Source: Heterodontus francisci
Lineage: Eukaryota
Assembly: GCF_036365525.1 (NCBI RefSeq)
Contig: NC_090396.1
Span: 28,434,283 to 28,498,282 of the forward strand
Length of the DNA stretch: 64,000 nucleotides
Direction of reading: 5' to 3'
Part shown: positions 1 through 64,000 of the stretch, piece after piece
How positions within the stretch are numbered: the stretch's first letter is position 1
How the letters are laid out: every line of letters begins with the position of its first letter
The notes under the pieces: generated by a model
Told to the model about the DNA's origin: nothing
The model's input: the letters and a program-made list of their open reading frames with translations, nothing else
The model's database searches: none
Made by a program: the position numbers and the translations under genes

Positions 1-87
1 AGTGTGAGCTTACACCATCTGCAACTTCTCATTCAGAGAAGATTGAGGGATAAGGGAGAAGTGGGATGAGAAGAGGATTAGGTATGT

Positions 88-737
88 GGATACCCTCATT
101 CGCAATCATTTCAGCACCAACAGTGGCCATGGCTTTAGTGATGCCCTTCCCATGCTGGCCAGCACTGTCTCCTTCACGGGTGTTAAAATATGCAGGTGCA
201 CTTGACCTCTTCCGGTTCTTTTCTGCTGCCTCCTCTGATGCACCACGTTCTCCAGCAAGAGGGAAGCATGTCAGTGAATGTTGCACAGTATGTTTGGGTG
301 ATGTGGCTGTCAGGGTGAAATAGCTGGCAGTTTGTGTGGAGCTGTGATTGTGAGGTTTGCAACAGTGTTAAGCATGTGTGGGTGAGGAGACATATATGAG
401 TCCTACAGTTAAGTACTGATTGAACGAGATTGTCAGTAGGTGAGTGATGGGCGTATAGTAAATTGAGCAGTGGATGAGTTTATTGGTGCAGTTGATAGGA
501 TATGCCATTTGAAGATGAAGTTACTCATCTTGATAACTCATGTGAGATCATTAAACTTCTTCCTGCAGTGCATCTATGTTTGAGCGGTACCAATCCTGGC
601 ATTAATCTCTGCCACTACTACTTTCCATTGCCTCCTGAGCATACGTCTGGAGGTTCTCCTGCCTCTCTGCAAATACAGACATGGCTCCTCCATTCCACCT
701 CGTCCACTAAGGCCTCCAGTATGTTATCAGAGAACCA
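88..737 (-). mobile_element. Degenerate PIF/Harbinger transposon ORF1 (Myb/SANT-like DNA-binding protein) relic, two exons
   Basis: Minus-strand translation of ~737-525 gives FSDNILEALVDEVE...RRQWKVVVAEINAR...*MHCRKKFNDLT*VIK, a Myb/SANT trihelix pattern with stops and a frameshift. A second block at ~250-90 gives NVVHQRRQQKRTGRGQVHLHILTPVKETVL, resembling the 'RTGGG' tail of Harbinger ORF1 proteins. Confidence 0.65.
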
Positions 738-1884
738 TTGATTTGTCCACCTGAATCAACTTTCAGGCAAGCCTTTGAATGGATACCCAGCAGTAAAACA
801 GACAGGAGGCTGTATAAATATGCAAATCAGTGTCTCACAATTGCAACCTACAAAGAGAAATGGGTGGAGCAAGTATGGAAAATGACAGTCCCATTTCTTT
901 AACCATTAAGAGACCTAACCGGCAATCCATAAAGCTACTGTAGGAGGTCTCTCCAAAGTAAGTTTTTTTTTTAAAGAGATTTTTGTGGAAGAACAAGCAA
1001 ATGTGCTCCTCTGGGCCCCACAAAAATCTTCTGGCTGGCTGGTGGCTCATTCTCACAGCTCCCCTTCACCCCCTCCCACCACCCACTCCCCACCCCACCC
1101 CACCCCACCACAGGCCTTATCCACTGACTGGCTACATGCTGAAGTTGTCTGATTTTCCAACTTGGGAAACGCTGAGCTACAGTGGGGCATCAGTTCGCCA
1201 CCCTCAGCTCAGCAACAAAATGGCAATGAGGTCCGAATCTGAAAGCAGCATTGCTCATTGACAAATTTGAAATTTAAAACTGCAGAATTGAGTAGGGCTC
1301 AGCAGCCCACACCTCTAACTCTTGAGCAATCTAATCACAAAATAAATCTAGTCTTCATTAACCAGGAAAATTACAGTGTTGCTTCTGAGTCCAGTCCTAG
1401 CTACCACAAGCCTAGACCTCTCAAACTGTCCCATCACCATTACAATTTTGATTGGAACTTGAACTTTTAAATGTTTGAATTTAATTAAACCTCCTTACAT
1501 TTTCACTTGCATCTTTTGAATGGCTGGTTATTTCAAATTTCATGTTTATATTTTAAGTTTTTGTTGTGGAACGTATTGGCTGTGTTCTGTTCTGTGTTTA
1601 TTGTGATTGTGATCGCCAATCGGGTTGGTCCCTGTGAACCATGTGACCAATAACAATAACTGATATCATGGCCTTGCCTACATTTATACAGATGCAAAAC
1701 TTTTAGGCCCATACTTTGCTCACAGCGGTGAAAGAACAGTGTTCGCCATTCATTACATTGATACTGCCCAGAGTTTTCGTAGGCTATTAAGCAACAACTT
1801 ACATCCTCTCTACAGGAGATCTGGCACCTGTATGACTATATCTCTTCAACTAATCAGATTCAAGAATCCTCATTGAGACACACA

Positions 1885-2470
1885 GGGCTGAATTTTACGC
1901 TGCCCCAGTGGGTCAGATGGTGGCGTGGGGGCGGCGTAAAATTGAGTGGGGGGCTCCGGGAGACCTACCCATCCCGCTTCCGCCTTCGGCCAAGTTTACA
2001 GCATCGGGTGGGGATGGGAAACGGCCCACCGGTCTGAGGCCGATCAAGGCCCTTAAGTGGCCACTTAATGGCCCTCACCCACCTCCACGGGTATTTTACT
2101 CATGGCAAGTGGACGTGCTGGGGATGTGAAAGGCCACCCAGCAATAGCTGCCGGCCTTTCCGCGCCCGGGGGTGCCATGGCAAGCAGGCACAGGGTGCCC
2201 GATTGAGGGACATCCCCACCTCCCAACCCACCCCAGGGACCCAAGACGCCCCCCTCCCTCCAAACGACCACTCCAGCCTCACCACGGAAGGACCGATCCT
2301 CCTGGTGAGGCAACCTTAACTTACCTTCCCTCCAGGTTCCTTGCCGTCGGCTCGGCTGCAGTCCCAGCAGTAGCCACGCTCCCGGTGGCGCTGCTGAGAC
2401 TAAGAGCTGCCGGCCCGCTAATTGGCTGGCAGCTCACGGAGGCTGGACCTCCTCCCTCAAGTGGGTGGTA
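1885..2470. mobile_element. GC-rich non-autonomous DNA element (MITE-like), truncated by a CR1 fragment
   Basis: Starts GGGCTGAATTTT; abrupt GC/CpG-rich block. A similar GGGCTGGATTTT start and shared internal motifs (GGCCCTTAA, GGCCACTYAA) occur at 59984-60607. Confidence 0.45.
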
Positions 2471-2826
2471 GGGTGAAGGAACCTTGGATGACAAGAGATA
2501 TGGAACAGCTAGTCAAGAGGAAGAAGGAAGCTTACTTAAGGTTGAGGAAGCAAGGATCAGACAGGGCTCTAGACAAGGTAGCCAGGAAGGAACTGAAGAA
2601 TGGACTTAAGAGAGCTAGAAGGGGACATGAAAAAGTCTTGGCGGGTAGGATTAAGGAAAATCCCAAGGCGTTCTACACTTATGTGAGGAACAAGAGGATG
2701 GCCAGAGTGAGGGTAGGGCTGATCAGGGATAGTGGAGGGAACTTGTGCCTGGAGTCGGAGGAGGTAGGGGAGGTCCTAAATGAATACTTTGCTTCAGTAT
2801 TCACTAGTGAGAGGGACCTGGTCACT
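2471..2826 (+). mobile_element. CR1 LINE ORF2 internal fragment
   Basis: ORF 2422-2835 contains EPWMTRDMEQLVKRKKEAY...IKENPKAFYTYVRNKR...EVLNEYFASVFT, the CR1 EN-RT linker. Confidence 0.85.
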
Positions 2827-5329
2827 TGCACCTAAATGCACCAGCTCTAGCTTTTTCTATCTTGTTTACTGGGTAACATGTGAGTCTGTCAGTGAGGTAC
2901 TTCTACAGAACAGACTGTGGAGAAGCAGGAAAACTTGGATCGCAACTTGCAGATTTTCCCGTTTAACTGTGTGTGCGGACTCTGGAAGTTACTGTCCGAT
3001 TTATTCAATAATGGCGAGTGCTTATAGCCTCACCGTTATTCTCAACATATAATCCAGGACATAAGATATTTTTCTAGCCTTGAACCTTTGTAATTCTTAG
3101 TTCTAAAGATTTTCCCTACATCTGATGATTTTACAATCTAAAAGGCAAATTTTTAATCTTCAAATAAATCAGAATGTTTATTTTCAGTCAAATTGATCAT
3201 TAAAATCTAAAACTCTATAAGAAAGACAAAAACATTGAAAAACACAGATCTATACAAGGTTGACTTATAGAAGAATAATTCTATGTATAAGATTTCTGTA
3301 ATAGTTCCCTTATTGTTCATGTACTGATCCTAGACAATCAATGCTGTGATAATTTTCTGTTACTGTAAACTGCTGGTCATGTCACTCAAACATGGTGAAC
3401 CATAAACTGAGAAAAGATTCCAGACAGCATTTCATTTTATTATGCTTTAATCATCATCAGAGATAAAAGTACTGAAGTCTGTGGAATGTTCGAAGGAACA
3501 GAGACCATGTCGTGGGCTTATTTTACCAAATGCAGATTCATGTCCTTTTAATAGCCTTAAAAGAAAATTGATCCCAGCCAAATAAATAGTTGATGATAAT
3601 AGAGAGATGCCAAGTGTCTTGCTTAATTTACATGACATTTACTCGCACTGACTGCTGTACAATTAAGATCACTTCTTGGAAATTTTCCTGCATAACTGAC
3701 CTCCATAATTCTTCTCAAATAGTAACTATCCTAGACCAGAGCTCATGGTGCTAGACATGTCCATTTCATGAAGATGCCTCCCTGGTCGTTTAGTTTTGCA
3801 TTAGAATATTCTATATTCTCAATATAACTATATAAAAAGGTACAGTCTCCCATATTTATCTCTGCTTAGTTAAATGAACAGATTAAGTTCACGGGTTAAT
3901 TCTCTTAACTGTTGAAAAGCCAGAATACAAATTGAATTATGCCAGAAAACTGTTTAAACAGTTGCCCTGTGACCACATCTTTGTGTGTATGTGTATATGT
4001 GTGTGCAATATTTCAGATCTGGCTACAAGATCTTGAAAAAACTTTGTACAATGCATGAATCAAAATAGGAAGAGATTTTAGATATGATTTTTAGGCTAAA
4101 AATAGCTTTTATAACTTGGAAGTAACAGAATGTAACATTTTACCATTAGATCAGCATGGGTGTACACGCAAGGATCTTTGAACTCACCACACAATTGTGT
4201 TTGAAATTTGTGTGTGATGGAACCCCAGTGATGGGGAGGGATTAAATATCACCTGCATCTCACAGTCCTCATCCACCAAGATCTTTCTGGGAAGTATATT
4301 AACATAGATGTCCAGTAAGGACAGATAAGGTTCAACCAGGATTTTCTTTCATTTTCCCTGTTCTCTGCAACCTCCCCACCCCCCAACCTCACCACAGTTG
4401 AGATGCCTACTAACATTATCTTGGGTCACACATTGAAGAATGGTCACCTGCATAAAGATTTACAGGACTGCCAGTTTTCTTGGAACCATAGCCCAACATG
4501 GCTCCATGTCTTTACAAGAGAAAAGAATCTAAAGAGAAAGAAATATTGAATTTGCCATCATGTATCAGCTTAGCTGAACTGGTAGCACCCAAGCTTCTAG
4601 GCCAGAAGATTCTGGGCTCGAACGCCATACCATGATTGACCTTATAAGCTAGGCCAAGAGTCCCTCACTGTCAGGGGTACCAATGTTCTGCCTGTCTATT
4701 CCAATGGTTTCGATGGGTGCAGTTCTATTAAACAACCGGAGGAAAATCTGTTTACGTAGCGCCGCTTCAAAATGGCTACGCCGATTCCCCAGGGGCAGAC
4801 AGGAAGGATATAAAAACAATGGAAAAGATGTACTAAGATTCAGTATGGTATTGCTAGGACAGAGGGTTATAGTTTTGAAGCGAGACTCGAGAACTTGGGG
4901 CTTTTTTCGCTGGTGCTGAAAAGGCTAAGAGGTAATCAGACAGAGACCTTCAAGGTTATAAAGGGTTAGGATAAGGTAAATAGCAATAGATTAGTCTTGT
5001 TGGGTGGCTAGACAGGAACAAGAGAGCAAAAATTTAAACAAAATAATTAAAAGGAAGGTTGGAAAACAAATCTCTACAGAACATGTGGAATTCTCGCCTA
5101 CAATCCATGGTTGCGGAAAGGCCCATAAATTCCTTTAAAAGTAAATTAGATTGTTGCTTGAAAAAGAATATCAAAGGCTATGGACAGCGAGCAGGAGTGT
5201 GGAACTAGATGTGGTGGCTCATGCAGAGAAAAACATCGGCGCAGTCTTAATGGGGCAATTGGTCCATATTTGTGCTTCAACCTTTTATGATTTTGAGAGT
5301 TCTGATGACGGATACACATCTGAAGCACC

Positions 5330-5883
5330 ATAACTTGAGTACTGTATGCAGTTCTGGTCATCTCATTACAGAAAGGATGTAAATTCACTAGAGAGGGTAC
5401 AAAGGAGATTTACGAGGATGTTGCCAGGACTGGAAAAATGCAGCTATGAGGGATGATTGGATAGACTGGGGTTGTTCTCCTTGGAACAGAGGAGGCTGAG
5501 GGGAGATTTGATTGAGATGTACAAAATTGTGAGAGGCCTGGATAGAGTGGATGGGAAGGGCCTATTTACCTTAGCAGAGAGGTCAGTCACTAGGGGGCAC
5601 AGATTTAAAGTGATTGGTAAAAGGATTAGAGGGTGGGTGGGATGAGGAAATTTTTTTCACCCTGAGGGTGGTTGGGGTCTGGAACTCACTGCCTGAAAGG
5701 GTGGTGGAGGCAGAAAACCTCATCTCATTTAAAGGGAGCCTGGATGTGCACCTGAAGTGCCGTCACCTGCAGGACTAGGGACCAAATGCTGGAATTAGGT
5801 TGGGTGACTCTGCTTTTGGCCGGCGCAGGCACGTTGGGCCAAGTGGCCTCGTTCTGTGCCATAAACTTTCTATGATTCTATAA
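5330..5883 (+). mobile_element. CR1 LINE 3' end
   Basis: LGLFSLEQRRLRGDLIEMYKI...TRGHRFK C-terminus, followed by the 3' UTR and a TTCTATGA-type microsatellite tail. Confidence 0.9.
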
Positions 5884-6052
5884 CAAAGTCTGATCTCCTT
5901 TCAGATGCTGACTGACCTCTGCATTTCCCATTTTTATTTTATGATTCTAACTTTGTTCATGGATTTACTCATTTTTAACATGTACCCATGTTTTCAAAGG
6001 CAACATATGAACTTGTACCCTTTCCCAAAGAGCTTTCAACTATTATTTAATT

Positions 6053-6058
6053 TTTATT
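6053..6058 (-). terminator. Candidate SCO1 polyadenylation signal AATAAA
   Basis: Plus-strand TTTATT about 80 nt after the stop codon; another candidate at ~5933-5938. Confidence 0.45.
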
Positions 6059-6139
6059 TGAAATACTGTATTCATTATTTCTCAAAAATGCTCAGCTTGA
6101 CTTTACCAGTTTTTTTTCATGTGCAGTCAAGTATTCATA

Positions 6140-6271
6140 TTACTTGTGTTTGAACTTTCTCATGTGTGAAGCTATAGAACTAGAAATCTCAGCACTCTTC
6201 TTATTCTGACCATAATACTCCAGAAATTCTCCATTGGGACCAACAAGATACATGATTATTGTATGATCAAC
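6140..6271 (-). CDS. SCO1: SCO1 last coding exon ([43 protein letters not shown])
   Basis: Acceptor ttttttttcag|GTT; TAA stop at 6142-6140; conserved copper-ligand His. Confidence 0.95.
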
Positions 6272-9200
6272 CTGAAAAAAAAGACAACATAAAGGCAGGT
6301 TAACACTTTTTGCAACAGAATCCCTTGCTATATATCTAAATTAGAACTGAAAAGACTTCAACTCATGTAGGCCCTATGGTGTTTTTTTTTAAATAAATGG
6401 GCTTTGGATTTTGTATCTGGCCTGTATGCTCTCCTTCAAGAGTCTTATTGAGGTTCACTTCTTAAATAGCAAGAAAACAAAGACATTGATTGTGTTCATT
6501 TGCAAAAAATTATGTAATTCAGTTTTAGAAGGCCCAAAATATTGATGCATAACATGGAGTATGTGTACTGTAATGTTTTGAGGCTGGAATTGAGGTGCAA
6601 TCTAATAGCAATCTACAAGGGTAAGGACAAATCAAAAAATCCCTTGGTGGTTAAATGTACTGCCTGTTGTGCAACCGAATACTACAGATTAGGAAGGTAC
6701 AAAGTGAAGCCTCTGGTCTATGTTCATCTCAACCTATTGTATTGTGTAATTTAGGTACTTGCATATGACTCCATCAATTGGCTGAGTGTCTTCCATATGG
6801 GGTATGTATAATACACCCATTGTATGTGGCAGTGCAACATATTTAAAAGCAAAGGAATCCAAAAACAGCTTTAAAAAAAAAAATCACAAGAAAACTACAA
6901 AACAACCACTAATGTAATTTGATAGGGTAGGCCTTATGTTCAAAAGTGCCCCAGTCACCAAAGGAACGGTCAATGCTAAAGTTGAGTTACAATGGTCCAA
7001 ATCAGTTGCAAAGTACTCAATTTCTGGGAACTAGGATCATATCTACCTCCAACTATGGAATGAAAATCTCTCTTTGCTCAATGTATATAAGTTTTAAGTG
7101 ACAGTCCCAACCTAATACCTAATGGGGGCAAGTCAAAAACACAAAATACCTTCAATTTGTAACCTAACTCCAGGAGAATAAGAAATAAATGATACGGTGC
7201 TCTTCTTTCAATAGGGCAAAGTATTATTTGTTTATTTGCTTTAAATCAGCATTGTAAAAGCTCCAATTGCATCCATTTTACAACACTGGATGCGCGAGAA
7301 TGAAATGGCAAAGGGGTTTCCTTCTAATATCTGTTTCATAGTATCAAGGATGCAGGGTTTATAGACCACTCTGAGGCCTTTTTCTTTCCTGATGTTACAC
7401 TTGCTATATTTTAGCCAATACTCATCTGAGACAGGGAAAGAACAAATTTATCATAAAAATAAAAAAGGGTGCAAAGAGGTGTTGACCCACTGAAAAATGA
7501 CAATGGGAAAACGGTGTCCAAAGACAGAGAAACTGCTTTAAGTATTTAATAGGAATTTTCCAATAGTGTTCACAAAAGTAATGGGGGAGAAATGTCAAAG
7601 TGGGGTGCAGTTTAAAGGTGAATGTAGACTGAAATCTTCTTAAATCTCAAAAGGGGATATATTGGGGAAACTGTTGAAACTGAAGGTAGACAAGGCTCCT
7701 GGTTTATTAATTTATTTAGAGATACAGCACTGAAGCAGGCCCTTCGGCCCACCAAGTTTGTGCCGACCAACAACTACCCATTTGTACTAACCCTACAGTA
7801 ATCCCATATTCCCTACCACCTACCTACACTAGGGGCAATTTACAATGGCCAATTTACCTATTAACCTGCGCCTTTGGCTGTGGGAGGAAACCGGAGCACC
7901 CGGCGAAAACCCAAGCGGTCACAGGGAGAACTTGCAAACTCCGCACAGGCAGTACCCAGAAGCGAACCCGGGTCCCTGGAGCTGTGAGGCTGCAGTGCTA
8001 ACCACTGCACCACTGTGCCGCCTTGACAACTTTATCCCAGAGCTCTGAAGGAATTAACTCAAATGATTGCAAGTCCACTTAAGAATATTTTTCAGAGCTC
8101 ATGGGACTCAAGCCAAAACCCCCAAGGATTGAAAAATAAACAATGTGACTCCTATCTGCAAAAAAACTAACAAGAGATCAACCGTCAAATTATAGACCTG
8201 TAGCCTTACTTCCACTGTTGGGAAATACTATGAGTGATAATATAAAAGATCAGCTTGAGGAGCATGAGCTAACCTGCTACAGGAAGGTTTTATGAGTGGG
8301 GGTCATGCTTGACTAACTTATTGGATTCTTTTGAGGAGTCAACAGACATAGTAGATAAGGGAGCCACTGATGTTATGGAGAGCGTGCATGTTAACTTTTT
8401 GGATCTCAGGAAGGCAACTGACTGTCCTATACAATAGGCTACTGGATGAGGTCTGAACAAATGGGATAAATGGGAATGTATTCAAATGGATTGATAAATG
8501 CTTGGTTTGTAGACAGCAGATAGAAGTGCATGGGCAGCTATCTGGTTGGTAGCCAGATACCAGTGGAGTGACATAAGGTTCAGAATTAAGGCTGCTGTGT
8601 ATAATTTATATAACAAATTTAGAGGAACAAATTGTGCCCACAGCATTCAAATTTGCAGGCAATACCAAGTAGGGAGTGTGGCAAATGATCAATATCTTTC
8701 TTTCTTTCTTTTTTCTTTTGGGCCTCCTTATCTCGAGAGACAATGGATACGCGCCTGGAGGTGGTCAGTGGTTTGTGAAGCAGCGCCTGGAGTGGCTATA
8801 AAGGCCAATTCTGGAGTGACAGGCTCTTCCACAGGTGCTGCAGAGAAATTTGTTTGTTGGGGCTGTTGCACAGTTGGCTCTCCCCTTGCGCCTCTGTCTT
8901 TTTTCCTGCCAACTACTAAGTCTCTTCGACTCGCCACAATTTAGCCCTGTCTTTATGGCTGCCCGCCAGCTCTGGCGAATGCTGGCAACTGACTCCCACG
9001 ACTTGTGATCAATGTCACACGATTTCATGTCGCGTTTGCAGACGTCTTTATAACGGAGACATGGACGGCCGGTGGGTCTGATACCAGTGGCGAGCTCGCT
9101 GTACAATGTGTCTTTGGGGATCCTGCCATCTTCCATGCGGCTCACATGGCCAAGCCATCTCAAGCGCCGCTGACTCAGTAGTGTGTATAAGCTGGGGGTG

Positions 9201-12200
9201 TTGGCCGCTTCAAGGACTTCTGTGTTGGAGATATAGTCCTGCCACCTGATGCCAAGTATTCTCCGAAGGCAGCGAAGATGGAATGAATTGAGACGTCGCT
9301 CTTGGCTGGCATACGTTGTCCAGGCCTCGCTGCCGTAGAGCAAGGTACTGAGGACACAGGCCTGATACACTCGGACTTTTGTGTTCCGTGTCAGTGCGCC
9401 ATTTTCCCACACTCTCTTGGCCAGTCTGGACATAGCAGTGGAAGCCTTACCCATGCGCTTGTTGATTTCTGCATCTAGAGACAGGTTACTGGTGATAGTT
9501 GAGCCTAGGTAGGTGAACTCTTGAACCACTTCCAGAGCGTGGTCGCCAATATTGATGGATGGAGCATTTCTGACATCCTGCCCCATGATGTTCGTTTTCT
9601 TGAGGCTGATGGTTAGGCCAAATTCATTGCAGGCAGACGCAAACCTGTCGATGAGACTCTGCAGGCATTCTTCAGTGTGAGATGTTAAAGCAGCATCGTC
9701 AGCAAAGAGGAGTTCTCTGATGAGGACTTTCCGTACTTTGGACTTCGCTCTTAGACAGGTAAAGTTGAACAACCTGCCCCCTGATCTTGTGTGGAGGAAA
9801 ATTCCTTCTTCAGAGGATTTGAACGCATGTGAAAGCAGCAGGGAGAAGAAAATCCCAAAAAGTGTGGGTGCGAGAACACAGCCCTGTTTCACACCACTCA
9901 GGATAGGAAAGGGCTCTGATGAGGAGCCACCATGTTGAATTGTGCCTTTCATATTGTCATGGAATGAGGTGATGATACTTAGTAGCTTTGGTGGACATCC
10001 GATCTTTTCTAGTAGTCTGAAGAGACCACGTCTGCTGACGAGGTCAAAGGCTTTGGTGAGATCAATGAAAGCAATGTAGAGGGGCATCTGTTGTTCACGG
10101 CATTTCTCCTGTATCTGACGAAGGGAGAACAGCATGTCAATAGTCGATCTCTCTGCACGAAAGCCACACTGTGCCTCAGGGTAGATGCGCTCGGCCAGCT
10201 TCTGGAGCCTGTTCAGAGCGACTCGAGCAAAGACTTTCCCCACTATGCTGAGCAGGGAGATTCCACGGTAGTTGTTGCAGTCACCGCGGTCACCTTTGTT
10301 TTTATAGAGGGTGATGATGTTGGCATCGCGCATGTCCTGGGGTACTGCTCCCTCGTCCCAGCACAGGCATAGCAGTTCATGTAGTGCTGAGAGTATAGCA
10401 GGCTTGGCACTCTTGATTATTTCAGGGGTAATGCTGTCCTTCCCAGGGGCTTTTCCGCTGGCTAGGGAATCAATGGCATCACTGAGTTCCGACTTGGTTG
10501 GCTGTATGTCCAGCTCATCCATGACTGGTAGAGGCTGGGCTGCATTGAGGGCAGTCTCAGTGACAGCATTCTCCCTGGAGTACAGTTCTAGGTAGTGCTC
10601 AACCCAGCGGTCCATCTGTTTGCGTTGGTCAGTGATTTTGTCCCCCGATTTAGATTTGAGGGGGGTGATCTTCTTGATGGTTGGCCCAAGAGCTCTCTTA
10701 TCAATATCAATGTGCACAGATTTAAAGGGATCAGCTCGATCAGTGGTTGGAGATAATGTAATTATGGGGAAATGTAACATTATAAGTTTTGGCAGATAGA
10801 ATGTTGATATGGATTTCGTGCTAAATGGGACTGTATTTGAGATGCTGCAAATGGACAGAGATCTTGGAGTTTTAGTGAAAAGGTCACCAAAACCATCAGC
10901 ACAATATTCTCAGACTGTTTAAAAAAAAGAACGTTGAGATGTTTAGCAAGAGGTATAAACATATAAATCCAGAGAAATCATTTTATAACTGTATTTGGTT
11001 CTGTTGAGACTACATCTGGAGTTCTGCATGCAATTTTTTGTCTTCCTGTTTCAAAAAAGATATTCAGTTATTGAAGAAAGTACATAGAAGAACTACATTT
11101 ATCAATTTATTTTAATCCATTCCCATTTATCCCATGGGCTTATCCCAGAACACAATGGAATGATGTATACAAACATACGTATTAGGAGTAGGAGTAGGCC
11201 ACTCAGCCCCTCAAGCCTGCTCCGCCATTCAATAGGATCATGGCTGATCTGATTGTAACCTTGACTCCACATTCCTGCCAACCGCTGATAACCTTTCACC
11301 CCGTGCTTATCAAGAATCTATCTACCTCTGGCTTGAAAATATTCGAAGGCTCTGCTTCCACTGCCTTTTGAGGAAGAGAGTTCCAAAGACTCACGACCCT
11401 CCGAGAGAAAAAATTTCTCCTCATCTCTGTCTTAAATGGGTGACCTTTTATTTTTAAACAGTGACCCCTAGATCTAGAGTCTCCCACAAGGGGAAACATC
11501 CTTTCCACATCCACCCTGTCAAGATCCCTCAGGATGTTATATGTTTCAATCAAGTTGCCTCTTACTCTCCTAAACTCCAGTGGATACAAGCCTAGCCTGT
11601 ACAACCTTTCCTCATAAGACAACCCGCCCATTCCAGCTATTAGTCTAGTAAATCTTCTCTGAACTGCTTCCAACGCATTTACATGCTTCCTTAAATAAGG
11701 AGATTAATACTGTACATAGTACTCCAAATGCGGTCTCACCAATGCCCTGTATAAGGAAGCATAACCTCCCTACTTTTGTATTCAGTTCCCCTCGCAATAA
11801 ATGATAGCATTCTATTAGCGTTCCTAATTACTTGCTGTACCTGCATACTAACGTTTTGCGATTCATGCACTTGGGACACCCAGATCCCACTGTGTCTCAG
11901 AGTACTGCAATCTCTCACCATTTAGATAATTTGCTTCTTTTTTGAGGAAAGATTCACTTTTATGGAGGAAAGATTCACTGCCCTGGGTCTTTTCTTTCTT
12001 GAAAAGAGAATACCGAGAGGGGTAATGATAAAAATGTTTAAAATTATGACAGGTTTGGACAAATTGGATCCAAGTTAGCAGCTATGTGTGTACAGCACTT
12101 AAGCGCAAGGAATCCTATTTATGAATTAAGGACAATAGGAGATCCAGGAGGAACTTTCTTTTATTAAATGGTTGCTAACTTTGTGGAAGAGACTACTGAC

Positions 12201-15200
12201 ACAGGTCATAGAGTCATTACAGCACAAGAGGCACCCATTTGGCCCATCCAGTCCATACTGGAACAAGAATCCTTAATGGGTTTCAAGAAGAAACTGGATA
12301 GGTCAGTATCAACAAATGAGATTCACAGTTAATTAGAAATGTACCAAGGGAATACTATGGAAAGGTGGGCCAGATAGACTGAAGGATTCCTCCTACCTGA
12401 AAGTTACTATCTTACTATGTTTTAAAATAAAAACAACCAAACACTGCAAATGGAAATAAATTTACTTACAATATAATCATTGTCATCATCTTTAGGTCCT
12501 TGGCTAAAATAGACCCTGTAGGCTCTCGATACCTGTTCTATTTGCTCTTGTGACCCAGTTAAACCAATTAACTTTGGAGAAAACTCTAGAGAGAAAGGAT
12601 CCAGAATTTATTTGTATTATGTTACAGTGTGCAATTTTAAAAAAAAACATTTGCATTAAAAGCAAAGGACTGCATTTATACAGCTCCCTTCACATCCGCG
12701 GGATGTCCCAAAGTAATCTGTAGCCAATGCATTAGATTTGAAATGCAGTTACTATTGTGATGCCCCACCTATCTGCTTATAGCAGACTGGAACGAAATGC
12801 ATCCATTTAAAATTTAGAGCAGAAAATGCTGGAAATGCAAAACTGGACTGTTAACATCTGCAAAGAAAAAAGATTGGCTGTTGATGTTTTAGGTCTTAAT
12901 CCATTAGCAGCAAAGACACACTTCTGACCCATCAAGAAATGGTCTTTTCCCTTTAGAGGTATTGACTGATCAATTGTGTTCTTCCAATATTTCCTGTTTT
13001 TTCTTTCAGATTTCAAGCATTCAGTTTTTAAAAAAAATATAAAACTTAAAACTGTTCAGTTTAAGCTTGATATTAGTGGATCATAATGTGATTAACCCAA
13101 AGGTGCTCCTGCAGCTTTACACTAAGTCTTCCTGCATAGTAAGACTACAGTTTCAATAAAAGCTCAATAAAGGAGAAATGGAATTTTCACATGGGTTGCT
13201 ATAGCGACAAAACTGTACACACCGTTCTGGCGCTGAATCAAGAGTTCAGAACCCTAAGCAGATGAGAATCAAGGTTTACCACTTTTACTGTACCAAATCA
13301 CTTCACGTTAACAGGCAATACTTTCACATTCCAGACTCCCAACTGCTCCTATCTGATAGTTTCAACAGCAGAAAATGCATAACAGCTGCAAAAAAACACA
13401 TGCCAACTGCCAAGATTGAGTGACTGAAACCCCCCGCACTAACCCTGTACAGGCAATGAAGACTTTAACGTTACACAGCAAGTTAATTACTTAATCTAAT
13501 GCCTTCTTCCTTTATCATGGATGCAAGGGCTGACCTCCAGAAAGGATTTTTCAAAGAAGTTAGTCAGATAAGAAGAAAAAATATACTGCAAATTGTACCA
13601 GTGCACAGATCAGGCAGCATCTGTAAAAGAGAAAGGGTTTGACCGGAAACATTAACTTTCTTTCTCCTTGTTAACTGATCTGTTATGTAACTCCAAAATG
13701 TTCTACTTTTTTAAAAATTAGCCAACCTACCTTGGACGTATCTTGCCATGGCCTCAACATTATCTCGGTCTGGATCAATTGTGATCAAAAGCGGTGTCAG
13801 GTTTGGCAATGAGGGGATTTTGTCTGTAACAGGAAGTATGACAGCAATAATAAGATCACTCTAAACTAAACAGAGACACCTAACTATTGCAACATTGTGC
13901 ATTTCAAATGTGTGGTTGCACTAGACAAGCTACAATGACTCCCTACAGTTCCTCAATACATGTAGAACTAAGTAATCTAACAGCCCCTACACCAGCTCCT
14001 GTACTCAAAACAACTTTGTGTACAAACATATAGATTCTGTTCCATTTAAATCAATTGTATATAATGACAATAGAAGATTGGAATATACCAACACTTTTTC
14101 CTAACAGGTAATAACTATATTTCTGTATTTTATTACTGATATGTTTAGATTTGAATAAAATTGGAAATTGCATTTTTTGTTAACTCAACCTCCTCCTGTT
14201 TGGTTCTCCTATAAGCTAGTGCATAAACTACATTGCTGTGATTCCACAGTTATCACTAATCATGTTTATTACATTATGTCCACAAATTGTACAAATTCCT
14301 AAACCCAAAACTTAACTCTTGATCCAAATCAATACTTTCATCTTACATTTTATTCGAAAGCAAAGCTTCACACCCGCAGTGGTTAGCACTGCAGCCTCAC
14401 AGCTCCAGGGACCCGGGTTCGATTCTGGGTACTGCCTGTGCGGAGTTTGCAAGTTCTCCCTGTGACCGCGTGGGTTTTCGCCGGGTGCTCCGGTTTCCTC
14501 CCACAGCCAAAGACTTGCAGGTTGATAGGTAAATTGGCCATTGTAAATTGCCCCTAGTGTAGGTAGGTGGTAGGGAATATGGGATTACTGTAGGGTTAGT
14601 ATAAATGGGTGGTTGTTGGTCGGCACAGACCCGGTGGGCCGAAGGGCCTGTTTCAGTGCTGTATCTCTAAAAAAAAAGAAATCTTCACTCAACCACCTAA
14701 GTACAGTTACTCTTCGTGTTGTTTTCATGGTACTAATAGAGCCTTAAAGCACTACAGCTACTACACAACTGTTTTTTAACCTACAGGCAAAGAAACCCAA
14801 GGAACCCATCACTTATTTAAAAAGCAAAATTCTCCCCCATATAATACAAATAGCTGCGCTTGGCACAAAGGTCATTTTTGGTAATGCACAACTTATGTTT
14901 TCACGTGGCTGACCAAAAATGAGCTTCTGTCCATAACTAACCTGAAACTAACTGGTGACCAAAAGCAGTTAGTGATGTGGCTACACAAAGTACACTTTTA
15001 CTAAAATAACCAATCAACCAAAAGCCAAATAAATCTTCCCCTTTTTTTTTGGGGCACAACTAATAAAAAAACTTAACCATAAAAGGAAAAGGAAACTTAT
15101 CAAACTAAATAATAACATGTTTCTGGACATCCACGACATAACTCCAGTACCTGCGGTGCTCAATGGTCACGAAAGACAAAGTAAGTGGCACTGAAATTGA

Positions 15201-18200
15201 CTTCCCAATCAAAACTTGCAATTCCCTCATAGCTCCGACCCAGATGTGGGTGCCCTGAAGCTTGAACATACAACTGTCAACATTGCAATGTAGGCAACAA
15301 GCTGCAACAACTATTAGTGCCACCTGATGCTGATAGCTAGAATTGCTATGAAAATACTATGAAGTGTAATATCATAACACAATGTGGATTCTAACAGCAA
15401 TACAAGTTCAGTAAGGCACCCCTTTAATCAGCTTATTCCTGAACTGCATTTTAAATGATGACATCTTCAACTGTTTTACTGAATTCATATTAATGACTCT
15501 ATGACTCTATGCAGAGTTTAACAGCTCAGAAGGATGCCATTCGGCCCATTGACAGCATGCCGCTCTCCACGGAGCTATGCAGTCAGTCTCACTCCCCGAT
15601 AGAGTCACAGAGATATAATATAAATCAAAAGCAAACAAATTATGTAGTTAACCTTCACTACAATAGCTACTTGGGAATGTACTGTTCACTGTGCTAGAGT
15701 GAGGTAAACAATAGAATGAGGACACACTAAAAAATGGTTTTTCGAGGGAAGTACTCCTTTTTTTTTATTCTTTCATGGGAATGTGAACATCGCTGGCAGG
15801 CCAGCATTTGTTGCCATCCTTAATTGCCCTTGCGAAGGTGGTGGTGAGCTGCCTTCTTGAACCACTGCAGTCCATTTGGTGTAGGTACACCCACAGTGCT
15901 GTTTGGAAGAGAGTTCTAGGATTTTGACCCAGTGGCAGTGAAGGAACAGCGATTTAGGATGATGTCCTACTTGGAGGGGAACTTGCAGATAGTAGTATTC
16001 CCATATGTCTGCTGCCCTTGTCCTTCTATATGCTAGGCGTTGCAGATTTGGAAGGTGCTGTCGAAGGAGGCTTGGCAAGTTGCTGTAGTGCATCTTGTAG
16101 ATGGTACACACTGCTGCTGCTGTGCGCCGGTGGTGAAGGGAGTGAATGTTTAAGGTGGTGGATGGGATGCCGATCAAGTGGGCTGCTTTGTCTTGGATGG
16201 CGTCAAGCTTCTTGATTGTTGTTGGAGCTGCACTCATCCAGGCAAGTGGAGAATATTCCATCACACTCCTGACTTATGCCTTGTAGATGGTGGACAGGCT
16301 TTGGGGAGTCAGGAGATGAGTTACTCGCTGCAGAATTCCCAGCCTCTGACCTGCTTTTGTAGCAATAATACTTTTATGGCTGGTCCAGTTCAGTTTCTGG
16401 TCAATGGCAACCCCAGGATGTTGATGGCAGGGGATTCAGTGATGATAATGTTGTTGACTGTTAAGGGGAGATAGACAGACTCTCTCTTGTTGGAGATGGT
16501 CATTGCCTGGCACTTGTGTGGCACGAATGTAACTTGCCACTTATCAGCCCAGGCCTGAATGTTGTCCAGGTTTTACTGCATGTGAACATGGACTGCTTCA
16601 GTATCTGAGGAGTCACGACTAGCACTGAAAACTGTGCAATCATCAGTGAACATCCCCACTTCTGAGCTTATGATGGAGGGAAGGTTATTGATGAAGCAGC
16701 TCAAGATGGTTGGGCCTAGGACACTACCCTGAGAAATTCCTGCAGCGATGTCCTGGGGCTTGGATGTTTGGTCTCTAACAACCATAACCATCATCCTTTG
16801 TACTAGGTATGACTCCAACCCGTGGAGAGTTTCCCCTGATTCCCATTGACTTCAGTTTTGCTAGGATGTTGATGCCATACTCGGTCAAATGCGGCCTTGA
16901 TGTCAAGTGCAGTCACTCTCACATCACCTCTGGAGTTCAGCTCTTTTGTTCAGGTTGGACCAAGGCTGTAATGAGGTCTGGAGCCATGTGGTCCTGGCGG
17001 AACCCAAAGTGAACACTGGTGAGCAGGTTATTGCTGTGTAAGTGCCGCTTGGCTGCGCTGTCGACACTTTCCACTGTCACCATCACTTGAGGCTCAACGT
17101 TCCCTTATTTAGCCTTCAGAAGACCTGCTGCTCAATGTTTCTCTAGACCTCCATTCACATCCCCCCAACAGAGACACAGTGGGAGAGAATGTGGCCTTCA
17201 AGAAAAAGTTATGAAGAACCCTGTACTACAAGACAGAGGGGAATGCACCAAAATATCACCCTGTATAAACTCCTGTGAACTATACTATTATTCATAGATC
17301 TACACTGTAGCAGTGTAAACCTGAAATGGTATTTTAATGTTAGTTCACACATGAAAGACACATTTAAATCTATCCCATATCCCATTGATGCACTACAGAT
17401 CAGTTAGTTTTTAAGTTATATCAATTTTAACAGCAACCCCTCTGTATGTTTTCTGGTGCATATTTTCAATCACCACGCACAGCATCCGTTGCTGAAATTT
17501 TTACCTATTTCATCTACGACAGCAATCATTTTTTCCAGTTCTTCAGGACAGATGTCTGGACAGTGTGTGAACCCAAAATAAATCAAGACCCACTGTCCAT
17601 GGTAGTCTTTGTCCGTCTTGGGCTGTCGTGTATGATCAATGAGTGAAAAGGGTCCTCCAAGTGCTGCCTTTCCAATACTTCGGGTCCGCTCCTTCTCAAT
17701 CTCTAAACAAAAGTCAATTAAAAAAAAAGATTGACACCATATCAGACAAGCACACCATGTATATCCCACAGCTTTAAACAAATTTTTAGGAATTGTTTTC
17801 TATGCTCTCAAATATACATACACATATGTATCTCCATTATAGATCTCAAAATAATGTATGTTGGGAACAAATGCACTTATTAGAAAACAGAACACTGACA
17901 TTGTAGGTGATCTTCAGTACATGTCAACCATTCTGTTCACCTTTTGTCAAATATCTTCTACACAAAACAAAAACTGATGCTAATAAGTGTGACAAGGAGC
18001 AGTCGCAGAGGCAATTTGACACTCTAAGACAAGTAGAAAACAAAGTGAAGCTTTATAAGTTGTGTGTGCTTAGGTCTCCCACATTGTCATGAATAGAACT
18101 TCTGTAGATGGGAAGCATTTCCCTGCCAGGAGGGAGGGAGGCCCAGCCCAGTTCCTCTGGGTAGTGTCCTAGGCCCAACCATCTTCAGCTGCTTCATCAA

Positions 18201-21200
18201 TGACCTTCCCTCCATCATAAGGTCAGAAGTGGGGATGTTCGCTGATGATTGCACAATGTTCAACACCATTCACGACTCCTCAGATACTGAAGCAGTCCAT
18301 GTCCACATGCAGCAAGACCTGGACAACATCCAGGCAAGGGGTGATAAGTGGTAAGTAACAATCGCGCCACACAAGTGCCAGGCATCTCCAACAAGAGAGA
18401 ATCTAACCATCACCCCTTGACGTTCAATGGCTTTACCATGGCCGAATCCCCCACTATCAACATCCTTAGGGTTACCGTTGATCAGACACTGAACTGGACC
18501 AGCCATATAAGTATTATGGTTACAAGAGCAGGTCAGAGGCCGGGAATTCTGCAGCGAGTAACTCACCTCCTGACTCCCCAATGTCGGTCCACCATCTACA
18601 AGGCACATGTCAGGAGTGTGATGGAATACTCTCCACTTGTCTGGATGGGTACAGCTCCAACAACATTCAAGAAGCTCGACACCATCCAAGACAAAGCAGC
18701 CCGCTTGACTGGCACCCCATTTACCACCTTCAACATCCACTCCCTCCACCACCGGCGCACAGTGGCAGCAGTATGTACCATATACAAGATGCACTGCTGC
18801 AATTCATAAAGGCTCCTTCGACAGCACCTTCCAAGCCCGTGACCTCTACCACCTAGAAGGACAAGGGCAGCAGACATATAGGAACACCACCACCTGCAAA
18901 CTCCCCTCCAAGCCACATATCATCCTGTCTTGGAACTATATCGCCGTTCCTTCACTGTCGCTGGATCAAAATCCTGGAACTCCCTTCCTAACCGCACTGT
19001 GGGTGTACCAACCCCACTGGACTGCAGTGATTCAAGAAGGCAGCTCACCACCACCTTCTCAAGGGCAATTAGGGATGGGCAATAAATGCTGGCCTAGCCA
19101 GCGACGCCCACATCCCACGAACGAATAAAATTAAACTATCACTCTCCACCTAGCATTCAATGGCTTCTGTGCAGACTTGAGTTCAGGTGGCTTCGTGGCT
19201 TCCCACCATCTCAGTGCCAGATGATGTATGGTGCAGGGAAACTACAAGGAGGCGTGGCCGCTAGGTGACGTATCCTGAAAATGCCAGTTTGTCCGCTGAA
19301 GATACCAAGCTCTAGCTCACCAGGAACTCTCTCAACCCCTCCACTGTCTCTAAATTGTCACAATGTTGGCCAACATCTAATACTGGATGAGCAGAAATTT
19401 CCTCCAACTAAATATTGGAAAGACCGAAGCGATTGTCTTTGGTCCCCACCACAAATTCCATTCCTCAGCCACCACCTCCATCCCTCTCCCTGGCAACCTT
19501 GGTGTCATACTTGACCCAAAGATGAGCAACTAACCACATGTCCACACCATCACTGAGACTGCCTATTCCCACCTCCGTAACATTGCCCGACTCCACACAT
19601 GCTTCAGCTCAACTGCTGCTGAAACCCTCATTCATGTCTTTGTTACCTCTGGACTCGATTGTTTCAACACATTCCAGATCGGTCTGACATTTTCCACCCT
19701 CTCTAAGCTTAAGTTCACCCAAAACTCTGCTGCTCATATCCTAACTCGCACCAGGTCCCATTCCCTGATCACCCCTTAGCTCACTGACCTCATTGGCTCC
19801 TGGAAAACAATGCCTTGATTTTAAAATTTTCAAATCACTCCATGGCTTGACCCTCCCCATCTCTGAATTCACCTCCAGCTGTCCAACCCCCCTGCAATTT
19901 GGCCCTTTTGCACACCCCAAATTTTAAATTGCTCCACCACTGGCAGCCAAGCCTTCAACTGCTGAGGCCCTAACCTCTGGAACTCCCTTCCTAAACCTCC
20001 CTATCTCTCTTTCTGCTGTTAAGACACTCCTTAAAATCTACCTCTTTGACCATGCTTTTGGTCATCTGCATTAATATCTCATGTGGCTCTGTGTCAGATT
20101 TTGTTAGATAATGCTCCTTGGGACCTGTGTTCCTGCTAAGCTGCACAGGTGCATGGTCACACAGTAGGTTGAAAGGTAGCACGCTGGCCTCATTCTGTGA
20201 GAAATAACCCATGTGCACGGCCGTGAAAATAAATTTAAAGGGACTGCGTACTGAAAAAACGGGCCGCAGAAAAGAACCAAACTTAAAGGAAGCATTGCTT
20301 CGGACTACAATGTTAAAGCGACAATATAAATGCAAGATGTTGTTGAGAATAATCATGGTAATTTTAAAGTGGCATATTAACCTGTAAATACAATATCCAT
20401 TCCTGTATTTTACTGGTATGCACTGACTCAAACAGTACCAAATGCTTCCTCCAAGCAGAAAGGATTCTATTGACCCTCCAGCACAAACAATAGTAAGTCT
20501 TTACAATAAACTGAAGAACAGACCATAATACAAAAGCAAAATACTGTGGAAACTGGAAATCTGGAGTGAACACAGAAAATGCTGGAAATACTCAGCAGGT
20601 CTGGCAGCATCTGTGGAGAGAGAAACAGAGTTAATGTTACAGGTCTGTGATCTTTCATCTGTTTCTCTCTCCACAGATGCTGCAGACCTGCTGAGTATAT
20701 CCAGCAATTTCTGTTTCTGTAAAAAGAACAGACTGTGTTTCTCTAGAAAGAAAGAAAAACGTGCATTTATGTTGTGCCTTTCACAACCACAGGACGTCCA
20801 AAGTGCTTTACAACCAATGAAGTACTTTTGAAGTGCAGTGTCTGTTGTAATGTGGGAAACACAGCAGCAAATTTGCACCCAGCAAACTCCCACAAGTAGT
20901 AATGTGATAACGACCCGATAATCTGCTTTAGTGATGTTAATCGAAGGATAAATATTGCCCAGAATGTCAGGCATAACTTCCCTGCTCTTCTTCGAAACAA
21001 TGCCATGGGATCTTCTACATCCAGGTGCCTCAGTTTTACATCTCATCCAAAAGACAGCAACCGCCAACAGTGCAGTAGAGGCATGCTACCTGACCCGAAC
21101 CCGACAGGGTTCAGGTCGGGTGGGGCCCATGTTCCGGGGCCAGCTTTCGGGCTTGGGTTGGGTCGGGCCGAGTCCAGGTCAAGTCGAGTCGGGTCGGGCC

Positions 21201-24200
21201 GGACACACACGGTAAGTGCTCTGCCGGTAAGTATTAAAACATTTTTTAAAAACTTACCTGAGCTGGGAGTCGGGACGAAATGGAGTCTGCGCAGTGAGAA
21301 AGTGACGTCACTATGACGTCAACGCGCATGCAATGCGGCTTCTTGCAGGTAGGATGTCAGGAAGGTAAGTAATGGGATGGTCGGGTCGGGTCGAGTAGTG
21401 GCGGGTTCGGGTCGGGTCGGGCTCGGGGCAAAATCAGAGGGACTCGGGCCAGGTCCGCTGTGGTTCAGTCGGGATCGGGTCAGGTTCTTTCTCCTGACCT
21501 AAAGCAGGCCTCTTTAGTGCAGCAATCACTCAGTGCTGCACTGGAGTCTCAGCCTTACTTTTGTGCTGAAATCCTGGAGCAGGGCTTGAATCCACAGAGG
21601 CAGGAGTGCTACCAGCTGAGCTACAGCTGACATTGCAATACCTTAATTTACAAATCAACTCACAGTTGAGCAGATTTGTGACTAAAGTGGTTATTTCACA
21701 ATTTGCTCCTCATACTGCTTTAAAACTTTGAAAAGTCCTTTAGATAGGAACATAGGAACAGGAGTAGGCCATTTTGCCCCTTGAGCCTGTTTTTGTTTTA
21801 TTCTTTCATGGAATGTGGGCATCACTAGCAAGGCCAGCATTTATTGCCCATCCCTAATTGCCCTTGAGAAGGTGGTGGTCAGCTGCCTTCTTGAGCCGCT
21901 GCAGTCCATGTGCAGTAGGTACACCCAAGATGCTGTTAGGAAGAGAGTTCCAGGATTTTGACCCAGCGATACTGAAGGAATGGCGATATAGTTCCAAGTC
22001 AGGATGGCGTGTGGCTTGGAGGGGAACTTGCAGGTGGTGGTGTTCCCATGCATTTGCTGTCCTTGTCCCTTTAGGTGGCAGAGGTCGTGGGTTTGGAAGG
22101 TGCTGTCTAAGGAGCCTTGGTGCGTTGCTGCAGTGCATCTTGTAGGTGGTACACACTGCTGCCACTGTGCATCGGTGGTGGAAGTATGAATGTTGTGGAT
22201 GGGATGCCAATCAAGCGGGCTGCTTTGTCCTGGATGATGTCGAGCTTCTTGAGTGTTGTTGGAGCTGCACCCATCCAGGCAAATGGAGAGTATTCCATCA
22301 CACTCCTGACTTGTGCCGTGTAGATGGTGGACAGGCTTTGGGGAGTCAGAAGGTGAGTGACTCACCGCAGGATTCCTAGCCTCTGACCTGTTCTTATAGC
22401 CACGGTATTTATATGACTTCTCCAGTTCAGTTTCTGGTCAATGGTAACCCCCAGGATGTTGATAGTGGGGGATTCAGTGAAGGTAATGCCATTGAATGTG
22501 AAGGGGAGATGGTTAGCTTCTCTCTTGTTGGAGATGGTCATTGCCTGGCACTTGTGTGGCACGAATGTTACTTGTCACTTATCAGCCCAAGCCTGGATAT
22601 TGTCGAGGTCTTGCTGCATTTCTACATGGACTGCTTCAGTATCTGAGGAGTTGCGAATGGTGCTGAACATGGTGGAATCATCAGCGAACATCCCCACTAC
22701 TGACCTTATGACTGAAGGAAGGTCATTGATGAAGCAGCTAAAGATGGTTGGACCTAGGACACTACCCTGAGGAACTCCTGCAGTGACGTTCTGGAGCTGA
22801 GATGATTGACCTCCAACAACCACAATCATCTTCCTTTGTGCTAGGTATGACTCCAACCAGCGGAGAGTTTTCCCCCTGATTCCCATTGACTTCAGTTTTG
22901 CTCGGGCTCCTTGATGCCATACTTGGTCAAATGCTGCCTTGATGTCAAGGGCAGTCACTCTCACCTCACCTCTTGAGTTCAGCTCTTTTGTCCATGTTTG
23001 AACCAAGGCTGTAATGAGGTCAGGAGCTGAGTGGCCCTGGCGGAACCCAAACTGAGCGTCACTGAGCAGGTTATTGCTAAGCAAATGCCACTTGATAGCA
23101 CTGTTGATGACACCTTCCATCACTTTACCGATGATTGAGACTACATTGATGGGGCAGTAATTTGCCAGGTTGGACTTGTCCTGCTTTTTGTGTACAGGAC
23201 ATACCTGGGCAATTTTCCACATTGCCGGGTAGATGTCAGTGTTGTAGCTGAACTCGAACAGCTTGGCTAAGGACGTGGCAAGTTCTGGAGCACAGGTCTT
23301 CAGTACTATTGCGGTAATATTGTCAGGACCCATAGCTTTTTCAGTATCCAGTGCCTTCAGTCATTTCTTGATATCACAAGGAGTGAGTCAAATTGGCTGA
23401 AGTCTGGCATCTGTGATGCTGGGGACTTCAGGAGGAGGTCGAGATGGATCATCAACTCGGCACTTCTGGCTGAAGATTGTTGCAAATGCTTCAAACTTAT
23501 CTGTTGCACTGATGTGCTGGCTCCCCCATCATTGAGGATGGGGATATTTGTGGAGCCACCTCCTCCAGTTAGTTGTTTAATTGTCCACCACCATTCACGG
23601 CTGGGCGTGGCAGGACTGCAGAGCATAGATCTGATCCGTTGCTTATGGGTTTGCTGAACTCTGTCTATCGCATTCTGTTTACGCAGTTTGACATGCAAGT
23701 AGTCCTGGGTTGTAGCTTCACCAGGTTGACACCTTATTTTGAGGTATGCCTGGTGCTGCTCCTGGCATGCCCTCCTGCACTCTTTATTGAACCAGGGTTG
23801 GTCTCCTGGCTTTGATGGTAATGGTAGAGTGGGGGATATGCTGGGCCATGAGGTTACAGATTGTGGTTGAATACAATTGTGCTGCTGCTGATGGCCCACA
23901 TCGCCTCATGAATGCCCAGTTTTGCATTGCTAAATCTGTTCGAAATCTATCCCATTTAGCATGGTGATAGTGCCACACAACACGATGGAGGGTCCTCAAT
24001 GTGAAGGCTGGACTTTGTCTCCATAAGGACTGTGCGGTGGTCACTCCTACCAATACTGTCATGGACAGATGCATCTGCAGCAGGCAGATTGGTGAGGACG
24101 AGGTCAAGTATTTTTTTCCCTCTTGTTGGTTCCGTCACCACCTGCCGCAGACCCAGTCTAGCAGCTGAGTTCTTTAGGACTCAGCCAGCTCAGTCAGTAG

Positions 24201-27200
24201 TGGTGCTACCGAGCCACTCTTGGTGATGGATATTGAAGTTACCCACCCAGAGTACATTCTGCACCCCTGCCACCCTCAGTGCTTCCTCCAAGTCATGTTC
24301 AACGTGTAGGAGTACTGAGTCATCAGCTGAGGGAGGGCGGTAGATGGTAATCAGCAGGAGGTTTCCTTGCCCATGTTTGACCTGATGCCACGAGACTTCA
24401 TGGGGTCTGGAGTCGATGTTGAGGACTCCCAGGGCAACTCCCTCCCAACTATATACCGCTATGCCACTGCCTCTGCTGGGTCTGTCCTGCCGGTGGGACA
24501 GGACGTACCCGGGGATGGTGATGGCAGCGGCTGGGACATTGTCTGTAAGGTATGATTCCGTGAGTATGACTATGTCAGGCTGTTGCTTGACTAGTCTGTG
24601 GGACCGGTCTCCCAACTTTGGCACAAGCCCACAGATGTTGGTAAGGAGGACTTTGCAGGGTCGACAGGGCTGGGTATGCCATTGTCGTTTTCGGTGCCTA
24701 GGTCGATGCCGGGTAGTCTGTCCGGTTTCATTCTGTTTTATTGACTTTGTAGCAGTTAGATACAACTGAATGTCTTGCCAGGCCATTTCAGAGGGCATTT
24801 AAGAGTCAACCACATTGCTGTGGATCTGGAGTCACATGTCGGCCAGACCAGGTAAGTATGGCAGATTTCCTTCCCTAAAGGACATTAATGAACCAGATGG
24901 GTTTTTACAACAATGGTTTCCTGGCCATCATTAGACTAGCTTTTAATTCCAGATTTATTAATTGAATGCAAATTTCACCTTCTGCTGTGGTGGGATTCGA
25001 ACCCATGTCTCCAGAGCAATACCCTGGGTCTCTGGGTTACTAGTCCAGTGACAATACCACTACGGTATCACCTCCCCCTGTTTTGCCATTCATTGAGATT
25101 ATGGCTGATCTGTGACCTAATTCTATATATCTGCCTTTCCCGTATATCCTTTAAGAAAAATCTATCAATCTCAGATTTAAAACTAGCAATTGATCTCCTA
25201 TCAATTGCTGTTTGTGGAAGAGATTCCAAACTTCTACCATCCTTTGCGTGCAGAAGTAGTTCTTAATTACACTCCTGAAAGGCCTGTCTCTAACTTTTGA
25301 GCTATGTCCCCTAGTCCTAGATTCCCCAAACAGTTGAAAGAGTTTCTCTCTATCTACCCTAACAGTTCACCTTAATAGCTTGAAAACTTTGATCAAATCA
25401 TCCCTTAACCTTGTAAATTCCATGGAATACAACAACATATATTTGTATAGCACCTTTGAAGTAATAAAACGTCCAAAGGCGCTTCACAGGAGCATTATAA
25501 AACAAAATATGACACCAAGCCACATAAGGAGATATTAGGTCAGATGACCAAAATCTTGGTCAAAGAGGTAGGTTTTAAGGAGCGTCTTAAAGGAGGAAAG
25601 AAGTGGAGAGGCGGAGAAGTGTAGGGAGGGAATTCTAGAGGCCTAGGCAGCTGAAGGCCTGGCCACCAATGGTGGAGCAATTAAAATCAGGGATGCTCAA
25701 GTGTCCAGAATCACAGAAGTGCAGATATCTCGGAAAGTTGTGGGGCTGGATTTTAAAATCAAGTTGTTGTTTGACCGGGAATAAACGTAGATCAGCAAGC
25801 ACAGGGGTGATGGGTGAATGGAACTTGGTGCAAGTTAAGACACAGGCAGCAGAGTTTTGGATGATCTCAAGTTTACAGAGGGTAAAATGTGGGAGACCAG
25901 CCAGGAGTGCAAACCTAGTTTTTGTAATCTCTCCTCATAACTTGACCCTTGGAGTCCAGGTATCATTCTGATAAATCTACACTGCACTCCCTCCAAGGCC
26001 AATACTTCCTTCCTGAGGGGTGGTGCTCAGAACTGAACACAGTACACCAGGTGTGGTCTAACTAGAACTTTTACCCTCTTGTATCCTAGTCCTTCAGATA
26101 TAAATCTTAGCATTCCATTAGCCTTTTTGATTATTTTCTCTGCCTGTCCATGACAGTTTAATGATCTATGCACATGGACCCCAAGTCTCTTTGGACCTCC
26201 ACTGTTTCTAGCTTTTCACCATTTTGAAAGTAGTCTGATCTATCCTTTGTAGGTCCAAAGTGATAAAAGTATGTTGTAAGCGAGACTTACTTTCTTCTTT
26301 TTCTTTCTTAAAGTATTTCATGACAGCCAACAGTGCTCCTCCTACAGCAAAAGTGATTGCTAAAGACTTCCATGTAACAGGCTACTAAGAAACAGAAAAC
26401 ATGTCTTAGATTTTAAAAAATAGGACTAAACAAACTATAAATAGTTGGCCAACTTTAAAATAATTCCAGTTTGATTTTGAACACCAGAGGCCTGAACATA
26501 GCTTGGAGCGTAAAAGTTATTTAGTAATGTTTTACTCAGAACCATCAGTTTGTACAATATTTTGAATTGTCACTGTTCAACTACAGTGTGTAACATTGTA
26601 AAGCAAAAGGATGTTAATGACCTGTCTTGTGCCTCACAGCAACATTTGCTCAATAGATTCTATGCAACAGATAAGAGTAAAACTGGTCCTTCCAAATAGC
26701 TAACTGCATTTGATTAAAAAAAGATTTGCATTTATATAGCACCTTTTACAACCTCGAGATGTCCTAAAGTGTATTCACTTTAGGAATGTAGTGAATGCAG
26801 CACTGCAGCCACACAGCTCCAGCGACCCGGGTTCGGTTCTGGGTACTGCCTGTGCGGAGTTTGCAAGTTCTCCCTGTGACCGCTTGGGTTTCCTCCGGGT
26901 GTTTCCTCCCACATGCCAAAGACTTCGGCTTGATAGGTAAATTGGCCATTGTAAAAAAATTGCTCCTAGTGTAGTTAGGTGGTAGGAGAATTGAGGGAAG
27001 GTGGGGATGTGAGAGGGAAAAAACGGGATTAATGTAGGATTAGTATAAATGGGTGGTTGATGGTCGGCGCGGACCTGTTGGGCCGAAGGGCCTGTTTCGG
27101 TGCTGTATCTCTCTATGATTCTATGACTCTAATTTGTGCACAACAAGCTCCCACAAACAGCAATGTACTAATGACCAGATAATCTGTTTTTGTGATGTTG

Positions 27201-30200
27201 ATTGAGGGATAAATATGGCCAGGACATGGGGATAACTTCCCTGTTCTTCTTTGAAATAGTGCCATAGGATCTTTTATGTCCACCTTACAGAGCAGACTGG
27301 ACCTCGGTCTAACATTTCATCCGAAAGACAGCACCTCTAACAGTGCAGGACTCCCTCAGTACTGCACTGGTGTGTCAGCCTAGATCTTGTGCTCAAGTCT
27401 CCAGAGTGAGACTTAATTAGTTCAAACATTTGATACAGTTACGCTCAAAGTACAGTAAGGTATGCCCAATCCTTAAAACAAAATGTGAGAGTAGATTTTA
27501 CTGTAGTTGGGCCTGGAGGAATATAGTGGAAAGTCGGGCAGGGAAGATTACATGCCTGTAAAGGAGTTCGGCTATGTAGCCACAGGAACAGAAAAATCTG
27601 TCCGATAATCTGGACAACTATTTGGCACAATCAACATTGCTATTTTATTCACCAAAATTAACCACATCCTCACTTACCCCACTCTTTTTAGTCCCACTGT
27701 TTGGTTTCTGTCCAGGTGGTGATGGAGGCATTGTACTGAAGGAGTGGAGATTGTGCATGGAGTATTTGGTAGACTTCCATATTGGGCAAAGGTCTTTACT
27801 GAACTGTACAAACATGAAAAGAAGAATGACCTTGCGATTAATGAGTACCTTTCACATACTCAAACCATTCTAAAGCACATTACAGCCAATTAATTACTTT
27901 TAAAGTGGAGTTATTGACATTTTGCACACAAACACGATTAACTAATTTGCGCTCGGCAAGATCACACAAATGAGCTAATGACTAGATATTCTGTTACTTT
28001 TAAAATGATGTTCGTTGAGGGATAAATATTGTCTAAGACACTAGGAGAACTCTTTGTTGAATAGGCCACAGGATCTTAAACATCCCCCTGAGCAGGCAGA
28101 CTAGGCCTTAGTTTATTGTCTCATCCAAGAGATGACACCTCTGACAATGCAGCACTCCCTCAGCAGAGCACTGGAGTCTCAGCCTAAATCTTGTGCTCAA
28201 GTCCTGGAGTAGTGCTTAAATCCACAAGCTTCTGAGTTAGAGGCAAGAGTGCTAAAGATTAAACACAAACCACAATGTTTACTTAAATATGCAAAATTTT
28301 AGCATGCAAATTCACATTACAAAAGAAAGATTTTTATTTTGCGTAGCCCTATACTAGCTGTAAACAGTTGGAGCCCCTGATTTATATGGTGGTCAGTCGT
28401 GAGTCATTCATATTGCCCATGGCATTAAACCTTGCCCCAATGAAGGTGCAGGAGAATAAATTAGAAACTACAGAAGCTTCAGCTAAATTCTCTGCTCCTG
28501 GAATGATTTTTGTTGGACTATTTTCATCTCAGTTTTCTACTCAATAACATCTTTGCATCATTTGTCATATTTCCTAGGTTGTAATTATATTTCACCACTG
28601 GTCTAAGACCAGTGCCCATGGAGTTCAATTGGCATGTCTCATGTTGTAGTGTGGGCTACTAATTGTACTCTGCCAGGCAAGGGAACAATTTTGTACACCT
28701 ATGCCTACAGGAAGCGCTCCAATCTCTGACTGACACTCTAGAAATATTAAAAAATACTTCACAGTGAGTGCTTTAGTTGCCTAAAAGGACCAAGAGACCA
28801 CCTGAACACCCTTTAAACTTCACTGCACACCACGATGGTGTTCGACTCCAAACCTTGCCCAGGCCAAGCACTGACCCTGCTGTCGTGTATTCTGGACCTG
28901 ACTCCAAAGTTATGCTACCACTTTCTCATCGCAGTTGCATTCCAAGAACACAAGAAATAGGAGTAGAAATAGACCATAGAAATAGACCATAAGCCCTTCG
29001 CGCCTGCTCCGCCATTCATTATGATCATGGTTGATCGTCCAACTCAGTAACCTGTTCCCGCTTTCGCCCCATACCCTTTGATCCCTTTAAACCCAAGAGC
29101 TATATCTAACTCCTTCTTGAAAACATACAATGTTTTGGCCTCAACTGCTTTCTGTGGTAGTGAATTCCACAGGCTCACCACTCTCTGGGTGAAGAAATTT
29201 CTCCTCATCTCAGTCCTGAATGGTTTACCCCGTATCGTTAGACTATGACCCCTGGTTCTGGACTCCCCCACCATCGGGAACATCCTTGTTCTACCCTGCA
29301 TCTACCCTGTCAAGTCCTGTTAGAATTTTATAGGTTTCTATGAGATCCCCCCTCACTCTTCTGAATTCCAGCGAATATAATCCTAACCGACTCAATCTCT
29401 CCTCATACGTCAGTCCCGCCATCCCAGGAATCAGTCTGGTAAACCCTCGCTGCACTCCCTCCAGAGCAAGAACATCCTTCCTCAGATAAGGAGACCAAAA
29501 CTGCACACAATATTCCAGGTGTGGCCTCACCAAGGTCCTGTATAATTGCAGCAAGACATCCCTGCTCCTGTACTCGAATCCTCTCGCTATGAAGGCCAAC
29601 ATACCATTTGTTTTTTTTACCACCTGTTGCACCTGCATGCTTACCTTCAGCAACTGGTGTATGAGAACACCCAGGTCTCGCTGCATATTCCCCTCTCTTA
29701 GTTTATAGCCGCTCAGATAATAATCTGCCTTCCTGTTTTTGTTACCAAAGTGGATAACCTCACATTTATCCACGTTATACTGCATCTGCCATGCATTTGC
29801 CCACTCACGCAACTTGTCCAAATCACCCTGAAGCCTCTCTGCATCCTCCTCACAACTCACCCTCCCACCCAGTTTTGTGTCATTTGCAAATTTAGAGATA
29901 TTACATTTAGTTCCCTCATCTAAATCATTAATATATATTGTGAATAGCTGGGGTCCTAGCACCGATCTCTACGGTACCCCACTAGTCACTGCCCCATCCC
30001 TGCGGTACTCCCCTAGTCACTGTCCGATCCCTGCGGTACCCCACTAGTCACTGCCCGATCCCTGCGGTACCCCCCTAGTCACTGCCCGATCCCTGCGGTA
30101 CCCCCCTAGTCACTGCCCGATCCCTGCGGTACTCCCCTAGTCACTGCCCTATCCCTGCGGTACCCCCCTAGTCACTGCCCGATCCCTGCGGTACCCCCCT

Positions 30201-31714
30201 AGTCACTGCCCGATCCCTGCGGTACCCCCCTAGTCACTGCCCGATCCCTGCGGTACCCCACTAGTCACTGTCCGATCCCTGCGGTACCCCACTAGTCACT
30301 GCCCCATCCCTGCGGTACCCCACTAGTCACTGCCCCATCCCTGCGGTACTCCCCTAGTCACTGCCCCATCCCTGCGGTACTCCCCTAGTCACTGCCCTAT
30401 CCCTGCGGTACCCCCTAGTCACTGCCCGATCCCTGCGGTACCCCCCTAGTCACTGCCCTATCCCTGCAGTACCCCCCTAGTCACTGCCCGATCCCTGCGG
30501 TACCCCCCTAGTCACTGTCCGATCCCTGCGGTACTCCCCTAGTCACTGCCCTATCCCTGCAGTACCCCCCTAGTCACTGCCCGATCCCTGCGGTACCCCC
30601 CTAGTCACTGCCCGATCCCTGCGGTACCCCACTAGTCACTGCCCAATCCCTGCGGTACTCCCCTAGTCACTGCCCCATCCCTGCGGTACCCCACTAGTCA
30701 CTGCCCAATCCCTGCGGTACTCCCCTAGTCACTGCCCAATCCCTGCGGTACTCCCCTAGTCACTGCCCCATCCCTGCGGTACCCCACTAGTCACTGCCCA
30801 ATCCCTGCGGTACCCCACTAGTCACTGCCTGTGACCATATGGCCCATTGAGCTTGCTCCGCCATTCAATACGATCATGGCTGATCTTGGGCTTCAATTCC
30901 ACTTTTCTGCTCGCTCCCATATCCCTTGATTCCCTGCGAGACCAAAAATCTATCTATCCCAGCCTTAAATGTAATCAATGATGGAGCATCCACAACCCTC
31001 TGGGGTAGAGAATTCCAAAGATTCACAACCCTTTGAGTGAAGTAATTTCTCCTCATCTCAGTCCTGAATGATTGACCCCTTATCCTGAGACTGTGTCCCC
31101 GTGTTCTAGATTCCCTGACCAGTGGGAACAATCTCTCAGCTTCTACCCTATCAAGCCAATATATTATATCATCCCCATTGATAATTAGTGGATTCACCTA
31201 GGAACAGCAGATTTCTAAGTGACTTTAGTAAAGACAAAACTGTGAACTTGTGATTGCCAATCATCCAGCCTTTGAATGACCTTTCTGGAAATTCCTGAAA
31301 TACATAAGCCAGACATAATAGATTACCATTATCAGTCCTTTTCCCATTCCTGTGCCTTGTGATGTGGCCATATTAGTTACTCAGGGGGATCAATCAATGC
31401 ACGTCAGCAACAGAGTTTCATAACTCACGTCATGATCCCATTCTATGCCTTGTTGTTGCTTTGCTGTGGGCAGCCTTTCTGAGATCCCCCTGTTCAGTGA
31501 CACTGCATGCTAAGTGTTTAGCGTTTCCTGGTCTGGTACTCACCACTGTGTTCGTGCACCGTGCGTTTGCTGCGATTAATCTCGGACGGTTGCATTGCCG
31601 TGCGGTGATTCTGCAGCAAAAAGAAGCCGCCCTGGCTGCTTCGCAGAAAACTTCCCAATTAAACCTTGTTGAAATAGCGTTCGTCCGTTTCCAGAGCTGC
31701 AGTAGCACCGCCAT
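6140..31714 (-). CDS. SCO1: SCO1, mitochondrial cytochrome c oxidase copper chaperone; join(31714-31544,27803-27678,26381-26291,17702-17505,13823-13731,12585-12470,6271-6140), 927 nt, 308 aa
   Basis: All seven exons have GT-AG boundaries and compatible phases. The product has an Arg-rich presequence, the TM helix [18 protein letters not shown], the FTHCPDICP CxxxC motif and the VDHT His ligand. Internal exon sizes 91/198/93/116 match the vertebrate SCO1 structure as I recall it. Confidence 0.95.
7703..8023 (-). mobile_element. tRNA-derived SINE, HE1/V-SINE type
   Basis: Minus strand GGCGGCACAGTGGTGCAGTGGTTAGCACTGCAGCCTCACAGCTCCAGGGACCCGGGTTCG (A/B boxes), CR1-like tail GGCCGAAGGGCCTG..GTGCTGTATCTC(TAAA)n; homologous to 14376-14678 and 26797-27130. 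Confidence 0.85.
8697..10699 (-). mobile_element. RTE-clade (BovB-like) LINE, 5'-truncated, with an uninterrupted RT and C-terminal ORF
   Basis: ORF 8765-10780 has [33 protein letters not shown] and C-terminal [17 protein letters not shown]. (GAAA)n tail; 9-bp TSD ATCAATATC at 8688-8696 and 10700-10708. Confidence 0.95.
11170..11945 (-). mobile_element. CR1 LINE 3' fragment
   Basis: ORFs 11296-11673 and 11736-11921 ([34 protein letters not shown]). Confidence 0.9.
12470..12585 (-). CDS. SCO1: SCO1 exon ([39 protein letters not shown]), 116 nt
   Basis: Acceptor ctctctag|AG, donor ATT|gtaagt; strong similarity to SCO1. Confidence 0.95.
13731..13823 (-). CDS. SCO1: SCO1 exon ([31 protein letters not shown]), 93 nt
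   Basis: Acceptor gttacag|AC, donor G|gtagg; contains the IDPxRD motif. Confidence 0.95.
14376..14678 (+). mobile_element. tRNA-derived SINE, HE1/V-SINE type
   Basis: GCAGTGGTTAGCACTGCAGCCTCACAGCTCCAGGGACCCGGGTTCGATTC ... GTGCTGTATCTCT followed by an A-rich tail. Confidence 0.85.
15765..17065 (-). mobile_element. 5'-truncated copy of the CR1/L2-group LINE family found full length at 21794-25076
   Basis: ORF fragments [18 protein letters not shown] and [27 protein letters not shown]; same 3' UTR as the full-length copy. Confidence 0.9.
17505..17702 (-). CDS. SCO1: SCO1 exon carrying CxxxC ([23 protein letters not shown]...[24 protein letters not shown]), 198 nt
   Basis: Acceptor tgtttag|AG, donor G|gtaaa; lies within ORF 17470-17781. 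Confidence 0.97.
18145..19130 (+). mobile_element. 5'-truncated copy of the same LINE family as 21794-25076
   Basis: [30 protein letters not shown]; 3' end GGGCAATTAGGGATGGGCAATAAATGCTGGCC...GAATAAAA. Confidence 0.9.
19420..20120 (+). mobile_element. L2 LINE 3' fragment
   Basis: Decayed [16 protein letters not shown]...QNSAAHILT...HWL...LWNSLP...FKTLLK motifs typical of the L2 ORF2 C-terminus. Confidence 0.75.
20535..20720. repeat. Inverted repeat of the Penelope-like terminal sequence
   Basis: GCTGGAAATACTCAGCAGGTCTGGCAGCATCTGTGGAGAGAGAAACAGA (~20581-20629) is followed by its near-reverse complement (~20658-20705). The same sequence ends the PLEs at 37710, 41208 and 46064. Confidence 0.8.
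20750..21632 (-). mobile_element. Deu-domain-type tRNA SINE (SacSINE1-like), interrupted by a hAT MITE
   Basis: tRNA-like head at ~21632-21580 on the minus strand; core GATAAATATTG...GCCATGGGATC...AAAGACAGCA; L2-like tail. Homologues at 26718-27415, 27825-28255, 41740-42158 and 50910-51260. Confidence 0.7.
21076..21514. mobile_element. hAT-type MITE with TCGGG subterminal repeats
   Basis: TIRs TAGAGGCATGCT / AGCAGGCCTCTT; 8-bp TSD CAGTGCAG (21068-21075) / TAGTGCAG (21515-21522); many TCGGGTCGGG repeats. Related copy at ~56694-57081. Confidence 0.8.
21794..25076 (-). mobile_element. Full-length ORF1-less LINE (CR1/L2 group): tRNA-derived head, then an APE endonuclease-RT ORF broken by a few frameshifts and stops
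   Basis: EN motifs [42 protein letters not shown] motifs [32 protein letters not shown]. 8-bp TSD CCTGTTTT at 21786-21793 and 25077-25084. Confidence 0.9.
24985..25076 (-). promoter_or_regulatory. tRNA-derived internal RNA Pol III promoter at the 5' end of the LINE
   Basis: Minus strand A-box-like TACCGTAGTGG (25067-25057) and perfect B box GGTTCGAATCC (25003-24993). Confidence 0.8.
26291..26381 (-). CDS. SCO1: SCO1 transmembrane exon ([30 protein letters not shown]), 91 nt
   Basis: Acceptor tcttagtag|CCT, donor A|gtaagt. Confidence 0.95.
26797..27130 (+). mobile_element. HE1/V-SINE-type SINE nested in a Deu-type SINE (26718-27415, minus)
   Basis: Homologous to 14376-14678; CTATGA-type tail; the host SINE resumes at ~27131. 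Confidence 0.8.
27678..27803 (-). CDS. SCO1: SCO1 coding exon 2 ([42 protein letters not shown]), 126 nt
   Basis: Acceptor ttcttcttttcatgtttgtacag|TTC, donor GGG|gtaagt; phase 0/0 and open; the S/P/K-rich segment precedes PVTW as in other SCO1 proteins. Confidence 0.8.
28979..29990 (-). mobile_element. Relatively young CR1 LINE 3' part
   Basis: ORFs 29291-29962 ([35 protein letters not shown]) and 29044-29301. Confidence 0.92.
29962..30829. repeat. 31-bp minisatellite, about 28 copies, derived from CR1 RT coding sequence
   Basis: Unit CCGATCCCTGCGGTACCCC(A/C)CTAGTCACTGC; TAGTCAC recurs every 31 nt (e.g. 30014, 30045). On the minus strand it encodes [10 protein letters not shown]. Confidence 0.95.
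30833..31155 (-). mobile_element. CR1 3' end hosting the 28979-30831 insertion
   Basis: ORF 30874-31197 ([16 protein letters not shown]...[13 protein letters not shown]); its tail continues at ~28945-28978; GACCATA is duplicated at both junctions. Confidence 0.8.
31544..31714 (-). CDS. SCO1: SCO1 first coding exon, mitochondrial targeting peptide (57 aa)
   Basis: Kozak gcaccATGG at 31714; [20 protein letters not shown]...ARCTNTV is R/A-rich and acid-poor; phase-0 donor GTG|gtgagt; locally CpG-rich. Confidence 0.8.
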
Positions 31715-31834
31715 GGTGCACACTACATGACCTTCGCTGAATACATCCGGTAAAAGACTCAGAGCCTCCTCCTACCGGCAGCATCACTGCCAGGCATCAG
31801 CTCTGCATCATTAAACCATGAGTGCACAGCAAAT

Positions 31835-32522
31835 TCTTTTCTTTTCTTTCATTTGGGCCTCCTTATCTCGAGAGACAATGGATACGCGCCTGGAGGTGGT
31901 CAGTGGTTTGTGGAGCAGCGCCTGGAGTGGCTATAAAGGCCAATTCTGGAGTGACAGGCTCTTCCACAGGTGCTGCAGAGAAATTTGTTTGTCGGGGCTG
32001 TTGCACAGTTGGCTCTCCCCTTGCGCCTCTGTCTTTTTTCCTGCCAACTACTAAGTCTCTTCGACTCGCCACAATTTAGCCCTGTCTTTATTGCTGCCCG
32101 CCAGCTCTGGCGAATGCTGGCAACTGACTCCCACGACTTGTGATCAATGTCACACGATTTCATGTCGCGTTTGCAGACGTCTTTATAGCGGAGACATGGA
32201 CGGCCGGTGGGTCTGATACCAGTGGCGAGCTCGCTGTACAATGTGTCTTTGGGGATCCTGCCATCTTCCATGCGGCTCACATGGCCAAGCCATCTCAAGC
32301 GCCGCTGACTCAGTAGTGTGTATAAGCTAGGGGTGTTGGCCGCTTCAAGGACTTCTGTGTTGGAGATATAGTCCTGCCACCTGATGCCAAGTATTCTCCG
32401 AAGGCAGCGAAGATGGAATGAATTGAGACGTCGCTCTTGGCTGGCATACATTGTCCAGGCCTCGCTGCCGTAGAGCAAGGTACTGAGGACACAGGCCTGA
32501 TACACTCGGACTTTTGTGTTCC
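31835..32522 (-). mobile_element. RTE/BovB-like LINE, short 3' copy
   Basis: Near-identical to 8697-9388; 11-bp TSD GCACAGCAAAT at 31824-31834 and 32523-32533. Confidence 0.95.
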
Positions 32523-33189
32523 GCACAGCAAATACACATGGAACAATATTCAAACAGCAACATTCTCCAGCTGGGTTGTTTTACTTTATTGTCCACATTA
32601 CAGCTTTAGTCAACACCAACTTGAAATTAAACACTAACACAGCGAACTAAAGTTGCATCCTATAAAACATTTGATAACATTGCTACATCGAGTAAATGGA
32701 ATTCCTAAATATATGCATTCGTTTTGCTATATATTGCACATATGAACTAATCACTGCATGCCCCACTATATATGTTCGAATTACAAAAATCGATCCCTAA
32801 AGGTATATTTATTTTAATCAGTGCTATTTCCACCATTTCTCGATTAGGAAACTAGGCAGATGGAGGGTCCATACGCCGATACATTTTGTAAATCTTTTTC
32901 CTTCTCAAAAGCAATACAAAATTAGGTTAAATTATCATTTCTTTTTAATAAACCGATCCGTATTTTTAAAAATTGTACCACAAATTACAATATTATTCAA
33001 CTGTATGAACATTGGCTGGTATCGAACCCAAAATGTCGAATATTTTCACAAAACTGGTACAGTTATTCCAATGAATTCCAATCATAGCCAGCTTTTTCCA
33101 CCTAAGGAAGGCCCTTGGAGCGTTGGGCTAATATGTGGGGATCTTGATAGTGGAAGACTTTCTGAGCCTTCAAAGAAACTTTAAAAGTG

Positions 33190-34069
33190 TGTCATGCTAA
33201 GCCCCCACCTGCCAAGAAGGAGGCACATCAATTTTGTCATGAACATTGATTTTAAACTGTTACTGGAGTGATGAAAGGACTTGTTAAACAAAGCAGCAGT
33301 GGCTGGAAAGACATTTGGATATTAACAGGGTGTTTGGAAGGACAAAGCAGCCATTCCCTGGCACATTCAACTCACAATGGACTTTCGATCACCAGACTTT
33401 GAAGGTGGGGGAGCTCGGATTCCAAGTTGACTACTAAAGTGGCCGAATACACAAATTGACATGGTCAAACCAGCTAGTCACATGACTAACCTGTTGGGCA
33501 ACCTGAGTTTTTTGAATTTGTACAAACAGTTTGGGCAAAAAGCAGAATGTTCCTGGACTGAGAAGTTCTCTCCTGTCTGCTCCCATCTCTTTCTCACAAG
33601 CCTCTGAATCCAAATGAGCCCCAAGACAGAAAAGTCTCCTACAGCGAACAAGGTTTAAGAAGAATACTGGGCTCCAATGAAAATCAAGATCTACCTACAA
33701 TCAAAGACACTACAGTGAGCTTGAGGAAATGTAACAACTCTTCAGATATTGCCTCAAACTTTCGACTGTATTTTTCTTCTGCTCTTTTCGATCTCTATAT
33801 TTGCCTGTGTATGCATGCTAGCGTGGGGCGCAGTGTGTGTCCATAGAGTTAACTGAATTAGAGTTTAAGTTTAATAAATTTCAACTTTTCTGCTTTAAAG
33901 CTAAGAAAGCCTGTTTGTGCTGGTTTCTTTGCCTTATAATTGGAAAGCGGTGAACAAGGATTCACCAAGGGGGAGCTAAAGGCAGTGTGTTTAAAATTAA
34001 ACCCTGTTACAATAAAACCAGGTGAAGTCTGAAAGGGAACCCTAGACTCTTTCTCACCTGGCCGTAAGA
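33190..34069 (+). mobile_element. Solo LTR (Gypsy-like, 4-bp TSD)
   Basis: TGTCATG...GTAAGA termini, TSD AGTG on both sides, internal AATAAA; homologous in reverse orientation to 58017-58894. Confidence 0.75.
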
Positions 34070-35069
34070 AGTGATTTTAAAAGTCAAAAATCAAAATTTT
34101 CTTTGTATACTTTTACTGTTCTGCTAATATAGGAACATGAAGAGCATACAGGAAAATTATGTAGCCTTGTAGAAAAGAGCTGATTAAGATTACCAGAATG
34201 TTAGGAGCATTTCACATCTTTCCACAAGAAATGAAATAACCACATATATTTTTTAAAAGTCACACAACCAAAAAGAGGTTAACAATTTGTAATTTTATTC
34301 ATAAAATACATTAAAGGTCTTGTTTTTCCCTCTAATTTCCTTCCTTCCTATCCTAAAGTGACATTTTGCTTGGCTACAGTTCTTTGGGCACTGGCAAGCA
34401 CCTAGTATTTCAACCATAGAGTCATTCTTCAGATGAAGCCAGAGTTTTGGGGATCAACAACTAAACCTAACGCTGTCCTCCATCATATGCACTTTTTGTA
34501 ATAATAACGGTAGTCATTGCATAGCAATTAAATGTTGGCTTTTTTTAAAAGTTCCCCAATTGTATCAACTTTTTAGATTGAGATTAAGAATGTGTGTTTT
34601 TGTAGAGCCTATTTCAAAATTGGAAATGGAAACACTCAGAAATCAAACATTCTGAGAAACATATAATATATTTATAAAGACCCCAAAATGTCGAATTATG
34701 GACAGACACACCCAATGATGCTGTGACAAAATGGCTTTTTGCCTTTGTTCAATCTATTTATTTTTTAAATGGTATTTTAACGTAACAACCAACTATGCCT
34801 AGAAATAATCAATTAGTGCCAGAAATAGCCAATGGCAATAGATTAGACAGAGAAATAGCCCATATAACCCAAATATACAGAGAAACTAAGACCAACTATA
34901 ACTGGAAATAAATATGCCCAAAAATAATCACTAGCTACCCAGTACTAGCCATTAACCAAATATTCCCAGGAATAACAATTAACCTTCCATTCCCAGGTAG
35001 CGCCATTAACCAACTATTACCAGAAATAACCACTAGCTGCTAACTAACTTCAAGAATGACCTTTAACCA

Positions 35070-35311
35070 GCTAACCCCGGAAGTACTGAATGGAACCAAT
35101 TTGTCCCCTCGGAAACAAAACTGCTGACGTCACAAATGAACACAACCAAAACCAGTTACCGGAAGTGACGATGATGCTGGTGGGCGGGGCTGGCGGTGGT
35201 GAAGTTGTCGGAAGTGGCTCTGCTGCCGGTAGGCGGTGATGCCGGAAGTGGTGCTGCTGCCGGTGGGCGGGGCTGGCGGACGGTGTTGCTTGGGTAGTGG
35301 ATGCGCGCCAG
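35070..35311 (+). promoter_or_regulatory. ADPRM: CpG-rich ADPRM promoter and non-coding exon 1
   Basis: Four ETS/GABP (C/T)CGGAAGT sites (35077, 35159, ~35208, ~35242), two GGGCGGGG GC boxes, and a consensus donor CAG|GTGAGT at 35311/35312. Confidence 0.75.
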
Positions 35312-35839
35312 GTGAGTCAAGTGCGTCTGAGGCTGCTGCCGGCACTGGGTCGCTGGGAGCGGCTTCTCCTGCTGCTCAGAGGAGCTGGGATCAGGGCCCC
35401 ATAGACTGTGCATGTTAAGCTGCAGCATTAAATATGGAACTATGGTTGGGATATATGTATAAGTTAAATGGATCTGAATTACTAAGAGGGAATCAAGTTC
35501 AACTTCGCCGCTCCCGCATCACTGTTTAAAACCAGTTAACAAGATTGTTAATATATTTTTGTTGATTTTGGTTGGGGGGTAGGGTTCAGGCCACCAGAGA
35601 AACTCTCAGCGCATACTGCGTTCTTTAGCATCTACCAAAATGGGCAGAGAGAGTCAGGATTGTGCCTTTGTTTCTGGAGTATCCTTTGCTGTTGATGCAA
35701 ATTCCTTGAAATAAATCACAACTAATTCCTTCACCCAACAAGATAGATGTAGGGGGGGAAAGGAGACTGCAATTTTACAAACCAGGTTTACATTTTAGAA
35801 CTCTGCTTTTCTCTATCTTTTCTCCCCTGGTCTAGTCTC

Positions 35840-37710
35840 TTCCCACCTACATCTGTGACTCTTCTGACGCCCTACGTCATTTTAACAATTTCCAGTTTCC
35901 TGGCCCCAACCACCACCTCTTCACTACAGATGTCTAATCTCTCTACACCTCCATCCCCCACCAGGACGGTTTGAGGGCTCTCTGCTTCTTCCTTGAACCG
36001 ACCCCCAACCATTCTCCATCCACCACCACCACCCTTCTCTGCCTGGCTGAACTTGTTCTCACATTGAACAACTTCTCCTTCAACTCCAGTCATTTCCTTC
36101 AAGTAAAAGGGCTTGTTCTGGGTACCCGCATGGATTCTAGTTATGCCTGTCTTTTTGTGGGATATGTTAAACATTCCTTGTTCCAGTCCTACTCAGGCCC
36201 CCACCCCAACTCTTTTTTTTCCAGTACATTGATGACTGTATCAGTGCCGTTTCCTGCTCCCACCCCGAACTGGAAAACTTTATCAACTTTGCTTCCAATT
36301 TCCACCCTTCTCTCACCTTGACGTGGTTCATCTCCGACACTTGCCTTCCCTTCCCTTCCTCAACTTCTCTGTCTCCATCTCTGGCTGTCTACTAATATTT
36401 ATTATAAGCCCACTGACTCCCACAGCTACCTAGACTACACTTCACACCCTGCCTCCTGTAAGGACTCCATTCCATTCTCCCAGTTTCTCCGATTCCGACG
36501 CATCTGCTCTGATGATGCAACCTTCCATGACAGCGCTTCTGATATGTCTTCCTTTTTCCTCAACCGAGGATTCTCCCCACAGTGGTTGACAGGGCCCTCA
36601 ACTCCGTCCGACCCATTTCCCGCACCTCTACCCTCGCCCCTTCCCTTCCCTCCCAGAACCATGACGGGGTTCCCCTTGTCCTCACTTTCCACCCCACCAG
36701 CCTCCACATCCAAAGGATCATCCTGCAACATTTCTGCCACCTCCAGCGTGATGCCACTGCCAAATACATCTTCCCCTCCCCTCCCCTGTCAGCATTCCAA
36801 AGGGATGTTTCCCTCTGCAACACCCTTGTCAACTCCTCCATTACCCCCCACACCTTGCCCCTTTCCCACAGCACCTTTCCATGCAATCACAGGAGGTGTA
36901 ATACCCACCCTTTTACCTCCTCTCTCCTCACTATCCAAGGCCCCAAACACTCCTTTCAGGTGAAGTGGTGATTTACTTGTACTTTCAATTTAGTATACTG
37001 TATTCGCTGCTCTAATGTGGTCTCTACATTGGGGAGACCAAACGCAGATTGGGTGACCGCTTTGCGGAACACCTCCACTCAGTCCGAAAGCATGACCCCG
37101 AGCTTCTGGTTGCTTGCCATTTCAACACACACACCTGCTCTCGTGCCCACATATCTGTCCTGGGTTTGCTGCAGTGTTCCGGTGAACACGATAGCTCGAG
37201 GAACAGCATCTCATTTACCTATTAGGCACACTACAGCCTGCTGGTCTGAACATTGAGCTCAGTAATTTTGGAGAATGACAGGGCCCCCCTTTTTATTATT
37301 ATTTTTTCTTTTTTATTTGTTTTATTTTAGTTTGTTTCATAATTTTTTTTACCATGTGCCTACCCACTTTTTTTTTCATGTTTGTTCTTTGGGCCAGGGC
37401 TGTTCATTTTTCTGTCAATTAACACCCTCTCTGCACTAACGCTTTGTCTTTCAGCACACCATTCACATACCATTTGCCTTGGCTCCATGACCTTCTGGTC
37501 AGTTATTCTCTGTGACCCTGAGTCCTATCAGCACCTTCCCTTTTGTTATCTCTTGCCTCACCCCTGCTTTATTTGCTTAAAACCTATTACATTTCTAACA
37601 TTTGCCAGTTCTGAAGAAGGGTCACTAACCTGAAACGTTAACTCTGCTTCTCTCGCCACAGATGCTGCCAGACCTGCTGAGTATTTCCAGCATTTCTTGT
37701 TTTTATTTTA
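35840..37710 (+). mobile_element. Penelope-like retroelement (RT plus GIY-YIG), 5'-truncated and degenerate
   Basis: LAELVLTLNNFSFNSSHFLQVKG, YIDD, IPFSQFLRFRRICS, PLVLTFHP, YIGETKRRLGDRFAEHL. Confidence 0.9.
37607..37643 (+). ncRNA. Minimal type I hammerhead ribozyme motif in the PLE terminus
   Basis: AGTT-CTGAAGA-AGGGTCACTAACCT-GAAAC-GTT^-AACT: CUGANGA core, stem II, GAAA, palindromic ACGT stem III, stem I AGTT/AACT. Confidence 0.65.
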
Positions 37711-37975
37711 CATTTTAGCACTGTTCTGGCAAACTTGCTATCTTTGCCCAGGTAGTAACAGTTGACTTCATTTTCCCCCTCCCTGTGGACAGCACTTTGC
37801 AGCTGCTTAGCATTGCTTAATTGCCTGCCCCAAGATCACAAAACCAGCACAAAGCCATGCTCTATGATCACGTTACTAAAGAACCAGTCTGCCCCCCCTG
37901 CTCCCTTGTACTACTGCCAGTAGCCTGACTTATACTAAATCCAGATTACTGTTTTCACTTACCTCTTTTTTTTAG

Positions 37976-38619
37976 ATGGTGCACATGTATAAGTGAAATA
38001 TTTAAAAGAATGGAGACTGAAGTAGCCAAAAACAACCTGTATTTTACTTTTGGAGTAATAGCAGACATTCAATATGCTAATACAGAGAATGGCTTTAACT
38101 ATTCAAGGACAAGAGAACGTTACTATAGGAACAGCCTCCACTTGCTGCGCAATGCTGTCAAAGTATGGAATGAAGAACCTATCACCCCCAGGTTTATTCT
38201 GCAGCTTGGTGATATCATTGATGGATGCAATTCACAGCTAAAGTCCTCAGATGATGCGCTACAAGTGGTAATAAATGAATTTGCAAACTGTACATCTCCA
38301 GTGCACCATATCTGGGGAAACCATGAATTTTATAATTTTGACAGGGAGGTATTACTTAAATCAGCTCTCAATAGCAAGTACCTGGGAAATGACAAGTCCT
38401 CCGATAACACGGACAGCAGCGTTAAGACAGACTTGGACCCTGATGATGCAGAGGGGTTTTATGGCTACCATTTTAGCCCTTTTCCTAAATTCCGCTTCAT
38501 ATTAATTGACCCATACGATCTCAGCATTCTGGGAAGGAAGAAGACCAGCAAAAAATACCATGATTCAATGCAGAGACTGAAATCAAACAACAGAAATGAA
38601 AACCTTAATAGCCCCAGAG
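37976..38619 (+). CDS. ADPRM: ADPRM copy 1 exon 2 (ATG at 38010)
   Basis: Acceptor ttttttttag|ATG at 37975/37976; donor AGAG|gtaaac. Confidence 0.95.
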
Positions 38620-41600
38620 GTAAACCGTTATTTTATTATCAACTTGTCATGTAATTTTGGTTTTACCTTGTGTGCACTTCCTGTCAACTTTTTACATTTA
38701 TTTAAAAAAACAAGTCTCATTGCCACATTGAAAATGGAACAGTCTATGTAAAATTTGTCTTATAATTACACACTTCCCCTCTGGGAGGTGCTGCATGACA
38801 ATGTTAGCAGGAGAATGAAATTGCTCTAACTAGTTTATAGAGACAGTTCCCATTATAAACGTGGGCATAGGAACTTACAATGGAAATATATAATATGAGA
38901 ACAGAATGAATATGATTTTTAAAGTGGGGACTGGTTTATATTTGCACCTTCTGATCTAATAATCTCCACCCTCTACCCCTACCTCCCCTCAATACTGCAC
39001 AGACTTGACTCTCCACAGGAAATGCCACAGAAGGTTGACTAGTATTATCTAACAATGTGATTAGGTTGCAGCAGTTTAGTACCAGCTTCCCTACCTGCAA
39101 ATTGTCTACCTATTGGGCTGAAGGCTGCCCCAGAGAATGGGAAGGAAAATTATAGTGAAGCACCTGGAGATGCTTCCTTGGTTCGACCTTAGAAAAGCAT
39201 AGGCACCTAGCATAGAATAATACTATTATGAAGTAGACATGGAAAATAAGAAAATAAAATTAGTTCATGAATGCCAGAATAATGTCCTAATTTTTTTTAA
39301 AAACCTAATACCTGTCAATTAACCAATCTCTACTTTGTATGTGCAGTGTACATCGTTCTTGGTTTGTAGACATAAAGGTCATTAGTTTTTCCTTCATTTA
39401 ATCCTTTCAGTAGGACAAACCCCTGTTTGGGGTTGTACAAGATTTGCCCATGAATTTGCATTGAAAACCTATATTTCTTCTTCATGTAGGTCTCTTTAAT
39501 TTTCATAGTCATTACAATTGTTCATGTCTGTTAATAAAATGCTTACAAAAGCACATCTGATAGAAACTTTTAAAAATTATGTGTAGAATGGTAACTACCT
39601 AAAAGGATTGAAACCCAATTGAAGGATTCCGATCCGATTGGAAACTACAAACAAAGTTTGAATGATTTAAGAATTTATTTCAAAACCCAGAATTGAACTA
39701 CAGCTGTATCAACCTGCCCAGTAGTCGTAGCATTGACCACAATATAAAGCAGTCCCAGAATTAATATTAACTGGTATACGGCATCAATTTGGGTTTGGAG
39801 AATAGTAGTATAATTAATCAATTTCCATAATGTGTAATCCTAACAGAAATGTTGTTTGAAATATTTTCTGTCAGAATTCAATTATTAGCTTTGTTTACAA
39901 AACGCACAAATAGCAAAAGAAATGTAAAAATTGGTACAAATGCAAGGATATGTATTAAAAATAGAGAATTTTAGTAGCATTGCTGTAGTGAATCAGTGCG
40001 AATTGAAAATTTATTCATTCCATATTTTTAACTGACAGGTCTCACTGGACTGAATTTACGCTTTACAGGGTTTAATGGAGGTTTCAGTCAAGAGCAGCTG
40101 GAATGGCTGAACAAAATACTCACTCTCTCTGATAATAACCAAGAAAAGGTTACAGTCATTGGTAAGTAATGATGTGTCATCTGTCATATTAGGTGTTAAA
40201 CCAAGGTCCTATCTGCCTGTCATGGATACAAAAGATTCTGTGGCAGTATTCAAAGAAGAGCAACCTTGCTCTCATGCTGACGTTACTATCCTCAGCCTCC
40301 TGAAGTTTTCCACTGAATCTCAACATAAGCTCAAGGAACTGCCCCTCATCTTTTGATTAGGCACTTTACAGCCTTCTGGACTCAAATGCCCCCATGTTGT
40401 TTCCTTTTCCTTTGCAGATTGTGGTTTTAATCTTGTTTTTCTCTTGTTTTTGTGTTCAGATGCCAGCTGTTCTTCATTCAGCCATTCACACCTCCTCTAG
40501 ACACATCTTTTGTTTCTTTGGCCCAGCACCACCAACTCTTTTGTCATTTAATCTCTCCTGCCTTCCACCCTATCACAGACCTTCCCTTCTGTTCTTTTTC
40601 CATACTAACCCCTTTCACTTGCTTATAACCTATTACATGGCTTGGCCATGTGAGCCGCATGAAAGATGGCAGGATCCCCAAAGACACATTGTACAGCGAG
40701 CTCGCCACTGGTATCAGACCCACCGGCCGTCCATGTCTCCGCTTTAAAGACGTCTGTAAACGCGACATGAAATCCTGTGACATTGATCACAAGTCGTGGG
40801 AGTCAGTTGCAAGCGTTCGCCAGAGCTGGCGGGCAGCCATAAAGACGGGGCTAAAATGTGGCGAGTCGAAGAGACTTAGTAGATGGCAGGAAAAAAGGCA
40901 GAGGCGCAAGGGGAGAGCCAACTGTGCAACAGCCCCGAAAAACAAATTTCTCTGCAGCACCTGTGGAAGAGCCTGTCTCTCTAAAATTGGCCTTTATAGC
41001 CACTCCAGGCGCTGCTTCACAAACCACTGACCACCTCCAGGCGCGTATCCAGTGTCTCTCGAGATAAGGAGGCCCAAAAGAAACCTATTACATTTCTAAC
41101 TTTTCCCAGCTCTGATGAAAGGTCATTGACCTGAAAAGTTAACTCTGTTTCTCTCTCTACAGATGCTGCCTGACCTGCTGAGTACTTCCAGCATTTTCTG
41201 TTTTTATTTAGGGAGTCAAAATATCCTCCTTCATTCCATCCCTTGTATGTAATATTGGCCAGGAAGACATCATACTCATGCTCTTATCACAAGAGACTTA
41301 CAATAATGGGAGCTGCACCTACATTTGCATTGCCTTGATCTCACTTATATTGATCATTGTGCTGATACTTGGTTTCATTAAGATTTAATCTTGAACCCTT
41401 TATACCATGTTAGACCATTCCCCTGGAGGAATTACCTAGAAAAAAAGATGCAAATATTGGAAGAGAAAGCTAGGTTAATATTTCAGAGGTTACCATTCCT
41501 TAATAATTTGAATGTTCCAGGGAAGTGTTAGACACAAGACATTAAAGTGACTCTCCTTTGAACTTTTTGCACATTCTATTTTAAGTTTACCTCTTCCTTA

Positions 41601-43516
41601 TGTAATCACACATTTGATTACTTTTCCATGAAATAAAGTTTTCCTTTTCTTCATTATTTTCATTCAAAATTTATTGTGAATTGATGCATTATAATTTCTA
41701 TCTTGTGATTAATATCAGTTACAAAATAATTTTTGTGAACGTATATATGCATTTATATACAACCTTATCACATCCTCAGGATTCCCTAAAGTACTTTTCA
41801 ACCAATGGATTACTTTTTGAATATAACAAGGTTCAACAATTGAATGATCAGATCATCTGTTTTTGGTTGCGTCGGTTGAGGAAGAAAATGTTGGCAAGAC
41901 ACCAGGAAACTCCCTGCTGTTCTTTGAATATGCCGTGCAATCCTTTGCATCCACCTGAGCAGGTAGATGGGACTTGGTTTAACATCTAATATGACAGACA
42001 ACACATTCAACAATGTAGCTCTTCAATGGTGCACTGAAGTGCCAGCCTAAATTAACTGATCATGTCTGTAGTGGGGCTTGAATCCAGAACTAGAGGTGAG
42101 AGTGCTATCCAGTCTTCTGACTTGGGCAAGAGTGCCAGCAACTGAGCCTAGCTGATACTTAAAATGTATGCACAAGTATTTAAAACTACATTACAAGGAC
42201 TTCACAAAAAAAAATTGCAGGTCCACTATCTGGTATGTGTAGTTACGTTTAGAAACAAATCTCAAATCCATACAGCCATTCAGCAATTAAGAAAAAGACC
42301 ATCTTTCATTTCCATAGAGAGAATTGGAGAGTTTGCTGAGGAAATCTTTTTAATTGCTGAGAGTACCGTTTGCTGTCTTCCACTTGACTTTATCAGTTTG
42401 ACAGTGCCCTTATTTCAGCTCATAATCTAGGATGGCAATCCTGAAGGAGTGCTGTGCCATTGCAGTTGCCATCTTCAGTGTAACATCTCATCCAAGTCAC
42501 TTGTACCTGTTCGTTAGTTTGCTGCTAGCAAAAGCAACTGAACACTTCTGGGCACTATGTTACATGAATGACATTGTAAATGTCTTTGTGAAATTTCCTC
42601 CAGTATTTTTAGCAAATGTGTAATTTGCTGATTTTTTTTTTTTCCTTTTGATGTCAGTTTATTATCTTTATCTGCCATTCATCTTATAGGCCAATTAGAC
42701 TACAAAGTTTGCACCAATGCAAAGCAACTAGATCTTCATGTTGATGCAGGATATGTAGTATTAGTCAAGCATAAAGTCACCTATACTAGGGTTCTTAATT
42801 TTAGCAATTGATACCTTAGGAACTTGATATTATAACTTGAGCTTCATTTAAAAATTTTCTAATGTTAACAGACTCTCCTGTTGTTTCCCTGCGAACATTA
42901 AAATTAAACCAGGATTTGCATGATGTGCATGGGAAGCAGAGACATGCAGAGTTCTGTTTACTGTTATTTAGAGAGATGCATAGTCCTGTACAAGTGTTCT
43001 GTCAGCTCTTTGTTGCTCTACTGGTCTCGCATTGGTACCTGTAATATAGTTGCACCCTTATCTTATAGGTTATTGTTTTACCTGGTTTGACTGAAGTACT
43101 AAAAGATGGATAGAGTGGATTTGTTGCTTTCTACTTTGATTAGGCATTGAGCAATATAACATGTATCTATTTTAGGAAGGGGGTAAGATGATGTAATTGT
43201 AAACTGTTTTCTTAATGCAGGTCATCTTCCTGTCCACCCATATTCTACAGATCCAATGTGCATTGCCTGGAACTATGATGAGATCCTCTCAGTATTGTAC
43301 GCACACGGTAGTGTAGTGTGTTTTCTGGCAGGACACGATCACGATGGTGGCTACTACTTGGACGATCATGGAATTCACCATGTTACCTTTGAAGGTGTGA
43401 TCGAAACATCACCAGAGAGCCATGCATTTGGTACCATTCATGTATATGAAGATAGAATGATCTTAAACGGAAGGGGCAGGATTCCTGAGAGAATTCTATA
43501 CTACAGAAAAACATAA
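38010..43516 (+). CDS. ADPRM: ADPRM, Mn2+-dependent ADP-ribose/CDP-alcohol diphosphatase, copy 1; join(38010-38619,40039-40161,43221-43516), 1029 nt, 342 aa
   Basis: Metallophosphoesterase motifs IADIQ, QLGDIID, WGNHE, FNGGFS, GHLP, CIAWNY, GHDHDGG, EGVIE; GT-AG phase-1 introns; open frame to TAA. Confidence 0.95.
40039..40161 (+). CDS. ADPRM: ADPRM copy 1 exon 3 ([41 protein letters not shown])
   Basis: Acceptor ctgacag|GT, donor G|gtaagt. Confidence 0.95.
40258..41208 (+). mobile_element. Penelope-like terminal fragment (hammerhead-like motif at 41108-41144) interrupted by an RTE
   Basis: Homologous to 37200-37710; CTGATGA-A-AGGTC-ATT-GACCT-GAAA at 41112-41136. Confidence 0.7.
40639..41081 (+). 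mobile_element. RTE/BovB-like LINE, short 3' copy
   Basis: ORF 40650-41030 nearly identical to the C-terminus of ORF 8765-10780; TSD AACCTATTACAT at 40627-40638 and 41082-41093. Confidence 0.93.
43221..43516 (+). CDS. ADPRM: ADPRM copy 1 exon 4 (coding part)
   Basis: Acceptor taatgcag|GT; GHLPVHP...MCIAWNY...GHDHDGGY...YYRKT*. Confidence 0.95.
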
Positions 43517-44139
43517 ATGACTAGACTTCTATGTTATAATCTAGTGTGGCTCAGTGACCTCTATCACATGACGCTGTGTACTTTCCTGGCAAATGTTGCA
43601 ATCAGTTGCACACCCTTTGCCTTGCATTTTTTGTTGTAATTTTATTAATCAAACTGAAATGACAGAGCAATGCAGTGGTATGGGAAAATATAATCCAAAG
43701 GAGTAAATCTGAGGATGAAAAAAGAACTTAAATGGCAAATTTCTACTGAAGATTTGCACCCAGTCTCAAAATCTGACAGTGGTTGAAAATTTAAACCCAT
43801 AGTGAAGAATTGTGCACCTAATGACAAGGTAAACTATTATCTCTGGAATTTTGACTTTATTAAATTGCTTTGCTTGTGCATGGTATTATTCATCTGTACC
43901 CTTTCATTTTATCATGCCCTTATGATGCAGTTCGAACCAGCTGTTACTAAATTATATCAGCTGTTAAGTTAATATATGTGAACACAGTGAACCCTTGTTA
44001 GTAACAAATTTCTTGTTTCGATCACCTTTTAATCAGGTGCACAATATTTAGTAAAAGAAAATTTGCTGAAGTTGAGTGATCGTATTACCTTAACACAGGT
44101 AACAGAGAAGGTTGATCAAGGTACTGCAGTAGATCTATA

Positions 44140-44790
44140 TATGAACAAAGAACAGTATAGCACAGGAACAGGCCATTCGGCCCTCCAAGACTGCGCTGAT
44201 CTTGATGCCTGTCTAAACTAAAATCTTCACTTCTGGGGACCGTATCCCTCTATTCCCATCCTATTCATGTATTTGTCAAGATACCTCTTAAACGTCGCTA
44301 TTGTACCTGCTTCCACCACCTCCCTCGGCAGCAAGTTCCAGGCACTCACCACCACCTTGCCTCGCACATCCCCTCTAAACTTTGCCGCTCGCACCTTAAA
44401 CCTATGTCCCCTAGTAACTGACTGTTCCACCCTGGGAAAAAGCTTCTGACTATCCACTCTGTCCATGCCATTCATAACTTTGTAAACCTCTATCATGTCG
44501 CCCCTCCACCTCCGTCGTTCCAGTGAAAACAATCCGAGTTTATCCAACCTCTCCTCATAGCTAATGTCCCCCAGACCAGGCAACATCCTGGTAAACCACT
44601 TCTGTACCCTCTCCAAAGCCTCCACATCCTTCTGGTAGTGTGGTGACCAGAATTGCATGCAATATTCTAAGTGTGGCCTAACTAAGGTTCTGTACAGCTG
44701 CAGAATGACTTGCCAATTTTTATACTCTATGCCCCGACCAATGAAGGCAAGCATGCCGTATGCCTTCTTGACTACCTTATCCACCTGATA
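44140..44790 (-). mobile_element. CR1 3' fragment inside an older plus-strand CR1 (~44050-45450)
   Basis: ORF 44227-44817 ([25 protein letters not shown]); host ORF 45170-45469. Confidence 0.85.
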
Positions 44791-45449
44791 AGGATATGGA
44801 TTGAAGGCATTCGACAAAGTGCCACATAGAAGGCTTATTAAAAAGAGGGAAGTAGCGATATGAATACAGAATTTGTTCAGTGACGGGGAACAGAAGATAC
44901 TGGTTGATGGTGTTTTTCAGATTGGGAGTGGGTTTTTTTGGTGTTCCCATGGGCCAATTTTGGGTGCATAACTCTTTCTAATTTTTATAAACAACCTAGA
45001 CTTTGTGTGTAGGGAGCAGACATCAGTTTGGTGAAATGGGCAGAAGCATACATGATGGATTTAATGCAGAAAAATGTGAAGTGGTGAACTTTGGGAGACC
45101 TAATATATAGAGACCGTATACTATAAATGGCATATTTTTGAAAAGTGCAGATGAGCAGAAAGGATTTGTATGTGGACACCAAAGCCTAACGGTAGCAGGA
45201 GAATTGATAAGGTGGTTAAAAAAGCATATGGGTTACTTGGGTTTTTAAGTGGAGGTATAGAATATAAAAGCAAAGAAATCATGCTCGAATTTTATAAATC
45301 ACTGGTTATGCCTCAGCTGGAGCATTGTGGACGATTCTGGGCACCACATTCCAGGAAAAATATAAAGGGCTTGGAAAGGATATGGAGGAGTTTTACCAGG
45401 ATATTACCAGAGATGAGGGATGTCAGTTATGAAAAGAGGTTGGGAAAGT

Positions 45450-48400
45450 TCACAATCACAAAATTGTAACCGTACAGAAGGCGGCCATTCGGCCCATCAT
45501 GTCTGCACTGGTTCTCTGAACAATTTACCTAGTGCAATTCCCCGCCTTCCCATAATCCTGCACATGCTTCCTTTTCAGATAATTATCCAATTCCCTTCTG
45601 CATGCCTTGATTGAACCTGCCTACACCACACTCTCAGGCAGTGCATTCCAGACCTTAACCACTCGCTGTGTGAAAAAGTTTTCCTTCTGTCGCTTTTGCT
45701 TCTTTTGCCAATTACTTTAAATCTGTGCCTTTTCCTTGACCCTTTCACGAATGGGAACAGTTTCTCCCTATCTACTCTTCACACCTCTCATGACTTCACA
45801 CCTCTCAAATCACCTCTCAGCCTTCTCTAAGCAAAACAGTCCAAACTTCTCCAGTCTATCTTCGTAACTGAAGTTCCTCATCCCTGGAATTCATCTCTTG
45901 AATCTTTTCTGCATTCTCTCCAATGCTTTCACATCTTTCCGAAAGTGCGGCGCTCAGAACTGGGCACACTATTCCAGCTGAGGCCAAACTGGTGTCTGAT
46001 ACAAGTTCAACATAACCTCCTTGCTCTTGTACTCTATGCCCCTATTAATAAAGACAAGGATGAAATAAAAACAAAGTGCTGGAAATACTCAGCAGGTCAG
46101 GCAGCATCTGTGGAGAGCGAAGCAGAGTTAATGTTTCAGGTCTGTGATCTTTCATCAGAACTAGCAAAGGTTAGAAAAGAATTAGGTTTTAAGCGCGTGT
46201 GGGGGTGGGGTGGGGGGGGGGTGGAAGGCAACAAAAGGGAAGGTGTGTGATCAGGCAGAGGGCAGGAGTGATTAAATAACAAAGCTGTCATGGGACAAAG
46301 GCAAAGAGAGTGTTAATGCTTGTGGTGAAAGCCAAAGCATTAGTCCAGAGAGAGTGTTAATAGAATAATGCACAGCTCTGTCAATATGAATAACAGTCAC
46401 ATGGTTATACAATTAAATATATAAATTTTTTAAAAAGGCCAGTAATGCTCTGAAGTTATTGAACTCAATGATTAGTCCACAAGGCTGTAGAGTGCCTAAT
46501 TGAAAGATCAGGTGCTGCTCCTCAAGCTTGCCTTGATGTTCACTGGAGCAGGCCAAAGGCAGAAATGTTGGCATGAAAGCAGGGGTGGGTGTTGCAATGG
46601 GAAACGACCAGAAGCTGGGGGTCATGGCTTTCTGATTGAGCGGAGGTGTTCTGCAAAGTGGTCACCCAATCTGCGCTTGGTCTCCCCAATATAGAGGTGG
46701 CCACATTGTGAGCAGTGAATACAGTATACCAAATTGAAGGGAGTACAAGTAAGTTGCTGCCTCACCTGGAAGGAGTGTTTGGGGCCTTGGATGGTGAGAA
46801 GCGAGGAGGTAAAAGGGCAGGTGTGACACCTCCTGCGATTGCCTAGGAATGTGCTATGGGAAGGGGACGAGGTGTCGGGATGATGGAGGAGTGGACCAGG
46901 GTATCGCGGAGGAATGATCCCTTCGGAATGCTGACAAGGGAGGGTAAGAGATGAGTTCGGTGGTGGCATCATGCTGGAGGTGGCGGAAATGGCGGAGGAT
47001 GATCCTTTGAATATGGAGGCTGGTGGGGTGGAAAGTGAGGACAAGGGGAACCCTTTCACAGTTCTGGGAGGGAGGAAGAAGGGTTAGGGCAGAAGTGCAG
47101 GAAATGGGTCGGACGGAGTTGAGGGCCCTGTCAACCACAGTGGGGGGAATCCTCAGTTGAGAAAAAAAGGAAGACATGTCAGAAGTGCTGTCGTGGAAGG
47201 TTGCATCATCAGAACAGATGCATTGGAGACGGAGAAACTGGGAGAATAGGATGGAGCCCTTACATGAAATGGTGTGAGGAGGTGTAGTCAAGGTAGCCGT
47301 GGGAGTCGGTGGGCTTATAATAAATATTAGTAGACAGCCTATCCCCAGAGATGGAGACAGAGAAGTCAGGGAAGGGAAGTGTCATGTAGAGGTGAGAGAT
47401 GGGTGGAAATTAGAAGCAAAGTTGATGAAGTTTCCAGTTGGGGGGCGAGAGCAGGCAGCGGCACCGATACAGTCATCAATGTACCGGAAAAAGAGGTGAG
47501 GGATGAGGCCTGAGTACGACTGGAACAAGGAATATTTGACACATCCCACAAAAAGACAGGTATAATTAGGACCAATACGGGTACATAGCAACACCTTTTA
47601 CTTGAAGGAAGTGACTGGAGTTGAAGGAGAAGTTGTTCAGTGTAAGAACAAGTTCAGCCAGGCAGAAGAGGGTGGTGGTGGATGGAGACTAGTTGGACCT
47701 CTTTTCAAGGAAGAAGCGGAGAGCCCTCAAACCGTCCTGGTGGGGGATGGAGGTGTAGAGAGGTTGGATGTCCGTAATGAAGAGGAGGCGGTTAGGGCCA
47801 GGAAACTGGAAATTGTCAAAATGACGTAGGGCGTTCGAAGAGTCATGGATGTAGGTGGGAAGGAACTGGACCAGGGGAGAAAAGATAGAGTCAAGATAGG
47901 AAGAAATAAGTTCAGTGGAGCAGGAACAAGCTGAAACGGTGGGTCTACCTTGACAATCCTGTTTGTGGATTTTGGAAAGGAGGTAGAAGTGGGCTGTTAG
48001 GGACTATGAGGTTGGAAGCTGTAGAGGGAAGATCTGTGGAGAAGATGAGGTCAGTGACACTCCTGGCGACGGTGGCTTGATGTTCGGTGGTGGGGTCGTG
48101 GTCTGGGGGCGGGTGGAAGAAGTGTCTGAGAGTTGGCGCTCAGCCTCTGCAAGGTAGAGGTCGGTACACCAGTCATCAACAGCACCACCCTTGTCAGCCG
48201 GTTTGATCACAATGTTGGGGTTAGACCTGAGAAAATGGAGTGCAGCAAGGTCAGAGGGCAAAATAGAGTCAGTGTGGGGAGCAGAGAAATTGAGACGGCC
48301 GATGTCACGCCGACAGTTCTCAATGGAGGGATCAAGAGTGGGTAACAGTCCAGAGGGAGGGGTCCAGGTGGATGGAGAATACTGGAGGTGGCTGAAAGGG

Positions 48401-49560
48401 TCTGCTGGTTGGGGGGAGGACTCCTGCTCAAAGAAATGAGCCTGGAGGCGAAGATAACAGAAGAAGAGCTCAACGTCATGCCGAGTGTGAAATTCATTGA
48501 AGTGGGGCCATAAGGGGATAAGATGGAGTCCTTTGTTAAGTACAGGTTGTTCAGCATCAGAGATGGGAAGGTCAGGTCAGAGGGTATTTGTGAATACACG
48601 ACTCGGGGACAGATTAGAAGAAGGGATGGAGTTGAAGGGGAAGAAGGATCTAGAGGGGCGTTGGTACCCATGAGCTGCTGGAGCTTGCGTTCCTCAACAC
48701 CTGAAAAGAAGTGAAAAAGTTTTTTGTTTATGCATCGGTTAAGACGAAAGATGAAATGAAACTGCAGAGCAGAACAGCTTTGAGATAAGGTGAGGCGGTG
48801 CTTCTGGAGAGAGAGGTCAAGTGGATCTCAGGATGCGGTGAGAGCAGCAGTCCGAAAAACGTATTTCTCGGAGATCCCTGAAATCCTGGGTGGATTGAAA
48901 ACATGAAGGATGGGACTTCAGTTGAATCCACGTGGAATAAGTCGGAGTCGGAGACCGTCGCTGAGGAAGGAGATGTGGCTGTGAAAATGAGTGTTGGTTG
49001 ACACCTTATCTAACACCAGGAGGGAAATAGAAAGCAATGAAGACGAACAAGGTAAAAGAGACAAATGGAAATCCCATGGGAGAGCAGAGCAGAACTTCTT
49101 CAAAGATACTGTATGCTTTATTAACCGCTCTCTCAACCTGTCCTGCCACCTTCAATGACTTATGCATATATGCACCCAGGTCCCTTCACTCCTGCACCCC
49201 CTTTAGAGTTGTACCCTTTATTTTATATTGCCTCTCCACATTCTTCCTACCAAAATGAATCACTTCACATTTCTCCGCTTTGAACTTCATCTGTCACTTG
49301 TCTGCCCATTCCACTAATTTGTCTATGTCTTTTTGAAGTTCTACACTATCCTCACAATTCACAATGTTTCCAAGTTTCGTATCATCCGCAAATTTTGAAA
49401 TTATGCCCTGTACACTAAGGTATAAGTCATTAATATATATCAGGAAGAGCAAGGGTCCCAACATTGACCCCTGGGGATCTCCACTACAAACTTTCCTCCA
49501 GTCCGAAAAACATCCATTAACCATTATCTCTTTCCTGTCAGATAGCCAATTTTGTATCCA
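45450..49560 (-). mobile_element. CR1 copy split by the Penelope-like insertion
   Basis: CR1 3' part at 45450-46061; the RT part (GDPQGSMLGP, KFADDTKL, ORF 49294-49524) resumes at ~49104. Confidence 0.75.
46062..49103 (-). mobile_element. Long Penelope-like element (N-terminal region, RT, GIY-YIG), degenerate; hammerhead motif at 46126-46162
   Basis: NIVIKPADKGGAV, FFRYIDDCIG, FSQFLRLQCICS, CSQCGHLYIGETKRRLGDHFAEH. Minus strand AGTT-CTGATGA-AAGATCACAGACCT-GAAAC-ATT-AACT. Confidence 0.9.
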
Positions 49561-52500
49561 TGTTAGGACTGTTGTTGGAACAGAGAAGGTTAAGAGGTGA
49601 CCTGGTGGAGGTTTTCAAGATGGAGAGGTTTTGATGGAGTAGATAAGGAAAAATTATTTCCTCTGATGAATGGATCAATGACTAGAGATCATGGAATTAA
49701 AAACAGCAAAAGATCTAGCAGGCAATGAGAAAATATTTTACTCAGTTGTTGGATCTAGAAAGCTCTACCTGAAAAGGTAGTGGAAGCGGATTCCATAAAT
49801 AATTTTAAAAGGGAGTTAGACAGGTACTTGAGGATGAGGAACCTACAGGGTTACAGACAAAAAGTTGGGGTGTGGGACGAAGCATGGCTGCTCTTTCAAA
49901 GAGTCAGCACAAGCATGATGGGCTGAATAGCCTCCTTCACTGCTGTAAGTTTCTATGAGAAGGATAGATTAATAGCATCCAAATGGACCTAGAAAATAAA
50001 GAGGATGAGCTAAAAATTAAGGTTGGAATTTAATTACATGTATAGGAATGCAGCTTGGTACAGGATGTTAATTGTATATTAATTGTGTTTAATTGTATGC
50101 AGGTGGTGGGTAGTAACTGGGGATTCACTTGTGCCCCTATAAATAGACCCAGACTGAAACTCTGGTTATTGAGTTAGGAGAAGCATGCTTGTAGAAGTTT
50201 GTAAAGATTGTCTCCAGTTGACCAACTGTCTTTTTGGAGTATAACACAGGAAATCTTAATGTCCGATTTTGGTTATTTCGGTAGTTTCACTTAAGTGAAC
50301 ACATCAGAACAAGGTGTCAGTAAAAAGTAAGCTCACATTTGAAAGCTGGCCAGAGCTTAGATCACTTATCCATAGGCCCCACAAAGACCAGGTGTTCATG
50401 TGCAGAGGTAGGAACGATAAAAGCTTTATGATTATTGAATACTGGAAGGTATCTAGGCAGTGTGAGGCTTTAATGAGACGCTACTTGAGGCATCTTGATT
50501 TGAAATCATTGATAAGGATATTTTCAGCATACTGGATACTGATACAATTTAGAAGGTCCAGAGAAGAGGGGAAAGGTTCAAAACTATCTGGAGCTACTTA
50601 CAGATGTTAGCTTTTATCCTATTAAAGAAATGATGATTTAGAAGGGACATAATCCAAGTCTTTAATATGTTGCTGTAAGCAGCTTATTCCATTTAAATTG
50701 TGATAGTGGAACTAGAGTACAAAATAAGTACAAAACTGGCCAGCTTTAAGTGATATTTAAGACAGAAGAAACTTCTATCTCAAAGAAAAGTATAAATGCA
50801 TGCACAAAATAACCACCATTAAAAGTAATGCAAACGTATAAAAAAGCTCAATGAATATTTGTGTCTGAATGAGATTGACCTTATAAGGATAAGTCTAGAT
50901 ATAAATTACCAAGATTGGTACTAGTCAAAAGATTGCGAGTTCAGGCCCCACTCTGACAGATCAGTACATTATTGATAGAAAATTACATTGTCACCAGTAC
51001 CATCCATTTGTGCAGACATTAAAATGAAGTGCAAATGAAAGATCTTGTGACATTTAGAAGAGCTGGGAGTTCTCTTTTTGCCAACATTGTTTCCTCAATG
51101 AACATCAAGAGAAACCATTTAATTAGTAATTCATCTCTATTGCAGATTGTGGAACCTTGCAATGCACAATTGTTGGCCATGTTTCCCTGCGCTACCTGCA
51201 TTGGAAGTGCTTTGAAACATCCTGAGGCTGTGATAAGGTGCTATATAAATGCAAATTTGTTCTTTAATGCTGAAGAAGTGAAGAAAACAACGCTGCCATC
51301 ACTAGCAGCATCATTGTCACATTTCTGGATTTCTGAATATTTTGTTCGTGGAAGAATTTAGGTGTAACTGATATCAAAATGCCATTCGGATAGGTTCAGT
51401 TCACAAGTATTTAAATTTGCAACACACAGCTTCTGCGAAAGATGGAATCCAGATGAAACTTCCATCCAAATTTCTTGAGACAAGAGGTTGTCTCAAAACA
51501 TCCCAGTAAATATTCACACATCGGTGTTGGAATGTTCCTCCATTTGTGCTCAGCAGTAGTCAGTTCCTCAAAGGCCTCAGTAAAGTGCGTGGTAGATGGC
51601 TCATCTGGGCCACTTTCCAGACATGTTGAGGGTTGGAGGTCAAGCCATTGGTTTCCTGTCCAAGTTTGGAACAAAAGACACAGAAGCACATAGACTGAGA
51701 CAGTCTGAAAGATCTGGTAAGGCAGTCAGAAACAATGATTATGCTGTCCTTAAAGTAGATCAGATTCACAATTATTCGTGAGAAAGGTTGCACTTGGCTC
51801 ACTGGTGGGGTCAATGTGGTGTTTATTAGTTTCTATGTTGCAAGTTGTGTTAATAAATAAATTGTAATTTATTGTATTTGTTACTCAGTTCACTTATTGT
51901 TTGTCAGTGCAATAAGGACCTTTAAAGTCAGTTTTTATTGTCATAAAGTGATATTTTTAAGTGTAAAACTGGGCGGAAATATTTCGGGTGGGGGAGGAGG
52001 GGGAATTGAACCTAAAAATAAGTAAACTTGGAGAATGGAATAAAGTCAGTTTTCATTTTGAACATGACTAAAGCTCAAGAAAACAGTCATAGGAGTTAAA
52101 GAGGGTTTAATTCGAGGTAAATGAAAACTCTCAATTATAACAATTCACATCCACTTTTATGGGGCTAACCATCAGACTCACTTCACATGATTCTTGTGAA
52201 AAGTTTATAGTAATGTAAAAGAATCTATGTTTATTCCGGCTTCCACTGCTTGCCTGAAACTATGAGTGGAAAAATAAAAATCATTGAAGATCACATACCA
52301 GGAGACAGTTGCAACCTTGCTTTGAATAACCTGAGTTGGCTTTTAATGACCAGGGTGTCCGGGGACAATCAGTTTGGTAACTCTCTGTACACTGCTCTTC
52401 TTGCTCCATACCTGCCTAAGAATGAAAGATTGACATCTGCTGTACTATACAAAAAAAAACTCTCAGTCACTCTTGTCCTATGTCCTGAGTGTGTGTGCAT

Positions 52501-52846
52501 CTCATCAGTGACTATGGCAAATTACATGAAATACACAGCATGGTTGTTGATGTAACAGATGGGATGCATATAAATTTGTTACTTGGTAAGGAAAAGATGG
52601 GAAATTTTAGAATATCGTCTCAAATTTAGGATGCAAGTTTTTTTAAATTCATCTGTCACTTTAAAAACAACTTGAGTATTTATAGCTGAAGTAAGTGAAA
52701 ATTGATTCTAATAATCCTTAAAAATAAACAGATTGACAATTTATATTTGTCGTTGTCTCACTTGAATGTTGATCCAACCACCTTTTGGAAGATTGGAGAA
52801 CTGCACGTGGTGGCATGTCTGGGATTACTGTATCCAGTTCATATAA

Positions 52847-53850
52847 TGATATGACCGAGGCAGGAGGAGTGCACTGTTTATTCTAGTTCCACTTCTCTAC
52901 GGATCACAACATATATTTAAATGTTTCCCCACTTACCGATATGGTCAATCATACTTTATTTTTATCCCAGAATAAAACACATCAACTAGGTTTCTTTAAT
53001 AAACAACAAAATTATCAGTTTATTATAAATCAAGTCTTAACCAGTAATGAAGTAAAGCATAAGCGCACAGATTGAAATATTAAAGTTCCCTTTATACCTT
53101 AGCCCTTCACACTCACACACACACATCAGTTAACTGAAAAATATAGGGATTTGTGTTTTAGAGCTTTATTACAAAAAAAGACAACAAAAGGGTTAAATAC
53201 TTGCTAATTTTTGAATAAGAAAGAGAAGATAGGGAAAGATGTCCTTTGTTTTAGTTTGCCATTCCAAATGTGTGTATACAGCTGTCACCGGGATCTTCCA
53301 AGAACAGTTCTTTCCAGGTGATGTTGAAGATCAGTTTGGGTAGGCGTTCCAAGAAATGTAGCAACAGAGGTTTAAGATAGGCTTCACAGCAGAAATGCGG
53401 CAAGAGGGGTTTCAGTTCCCACACATTTGATATGCAAGGTTTCTTCAAATATAGGAGGAAAGAGGAGACTGACACACTGGACACACAGAGTTTATTTCAA
53501 AGAGAGAGAAAGAGGTGAGCTGGGTTTCCTTCGCAGGCAAAAACCAACTGTCTTCCAAGCAGTTTGCCCTCCAACTCACTGTCCAAAGTGAAACCAAAAT
53601 AGTGTCACAGGATTCAAGCCTCCTGACCCCTATACATCTTGACCTGTCACTTCTCTGTAAACATCTTCCCTAAGTCAAAACAACAAGCTCCCTGCTTGTT
53701 TACAAGCCAAGTCCAGGAAGCCTTCTGGTGACCTCTTTTTTTTAAAAAAACACAAAGTTCAGCATCGCTTTAAGCTTCCAGATGACTCAATGTCCATAAT
53801 TCAGTTCTAAGTCCTTAAAAACATATTTTACAAAAAAAATTCTCATAACA
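52847..53850 (-). mobile_element. Solo LTR-like element
   Basis: TGATATGAC...CATAACA termini with 4-bp TSD ATAA on both sides; non-coding. Strand is tentative. Confidence 0.6.
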
Positions 53851-54979
53851 ATAACAAGGAGCTACATGGTTACAGCTCCTGGGTCACACTGTTGTAGGTC
53901 CAGATACTTGGGAAGTAAAGTGAAGTCCTGATTGCAAGAGATGTGGGATCTGATTACCAAGGGAGACTAGTAATGCTGAAGTTGAGAGAATATCTTGTGA
54001 AACCCAAATTTGTCAAGCACCTTCTCCAGAAAAAAGAATTGTGCAATAAATTTGCCTGAGTTTGTTGATGGGATAAATTCTGTCAGCAACCGGAAAACCT
54101 GGCTCTAAAAAGTGGAAGAAGATTGCAGGTCAAGGTAAGCCTTCCTATTCCAAGCCTGTCAGAAAGTATTTTCTTGTTATCTGATTCTCTTTTATATTTT
54201 CCCAATCAAAAATAATGTTATGGCTATTTGAATGTTTACCTTTTCCATCCATACTGCAGCATGGCTCAATTATAAGTTGCATTTTGCATTAGAAACTATG
54301 ATACTGTAATCTTACAGGGTCTTTACACAGAAAAGCCTCCTGCCACAACCTAACTAAATGTTCATTCACTGTCACACATAATTGGCTGTAAAACAAACAC
54401 TTCAGTGTCACCATATATGCCTTGAAACTTGCATGAGGCCACTAGGGTTGGGTTTTCACAGAATGCGATTCCAAAAGACTAATTAAAGTCCTGAAATCCA
54501 GTGTAATAGCTATCAATCTATAATAATCTCAGTTTTTGGCTCAGACTGTTTTGATTGGTCAGCTTAAGGGACAGGTCTGTTGGTGGGTTTATTTGGTGGG
54601 AGGTGCCTGGCGCACACAGAGGCACCTGTGGTTCGTGGAGGACTTTAGCACATGATGCATGTGCAGCTGCCAACAGGTGGTGGTGGCGGCGGGGATGACC
54701 TGGTGGAGTGTGGTGGTTGGTTGAGAACAAAAACAGGAGAAGGTAAGAGGAGCCCAATAACAAAGTTACCCTGGCAGGAGAGATTGTTTCCATGAGGGAT
54801 GGGATAGGGATTGATGGGAGGGATGGGGATGTCATGGGAAGGATGGTAGGAATGGGTTGGGGCAGGCATTGGAAGGATGGAATGGGATGGGGATGGCATG
54901 GGAGGAGTGGAATATATATGAGATGATGGAATTGGTTAAGTGTGGCAAAATGGCGGGGACAATTATTTGATACAATTTA

Positions 54980-55560
54980 TTATTCAAAAGCTATTTGTGC
55001 TGCAAACGAAGGTTCACTAGATTTGAATAAAAAAGTTTTAGAAAACCTGTCAGGTGAATTAAAATAATACATAGGCATTGATTCTACAGACAAAGAAGAT
55101 GATAACCATCTATACGCTCCAGAGTTTTCACACAGTCTAACTCCAAAAGGCATATTACCACACAAACGTAGACTCAAGGAAGGAGTAGTTATAATGTTGC
55201 TATGAAACCATAATCCTAAACAAGGACTTTGTAATGGAACAAGATTGGTTGTTAGGAAGCTGTCTTCTTCGATGATAGATACTGAAATTATAACAGGCAC
55301 ATTTCAAGGAGATACAGTGTTTATTCCTTGAATAACATCAGATGTAAAATTGCCTTTTCAACTCAGGAGATAACAGTTCCCAATGAGACTTCCATATTCT
55401 ATGACTATATAAAAAAAGCCACAAGGCCAGACTCCTGACAGAATTTGTATTTAAATTTTCCACCTGTTTTTACACATGGACAGTTTTACTTAGCCATTTC
55501 CAGAGTGAGAAGTTTTGATTCTGTTAAATTAGAAATCCTGTATATAAAGAAGTACTGTTG
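54980..55560 (+). mobile_element. Helitron RepHel PIF1-like helicase C-terminal relic
   Basis: Translates to LNKKVLENLSG...PEFSHSLTPKGILPHK.RLKEGVVIMLL*NHNPKQGLCNGTRLVV...QFPMRLPYSMT..K.QGQT...VFTHGQFYLAISRV...YKEVL, with stops and frameshifts. Confidence 0.9.
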
Positions 55561-56693
55561 CAATTAAAAATAGTAATGTTCTGCCTGTCTCTGCTAGTTT
55601 AACTTATTCAGCAGGCTTTTATAATTTAAAAAGTCAGATTTGTGGGGGGGGGCGGGGGTAACATGGGTCATCTTTTTGGGGTTTGATAGGTTGGTATATA
55701 TGCAATAAATGCAAATTAACATCTTTAAAATGTAATTAAGATATTTAATCTGAAATCTGACATTGACGGTATTTTTTTCTGTTTTTATTTGACGTTTAGA
55801 TATATAATTGCTGCACCACCTTCAGTTCGGAAAGAAAATACACATTAAGGATCTTAATTGTTGTTGCAATTTGTCCAGTTTGGCGGAAATGATGTACATG
55901 GGTTTCCCTCGTTTGATCTCTGCAATAGAATCAATGAAAATGACGGCCCTGATACTGTGCCGTTAAGGTAGGACGGTCAGCTCCCTGTCTGCGTTAGCGG
56001 TGAAGAATCACTGTGTCAGCTTCTGTACCCTTGTGTGGGGGAAATTTGTTGATGTAGATTTCTGCATTGGAATTTCTGTTCTGGTTGGAGATTGCGGGCT
56101 GTTCTGTTATCGGATCGCCTGATATTTCTCGTACATACAGCAACAGTCATTCTGCAGCAGGTACAATTCAAAGACGGGGCACGGTCTATATGTCGTTCCC
56201 AAGGAATATTTCATCTTTGTAGATGTACACTCACGTTTCCTTATTTTCAATGAAACTTGCAGGTTTGTTTTAATTAAAACTACACCAATTAGTATAATAA
56301 TATTTTAATTTATATATCGCTTTATTAAGTCGAAGTTATTCAAAGCACTTCACAGGATGAAGTGGTCCGAAAAGTGCAGTATTTTATGTAGGCAGTGCAG
56401 GATTGGAAATGCAACATTTTATGTAAGGAGCGCAATATTTTCTGCAGGTAAATCTATGGATAGAGATGTCGAAACTCTTGGTGGGCGACACAGGTGCCAT
56501 GACACAGGTCCTGAGTCACAAATTTGGACAAATGTTCTTTTTCAGTCGCCAGGCTTGCAGTAGCACTTATCACAAATCCAGGCACATGCAGTTCACGATT
56601 TTCCACAATAAAAATTAAAGAAGAAAAAAAATCTTAAGGCAGCTTGTGCTTGAAGTTACAGGAGGGGCTTCCAGCCACCAACCTACGTCCAGC

Positions 56694-57081
56694 TAAAGCC
56701 TAACTACTCGACCCGAACCCGACTAGGCCCGACTACGTGTCAGGTTCGAGTGGGGTCGGGTCAATATTGCCAGTCCAACATTCGGGCTCAGGTCGGGTCG
56801 GGCTGGACAGTGCTGCCTTCGGTAACTCAGCAGTTCAGACTCAGTCATGATTCCCCACAACTCCATCTGCAGGAATAGCCTGCTGCCGGAACAGATGAAT
56901 AGGATCACAAGTATTACCATTTGGACAATAACAAGCTTGATATCATGAAATTTATTGCGATATTTGGGTCGGGTCGGGTGCGAAAAAAAATTAAAGGAGT
57001 TGGGCCCGGGATGGGTTCGGATTGGCTGTGGTCGGGTCGGGCCCGAGTCGGGTTTCAATTTTATACCTCAGCAGGCCTTTA
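56694..57081. mobile_element. hAT-type MITE related to 21076-21514
   Basis: GACCCGAACCCGAC near the start, TCGGGTCGGG repeats, AGCAGGCCTTTA end. Confidence 0.65.
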
Positions 57082-57084
57082 TAT

Positions 57085-57965
57085 TATTACGACCAACCGC
57101 TACAGTCAGTGCCCCCCAATCAAAATAAGCAATTCTGATTGTGGTGGGACCAACGCACTGTTAATTCAATCCCGCCGCTCCACAGATTGCCTAACATATC
57201 ATTTAAAACTTTCCAAATTAAAGAAAGACCCAGCCAAATTGTACCATCTATTAACCCCCGAATGATGCTAACCAAACCAGGTGTCTTTAAATCAACAAGT
57301 TAACTCTTTAATTAGAAGAACTAAATTCTTAAACACTATGAAGATATAGACAACATTTAAAATAGAAAAAATGAGAGTCCTTGCAATTTTACAGTCCAAT
57401 GTTGCTTGAAGTCCTCACAGGATGTTGCTCGGAGTCCTCACAGGATGTTGCTTTCCTTCTCCAGTGAATTTCAACAATTAACGACTTGTAAACATTTTCA
57501 ACAGAATCAATCTGACTTTAGAGTTTTTGAGGGATAAAAGATTGTCACAGTCTAACTTCCCTTTCTTCAATTTAAATTACCAGAGATCTCTGTTTTGGCT
57601 TGACTTTTTCTTAGAATTTTGAGAGATAATAGACTAAAATCCTCTTCCTTTAGTTTAAATGGTTGAGAGCTTTTTTCAGGTGTGCTCATCACAGCTGTAT
57701 CCTCTGTGTGTCTCAGTGTGTGTGTTCTGTTAGGACAAACTGTCTTCAACTCATAAGCCAGTTCAAAACCGAATTGTAACAAATGTATCGCATCAGGCTC
57801 ACTCCCAGTGGCTATATCTATAGTAATGAGAATGCACCCTTTGAATCGCAGTCTCCAAATGGCTGTTTCTAGGGCAACGAAAATGCGCCTTCCTATAACT
57901 CCTGAAGCTTGCTGGTTCTTAAAGGCAAACCGTATATGCCGAAAAAAAACTACAGGACCATGACA
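57085..57965 (-). mobile_element. Solo LTR-like element
   Basis: TATTACGAC...CATGACA termini (TGT..ACA type) with TSD ATAT at 57081-57084 and 57966-57969. Strand is tentative. Confidence 0.65.
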
Positions 57966-58016
57966 ATATCCAGCTGCTGAAGTGGGAAATTGACCCTATA
58001 ATGTTTAAATCCATAT

Positions 58017-58894
58017 TGTTATGACCAGTGAGAAGGGGTCTAGGGGCTCCCTCTCAGCCTTTGCCTGGTTTAACCATAAAAGGGTTTAATTTTAGAAACA
58101 CCATGTTTTCAGCTCCCCCTCAGTGAATCCTTGTTCACTGCTCCAATTGTAAGGCAAAGAAATCAGACAGGTTTCCTTAGATTTAAACAAGAAAGGCAGA
58201 ATTTTATTAATCTTAAACTCTAATCCAGTTAATGACTACGAATATGCGACGCTAGCATGCATACGCATTAAACACACACGCAGGTAGAGACAAAGTAGAA
58301 AGAATAAAGGAGAAAAGTTTGAGGCAATTTCTGTTAGTTATTTACTGTCCTTTGAGTTCAACGTGGAGTCTTTGGTTGTCGGTAAGTCCTGCTATTAATT
58401 GGGGCCCAGTTCACGCTTCAACTTGCCTTTTCTCTCTTGAGGTTTATGTGTCTTCTGTGAGTCCGGTGGCTTGGGAGAAAGCGAGAGAGACAGCCGAGGG
58501 AGCGGCTTCCTTGTTCCAGCTTCAGTTGCAAACTGCCTTCTGCCTTTCTGTGTGGCACAATTCAAATATCCCAGGTTGCCCAGCAGGTTAGCCGTGCGAC
58601 TAGTTCCTTATTTGGAACAGTCTCTCCTGCGAGGTTTGTGGATTATATTACCTTAGCAGTCTCTGGAATGCACTTCCTTACATCTACAATGTCTGTTGAT
58701 CAAAATCCATTTGGGTTAATTGGATCGGAGAATAGTCCTTTGTCTCCACAAGCAGCGTCTCTTAGTGTGCAAATGTCCTTCCAGTCCAGTATCTGGTGAT
58801 CTTCGAACAAGTCCTTTCTTCACTCCAGCAACAGTTTAAAATCAATGTTCATATGACAAAATTAATATGCCTCATTCTTGGCATCTGTGTGACA
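58017..58894 (-). mobile_element. Solo LTR, same family as 33190-34069
   Basis: TGTTATGAC...GTGACA termini; both ends are reverse-complement homologous to the 33190 element; TSD ATAT/GTAT. Confidence 0.75.
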
Positions 58895-59983
58895 GTATGC
58901 ATTCATTAATTGGCATTGATTTCAAACTTCAGATACCACTAGATCATGGTGATCTAATATGGACTAATCTAATAAGGCAACAGTACTAAGAACTGCGCTT
59001 TCCACATCCCCAGAAACACTACAAGTACGGCTGAGTTACTCCCTTGAAGGCTGCATGTCACCCTGGGGCTACAGTTTGGATCATCCTAGATCATACAGAA
59101 GCCAATTGGACTCATCTGATATAACACTGGAGTCCTTATTGCTCCCTCTGCTCCTTGATTCTCTATGCATTTTGTGATTCAGATGGCATCTTCAACTACT
59201 TTGTAACTGTCATTTGGATCTATGGAGGATATAACTGCTTTGTCATGCTCTCTTCTATTTGACTGGGGTTTTAAAAATAATACATGCTGATCCAAAGCAG
59301 TCAACTATATGCACAGAGTTCCATTTTTCTTTTTCAGAGAATAAGCTGACGTCAGATAGCCAGGTCTACATTGCTGTAAGCAGGTATTGGTTCCCAAGAG
59401 TACAGTCATTTTCAAACTTCCCTCTTCTAAATTCCAAAAGGCAGTGTCAGCAACCCAACCAAAATTAGTGCTATTATTGCGAAGGCTTTATTTTAAATCG
59501 GTATACAGCAAGAGAAATAATGGGGTGGATATTGAACTTGCCACTCAGGTATAAAACTGGCATTGGGGGTTGGCTGCCTGTTATTTTAAAGGCCAGATTT
59601 TCCAACCCTAATGTATCAGTAAATCAACAAATATAGAACAAATACAAACATCTGGTGACAAGAAAACTGACTTTGTGGACTGCCTGGGTAAAGCATTCCA
59701 TGTTCTAATAACTCTCTGTGTGAAAAGTTGTCTCCTAATTCCACCCCCCACACCTTTACATCTAATGATCATCGAGTCTATGTCCCTTGTTACCATTTTA
59801 TTAACCAACAGAAAAAGTCTTACACGATTTACCATTTCAAAAACCTTCATAATTTTTAAAATCTCTGTTTCCCTTCTGTGCTCCAATTTTTCAATTCTTA
59901 TTTAGTTATAGACTTTCGTCCAAATGATTATTTGTTGTGCTCTTTCCTTATTACCTGTATGGGTGTCCAGGATTGCACATAGT

Positions 59984-60607
59984 GGGCTGGATTTTGTGCA
60001 GGAGGCAGAGGTCCCGGCACCAGGCCGAAAAGGCAAGGGGAACCCCACCTCTGCACTTTTTCAGGCCCCCGGAGCGATCCTCCAGTCTTTGGTGAAAGTT
60101 GAAGGAGGCGGAATTCCCATCCCTTTACACACTGACGAGGGACAGGGTACCCTCCCCGAAGAGCTGCTGGCCAATCTCAGGGCCAGCAGCTCAACAGTAT
60201 TGGCCGTGCCACCAGGAGTGCTGGCCATTGCTGGTACTGCAGACACCTCAGACCCAAGCCCTTCATTGGAACCCCGGACCCAGGGTTTGTGAGGCGGGGT
60301 CATCAGGGCTGGTCTGGAAGGCCCCGGGGTGGGGGTTCCGGGAGGTGCAGTGGTTCCCAGAGGGTCCTCCATAGGTCACAAATTGCCCACAAAGGAGGGC
60401 CTCCTTCACCTAAACCCACAGGGAGGACGTCTCATTTTCCAAGGCGTCCTCCCAACACAGTAGAGGCCACCCCCGCTGCTGGTAAGATCCCAGCATTGGT
60501 GGGAAGAGGCCCTTAATTTGCTGTCAACAGGCCACTCAAGGGCCTCAATTGACCCAGGGCGAGAAGGCCGACATCAGCCTATCCCGTCCCGGGGAGGATT
60601 GGGCCCA
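59984..60607. mobile_element. GC-rich MITE-like element just upstream of ADPRM copy 2 exon 2
   Basis: GGGCTGGATTTT start, GGATTGGGCCC end; motifs shared with 1885-2470. Confidence 0.45.
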
Positions 60608-60789
60608 ACAATCCTGGCATCAGATTATCAGTAAATCTTTTACCAATATAGAATTGCCAGGTGGTATGAACAAAGAAAGCTTAACAATAATTATTACTTT
60701 AACTTATACTAGAACTGAGCCAATTTTAAACCTAAGTTTTATATTTTTCAGATGGTGGCAAGGTATGTGGAATTTTAGCTTTTGAAAGA

Positions 60790-61384
60790 ATGGCAACTGA
60801 AGCAGATGAGAGTGAAAAACTGAATTTTGCTTTTGGAGTCATAGCAGATATTCAATACGCCAATGTAGATAATGGTTACAATGACACACGCACAAAGAGG
60901 CGTTACTACAGGAACAGCCTGCATCTGCTGCACAATGCTGTCAAGGGATGGAATGAAGAACCTACCACTCCCAGGTTTATTCTGCAGCTTGGCGATATCA
61001 TTGATGGATGCAATTCACAACTAAAGTCCTCAGATGATGCGCTACAAGTGGTAATAAATGAATTTGCAAACTGTATGTCTCCAGTGCACCATATTTGGGG
61101 AAACCATGAATTGTATAATTTTGACAGGGAGGTATTACTTAAATCAGCTCTCAATAGCAAGCACCTGGGAAACACAGATAGCAGAGTTGAGACAGAGTTC
61201 AACCTTGATGATCCTGAGGCATTTTATGGCTACCATTTTAGCCCTTTTCCTAAGTTTCGATTCATAATAACTGACTCATATGATCTCAGCATTCTGGGAA
61301 GGAAATATTCCAGCAAGAAATACCATGATTCAATGGAGATACTGAAGTCATCCAACAAAAATGAAAATGTTAATACCTCGAAAG
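60790..61384 (+). CDS. ADPRM: ADPRM paralog (copy 2), first coding exon (exon 60752-61384); downstream exons not in the window
   Basis: Open 595-nt phase-1 exon with IADIQYA, QLGDIID and WGNHE; acceptor ttttcag|ATG and donor AAAG|gtaat at positions homologous to copy 1. Confidence 0.9.
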
Positions 61385-62424
61385 GTAATTTAAGGTTACA
61401 TCCATATACAGTGGTGTATCTTTATTTTTGGTTTCCAATATAGAAAAATAAATTTTGAGCCTCTAATAAATACTATTTTTTAATTCCCGAATGCATTGTT
61501 GAAAACACCAGTTTTCTTTTTTTAAGCAATGATGTTTCATGCATTTTTCTTAAGACTGGGCACGTCTTTCATAAAGGCATTGCCCTTTCTTAATTAATTC
61601 ACTGTCTGAAACTTCCTATTTTGGTTTAAATACCAGGAACAGGTTATCTTTCTGTATTCATTGTTCAGCCTCACAATTTCTGGCTCTGTGGTATTCTGTT
61701 AATAAAATGCATATCATGCACTATTTAGTAAAGTTATATTTAGGACATTAGTCTTTAAAGTGTTGTTAGACAATAACTCATTTAGACATCATAAATTGCA
61801 GGAGTAATACATAGAATAATGTATTAATTTTTGACAATAATTATGTAGGCAATAAATACTAATTTCCTAGGGAAACTTACCTATGAGAGAGTAGTTGCCT
61901 TCTTTGTTTGATTGTGTTGGTTAGATTTCTTTACTGTACCTCTAGGAATATAGAGGATAAAGCTGAACCACAGGGCATAAAGGAAAACTCCACTTTCAGT
62001 CACCATGATAAAAAAAAACTCTAATCTCTCTCATAGTGCTGTTTCTGCGCACTCAATAAGAAGTGGTATCGTAAATAGTAGATGGGAGCAAAAAGTTTCA
62101 AAAGGACAGATAGATTGAGTGAGTGGGCAAAAATGTGGTAGCTGGAGTTCAAGTGGGAAAGTGTGAGGTCATCCACTTTGGACCTAAGAAAGACAGATCA
62201 GAGTATTTTCTAAATAGGGAGAAGCTAGAAACTGCGGATGAGTAAGATTTAGGGGTTGAAGTACAAAAATCACTAAAAGCTAGTGGGCAGATAAAAAAGT
62301 AATTAAAAAGACCATTGGGATGTTGGGCTTTCTCTCAGGGCTGGAATATAAATGGGTGGAAGTTACATTACACATGTACAGACTTGGCTTTTATTTCCAT
62401 GAGTATAGGCGAAAGAGATGAATT

Positions 62425-63485
62425 CCAGAGGTGAGATGTGAGTGACTGCCCTTGATATCAAAGCAGCATTTGAGCGAGTATGGCATCAATGAGCTCTAGC
62501 AAAATTGAAGCCAATGGGAACCAGGAGAAAAAGTCTCCACTGGTTGGAATCATACCTAGTGCAAAGGAAGATGGTTGTGGTTGTTGGAGGACAATCATCT
62601 CAGCCCCAAGGCATCACTGCAGGAGTTCCTCAGGGTAGTGTCCTAGGCCCGAACGTCTTCAGCTGCTTCATCAATGACCTTTCTCCATCATAAGGTCAGA
62701 AGTGGGGATGTTCGCTGATGATTGCACAGTATCCAGTATCATTCACGACTCCTCAGATACTGAAGCAGTCCGTGCCATCATGCAGCAAGACCTGGATAAC
62801 ATTCAGCTTGGGCTGATAAATGACGAGTAACATTTGTGCCAGACAATTGCCAGGCAATGACCATCTCCAACAAGAGAGAATCTAACCATCTTCCCTTGAC
62901 ATTCAATGGGATTACCATCGCTCAATCCCCCACTATCACCATCCTGGGGGTTACCATTGACCAGAAACACAATTGGACCAGCCACATAAATACTGTGGCT
63001 ACAAGAGCAGGTCAGAGGCTGGAAATTCTGCAGTGAGTAACTCACCTCCGGACTTCTGAAAGCCTGTCCACCATTTACAAAGCACAAGTCAAGGGTGTGA
63101 TGGAATACTCTCCACTTGCCTGGATGGGTGCAGCTCCAACAACAGTCAAGAAACTCGACACCATCCAGGACAAAGCAACCCGCTTGATTGGCACCCCATT
63201 CACCGCCTTCAGCATTCAGTCACTTCTCCACTGGCACAAAGGGACAACAGAGTGTACCATATACAAGGTGCACTGCAGCAACTCACTGAGATTCCTATGA
63301 CAGCACCTTCCAAATCTGCAACCTCTGCCACCTAGAAGAACAAAGGCAGCGGATGCATGGGAGCGCCACCACCTGCAAGTTCCGCTTTAAGTCACACACC
63401 ATCCTGACTTGGAGCTATATTGCTGTTGCTTCACCGTCGCTGGATCAAAATCCTGGTACTCCCTCCCTAACAGCACTGTAGGTGT
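62425..63485 (+). mobile_element. Internal/3' fragment of the LINE family of 21794-25076
   Basis: [42 protein letters not shown]. Confidence 0.88.
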
Positions 63486-63659
63486 GTATTCCAGGTGTTG
63501 ATCACTTATTGTGCTAAGAAGTATTTCCTGATATTAATTCTAAAATTACCTTTTACCAGCTTGAACTAGTGTCCCCTAGTTCTATTTTTGCAGTTGTAAC
63601 TTTTGCTACACTGTTAACAATCTCATAACTATTATCTCACCTCTCAGACCTTTCTAGGA

Positions 63660-64000
63660 TGAAGAGTAGATAGGGAGAAACTGTTCCACTCATGAAAGGG
63701 TCGGGAATGAGAGGGCACAGATTTAAAGTAATTGGCAAAAGAAACAAAAACAACAGGAGGAAAAACTTTTTCATGCAGCGAGCAGTTGAGATTTGGAATG
63801 CACTGCCTGAGAGTGTGGTGCAGGCAGGTTCAGTCGAGGCATTCAAAAGGTAATTAGACTGTTATCTAAAAAGGAAGAATGTGCAGGGTTACAGGGAGAG
63901 GACAGAGAGCACTAGGCGAATTACTCATTTGGAGATCTGGTGCAGACATGATGGGCTGAATGGCCTCATTCTGTGCTGTAATAATTTTGTGATTCTGTAA
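63660..64000 (+). mobile_element. CR1 3' end
   Basis: RGHRFK...FFMQRAVEIWNALP, then 3' UTR GGGCTGAATGGCCTC and a TTCTGTGA-type tail. Confidence 0.85.

Follow-up and report, generated by a model that had tools for sequence, protein, structure and literature searches.

The division of retrotransposons into coding LINEs made by RNA polymerase II (Pol II) and non-coding SINEs that are products of RNA polymerase III (Pol III) is a basic rule of their classification. Alu-type SINEs terminate at the first genomic T-run beyond their tail, and an AUG-independent start is known from R2 and from ORF2 of L1. Elasmobranch Zenon elements (Stuart et al. 2026, PMC13343379) lack ORF1, end in a poly(A) tail and encode an APE endonuclease and a reverse transcriptase (RT). 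In the bipartite model of tRNA-derived SINEs (SINE2), as set out in the parts of Kojima 2018 (PMC5786205) drawn on here, a LINE that has undergone deletion gains the head, and SINEs are said to be unable to encode protein; the same parts state that other ORF1-less LINEs release their 5' ends by self-cleaving ribozymes, HDV-like in R2, RTE and Ingi. The element analysed here lies in a 64,000-nt stretch of Heterodontus francisci DNA (the window), and its sequence suggests that it is probably an autonomous LINE of the Zenon type, found in sharks and rays, that lacks ORF1 and has a tRNA-derived internal Pol III promoter.

The insertion, its family and the absence of ORF1

A full-length copy of the tRNA-headed family occupies 21794..25076 on the minus strand (3.28 kb, 6.4% from the family majority), where the family unit measures 3289 nt. 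As the initial annotation had stated, an 8-bp target site duplication (TSD) is present at both edges, its 5' copy at 25077..25084 and its 3' copy, whose A's overlap the tail, at 21786..21793, both on the minus strand. The target is a host CR1 on the same strand, split into an upstream 3' fragment (25085..25432) and a downstream 3' terminus (21745..21785). Excision of the unit with one TSD gave a continuous CR1 3' UTR that is spanned by 25 other CR1 ends, in line with the single insertion event that had been claimed. The window also holds 5'-truncated family copies at 15767..17073 (minus strand, 86% to the majority) and 18150..19126 (plus strand, 90%), and a family fragment at 62412..63485 (plus strand, 87%).

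The TSD of the window copy is an exception. Among 38 full-length copies, which have A-rich tails, duplications of at least 5 bp numbered 3, with 1.3 expected, and all were shorter than 7 bp, a chance level at which the anticipated recurrence of TSDs fails and the TSD is rejected as a family hallmark; the window's own TSD, next to an interrupted A-tail, is missed by this count.

The family comprises thousands of candidates sharing the head-ORF join. In a search that selected for this join, all 39 other fetched copies had the head and the ORF start, and 20 were colinear from head to tail, so that the two do recur as a unit. An unbiased search with the endonuclease only, in which 29 of 39 non-self matches were examined, found all or part of the head in 19 of the 29, the other 10 being cut inside the unit; an alternative shared 5' end, ORF1 or promoter region was seen in none of the 29 (flanks compared in 25). 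The 307-nt leader leaves no room for an ORF1, as had been claimed; the idea that this absence is unusual did not hold, since every Zenon element is without ORF1 according to PMC13343379. Copies average 4.2% from the majority, which counts against the best explanation where present activity is concerned, and a search for older full-length LINEs gave copies at 92-97% to the majority instead.

The tRNA-like head, the leader body and the SINE partner

The tRNA-like head lies at 24981..25076 on the minus strand and includes a long variable arm. Sequence matches to a Pol III A box (25057..25067, about 10 nt from the 5' end) and to a B box (24993..25003, 53 nt after the A box), both on the minus strand, were found exactly where the initial annotation had placed them. 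ARAGORN called a tRNA-Thr(AGT) in the LINE copy L044 and in the SINE copy L115 (two of the five copies tried), and no tRNA within the window or in the SINE copies L104 and L122. The tRNA-like nature of the head is backed by the boxes and the sister copies but not by a call in the window copy, and support for its tRNA identity is modest: it has the A and B boxes of a tRNA-derived SINE2 head, with an Rfam tRNA clan match below threshold (E 0.28). By eye, copies start at a G-run that lies upstream of a weak acceptor stem, and the anticodon loop differs among species. In metagenome relatives, whose contigs may lack 5' ends, the B box was matched in 0 of 63 and a tRNA called in 0 of the 52 scanned.

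Downstream of the head, the leader body (24764..24980, minus strand) is shared with a SINE and is a candidate element for translation or packaging; sharks and a ray show almost no variation in the 150 nt at its 3' end. Compared with its shuffles, the leader has the better fold (z -2.4). A body loop at 24858..24866 (minus strand) is complementary to 24981-24988 over 8 bp, the longest perfect complement in the family leader although imperfect here, and the two form a candidate loop-loop pairing. Compensatory change in this pairing was rejected, as both changes between the old SINE and the young family are CpG-type transitions and may be a coincidence. No IRES or HDV-like ribozyme was matched by Rfam up to E 10 in the leader of the window copy or L044. 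The body motif occurred in 0 viral contigs. As to a kinship of the body with a conserved SINE domain (CORE, V, Deu/Nin, Meta or UCON3), six short body or tail motifs gave nothing beyond chance-level matches in the hagfish SINE supplement, and five such motifs had no match in a literature text search.

Copies of 386 nt with the same leader and tail as the LINE exist, as the initial annotation had anticipated for a head-plus-tail SINE; the leader is joined in them to part of the 3' tail and poly(A) remnant that lies at 21794..21866 (minus strand) in the window. This partner is short, non-coding and LINE-dependent, as a SINE2 should be, whereas the 3289-nt unit with its 975-codon frame is not. 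An origin of the SINE by splicing was rejected, since the join is not at GT-AG and has a 1-2 nt overlap. Young SINE and young LINE have about 15 changes in common relative to the older SINE, and the sequences would fit either order, a deletion from the LINE or the capture of a SINE front end.

The coding frame, oligo-T avoidance and the polymerase

A single EN-RT frame of 975 codons, with no in-frame AUG ahead of it, runs along 21854..24777 on the minus strand. It is unbroken in L044 and not intact in the window copy, which has 6 in-frame stops and 5 indels; the frame is stop-free in only 1 of 24 copies that cover it, a second point against present activity. The claimed APE endonuclease and RT are both found in the window copy's frame, at approximately 24090..24642 and 22446..23186 (minus strand), as mapped from PF03372 at residues 47-230 and PF00078 at residues 532-778 of L044. 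Relatives in the PDB are only L1 ORF2p and R2. Non-CpG variants common to at least 5 of 57 head-bearing copies comprise 28 nonsynonymous and 41 synonymous changes and 0 stops, while private variants comprise 1105, 371 and 67, respectively (shared versus private, Fisher p 5e-9). These results show purifying selection on the coding frame while it was joined to the head.

Neither 24798 nor 24786, the positions first proposed, is the start of the frame. At this place the family has ATG-GCC-TAG, with TAG in 52 of 65 readable copies, and the TGG of the window copy, found in 2 of the 65, is a private mutation; the first ATG is absent from the majority of contigs in four other organisms. An ATG-GCC-stop mini-frame (24778..24786, minus strand) directly precedes the long frame, whose first in-frame Met is codon 284, past the endonuclease. 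A master lineage with a sense codon replacing the TAG was rejected, the 6 CAG and 3 GAG copies being scattered over the tree. The T of that TAG changes more often than most T sites (9/64). An out-of-frame ATG at 24731 is conserved, and 6 of the 7 published consensuses retain a strong-context ATG (PMC13343379). With 9 upstream ATGs in the unit and no in-frame AUG, an uncapped 3.3-kb RNA would have an unproven route of translation, which also counts against the best explanation. We lean towards AUG-independent internal entry or re-initiation after the mini-frame; read-through of its TAG is possible but less likely, and a -1 frameshift from the ATG at 24731 would be improbable.

The composition of the sense strand bears on the polymerase. 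Its 3289 nt contain no run of four or more T (T4+), against 14 such runs of A, 13 of C and 8 of G. Within the ORF, TTT occurs 4 times where 15.0 are expected, a count as low as this being reached by 0 of 10000 synonymous shuffles; it is the most depleted of the 64 trinucleotides, ahead of those containing CpG, and across codon boundaries it fills 0 of 71 opportunities, the corresponding counts being 28 of 141 for CR1 and 18 of 106 for RTE. The TTT ratio is 0.27 in the tRNA-headed family, and in the same genome 0.85-0.97 for CR1 (8-13 T4+), 0.84-0.89 for RTE (4-5 T4+, at equal T content) and 1.09-1.15 for Penelope. The 63 metagenome relatives, which are T-richer (0.22-0.36 versus 0.20 in the tRNA-headed family), have ratios of 0.77-1.38 and at least 3 T4+ each. 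Older copies, available as truncated pieces only, have 0 T4+ over 1874 nt. The absence of T4 alone is significant only against mononucleotide shuffles (P 0.009) and not against synonymous (2.1 expected, P 0.09) or dinucleotide ones (1.6 expected, P 0.17). Because the depletion signal is carried by TT and TTT, which are weaker than the canonical terminator, some other T-avoiding force is possible; the strand-specific avoidance nonetheless fits read-through by Pol III. That Pol III transcribes the LINE is what we infer from these features, the RNA side consisting of assembled contigs from which start, strand and level cannot be read. A sequencing run that is presumably of RNA has coverage in all 29 bins, which is no sign of transcription in itself.

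Alternatively, the 5' UTR of a Pol II LINE could be a captured SINE front end, with the boxes as passengers or of use to the SINE only and the T avoidance reflecting some other pressure, for example U-rich decay, splicing or 3'-processing signals. LINEs are taken as Pol II transcripts in the parts of PMC5786205 drawn on here, the absence of T4 alone is not significant, the strong-context ATG of the published consensuses would suit a capped RNA with read-through or re-initiation, and the changes common to young SINE and young LINE mean that the SINE could be a source from which the boxes are renewed. We consider this origin unlikely, given that neither the three same-genome retroelement families nor the 63 relatives show such a depletion, that the unit retains 5 internal AATAAA or ATTAAA sites instead of having lost them, and that the 29 unbiased matches reveal no other 5' end or promoter region. 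Considerably less probable is a role of the tRNA-like fold as a processing signal, host read-through transcripts being cut at its 5' edge in an RNase P-like manner comparable to HDV-like ribozymes: oligo-T avoidance is not predicted by it, and the G-run start and the variable anticodon loop speak against it, even though the head folds as a tRNA in some copies, the leader folds better than shuffles, and 5' ends made by self-cleaving ribozymes are described for other ORF1-less LINEs (PMC5786205, in the parts drawn on). The reading of the unit as a one-off chimera, or as a non-autonomous passenger with a dead ORF moved by another LINE, is largely refuted and seems hardly credible, for the same join recurs in thousands of candidates, the head is in 7 published consensuses from 5 species, shared variants bear purifying selection and L044 has an unbroken natural frame; the broken window copy and the lack of an in-frame AUG are what would suit it.

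For a LINE made by Pol III, TFIIIC would bind the A and B boxes and Pol III would initiate upstream of the A box, at a distance of about 10 nt. The polymerase could read 3.3 kb because oligo-T has been purged from the sense strand, and would stop where it meets the first T-run of the genomic sequence beyond the tail. Translation of the uncapped, AUG-less RNA would involve no scanning and proceed by way of the conserved, structured leader, and the EN-RT protein, as in established LINE biology, would bind the 3' tail and perform target-primed reverse transcription, mostly without a TSD. Each full-length copy would regenerate the internal promoter, and the 386-nt SINE, composed of the same leader and tail, would ride on the same protein, having exchanged parts with the LINE over time. 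The complete reading, of an autonomous retrotransposon whose 3.3-kb Pol III messenger dates back to the common ancestor of sharks and rays and is translated independently of cap and AUG by an undescribed structured leader that doubles as a SINE body, is put forward tentatively.

If true, the element is a protein-coding SINE and a natural case of a SINE body with a definable job, and the rule of classification would be broken by a coding element that keeps a Pol III promoter inside it and whose 2.9 kb of coding sequence have been reshaped against terminators. A polymerase credited only with non-coding RNAs may make a self-mobilising element. It would offer a natural long Pol III messenger for the study of cap-independent, AUG-less initiation in a vertebrate and give the conserved SINE body, a long-standing question, a testable function, in a leader short enough for direct reporter tests.

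Comparison with known systems

The family corresponds to the published elasmobranch Zenon lineage, and its undescribed SINE-type promoter is probably served by Pol III. Elasmobranch Zenon of CarCar, RhiTyp, ScyCan, HypSab and SquAca (PMC13343379) has the same head, body and ORF start within the 400 letters compared, with lengths of 3244-3314 for five of the seven entries (3289 nt here). By eye, all 7 published elasmobranch consensuses, from 5 species, start with the head and have no T4 in 400 letters, while 2 hagfish and 1 coelacanth Zenon are without the head and contain T4+ (PMC13343379). The unit has the traits of Zenon, which is placed in the CR1 group: no ORF1, a poly(A) tail and a single ORF with APE endonuclease and RT. 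In a tree of 29 RTs that included no named Zenon, it branches apart from the CR1 and RTE of this genome, within a clade (100/99) of unnamed proteins; membership in Zenon rests on the by-eye near identity to the published elasmobranch 5' ends. That paper describes no promoter type, oligo-T avoidance, missing AUG or SINE partner, and its main text and preprint contain 0 mentions of tRNA, promoter, Pol III or polymerase III. A description of a Pol III-driven LINE was not found in the openly searchable literature.

Canonical CR1 has an esterase ORF1, or clusters with elements that do, and a microsatellite tail; the family lacks ORF1 and has a poly(A) tail, and this genome's CR1 shows 32% RT identity to it and sits on a separate branch. 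R2 and other ORF1-less LINEs whose RNA is uncapped and whose leaders are structured are alike in the single ORF and in a non-Pol II or processed 5' end; R2 differs in its Pol I co-transcription and HDV-like ribozyme, of which Rfam gave no match in the window copy or L044. The Persaeus SIDE and lepidopteran Zenon (PMC6740152) likewise pair a single-ORF Zenon LINE with a short, internally deleted partner, but Persaeus lacks both tRNA homology and a Pol III promoter, unlike the tRNA-headed family. Because of a remark on RTE-1_DAn and elements related to it (Repbase, per PMC5786205, in the parts drawn on), LINEs with a tRNA-like sequence but of a different clade, this need not be the sole LINE with a tRNA-like part. 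The tRNA-derived SINEs of the bipartite model, as far as these parts of PMC5786205 describe them, are alike in the tRNA head with A and B boxes, the body and the LINE tail; here, by comparison, the element that bears the head is complete and coding, and belongs to Zenon rather than to RTE or Vingi.

Structure and copies of the tRNA-headed unit

Positions 21794-25076 of the minus strand hold the LINE unit, flanked by 8-bp duplications (25077-25084 and 21786-21793). Its excision from the window restores the 3' end of a CR1 element, and 25 other CR1 ends among the loci examined align with this restored end across the insertion point; head, ORF and tail were therefore inserted as a single piece, as the initial annotation had proposed, and the A and B boxes of the tRNA-like head were found where it had placed them. 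Several other repeats lie in the window. Another tRNA-like head, unrelated to that of the unit, occurs near 21630-21560, and SINE or L2-type tails at 20500-20900 and 25490-25970 (minus strand). The stretch 20900-21500 carries CCCGA-type short repeats at either end (array 21379-21427), which we take to resemble the subterminal repeats of a non-autonomous DNA transposon. In a tandem array at 29962-30829, a 31-bp unit occurs 28 times with 93% matches; the array abuts a CR1 RT fragment (29071-30013).

The 6.0-Gb genome of the same species was searched with the head and ORF start, and the best 40 of 7429 candidates were scored. The join recurs: 20 of the 39 other matches retrieved are colinear from head to tail. 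Aligned with the window copy, these 20 give a unit of 3289 nt, a mean distance of 4.2% from the majority and a single frame of 975 codons. The expectation of an intact ORF was borne out in the family and not in the window copy, which has six in-frame stops and five indels relative to the family frame; one of the 24 copies covering the frame, locus L044, is stop-free and contains the APE and RT domains. Because this search selects for the join, a second one used the endonuclease DNA alone (best 40 of 4358 candidates scored, 29 other loci examined). Fourteen of these loci start no more than 15 nt from where the unit begins, five have the head partial, deleted, interrupted or inverted, and ten are truncated within the unit. 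For 25 of the 29 the sequence upstream was compared, and nothing common adjoins the element except at one duplicated locus. Neither an ORF1 nor an alternative 5' end was seen among the 29, in keeping with the earlier reading of a head recurring on an ORF1-less LINE. The 5' kilobase was also found in sequencing runs of at least five organisms; in the four of these examined, every one of its 29 bins was covered, and contigs spanning the leader-ORF border were listed for three.

Far older relatives (L338:87-935 and L129:294-1320) are 71-75% identical to the family majority; the former keeps the leader body attached to the ORF and retains both the TAG and the 28-nt spacer. Some copies have their 5' part inverted or an inverted partial neighbour beside the head (L094:2420-2901; flanks of L031, L052, L329, L336 and L343), which suggests twin-priming-like or tandem inverted insertions. 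ORF pieces of 75-85% identity also occur inside predicted proteins of three sharks (P0021, P0094, P0097 and others) named aldo-keto reductase, MyoD-family inhibitor and CWC25; these are either annotation artefacts or exonised copies.

Selection and oligo-T avoidance

Among 57 head-bearing copies, singleton non-CpG substitutions were non-synonymous in 1105 cases, synonymous in 371 and nonsense in 67 (neutral expectation 2.6), while those common to at least five copies numbered 28, 41 and 0, respectively (Fisher p 5e-9 for the contrast). Judged from this contrast, the frame was under selection while attached to the head. CpG sites common to at least five copies show no such contrast, as expected from recurrent decay.

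Transcription by Pol III terminates where four or more T follow one another. The sense strand of the unit contains no such T4 run (A, C and G runs number 14, 13 and 8), and 14 of 21 individual copies have none. On its own this absence is a weak signal (P 0.009, 0.17 and 0.09 in base, dinucleotide and synonymous shuffles, respectively); the stronger one is TTT. The ORF has 4 TTT against 15.0 expected, a count as low being reached in none of 10000 synonymous shuffles, by which AAA, CCC and GGG are normal. All four are in-frame Phe codons; across codon boundaries TTT occurs at 0 of 71 opportunities, against 28 of 141 in one same-genome CR1 and 18 of 106 in one same-genome RTE, and it ranks lower than every CpG trinucleotide. 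For this family the observed/expected ratio comes to 0.27, compared with 0.85-0.97 for three CR1 copies, 0.84-0.89 for three RTE copies of equal T content and 1.09-1.15 for Penelope, these control labels having been assigned by reading the proteins. In metagenome relatives (the 63 of 80 with a frame of at least 600 codons) it is 0.77-1.38, and all 63 have at least three T4 runs; no B-box match was found in these 63 and no tRNA call in the 52 scanned, relatives that are T-richer and whose 5' ends may be incomplete. Older truncated copies of the family have no T4 run across 1874 nt, and the first genomic T4 beyond the tail is 4-545 nt away in 24 of 25 copies. The sole recurrent T4 run, at unit position 1145 in 11 of 57 copies, falls on a CpG and is decay after insertion. 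We consider Pol III transcription of the tRNA-headed LINE probable.

Some of these control families were themselves young. The RTE-type LINE (window about 8705-10700, minus strand) has 39 best matches about 99-100% identical, frames of at least 1044 codons in 10 of 20 loci and near-identical 3' pieces at 31838-32523 and 40637-41083; it is very young and probably active. Copies of a young CR1 subfamily (L046:1899-4028; L255-L274) are 98-99% identical, with a 985-codon frame in L274, and one is inserted into a copy of the tRNA-headed family. The Penelope-type element, with an RT and GIY-YIG-like frame, lies at 35811-37708 and 46063-47890 and has 10677 genome candidates.

Translation start and the SINE partner

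The ATG start proposed in the initial annotation had to be abandoned, since it depends on a TGG in the window copy at a site where 52 of 65 copies read TAG; CAG and GAG variants at this site are scattered over the tree. The first ATG is absent from the majority of contigs in four other organisms. The long frame starts after an ATG-GCC-TAG mini-frame, its first endonuclease motif is at codon 47, and its first Met, codon 284, lies beyond the endonuclease. Within codons 6-12, each of the four most frequent variants is synonymous (two lie at CpG), suggesting that coding begins near the TAG.

A spacer sets the phase of this frame; 68 of 69 copies have it at 28 nt, with no indels listed for four other organisms. 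Among the consensuses in the accessible part of PMC13343379, read by eye, those of three species also have 28 nt, whereas whale shark has 24 and dogfish Zenon-1, where a TAA also closes the TAG frame, has 27. If those consensuses are correct, read-through of the TAG cannot be the general route, so internal entry or re-initiation is our first choice and read-through the second. The leader is predicted to fold more stably than shuffled sequences (z -2.4). Across species the final 150 nt of the leader hardly vary, and its longest perfect complement connects two predicted loops; it matched no Rfam IRES or ribozyme. The full case, including an undescribed translation leader, is tentative, falling a little short of probable.

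The anticipated copies consisting of head and tail only do exist. A junction of unit 1-321 with 3222-3289 has 1866 candidates in the genome and is present in 29 of 30 loci examined; the 20 full-length copies measure 386 nt, differ by 2.1% from their own majority and match the LINE leader plus tail at about 98% identity. An older subfamily (30 loci, 5.8% divergence) has the identical junction, and the young SINE and young LINE have about 15 common changes relative to it, by eye, on either side of the junction. Each of the four other organisms shows this junction too, as loose ends. Since the overlap there is only 1-2 nt, a single old origin followed by part exchange is more likely than the same deletion recurring. 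The SINE may derive from the LINE, or the LINE may have captured the SINE's front end.

Comparison with described elements

The family itself is already known, and absence of ORF1 is ordinary for Zenon; in an RT tree lacking named Zenon elements it separates from same-genome CR1 and RTE. In the openly searchable literature no description of a Pol III-driven LINE was found, nor was a match to the present element in the accessible parts of PMC7245038, PMC5499810, PMC11481361, PMC10294476 and PMC11121367. A tRNA-type promoter on a selected coding element, with a control-tested oligo-T purge, is absent from the sources read, as are the missing AUG and the co-evolving SINE. As far as their accessible parts go, the main text of Stuart et al. 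2026 (PMC13343379) does not mention tRNA, promoter, Pol III or start codon, nor its preprint the first three, and a whale shark preprint merely names CR1-Zenon. The accessible part of PMC13343379 describes, for five elasmobranch species, Zenon elements that lack ORF1, end in poly(A) and are not deposited in repeat databases. All seven of its elasmobranch consensuses start with the window family's head and body (first 400 letters) and six keep ATG-GCC-TAG, whereas its entries for hagfish and coelacanth have another start and do contain T4 runs. Persaeus, as far as described in the accessible part of PMC6740152, is a Zenon derivative that arose by deletion and has no Pol III head.

Follow-up and report, generated by a model that had tools for sequence, protein, structure and literature searches.

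According to the textbook view, Pol III makes no messenger RNA. LINEs are described as coding elements transcribed by Pol II, and SINEs as Pol III transcripts that 'cannot encode a protein' (PMC5786205, PMC3531059). SINEs and LINEs are told apart by their polymerase and by whether they code for protein, and the element described here appears to be both. It lies in a 64,000-nt stretch of the Heterodontus francisci genome (the window), in which a 3.3-kb LINE had been noticed to lack TTTT, the Pol III terminator, on its sense strand. Is this coding sequence kept free of terminators so that Pol III can read it from end to end?

Judged from its sequence, the interval 21794..25076 represents a copy, now decayed, of a 3.3-kb coding retrotransposon that is abundant and has a putative tRNA-derived SINE promoter (Table 1). 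It is inserted in an older CR1-type 3′ end, whose tail around the element resembles the CR1 tails of PMC7245038 Fig S5, and the empty-site joint 21788-25101 is present in public contigs; clear target-site duplications are rare in the family (9/42, loose matches). Stops and frameshifts break the frame of the window copy outside the reverse transcriptase (RT) domain. The family set comprised 42 full-length copies out of 69 loci examined, and the family plus a companion SINE accounts for 8% of the 664 kb sampled. Like those of other LINEs, its copies are dispersed and show 5′ truncation and a fixed 3′ tail, the 3′ end being reached by 36 of 39 loci selected by their head. Full-length copies have a single endonuclease-RT frame and no ORF1.

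Table 1. Coordinates, in the window, of the element, its parts and its sister copies.
Feature	Position	Strand	Remark
Element, full-length copy (head, body, one ORF, tail)	21794..25076	-	~9% from closest sister copies
Target-site duplication, 8 bp, 5′ copy	25077..25084	-	read in sequence
Target-site duplication, 3′ copy	21786..21793	-	read in sequence
tRNA-Thr-like head, 20-nt hairpin inserted in variable region	24985..25076	-	tRNA comparison
A box	25057..25067	-	two substitutions here; pattern matched in 37/42 copies
B box	24993..25003	-	intact here; 37/42 copies; starts 64 nt past A-box start
Body, common to element and companion SINE	24760..24984	-	upstream AUGs; early AATAAA at 24954-24959
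In-frame AUG-GCC-UAG, candidate start and leaky stop	24778..24786	-	stop is TGG in window copy
Basic N-terminal leader, in frame with enzyme	24652..24777	-	variant pattern
Apurinic-type endonuclease domain	23950..24651	-	Pfam PF03372/PF14529 below cut-off; alignment to homolog P0043
Reverse transcriptase domain	22575..23360	-	PF00078, E 5e-30
Family stop codon, 975-codon frame	21854..21856	-	family alignment
AATAAA, ~40 nt ahead of 3′ end	21840..21845	-	41/42 copies
3′ tail common with companion SINE: GAAT repeats, variable T run, ~10 A	21794..21867	-	
Older copy, 5′-truncated	15763..17073	-	83%
Older copy, 5′-truncated	18150..19130	+	86%
Older copy, truncated	62412..63475	+	85%

The absence of T runs can be explained by the tRNA-derived head at the 5′ end, with its A and B boxes. 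The original prediction had presupposed a Pol III promoter, and both boxes are indeed present and conserved: in older copies, box positions deviate in 11/151 cases compared to 244/1417 in the rest of the head (p 0.001). A tRNA-derived head with both boxes is also the mark of SINE2 elements. The tRNA match was the best of 8 distinct tRNAs compared, from Thr and Lys only; ARAGORN and Rfam made no tRNA call for 24985..25076, and low-threshold ARAGORN matches on relatives were noise. The family has no 5′ end other than the head. Among 29 copies chosen by their endonuclease alone, 28 extend into body or head sequence, 16 go as far as +1 and one is cut at 419; judged by similarity to the reference, none of them has an alternative 5′ end shared with others. 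We rejected a chance nesting of SINE and LINE on the basis of the head-selected and endonuclease-selected copies and the target-site duplications. Folding of head plus body gave a z of -1.9 over 331 nt, with no significance for the parts; the body folded no better than shuffled sequences (z 0.2 and -0.55) and thus lends no structural support to an IRES. No HDV-like or other ribozyme was matched by Rfam in 21500-25600 at E values up to 10.

A recount bore out the observations that raised the question. The 21794-25076 interval contains no A4+ run on the plus strand and 15 plus-strand T4+ runs, where about a dozen had been reported; the sister copies at 18145-19130 and 62425-63485 have no sense T4, that at 15765-17065 has a single one (16628-16631), and sense T4 does occur in the RTE and CR1 families, with 4, 12 and 8 shared sites. 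The window copy has zero T4, where 5.6 would be expected from mononucleotide shuffles (p 0.002) and 2.7 from dinucleotide ones (p 0.056); its coding part, also at zero, compares with 3.5 in synonymous-codon shuffles (p 0.03). The 42 full-length copies have 21 T4 runs in total, 6 of them at or just beyond the 3′ tail; internal T4 is absent from 31/42, while each copy has 10-18 A4 runs. Checked for sense T4+ runs, the family consensus revealed no family-wide T4: no TTTT site is common, and no internal TTTT window occurs in more than 10% of the 42 copies. There were 0.14 T4 per coding kb in the element family, 1.25 in RTE at near equal T content (20.3 vs 20.9%), and 3.9 and 5.2 in two CR1 families. 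T4 climbs only with decay, from 0.14 to 1.26 per kb, and the older lineages have no added shared T run across 115 shifted columns.

Compared to synonymous-codon shuffles, T4 alone is marginal (p ~0.03-0.2): 168, 220 and 380 of 2000 codon-preserving shuffles were as low in T4 for single-lineage frames, a weak result for one lineage because few T4 are expected. The predicted depletion far exceeds that of other LINEs; T4 by itself is not significant relative to codon or dinucleotide shuffles. The strong statistical power comes from out-of-frame T3 and non-canonical terminators, not from T4. The observed/shuffled ratio of out-of-frame TTT was 0.15 in the element family, compared to 0.73, 0.89 and 1.20 in the genome's other LINEs; 55 outside relatives had 1.6-17.4 T4/kb and a T3 ratio of 0.75-1.25, versus 0.44 for the element. 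With terminator-like motifs ranked after Orioli et al. (PMC3141230), three unbroken natural frames had 0, 1 and 3 motifs vs. 8.6-9.6 in shuffles, with 1, 3 and 23 of 2000 shuffles as low. One intact frame (L076) has zero terminator-like motifs of the active type; two shared T2VT2 sites persist in the family. Because of their common ancestry, the copies amount to little more than a single data point.

The purge is specific to T. A4 and C4 runs are not depleted in the element, TTT is its rarest trinucleotide after dinucleotide correction (0.59), and the TT dinucleotide is also depleted (0.81). Generic loss of T runs, through homopolymer slippage, frameshift avoidance or an A-rich bias, was rejected, other LINEs and other bases being unaffected. 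The element has 2.0% Phe compared to a mean of 5.1% in 57 homologs, and has kept 13/33 conserved Phe vs. 55% of other residues, a difference that is not significant (p 0.10). The TTC/TTT comparison proposed earlier does not discriminate on its own, as TTT makes up 0.24 of Phe codons and TAT 0.20 of Tyr codons. The proposed selection for read-through by Pol III is supported by the purge of T3 and terminator-like motifs, and weakly by T4 alone; transcription by Pol III is what we infer from it.

The whole frame is under purifying selection, giving the family the coding capacity of a LINE. The single ORF, 975 codons in the family, encodes endonuclease then RT, and unbroken natural frames of 916-990 codons were found in the genome. 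A synonymous excess between lineages spans the endonuclease, middle, RT and C-terminus; in the endonuclease, lineage shifts were 17 synonymous to 9 non-synonymous, compared to 67 to 290 for singletons. The non-CpG sub-lineage variants in the leader were 3 synonymous and 0 non-synonymous, and all shared deletions there are of 3 nt. The endonuclease, which aligns to P0043 from residue 11 of that homolog and gave no match in a PDB sequence search, precedes the first in-frame AUG that occurs family-wide past the stop (~23927). The only usable in-frame AUG is that of the AUG-GCC-UAG directly ahead of the frame, and eight AUGs lie upstream. Most copies retain the in-frame UAG; it has become a sense codon in 25/107 copies, via three variants of at least five copies each, a stop-loss pattern seen elsewhere in 0/89 non-coding triplets and 2/883 codons. 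The 3′ context of the UAG is only a partial fit to known leaky stops. An apparent shared frameshift at column 1270 was an artefact of the reference copy, and a sister family with 927-928-codon frames turned out to be segmental duplicates of one truncated copy.

At the 3′ end, AATAAA is present in the tail of 86/91 young copies. Just before the A tail, 23/79 scorable copies have T2+ and 12/79 have T4+; most have one T. The tail may resemble those of polyadenylated Pol III SINEs in sequence. A-to-T drift after insertion has been reported for ageing tails (PMC8466645) and may be an alternative origin of the T runs. The element has four shared internal AATAAA/ATTAAA sites, compared to 0 in RTE, 0 in CR1a and 1 in CR1d, a difference that is weak evidence. 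The companion SINE is the element minus its coding middle, with head, body and tail in common; it is the only one of the two to be short (<700 bp) and non-coding as SINE2 elements are, the element itself being 3.3 kb.

The explanation we favour, and consider probable, is that this is an autonomous single-ORF LINE transcribed by Pol III: an A/B-box 5′ end and a terminator-free sense strand make end-to-end Pol III transcription likely. TFIIIC would bind the A and B boxes and Pol III would start ~10 nt upstream of the A box. Terminators would be purged by selection on source copies, because a truncated RNA would lack the 3′ tail needed by RT. For the 3′ end of the RNA we expect either the tail T run or the first T run of the flank, perhaps with polyadenylation at AATAAA as in T+ SINEs. 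This RNA is likely also translated. The eight upstream AUGs disfavour plain scanning, and we propose that ribosomes enter internally, start translation at the AUG that closes the body and pass the UAG by readthrough, for a low yield of enzyme. Internal deletion of the LINE would have given rise to SINEs on more than one occasion. The full proposal, an 'autonomous SINE' that is a natural Pol III protein gene with an uncapped 3.3-kb RNA, internal entry and stop-codon readthrough, long kept in sharks and giving rise to SINEs by deletion, has in our view an even chance of being correct. If true, an element that makes up several percent of a vertebrate genome would be a natural Pol III messenger RNA, and some conserved SINE bodies would be leftover translation elements of such parents. 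The element opens three testable questions: the translation of Pol III RNA in vivo, the origin of SINEs and the role of conserved SINE bodies.

The boxes, the purge and the abundance of full-length copies would also be accounted for, without translating an uncapped RNA, if Pol III made only the template and the enzyme came in trans from capped Pol II read-through of copies within host genes. Assembled contigs from four runs, each of a different organism, span the full set of 30 bins and the SINE joint, though such contigs are uninformative on transcript start, strand, cap or level, and the family is heavily represented in those of runs guessed to be RNA. We nevertheless consider this division of labour unlikely: purifying selection on the frame and the spread of stop-loss sub-lineages are easier to understand if the enzyme serves the RNA that encodes it, and the early AATAAA and upstream AUGs would hinder a Pol II message.

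Pol II transcription is part of the definition of LINEs (PMC3531059) and SINE modules are often exchanged by template switching (PMC4824008); the head could be a captured SINE serving as 5′ UTR and Pol II promoter of an ordinary LINE, with T-run poverty a compositional quirk or relic. The marginal T4 result relative to codon shuffles and the depletion of TT itself fit such an account. We find it improbable, however, as T4 is 9 times more frequent in RTE despite an equal T content, the purge spares A and C runs and follows the Pol III terminator hierarchy, the boxes are selectively conserved and internal poly(A) signals are tolerated. That most copies lack an in-frame AUG opening the frame might instead point to a giant non-autonomous SINE with a dead ORF, mobilised by a partner LINE. 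The synonymous excess along the frame largely refutes this, unbroken frames exist, and searches for a head-less partner LINE found none; we regard it as very remote.

We compared the element to known systems; no description of such an element was found in the literature searched. Cartilaginous-fish SINEs with LINE tails include SacSINE1, CmiSINEs with L2-2_CM, and HE1 with HER1 (PMC5499810, PMC3747384). The companion SINE has the layout of tRNA-derived SINE2 elements (A/B-box head, body, LINE tail), but the element carries a selected 975-codon enzyme frame, the partner LINE here has head and body in common beyond the tail alone, and its body has none of the Deu, UCON3 or Meta sequences that have been published. 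A Deu/SacSINE1 identity of the body was rejected, the published Deu alignment (131-142 nt Deu core compared) being unlike it by eye and two Deu core motifs having no match inside 21794-25076. The element may resemble the repeat with the database name AmnSINE2.

The element shares domain order and length, a basic leader before the endonuclease, many 5′-truncated copies and a GAAT-type tail with the single-ORF APE-RT LINEs of the CR1/L2 group. Identity to homologs in it is 36-49%, with fragments at 67-83% including a whale shark protein; identity to the genome's own LINEs is 35-37% for CR1 and 29% for RTE, and the placement by identity is provisional. In contrast to the element, these homologs start with a Met before the endonuclease, 5% Phe, ordinary T runs and no A/B-box head. 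RIME, NARTc, Bov-A and Vingi derivatives are likewise short partners that arose when an autonomous LINE lost internal sequence (PMC5786205), as reportedly did Persaeus from CR1 Zenon (PMC6740152). For bipartite derivatives, Pol II is considered to transcribe the parent, and the tRNA head to be added later (PMC5786205); here the head is already part of the parent, so that deletion gives a SINE directly. The L1Tc and R2 elements, with HDV-like ribozymes (PMC3383444), are a precedent for uncapped LINE RNA, a proposed internal entry and a tRNA-like 5′ structure, although in their case the RNA is released by cleavage of a Pol II or Pol I transcript, and the element has no ribozyme family match. The T+ SINEs B2, Dip and Ves (PMC8466645) are non-coding and one-tenth the length of the element; they have AATAAA, then a T run or its rudiment and then a short A tail, with T runs that lengthen in short tails, an arrangement that the element's tail may resemble.

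The minus-strand copy of the element (21794-25076), a LINE with an endonuclease-reverse transcriptase frame, contains no sense-strand TTTT (T4), the Pol III terminator, and 15 T4 runs were counted on its plus strand, the first as the original prediction had it and the second against its estimate of about a dozen. The sister copies also matched their description, two being free of sense T4 and the third having one. The window copy fell well below base shuffles (0 vs. 5.6, p 0.002) and marginally below dinucleotide shuffles (0 vs. 2.7, p 0.056). The depletion expected against synonymous-codon shuffles was indeed seen, but was only marginal in this single copy (0 vs. 3.5, p 0.03).

The family-wide counts are based on 42 full-length copies out of 69 loci (the remaining loci being split or truncated), which diverge by about 3.3% from the column majority. 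Inside the element, no TTTT window was common to more than 10% of the 42, and the frame has only four TTT shared among them, each an in-frame Phe codon. For comparison with control families, we took 12 of the 42 copies, the longest 10 of 24 loci of the young RTE-type LINE at 8705-10909 and the longest 11 of 25 and 10 of 24 loci of two CR1 families. The RTE and CR1 families, whose neighbouring copies had been noted to contain sense T4, proved richer in it (0.14 per coding kb in the element vs. 1.25 in RTE and 3.9 and 5.2 in CR1). The ratio of observed to synonymous-shuffled out-of-frame TTT was 0.15 for the element, compared to 0.73 for RTE and 0.89 and 1.20 for CR1. RTE has the same T content as the element; it is also short of T-rich 5-mers, though less so (0.6), which counts against over-reading the element's deficit. 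Outside relatives numbered 80, of which 55 have open frames >1.2 kb; these 55 carry 1.6-17.4 T4 per kb, and an A/B-box head was not found in them. A search for depletion of A and C runs in the element found none.

Orioli et al. (PMC3141230) describe T3VT, TVT3 and T2VT2 as partial Pol III terminators, and isolated T3 and T2GT2 as almost inactive. In three unbroken natural frames, T4 plus partial-terminator motifs numbered 0, 1 and 3 vs. about 9 in shuffled frames, counts as low as these arising in 1, 3 and 23 of 2000 shuffles, respectively; T4 alone was not significant in these frames (168, 220 and 380 of 2000). Among 48 older copies, 115 shifted columns yielded no new shared T run, and T4 rises solely with decay. 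Phe makes up 2.0% of the element's protein, whereas the 57 homologs of full length, out of 120 listed, average 5.1% and go no lower than 2.3%. The T-run depletion is real, family-wide and specific. Such a pattern would be expected if source copies were selected to be read through by Pol III; since the family is one lineage, it does not amount to many independent tests. Three outside homologs (P0013, P0007 and P0043) have unusually low Phe (2.3-3.4%), which makes them candidate examples of this design from other animals.

Read 5′ to 3′, the element opens with a tRNA-like head, followed by an approximately 220-nt body, a single 975-codon frame for endonuclease and reverse transcriptase, and a tail; it has no ORF1. 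The closest tRNA to the head, among 8 distinct tRNAs (Thr and Lys only), is tRNA-Thr, relative to which it carries a 20-nt hairpin insert. Of the 42 full-length copies, 37 match the A box pattern and 37 the B box pattern. The A box starts about 10 nt in from the 5′ end, as is usual in SINEs. Where copies are diverged by 8% or more, deviation is lower at box positions than in the rest of the head (7.3% vs. 17.2%), and the sole lineage shift within the B box is to another purine, as the consensus allows; the A box of the window copy is damaged. The head belongs to the element, since 36/39 loci picked by the head reach the 3′ end and 28/29 picked by endonuclease alone extend 5′ as far as the body or the head, 16 of them reaching the first bases. 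At two loci (L059 and L091), the first head bases are tandemly duplicated over a short stretch at the insertion junction. Read from sequence, the element would most likely be a Pol III-transcribed autonomous LINE, a reading we hold with fair confidence.

The window copy lies in an older CR1-type tail, with an 8-bp target duplication. The family and its companion SINE make up 8.2% of 664 kb sampled from the 6.0-Gb genome, a sample that contains the window itself. Contigs from four runs of four organisms span 30/30 bins of the element stretch. A whale shark entry is among the close protein fragments, and on this basis we class the genome as shark-type. Four sampled loci (L465-L468) represent one 5′-truncated copy within a CR1 fragment, amplified through segmental duplications recent enough to leave about 99% identity, flanks included.

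In 86/91 young copies the tail carries AATAAA about 40 nt from its end, and 12/79 scorable tails have at least T4 directly before the A run, the only place in the element where T4 is common. The order AATAAA, T run, A tail resembles that of T+ SINEs. This likeness is only suggestive of a tail of that type, because T runs of T+ SINE tails lengthen with age (PMC8466645).

The least certain step of the Pol III model is the route of translation. Lineage shifts are predominantly synonymous across every domain of the frame (in the endonuclease, 17 synonymous to 9 non-synonymous vs. 67 to 290 for singletons). The endonuclease lies upstream of codon 285, the first shared in-frame AUG after a UAG stop. 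In the leader, the basic stretch preceding the endonuclease, non-CpG sub-lineage variants are 3 synonymous and 0 non-synonymous and shared deletions are of 3 nt only; old-versus-young shifts are 5/5 non-synonymous. As selected endonuclease and leader precede the first shared AUG, translation starts at or before the leader start. Immediately before the leader is an in-frame AUG-GCC-UAG, with eight further shared AUGs upstream. Sense codons replace the UAG in 25/107 copies, through three variants of at least 5 copies each, two with additional shared diagnostic changes; a similar pattern occurs at 0/89 non-coding triplets and 2/883 codons. Initiation probably occurs at this AUG, followed by UAG readthrough, and stop loss would then bring a local advantage. 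Alternatively, a non-AUG start inside the leader may be used. Folding analysis did not support a special structure. L1Tc offers a precedent for an uncapped LINE RNA (PMC3383444).

Companion SINEs have the body end fused directly to the tail, with more than one junction, and the main joint is present in contigs of all four runs. A 35-head tree does not separate the SINE heads from those of the LINE but intermixes them, its well-supported branches forcing at least 3 label changes; head and ORF therefore co-travelled through old and young lineages, from which SINEs were made or remade repeatedly. The very first event could have run in either direction, a LINE capturing a SINE head or a SINE arising from a LINE. 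SINEBase treats LINEs as Pol II-transcribed and SINEs as short, non-autonomous and Pol III-transcribed (PMC3531059); Kojima 2018 describes SINEs as unable to encode protein and as originating by addition of a head onto a deleted LINE (PMC5786205). Published shark SINE/LINE pairs are reported to share tails alone (Luchetti 2017, Ohshima 2013; PMC5499810, PMC3747384), whereas the element and its companion share head and body too. A literature search, with passages of PMC7245038, PMC4824008, PMC5753468 and PMC10468316, brought up no coding LINE that carries a Pol III head; Repbase, Dfam and the original DeuSINE paper may already hold the sequence. We did not file the companion as SacSINE1, because its body is unlike the Deu core in the hagfish paper supplement (PMC7245038) and in motif scans. 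At one locus (L158, sample C 185819-186291), a young internal deletion of single occurrence has brought element positions 341 and 3140 together, which gives a SINE-like derivative soon after its birth.

Other features of the window
Feature	Position	Strand	Remarks
Two exons, calcineurin-like phosphoesterase domain (PF00149)	37929-38654, 60736-61443	+	82% identical
RTE-type LINE, very young	8705-10909; fragments 31838-32523, 40637-41083	-	3.2-kb open frame; strand is that of 8705-10909
C-rich tandem repeat	29962-30829		period ~62 bp
Inverted 1.9-kb repeat pair	35811-37708 and 46063-47890		78% identity
300-bp repeat pair	7711-8008 and 14376-14675	opposite orientation	96% identity

The PF00149 exons look like tandem paralogs from a single host gene. 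Young RTE copies are 99-100% identical genome-wide, the translation of the inverted 1.9-kb pair has what we take to be a Penelope-like look, and an older copy of the 300-bp repeat lies near 26799-27112.

Follow-up and report, generated by a model that had tools for sequence, protein, structure and literature searches.

The window analysed here is a 64,000-nt stretch of Heterodontus francisci DNA. Its + strand carries two long coding exons of ADPRM type, one at positions 37976–38619 (copy 1) and the other at 60752–61384 (copy 2). In a self-BLAST of the window these exons display 82% identity over 666 nt, and no flanking or intron sequence is found to be shared between the two copies. The duplication is thus limited to the coding exons. 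In the 6.0-Gb genome the long exon has exactly two matches, as does the last exon. Both long exons match the Pfam Metallophos domain (PF00149); the copy 2 match is above the cut-off (E = 2e-6), and this exon also matches PDB entry 2NXF (E = 5e-47). An assembly artefact or an allele is ruled out by the 82% exon identity, the lack of shared introns and the presence of separate orthologs in eight other species.

The long exon of copy 1 has its ATG at 38010, encodes Tyr37 and Leu196 (human numbering) and is spliced to the next exon in sequencing run X1. A middle coding exon is at 40039–40161 and the last coding exon is at 43221–43516, with Asp250, Met252, Cys253 (TGC at 43259) and a TAA stop codon, all on the + strand. 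Copy 1 therefore has both features of a canonical ADPRM, an aromatic residue at position 37 and Cys253. The human mutant F37Y resembles the wild type (mutant data of PMC4334965), thus copy 1 with its Tyr37 is taken as canonical, and it would keep the ancestral ADP-ribose/CDP-alcohol role.

The copy 2 long exon is preceded by an AG acceptor and followed by a GT donor. Its ATG is at 60790 and it encodes aa 1–198 of a 337 aa chain. The intron that begins at 61385 runs to position 64000 and continues outside the window, where the other two coding exons are located. The preliminary description, which was limited to the long exon, had proposed retrieval of these exons, dN/dS analysis and a check of RNA-seq data. 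In 100 kb fetched 3′ of the window, exons 3 and 4 are found intact 8.7 kb and 26 kb downstream, on the + strand. Exon 3 (G000:C26:28504402-28504524; 70120–70242 in extended window numbering) has GT-AG boundaries and holds Phe210. Exon 4 (G000:C26:28521963-28522258; extended 87681–87976) encodes His241, Asn250, Gln252, Gly253, His278 and His280 and ends with TGA. The equivalent of Cys253 is thus a glycine, whose GGT codon is at C26:28522001-28522003. The spliced frame has 337 aa and no internal stop, and all introns are GT-AG. Both long exons contain a short out-of-frame upstream open reading frame on the + strand, which starts with the exon and ends before the main ATG, at 60752–60778 in copy 2 and at 37976–37996 in copy 1.

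The last 337 aa of database protein P0111 are identical to copy 2, and P0100 contains copy 1; both proteins have source names of Heterodontus francisci ADPRM proteins. The P0111 model begins in an exon at 56223–56262 that adds 26 low-confidence N-terminal residues. A contig of run X1 splices instead from an exon that ends at 55967, which represents either alternative first exons or an error in the model.

This 249-nt contig matches positions 60750–60972 with 0 differences, and the 25 nt beyond map uniquely and with 0 mismatches to 55941–55965. The 3′ end of an apparently non-coding upstream exon is thereby placed at 55941–55967 (+ strand), with an AG|GT junction at 55967 and the GT donor at 55968–55969. 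Copy 1 is spliced exon-to-exon in the same run, therefore run X1 contains mRNA. The contig supports transcription of copy 2, as one contig from one sample that spans the joint of the upstream and long exons only. Contig depth in run X1 is 5 for copy 2 and 94 for copy 1, a measure that cannot rank genes. The copy 2 exon is covered in X1 alone of four runs, in one sample, and the zero cover in X8–X10 is uninformative either way. Runs X2 and X11, from other organisms, have contigs that are nearer to copy 2 than are their canonical-like contigs: in the former 16 of 228 nt, 11 of 184 and 41 of 541 (with 21 gap letters in addition) differ, compared with 78–80 of 556 in the canonical-like ones. Run X4 has a canonical-like contig only.

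Human ADPRM (P0223) was used as the alignment reference. All 12 published residue numbers compared are recovered with it, and likewise with pika numbering; misalignment of the 37 and 196 equivalents is thus ruled out. Copy 2 displays 52% aa identity to human ADPRM and 79% to copy 1. It retains Asp25, Gln27, Arg43, Asp74, Asn110, His111, Phe210, His241, His278 and His280 (human numbering); the codons within 60847–61107 (+ strand) are those of Asp25 (60847), Gln27 (60853), Arg43 (60901), Asp74 (60994), Asn110 (61102) and His111 (61105). The dispersed metallophosphatase motif by which PMC4334965 defines the ADPRibase-Mn-like family, DX[H/X]-GDXX[D/X]-GNH[D/E]-[G/X]H-GHX[H/X], is complete in copy 2 as DIQ, GDIID, GNHE, AH and GHDH. 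The family-unique regions s2s3, h2 and h7h8 align without loss to the human protein and to 2NXF, with Arg43 and Phe210 present. An AlphaFold model of copy 2 has a mean pLDDT of 87.4, and its closest fold is 2NXF (rmsd 1.6 Å, TM 0.97 by target length). The preliminary description of a tandem ADPRM paralog that keeps the catalytic motifs is borne out by the two long exons and by retention of all metal and catalytic residues relative to the human enzyme, and its motifs and codon positions are correct: copy 2 has DIQ at 60847, Asp at 60883–60885, RYY at 60901, GNHEL at 61099, Val at 61369–61371 and GT after 61384.

The residues that differ are in the substrate pocket. Asp32 of copy 2 (GAC, 60883–60885) aligns with human Phe37, the adenine contact, which is Tyr in copy 1. 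Val194 (GTT, 61369–61371) aligns with Leu196 and Ser197 (TCG) with Pro199, both within 61369–61380 on the + strand; copy 1 has Leu and Pro. The Asp and Val previously reported at the 37 and 196 equivalents are therefore correctly placed. In the last exon copy 2 has Asn250, Gln252 and Gly253 where copy 1 has Asp, Met and Cys. The canonical signature of aromatic 37 plus Cys253 is absent from copy 2, which has Asp37 and Gly253.

Protein searches and protein-cluster look-ups gave full-length copy 2 orthologs from nine shark species of four orders: Heterodontus, Pristiophorus, Carcharodon, Cetorhinus, Stegostoma, Rhincodon, Hemiscyllium and two Chiloscyllium species. All nine species also have a canonical copy, and the paralog is free of stop codons and frameshifts in each. 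Consecutive accession numbers suggest that the tandem order is present in other sharks too. In a tree of 33 proteins the nine paralogs form one clade (support 100/99) with a stem of 0.15. The clade is placed inside elasmobranch ADPRM with Callorhinchus outside, and its position relative to the rays is poorly fixed. Pristiophorus is a squalomorph and carries the paralog, thus the duplication predates the galeomorph/squalomorph split. No ortholog of the paralog was found among the retrieved proteins of ray, catshark, smooth-hound, sevengill and chimaera, a search of protein clusters only and not proof of absence from rays, Carcharhiniformes, Heptranchias or chimaera. In rays and skates (P0115, P0110 and P0117) a single ADPRM was found, with Pro or Thr at 196 and with Tyr37 and Cys253 kept.

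A residue survey covered 237 distinct sequences, essentially a vertebrate set; two paralog fragments were set aside and the 226 sequences other than the orthologs include isoforms and near-duplicates. Gly253 is found in 9/9 orthologs, which counts as one evolutionary event and not nine, and in 0/197 of the other sequences that are occupied at this position, where Cys occurs 196 times and Ser once. Residue 37 is non-aromatic in all nine orthologs (Asp in six, Gly in three); among the others it is Phe or Tyr in 212/224 and non-aromatic in 12/224. At 196 the orthologs have Phe (seven), Val (one) or Leu (one), and Phe occurs in 1/219 others. Residue 252 is Gln, His, Glu or Asn, i.e. polar in 9/9 and Ala in 0/9, and Ser199 and Asn250 are each present in 9/9. 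A search for short last-exon fragments gave 16 proteins; 13 of these include position 253, all without Gly, and none of the 16 was an additional shark paralog. One protein of the family, P0116 from a characin fish, has a duplicated last-exon segment in a 503 aa chain, with Cys253 in both segments; it is probably two fused neighbouring ADPRM copies.

The survey alters two earlier assignments. Val196, which had been presented as a specificity change, is conservative and private to Heterodontus francisci among the nine orthologs, seven of which have Phe. The NHEF to NHEL change, also listed there, is ordinary variation and is rejected as a sign of new function; Leu follows GNHE in 48/182 ordinary family members, and 2/9 paralog orthologs retain Phe. 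Positions 30 and 163 were considered as diagnostic of the paralog and rejected, as they are common to shark copy 1.

The class-conserved sites that are changed in the paralog number 3–10 of 147–196, depending on threshold, and 2–4 of these are the sites 37, 196, 252 and 253 that were mutated to engineer the human enzyme. Over 12 threshold settings the hypergeometric P for this overlap is between 3.5e-7 and 2.8e-4, with 196 and 252 leaving the conserved set at the strictest settings. At 80% conservation the changes that are absent from shark copy 1 affect 37, 199, 252 and 253, and also 196 if two exceptions are allowed. This enrichment shows remodelling of the pocket and not which substrate is used, because the engineered sites were picked as pocket-lining.

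Comparison of copies 1 and 2 over 336 codons gives a dN/dS of 0.29 (dN 0.114, dS 0.398), and the paralog is under purifying selection. A pseudogene is rejected on the basis of the stop-free reading frame, the GT-AG introns, this dN/dS value and the spliced contig. The dS between the copies is patchy: 0.89 at aa 1–58, 0.88 at aa 199–239 and 0.11 at aa 59–124, and the clustering has a P of about 0.016 for a window picked after inspection. Eleven residues restricted to a single shark order occur in both copies. The two copies separate in 0/200 bootstraps on core columns and in all bootstraps on the remaining columns, a test that is partly circular because the segments were chosen from the Heterodontus francisci dS profile. 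The pattern is consistent with repeated gene conversion that affects the catalytic core and at no time extends across 37, 199, 252 or 253. Gene conversion appears to keep the core alike in both copies, and selection would hold the pocket residues apart. Mean between-order protein distance is 0.182 for the paralog and 0.173 for the canonical copy (25 species pairs), a similar pace after divergence.

These data bear on the proposal that the paralog was retained because of gene dosage or its tissue expression and has the substrates of copy 1, its pocket changes being tolerated drift, or that it is a recent pseudogene. Gene conversion could partly explain the low core divergence without selection, and the failure to find an ortholog in the ray, catshark, smooth-hound, sevengill and chimaera proteins would fit a dispensable gene, although that absence is unproven. 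Against this, the frame is open in all nine species of four orders and dN/dS is 0.17–0.19 even in the two least-converted segments. The changes are at known specificity sites and were then held fixed, and in the human enzyme the F37A mutation costs 50-fold on ADP-ribose (PMC4334965). Retention for dosage, or recent decay, thus appears highly improbable.

In the human enzyme this 50-fold fall in ADP-ribose efficiency leaves CDP-choline as the best substrate (PMC4334965, Table 1), which is also the case for F37A+L196A and F37A+L196F in the data of that paper. The effect of L196A is minor, a 2–5-fold drop across all substrates (PMC4334965), and Phe37 and Cys253 are named as specificity determinants, with Leu196 minor, in PMC4334965 and PMC5773619. 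The preliminary description had cited 37, 196 and Cys253 together as determinants, which holds for Phe37 and Cys253 and only to a minor extent for Leu196. It had also stated that mutation shifts activity to cADPR or other substrates; loss of Phe37 does change the preference, but alone it favours CDP-choline and not cADPR.

The F37A mutants are one ground for regarding the paralog as a CDP-alcohol (CDP-choline, -ethanolamine or -glycerol) or 2′,3′-cNMP hydrolase in which the preference for ADP-ribose was simply lost. Asp37 could contact the choline cation, and a CDP-alcohol would stay the best substrate if the shark scaffold shares a zebrafish-like low kcat on cADPR. Zebrafish ADPRM binds cADPR but hydrolyses it with an efficiency about 150-fold below that of the rat enzyme, a difference whose cause is unmapped in the account of PMC3407115. 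The scaffold thus matters, and a fish scaffold may respond differently to Gly253. Fixation of Gly253 in 9/9 orthologs is however unexplained in such a hydrolase, since glycine at this position lowers both efficiencies in the human triple mutant, from 22000 to 3870 for CDP-choline and from 4000 to 1960 for 2′,3′-cAMP (PMC5773619). The change from Ala to Gly at 253 cuts other substrates 2–6-fold further (PMC5773619). This argues against a CDP-alcohol or 2′,3′-cNMP as the selected substrate, and such a hydrolase is considered improbable.

The activity that gains is that on cADPR. C253A raises cADPR efficiency 11-fold, specifically. The triple mutant F37A+L196F+C253G prefers cADPR 12–24-fold and becomes specific when V252A is added (PMC5773619). 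In Table 1 of that paper its cADPR efficiency is up 12-fold while efficiency falls 180-fold for ADP-ribose, 40-fold for CDP-choline, 12-fold for 2′,3′-cAMP, 18-fold for NAD+ and 120-fold for FAD. Among the nucleotides with a fold change in PMC5773619, cADPR is the only gainer and the nine others all fell. From these human mutants copy 2 is predicted to be a natural cADPR-preferring phosphohydrolase, which is the favoured reading although we regard it as evenly balanced. A small residue at 253 and a non-aromatic 37 are features of the engineered type in 9/9 orthologs, and non-aromatic 37, Phe196 and Gly253 occur together in 7/9. The earlier proposal of a neofunctionalized enzyme that uses cADPR, 2′,3′-cNMP or a CDP-alcohol would therefore stand in part: a changed pocket is well supported by the intact gene, its presence in nine sharks, selection and the sites affected, but Gly253 disfavours the last two substrates relative to cADPR.

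In the proposed mechanism, loss of the aromatic residue at 37 would remove the adenine contact at the rim, to which the low Km for linear ADP-ribose is due. With Gly253 the steric block beside the “northern” ribose would be gone; the rigid cADPR ring could then be accommodated, and the metal-bridging water would attack the cADPR pyrophosphate in line. The product would be N1-(5-phosphoribosyl)-AMP, and the cADPR calcium signal would be ended without making ADP-ribose. A source of cADPR is plausible, as the genome has two neighbouring candidate loci of PF02267 (CD38/BST1) type on the same strand, about 90 kb apart (G000:C1:161970913-162063103, L019–L022).

Several observations are against the cADPR reading. 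All of the kinetics are from a human background, and a zebrafish-type scaffold may differ. The exact engineered residue is matched only at 253, and at 196 in 7/9; residue 37 is Asp or Gly and not Ala. The Phe196 and Ala252 of the engineered enzyme are unmatched in copy 2 (Val196, Gln252). At 252 the orthologs have Gln, Glu, Asn or His, which are larger and polar, whereas the gain came from the smaller Ala. Asn250 is present in 9/9, while among the reported mutations D250A did the strongest harm to cADPR activity (PMC5773619).

These residues also belong to another explanation, that the pocket was remodelled for a substrate outside the human panels (2′/3′-cADPR isomers, O-acyl-ADP-ribose or ADP-ribose-phosphates), and that the paralog resembles the engineered mutant because a pocket lined by so few residues offers the same sites to both. 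Changes that are fixed in the paralog and have no engineered counterpart cluster at the pocket (Asn250, Ser251, polar 252, Ser199, Ala239–Ala240 and Asp37), and the polar 252 and acidic 37 suggest that contacts were gained, not only that space was made. On the other side, the gain of the Gly253 triple mutant on cADPR only (PMC5773619) and the exact C253G and L196F matches fit cADPR without extra assumptions. A substrate outside the panels is therefore judged somewhat unlikely.

Taken as a preference for cADPR, the data tentatively suggest, at a little less than an even prospect, that sharks evolved a dedicated cADPR phosphohydrolase before the galeomorph/squalomorph split, through pocket changes that engineers later found, and that it is the first natural enzyme dedicated to switching off cADPR signals via phosphoribosyl-AMP. 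If this is true, turnover of cADPR to phosphoribosyl-AMP would be a selected, physiological vertebrate pathway, and natural evolution and rational design would have reached the same residues. The paralog might also serve as an improved reagent for depleting cADPR, for which axon-degeneration work has already employed a cADPR phosphohydrolase (PMC10715442). Neither the shark paralog nor a natural cADPR-specific phosphohydrolase is described in the literature searched, which covers few subscription journals. Databases already contain the paralog proteins, under no more specific name than “ADPRM-like”.

Relative to vertebrate ADPRM (EC 3.6.1.53; human P0223, zebrafish 2NXF), the paralog has the exon layout of copy 1, the fold, the metallophosphatase motif, Arg43, His111 and Phe210. 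It differs in having Asp or Gly at 37 and not an aromatic residue, Gly253 and not Cys, a polar and not an aliphatic 252, Phe or Val196 and not Leu, and Ser199 and not Pro, and it is a second, tandem gene. CD38/BST1 has a fold unrelated to that of ADPRM and acts on the N1-glycosidic bond, which yields ADP-ribose; ADPRM-type enzymes cleave the pyrophosphate instead, with phosphoribosyl-AMP as the product. The cADPR hydrolase activity of CD38/BST1 (CD157) is a known route of cADPR removal (introduction to PMC5773619). Compared with the engineered human enzymes F37A+L196F+C253G and F37A+L196F+V252A+C253G (PMC5773619), the paralog is off the family norm at all four positions and shares Gly253 (9/9), Phe196 (7/9) and a non-aromatic 37 (9/9, Gly in three). 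It differs from them in being natural and on a shark scaffold, with mostly Asp37, a polar 252 and not Ala, Asn250, and Val196 in copy 2.

Plant ADPRM-like proteins have Ala at 253, which is small like the Gly of the paralog and possibly favours cADPR (PMC4334965); the Arabidopsis row in S3 Fig of that paper agrees as far as it is legible. They differ from the paralog in that the aromatic 37 is kept and in having Ala and not Gly (PMC4334965). A second ADPRM-like gene in amphibians (P0076, P0078, P0079, P0087, P0089 and P0090) is likewise a duplicate and, as in the paralog, its s2s3 loop is altered near 37. However it has Cys253 in 8/8 rows inspected and Trp at the position that follows 37, and the amphibian duplication is apparently separate from the shark one. 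In the wider set of frog and caecilian second ADPRM-like proteins (P0075–P0079, P0087, P0089–P0091, P0093 and P0181) the 37-loop residue is Gly, Ala, His or Val with the downstream Trp and often a 1-aa deletion. There is a basic stretch before 253 and Cys253 is kept, a possible independent change of specificity.

Two repeat features were also seen in the window. At positions 29962–30829 a unit of about 62 bp is repeated in tandem, and its copies are 93–94% identical. On the − strand, positions 8768–10909 contain a 714-codon open reverse-transcriptase-like LINE frame. Near-identical 3′ fragments of this LINE are found at 31838–32523 and 40637–41083 (96–99%), which suggests a recently active family.
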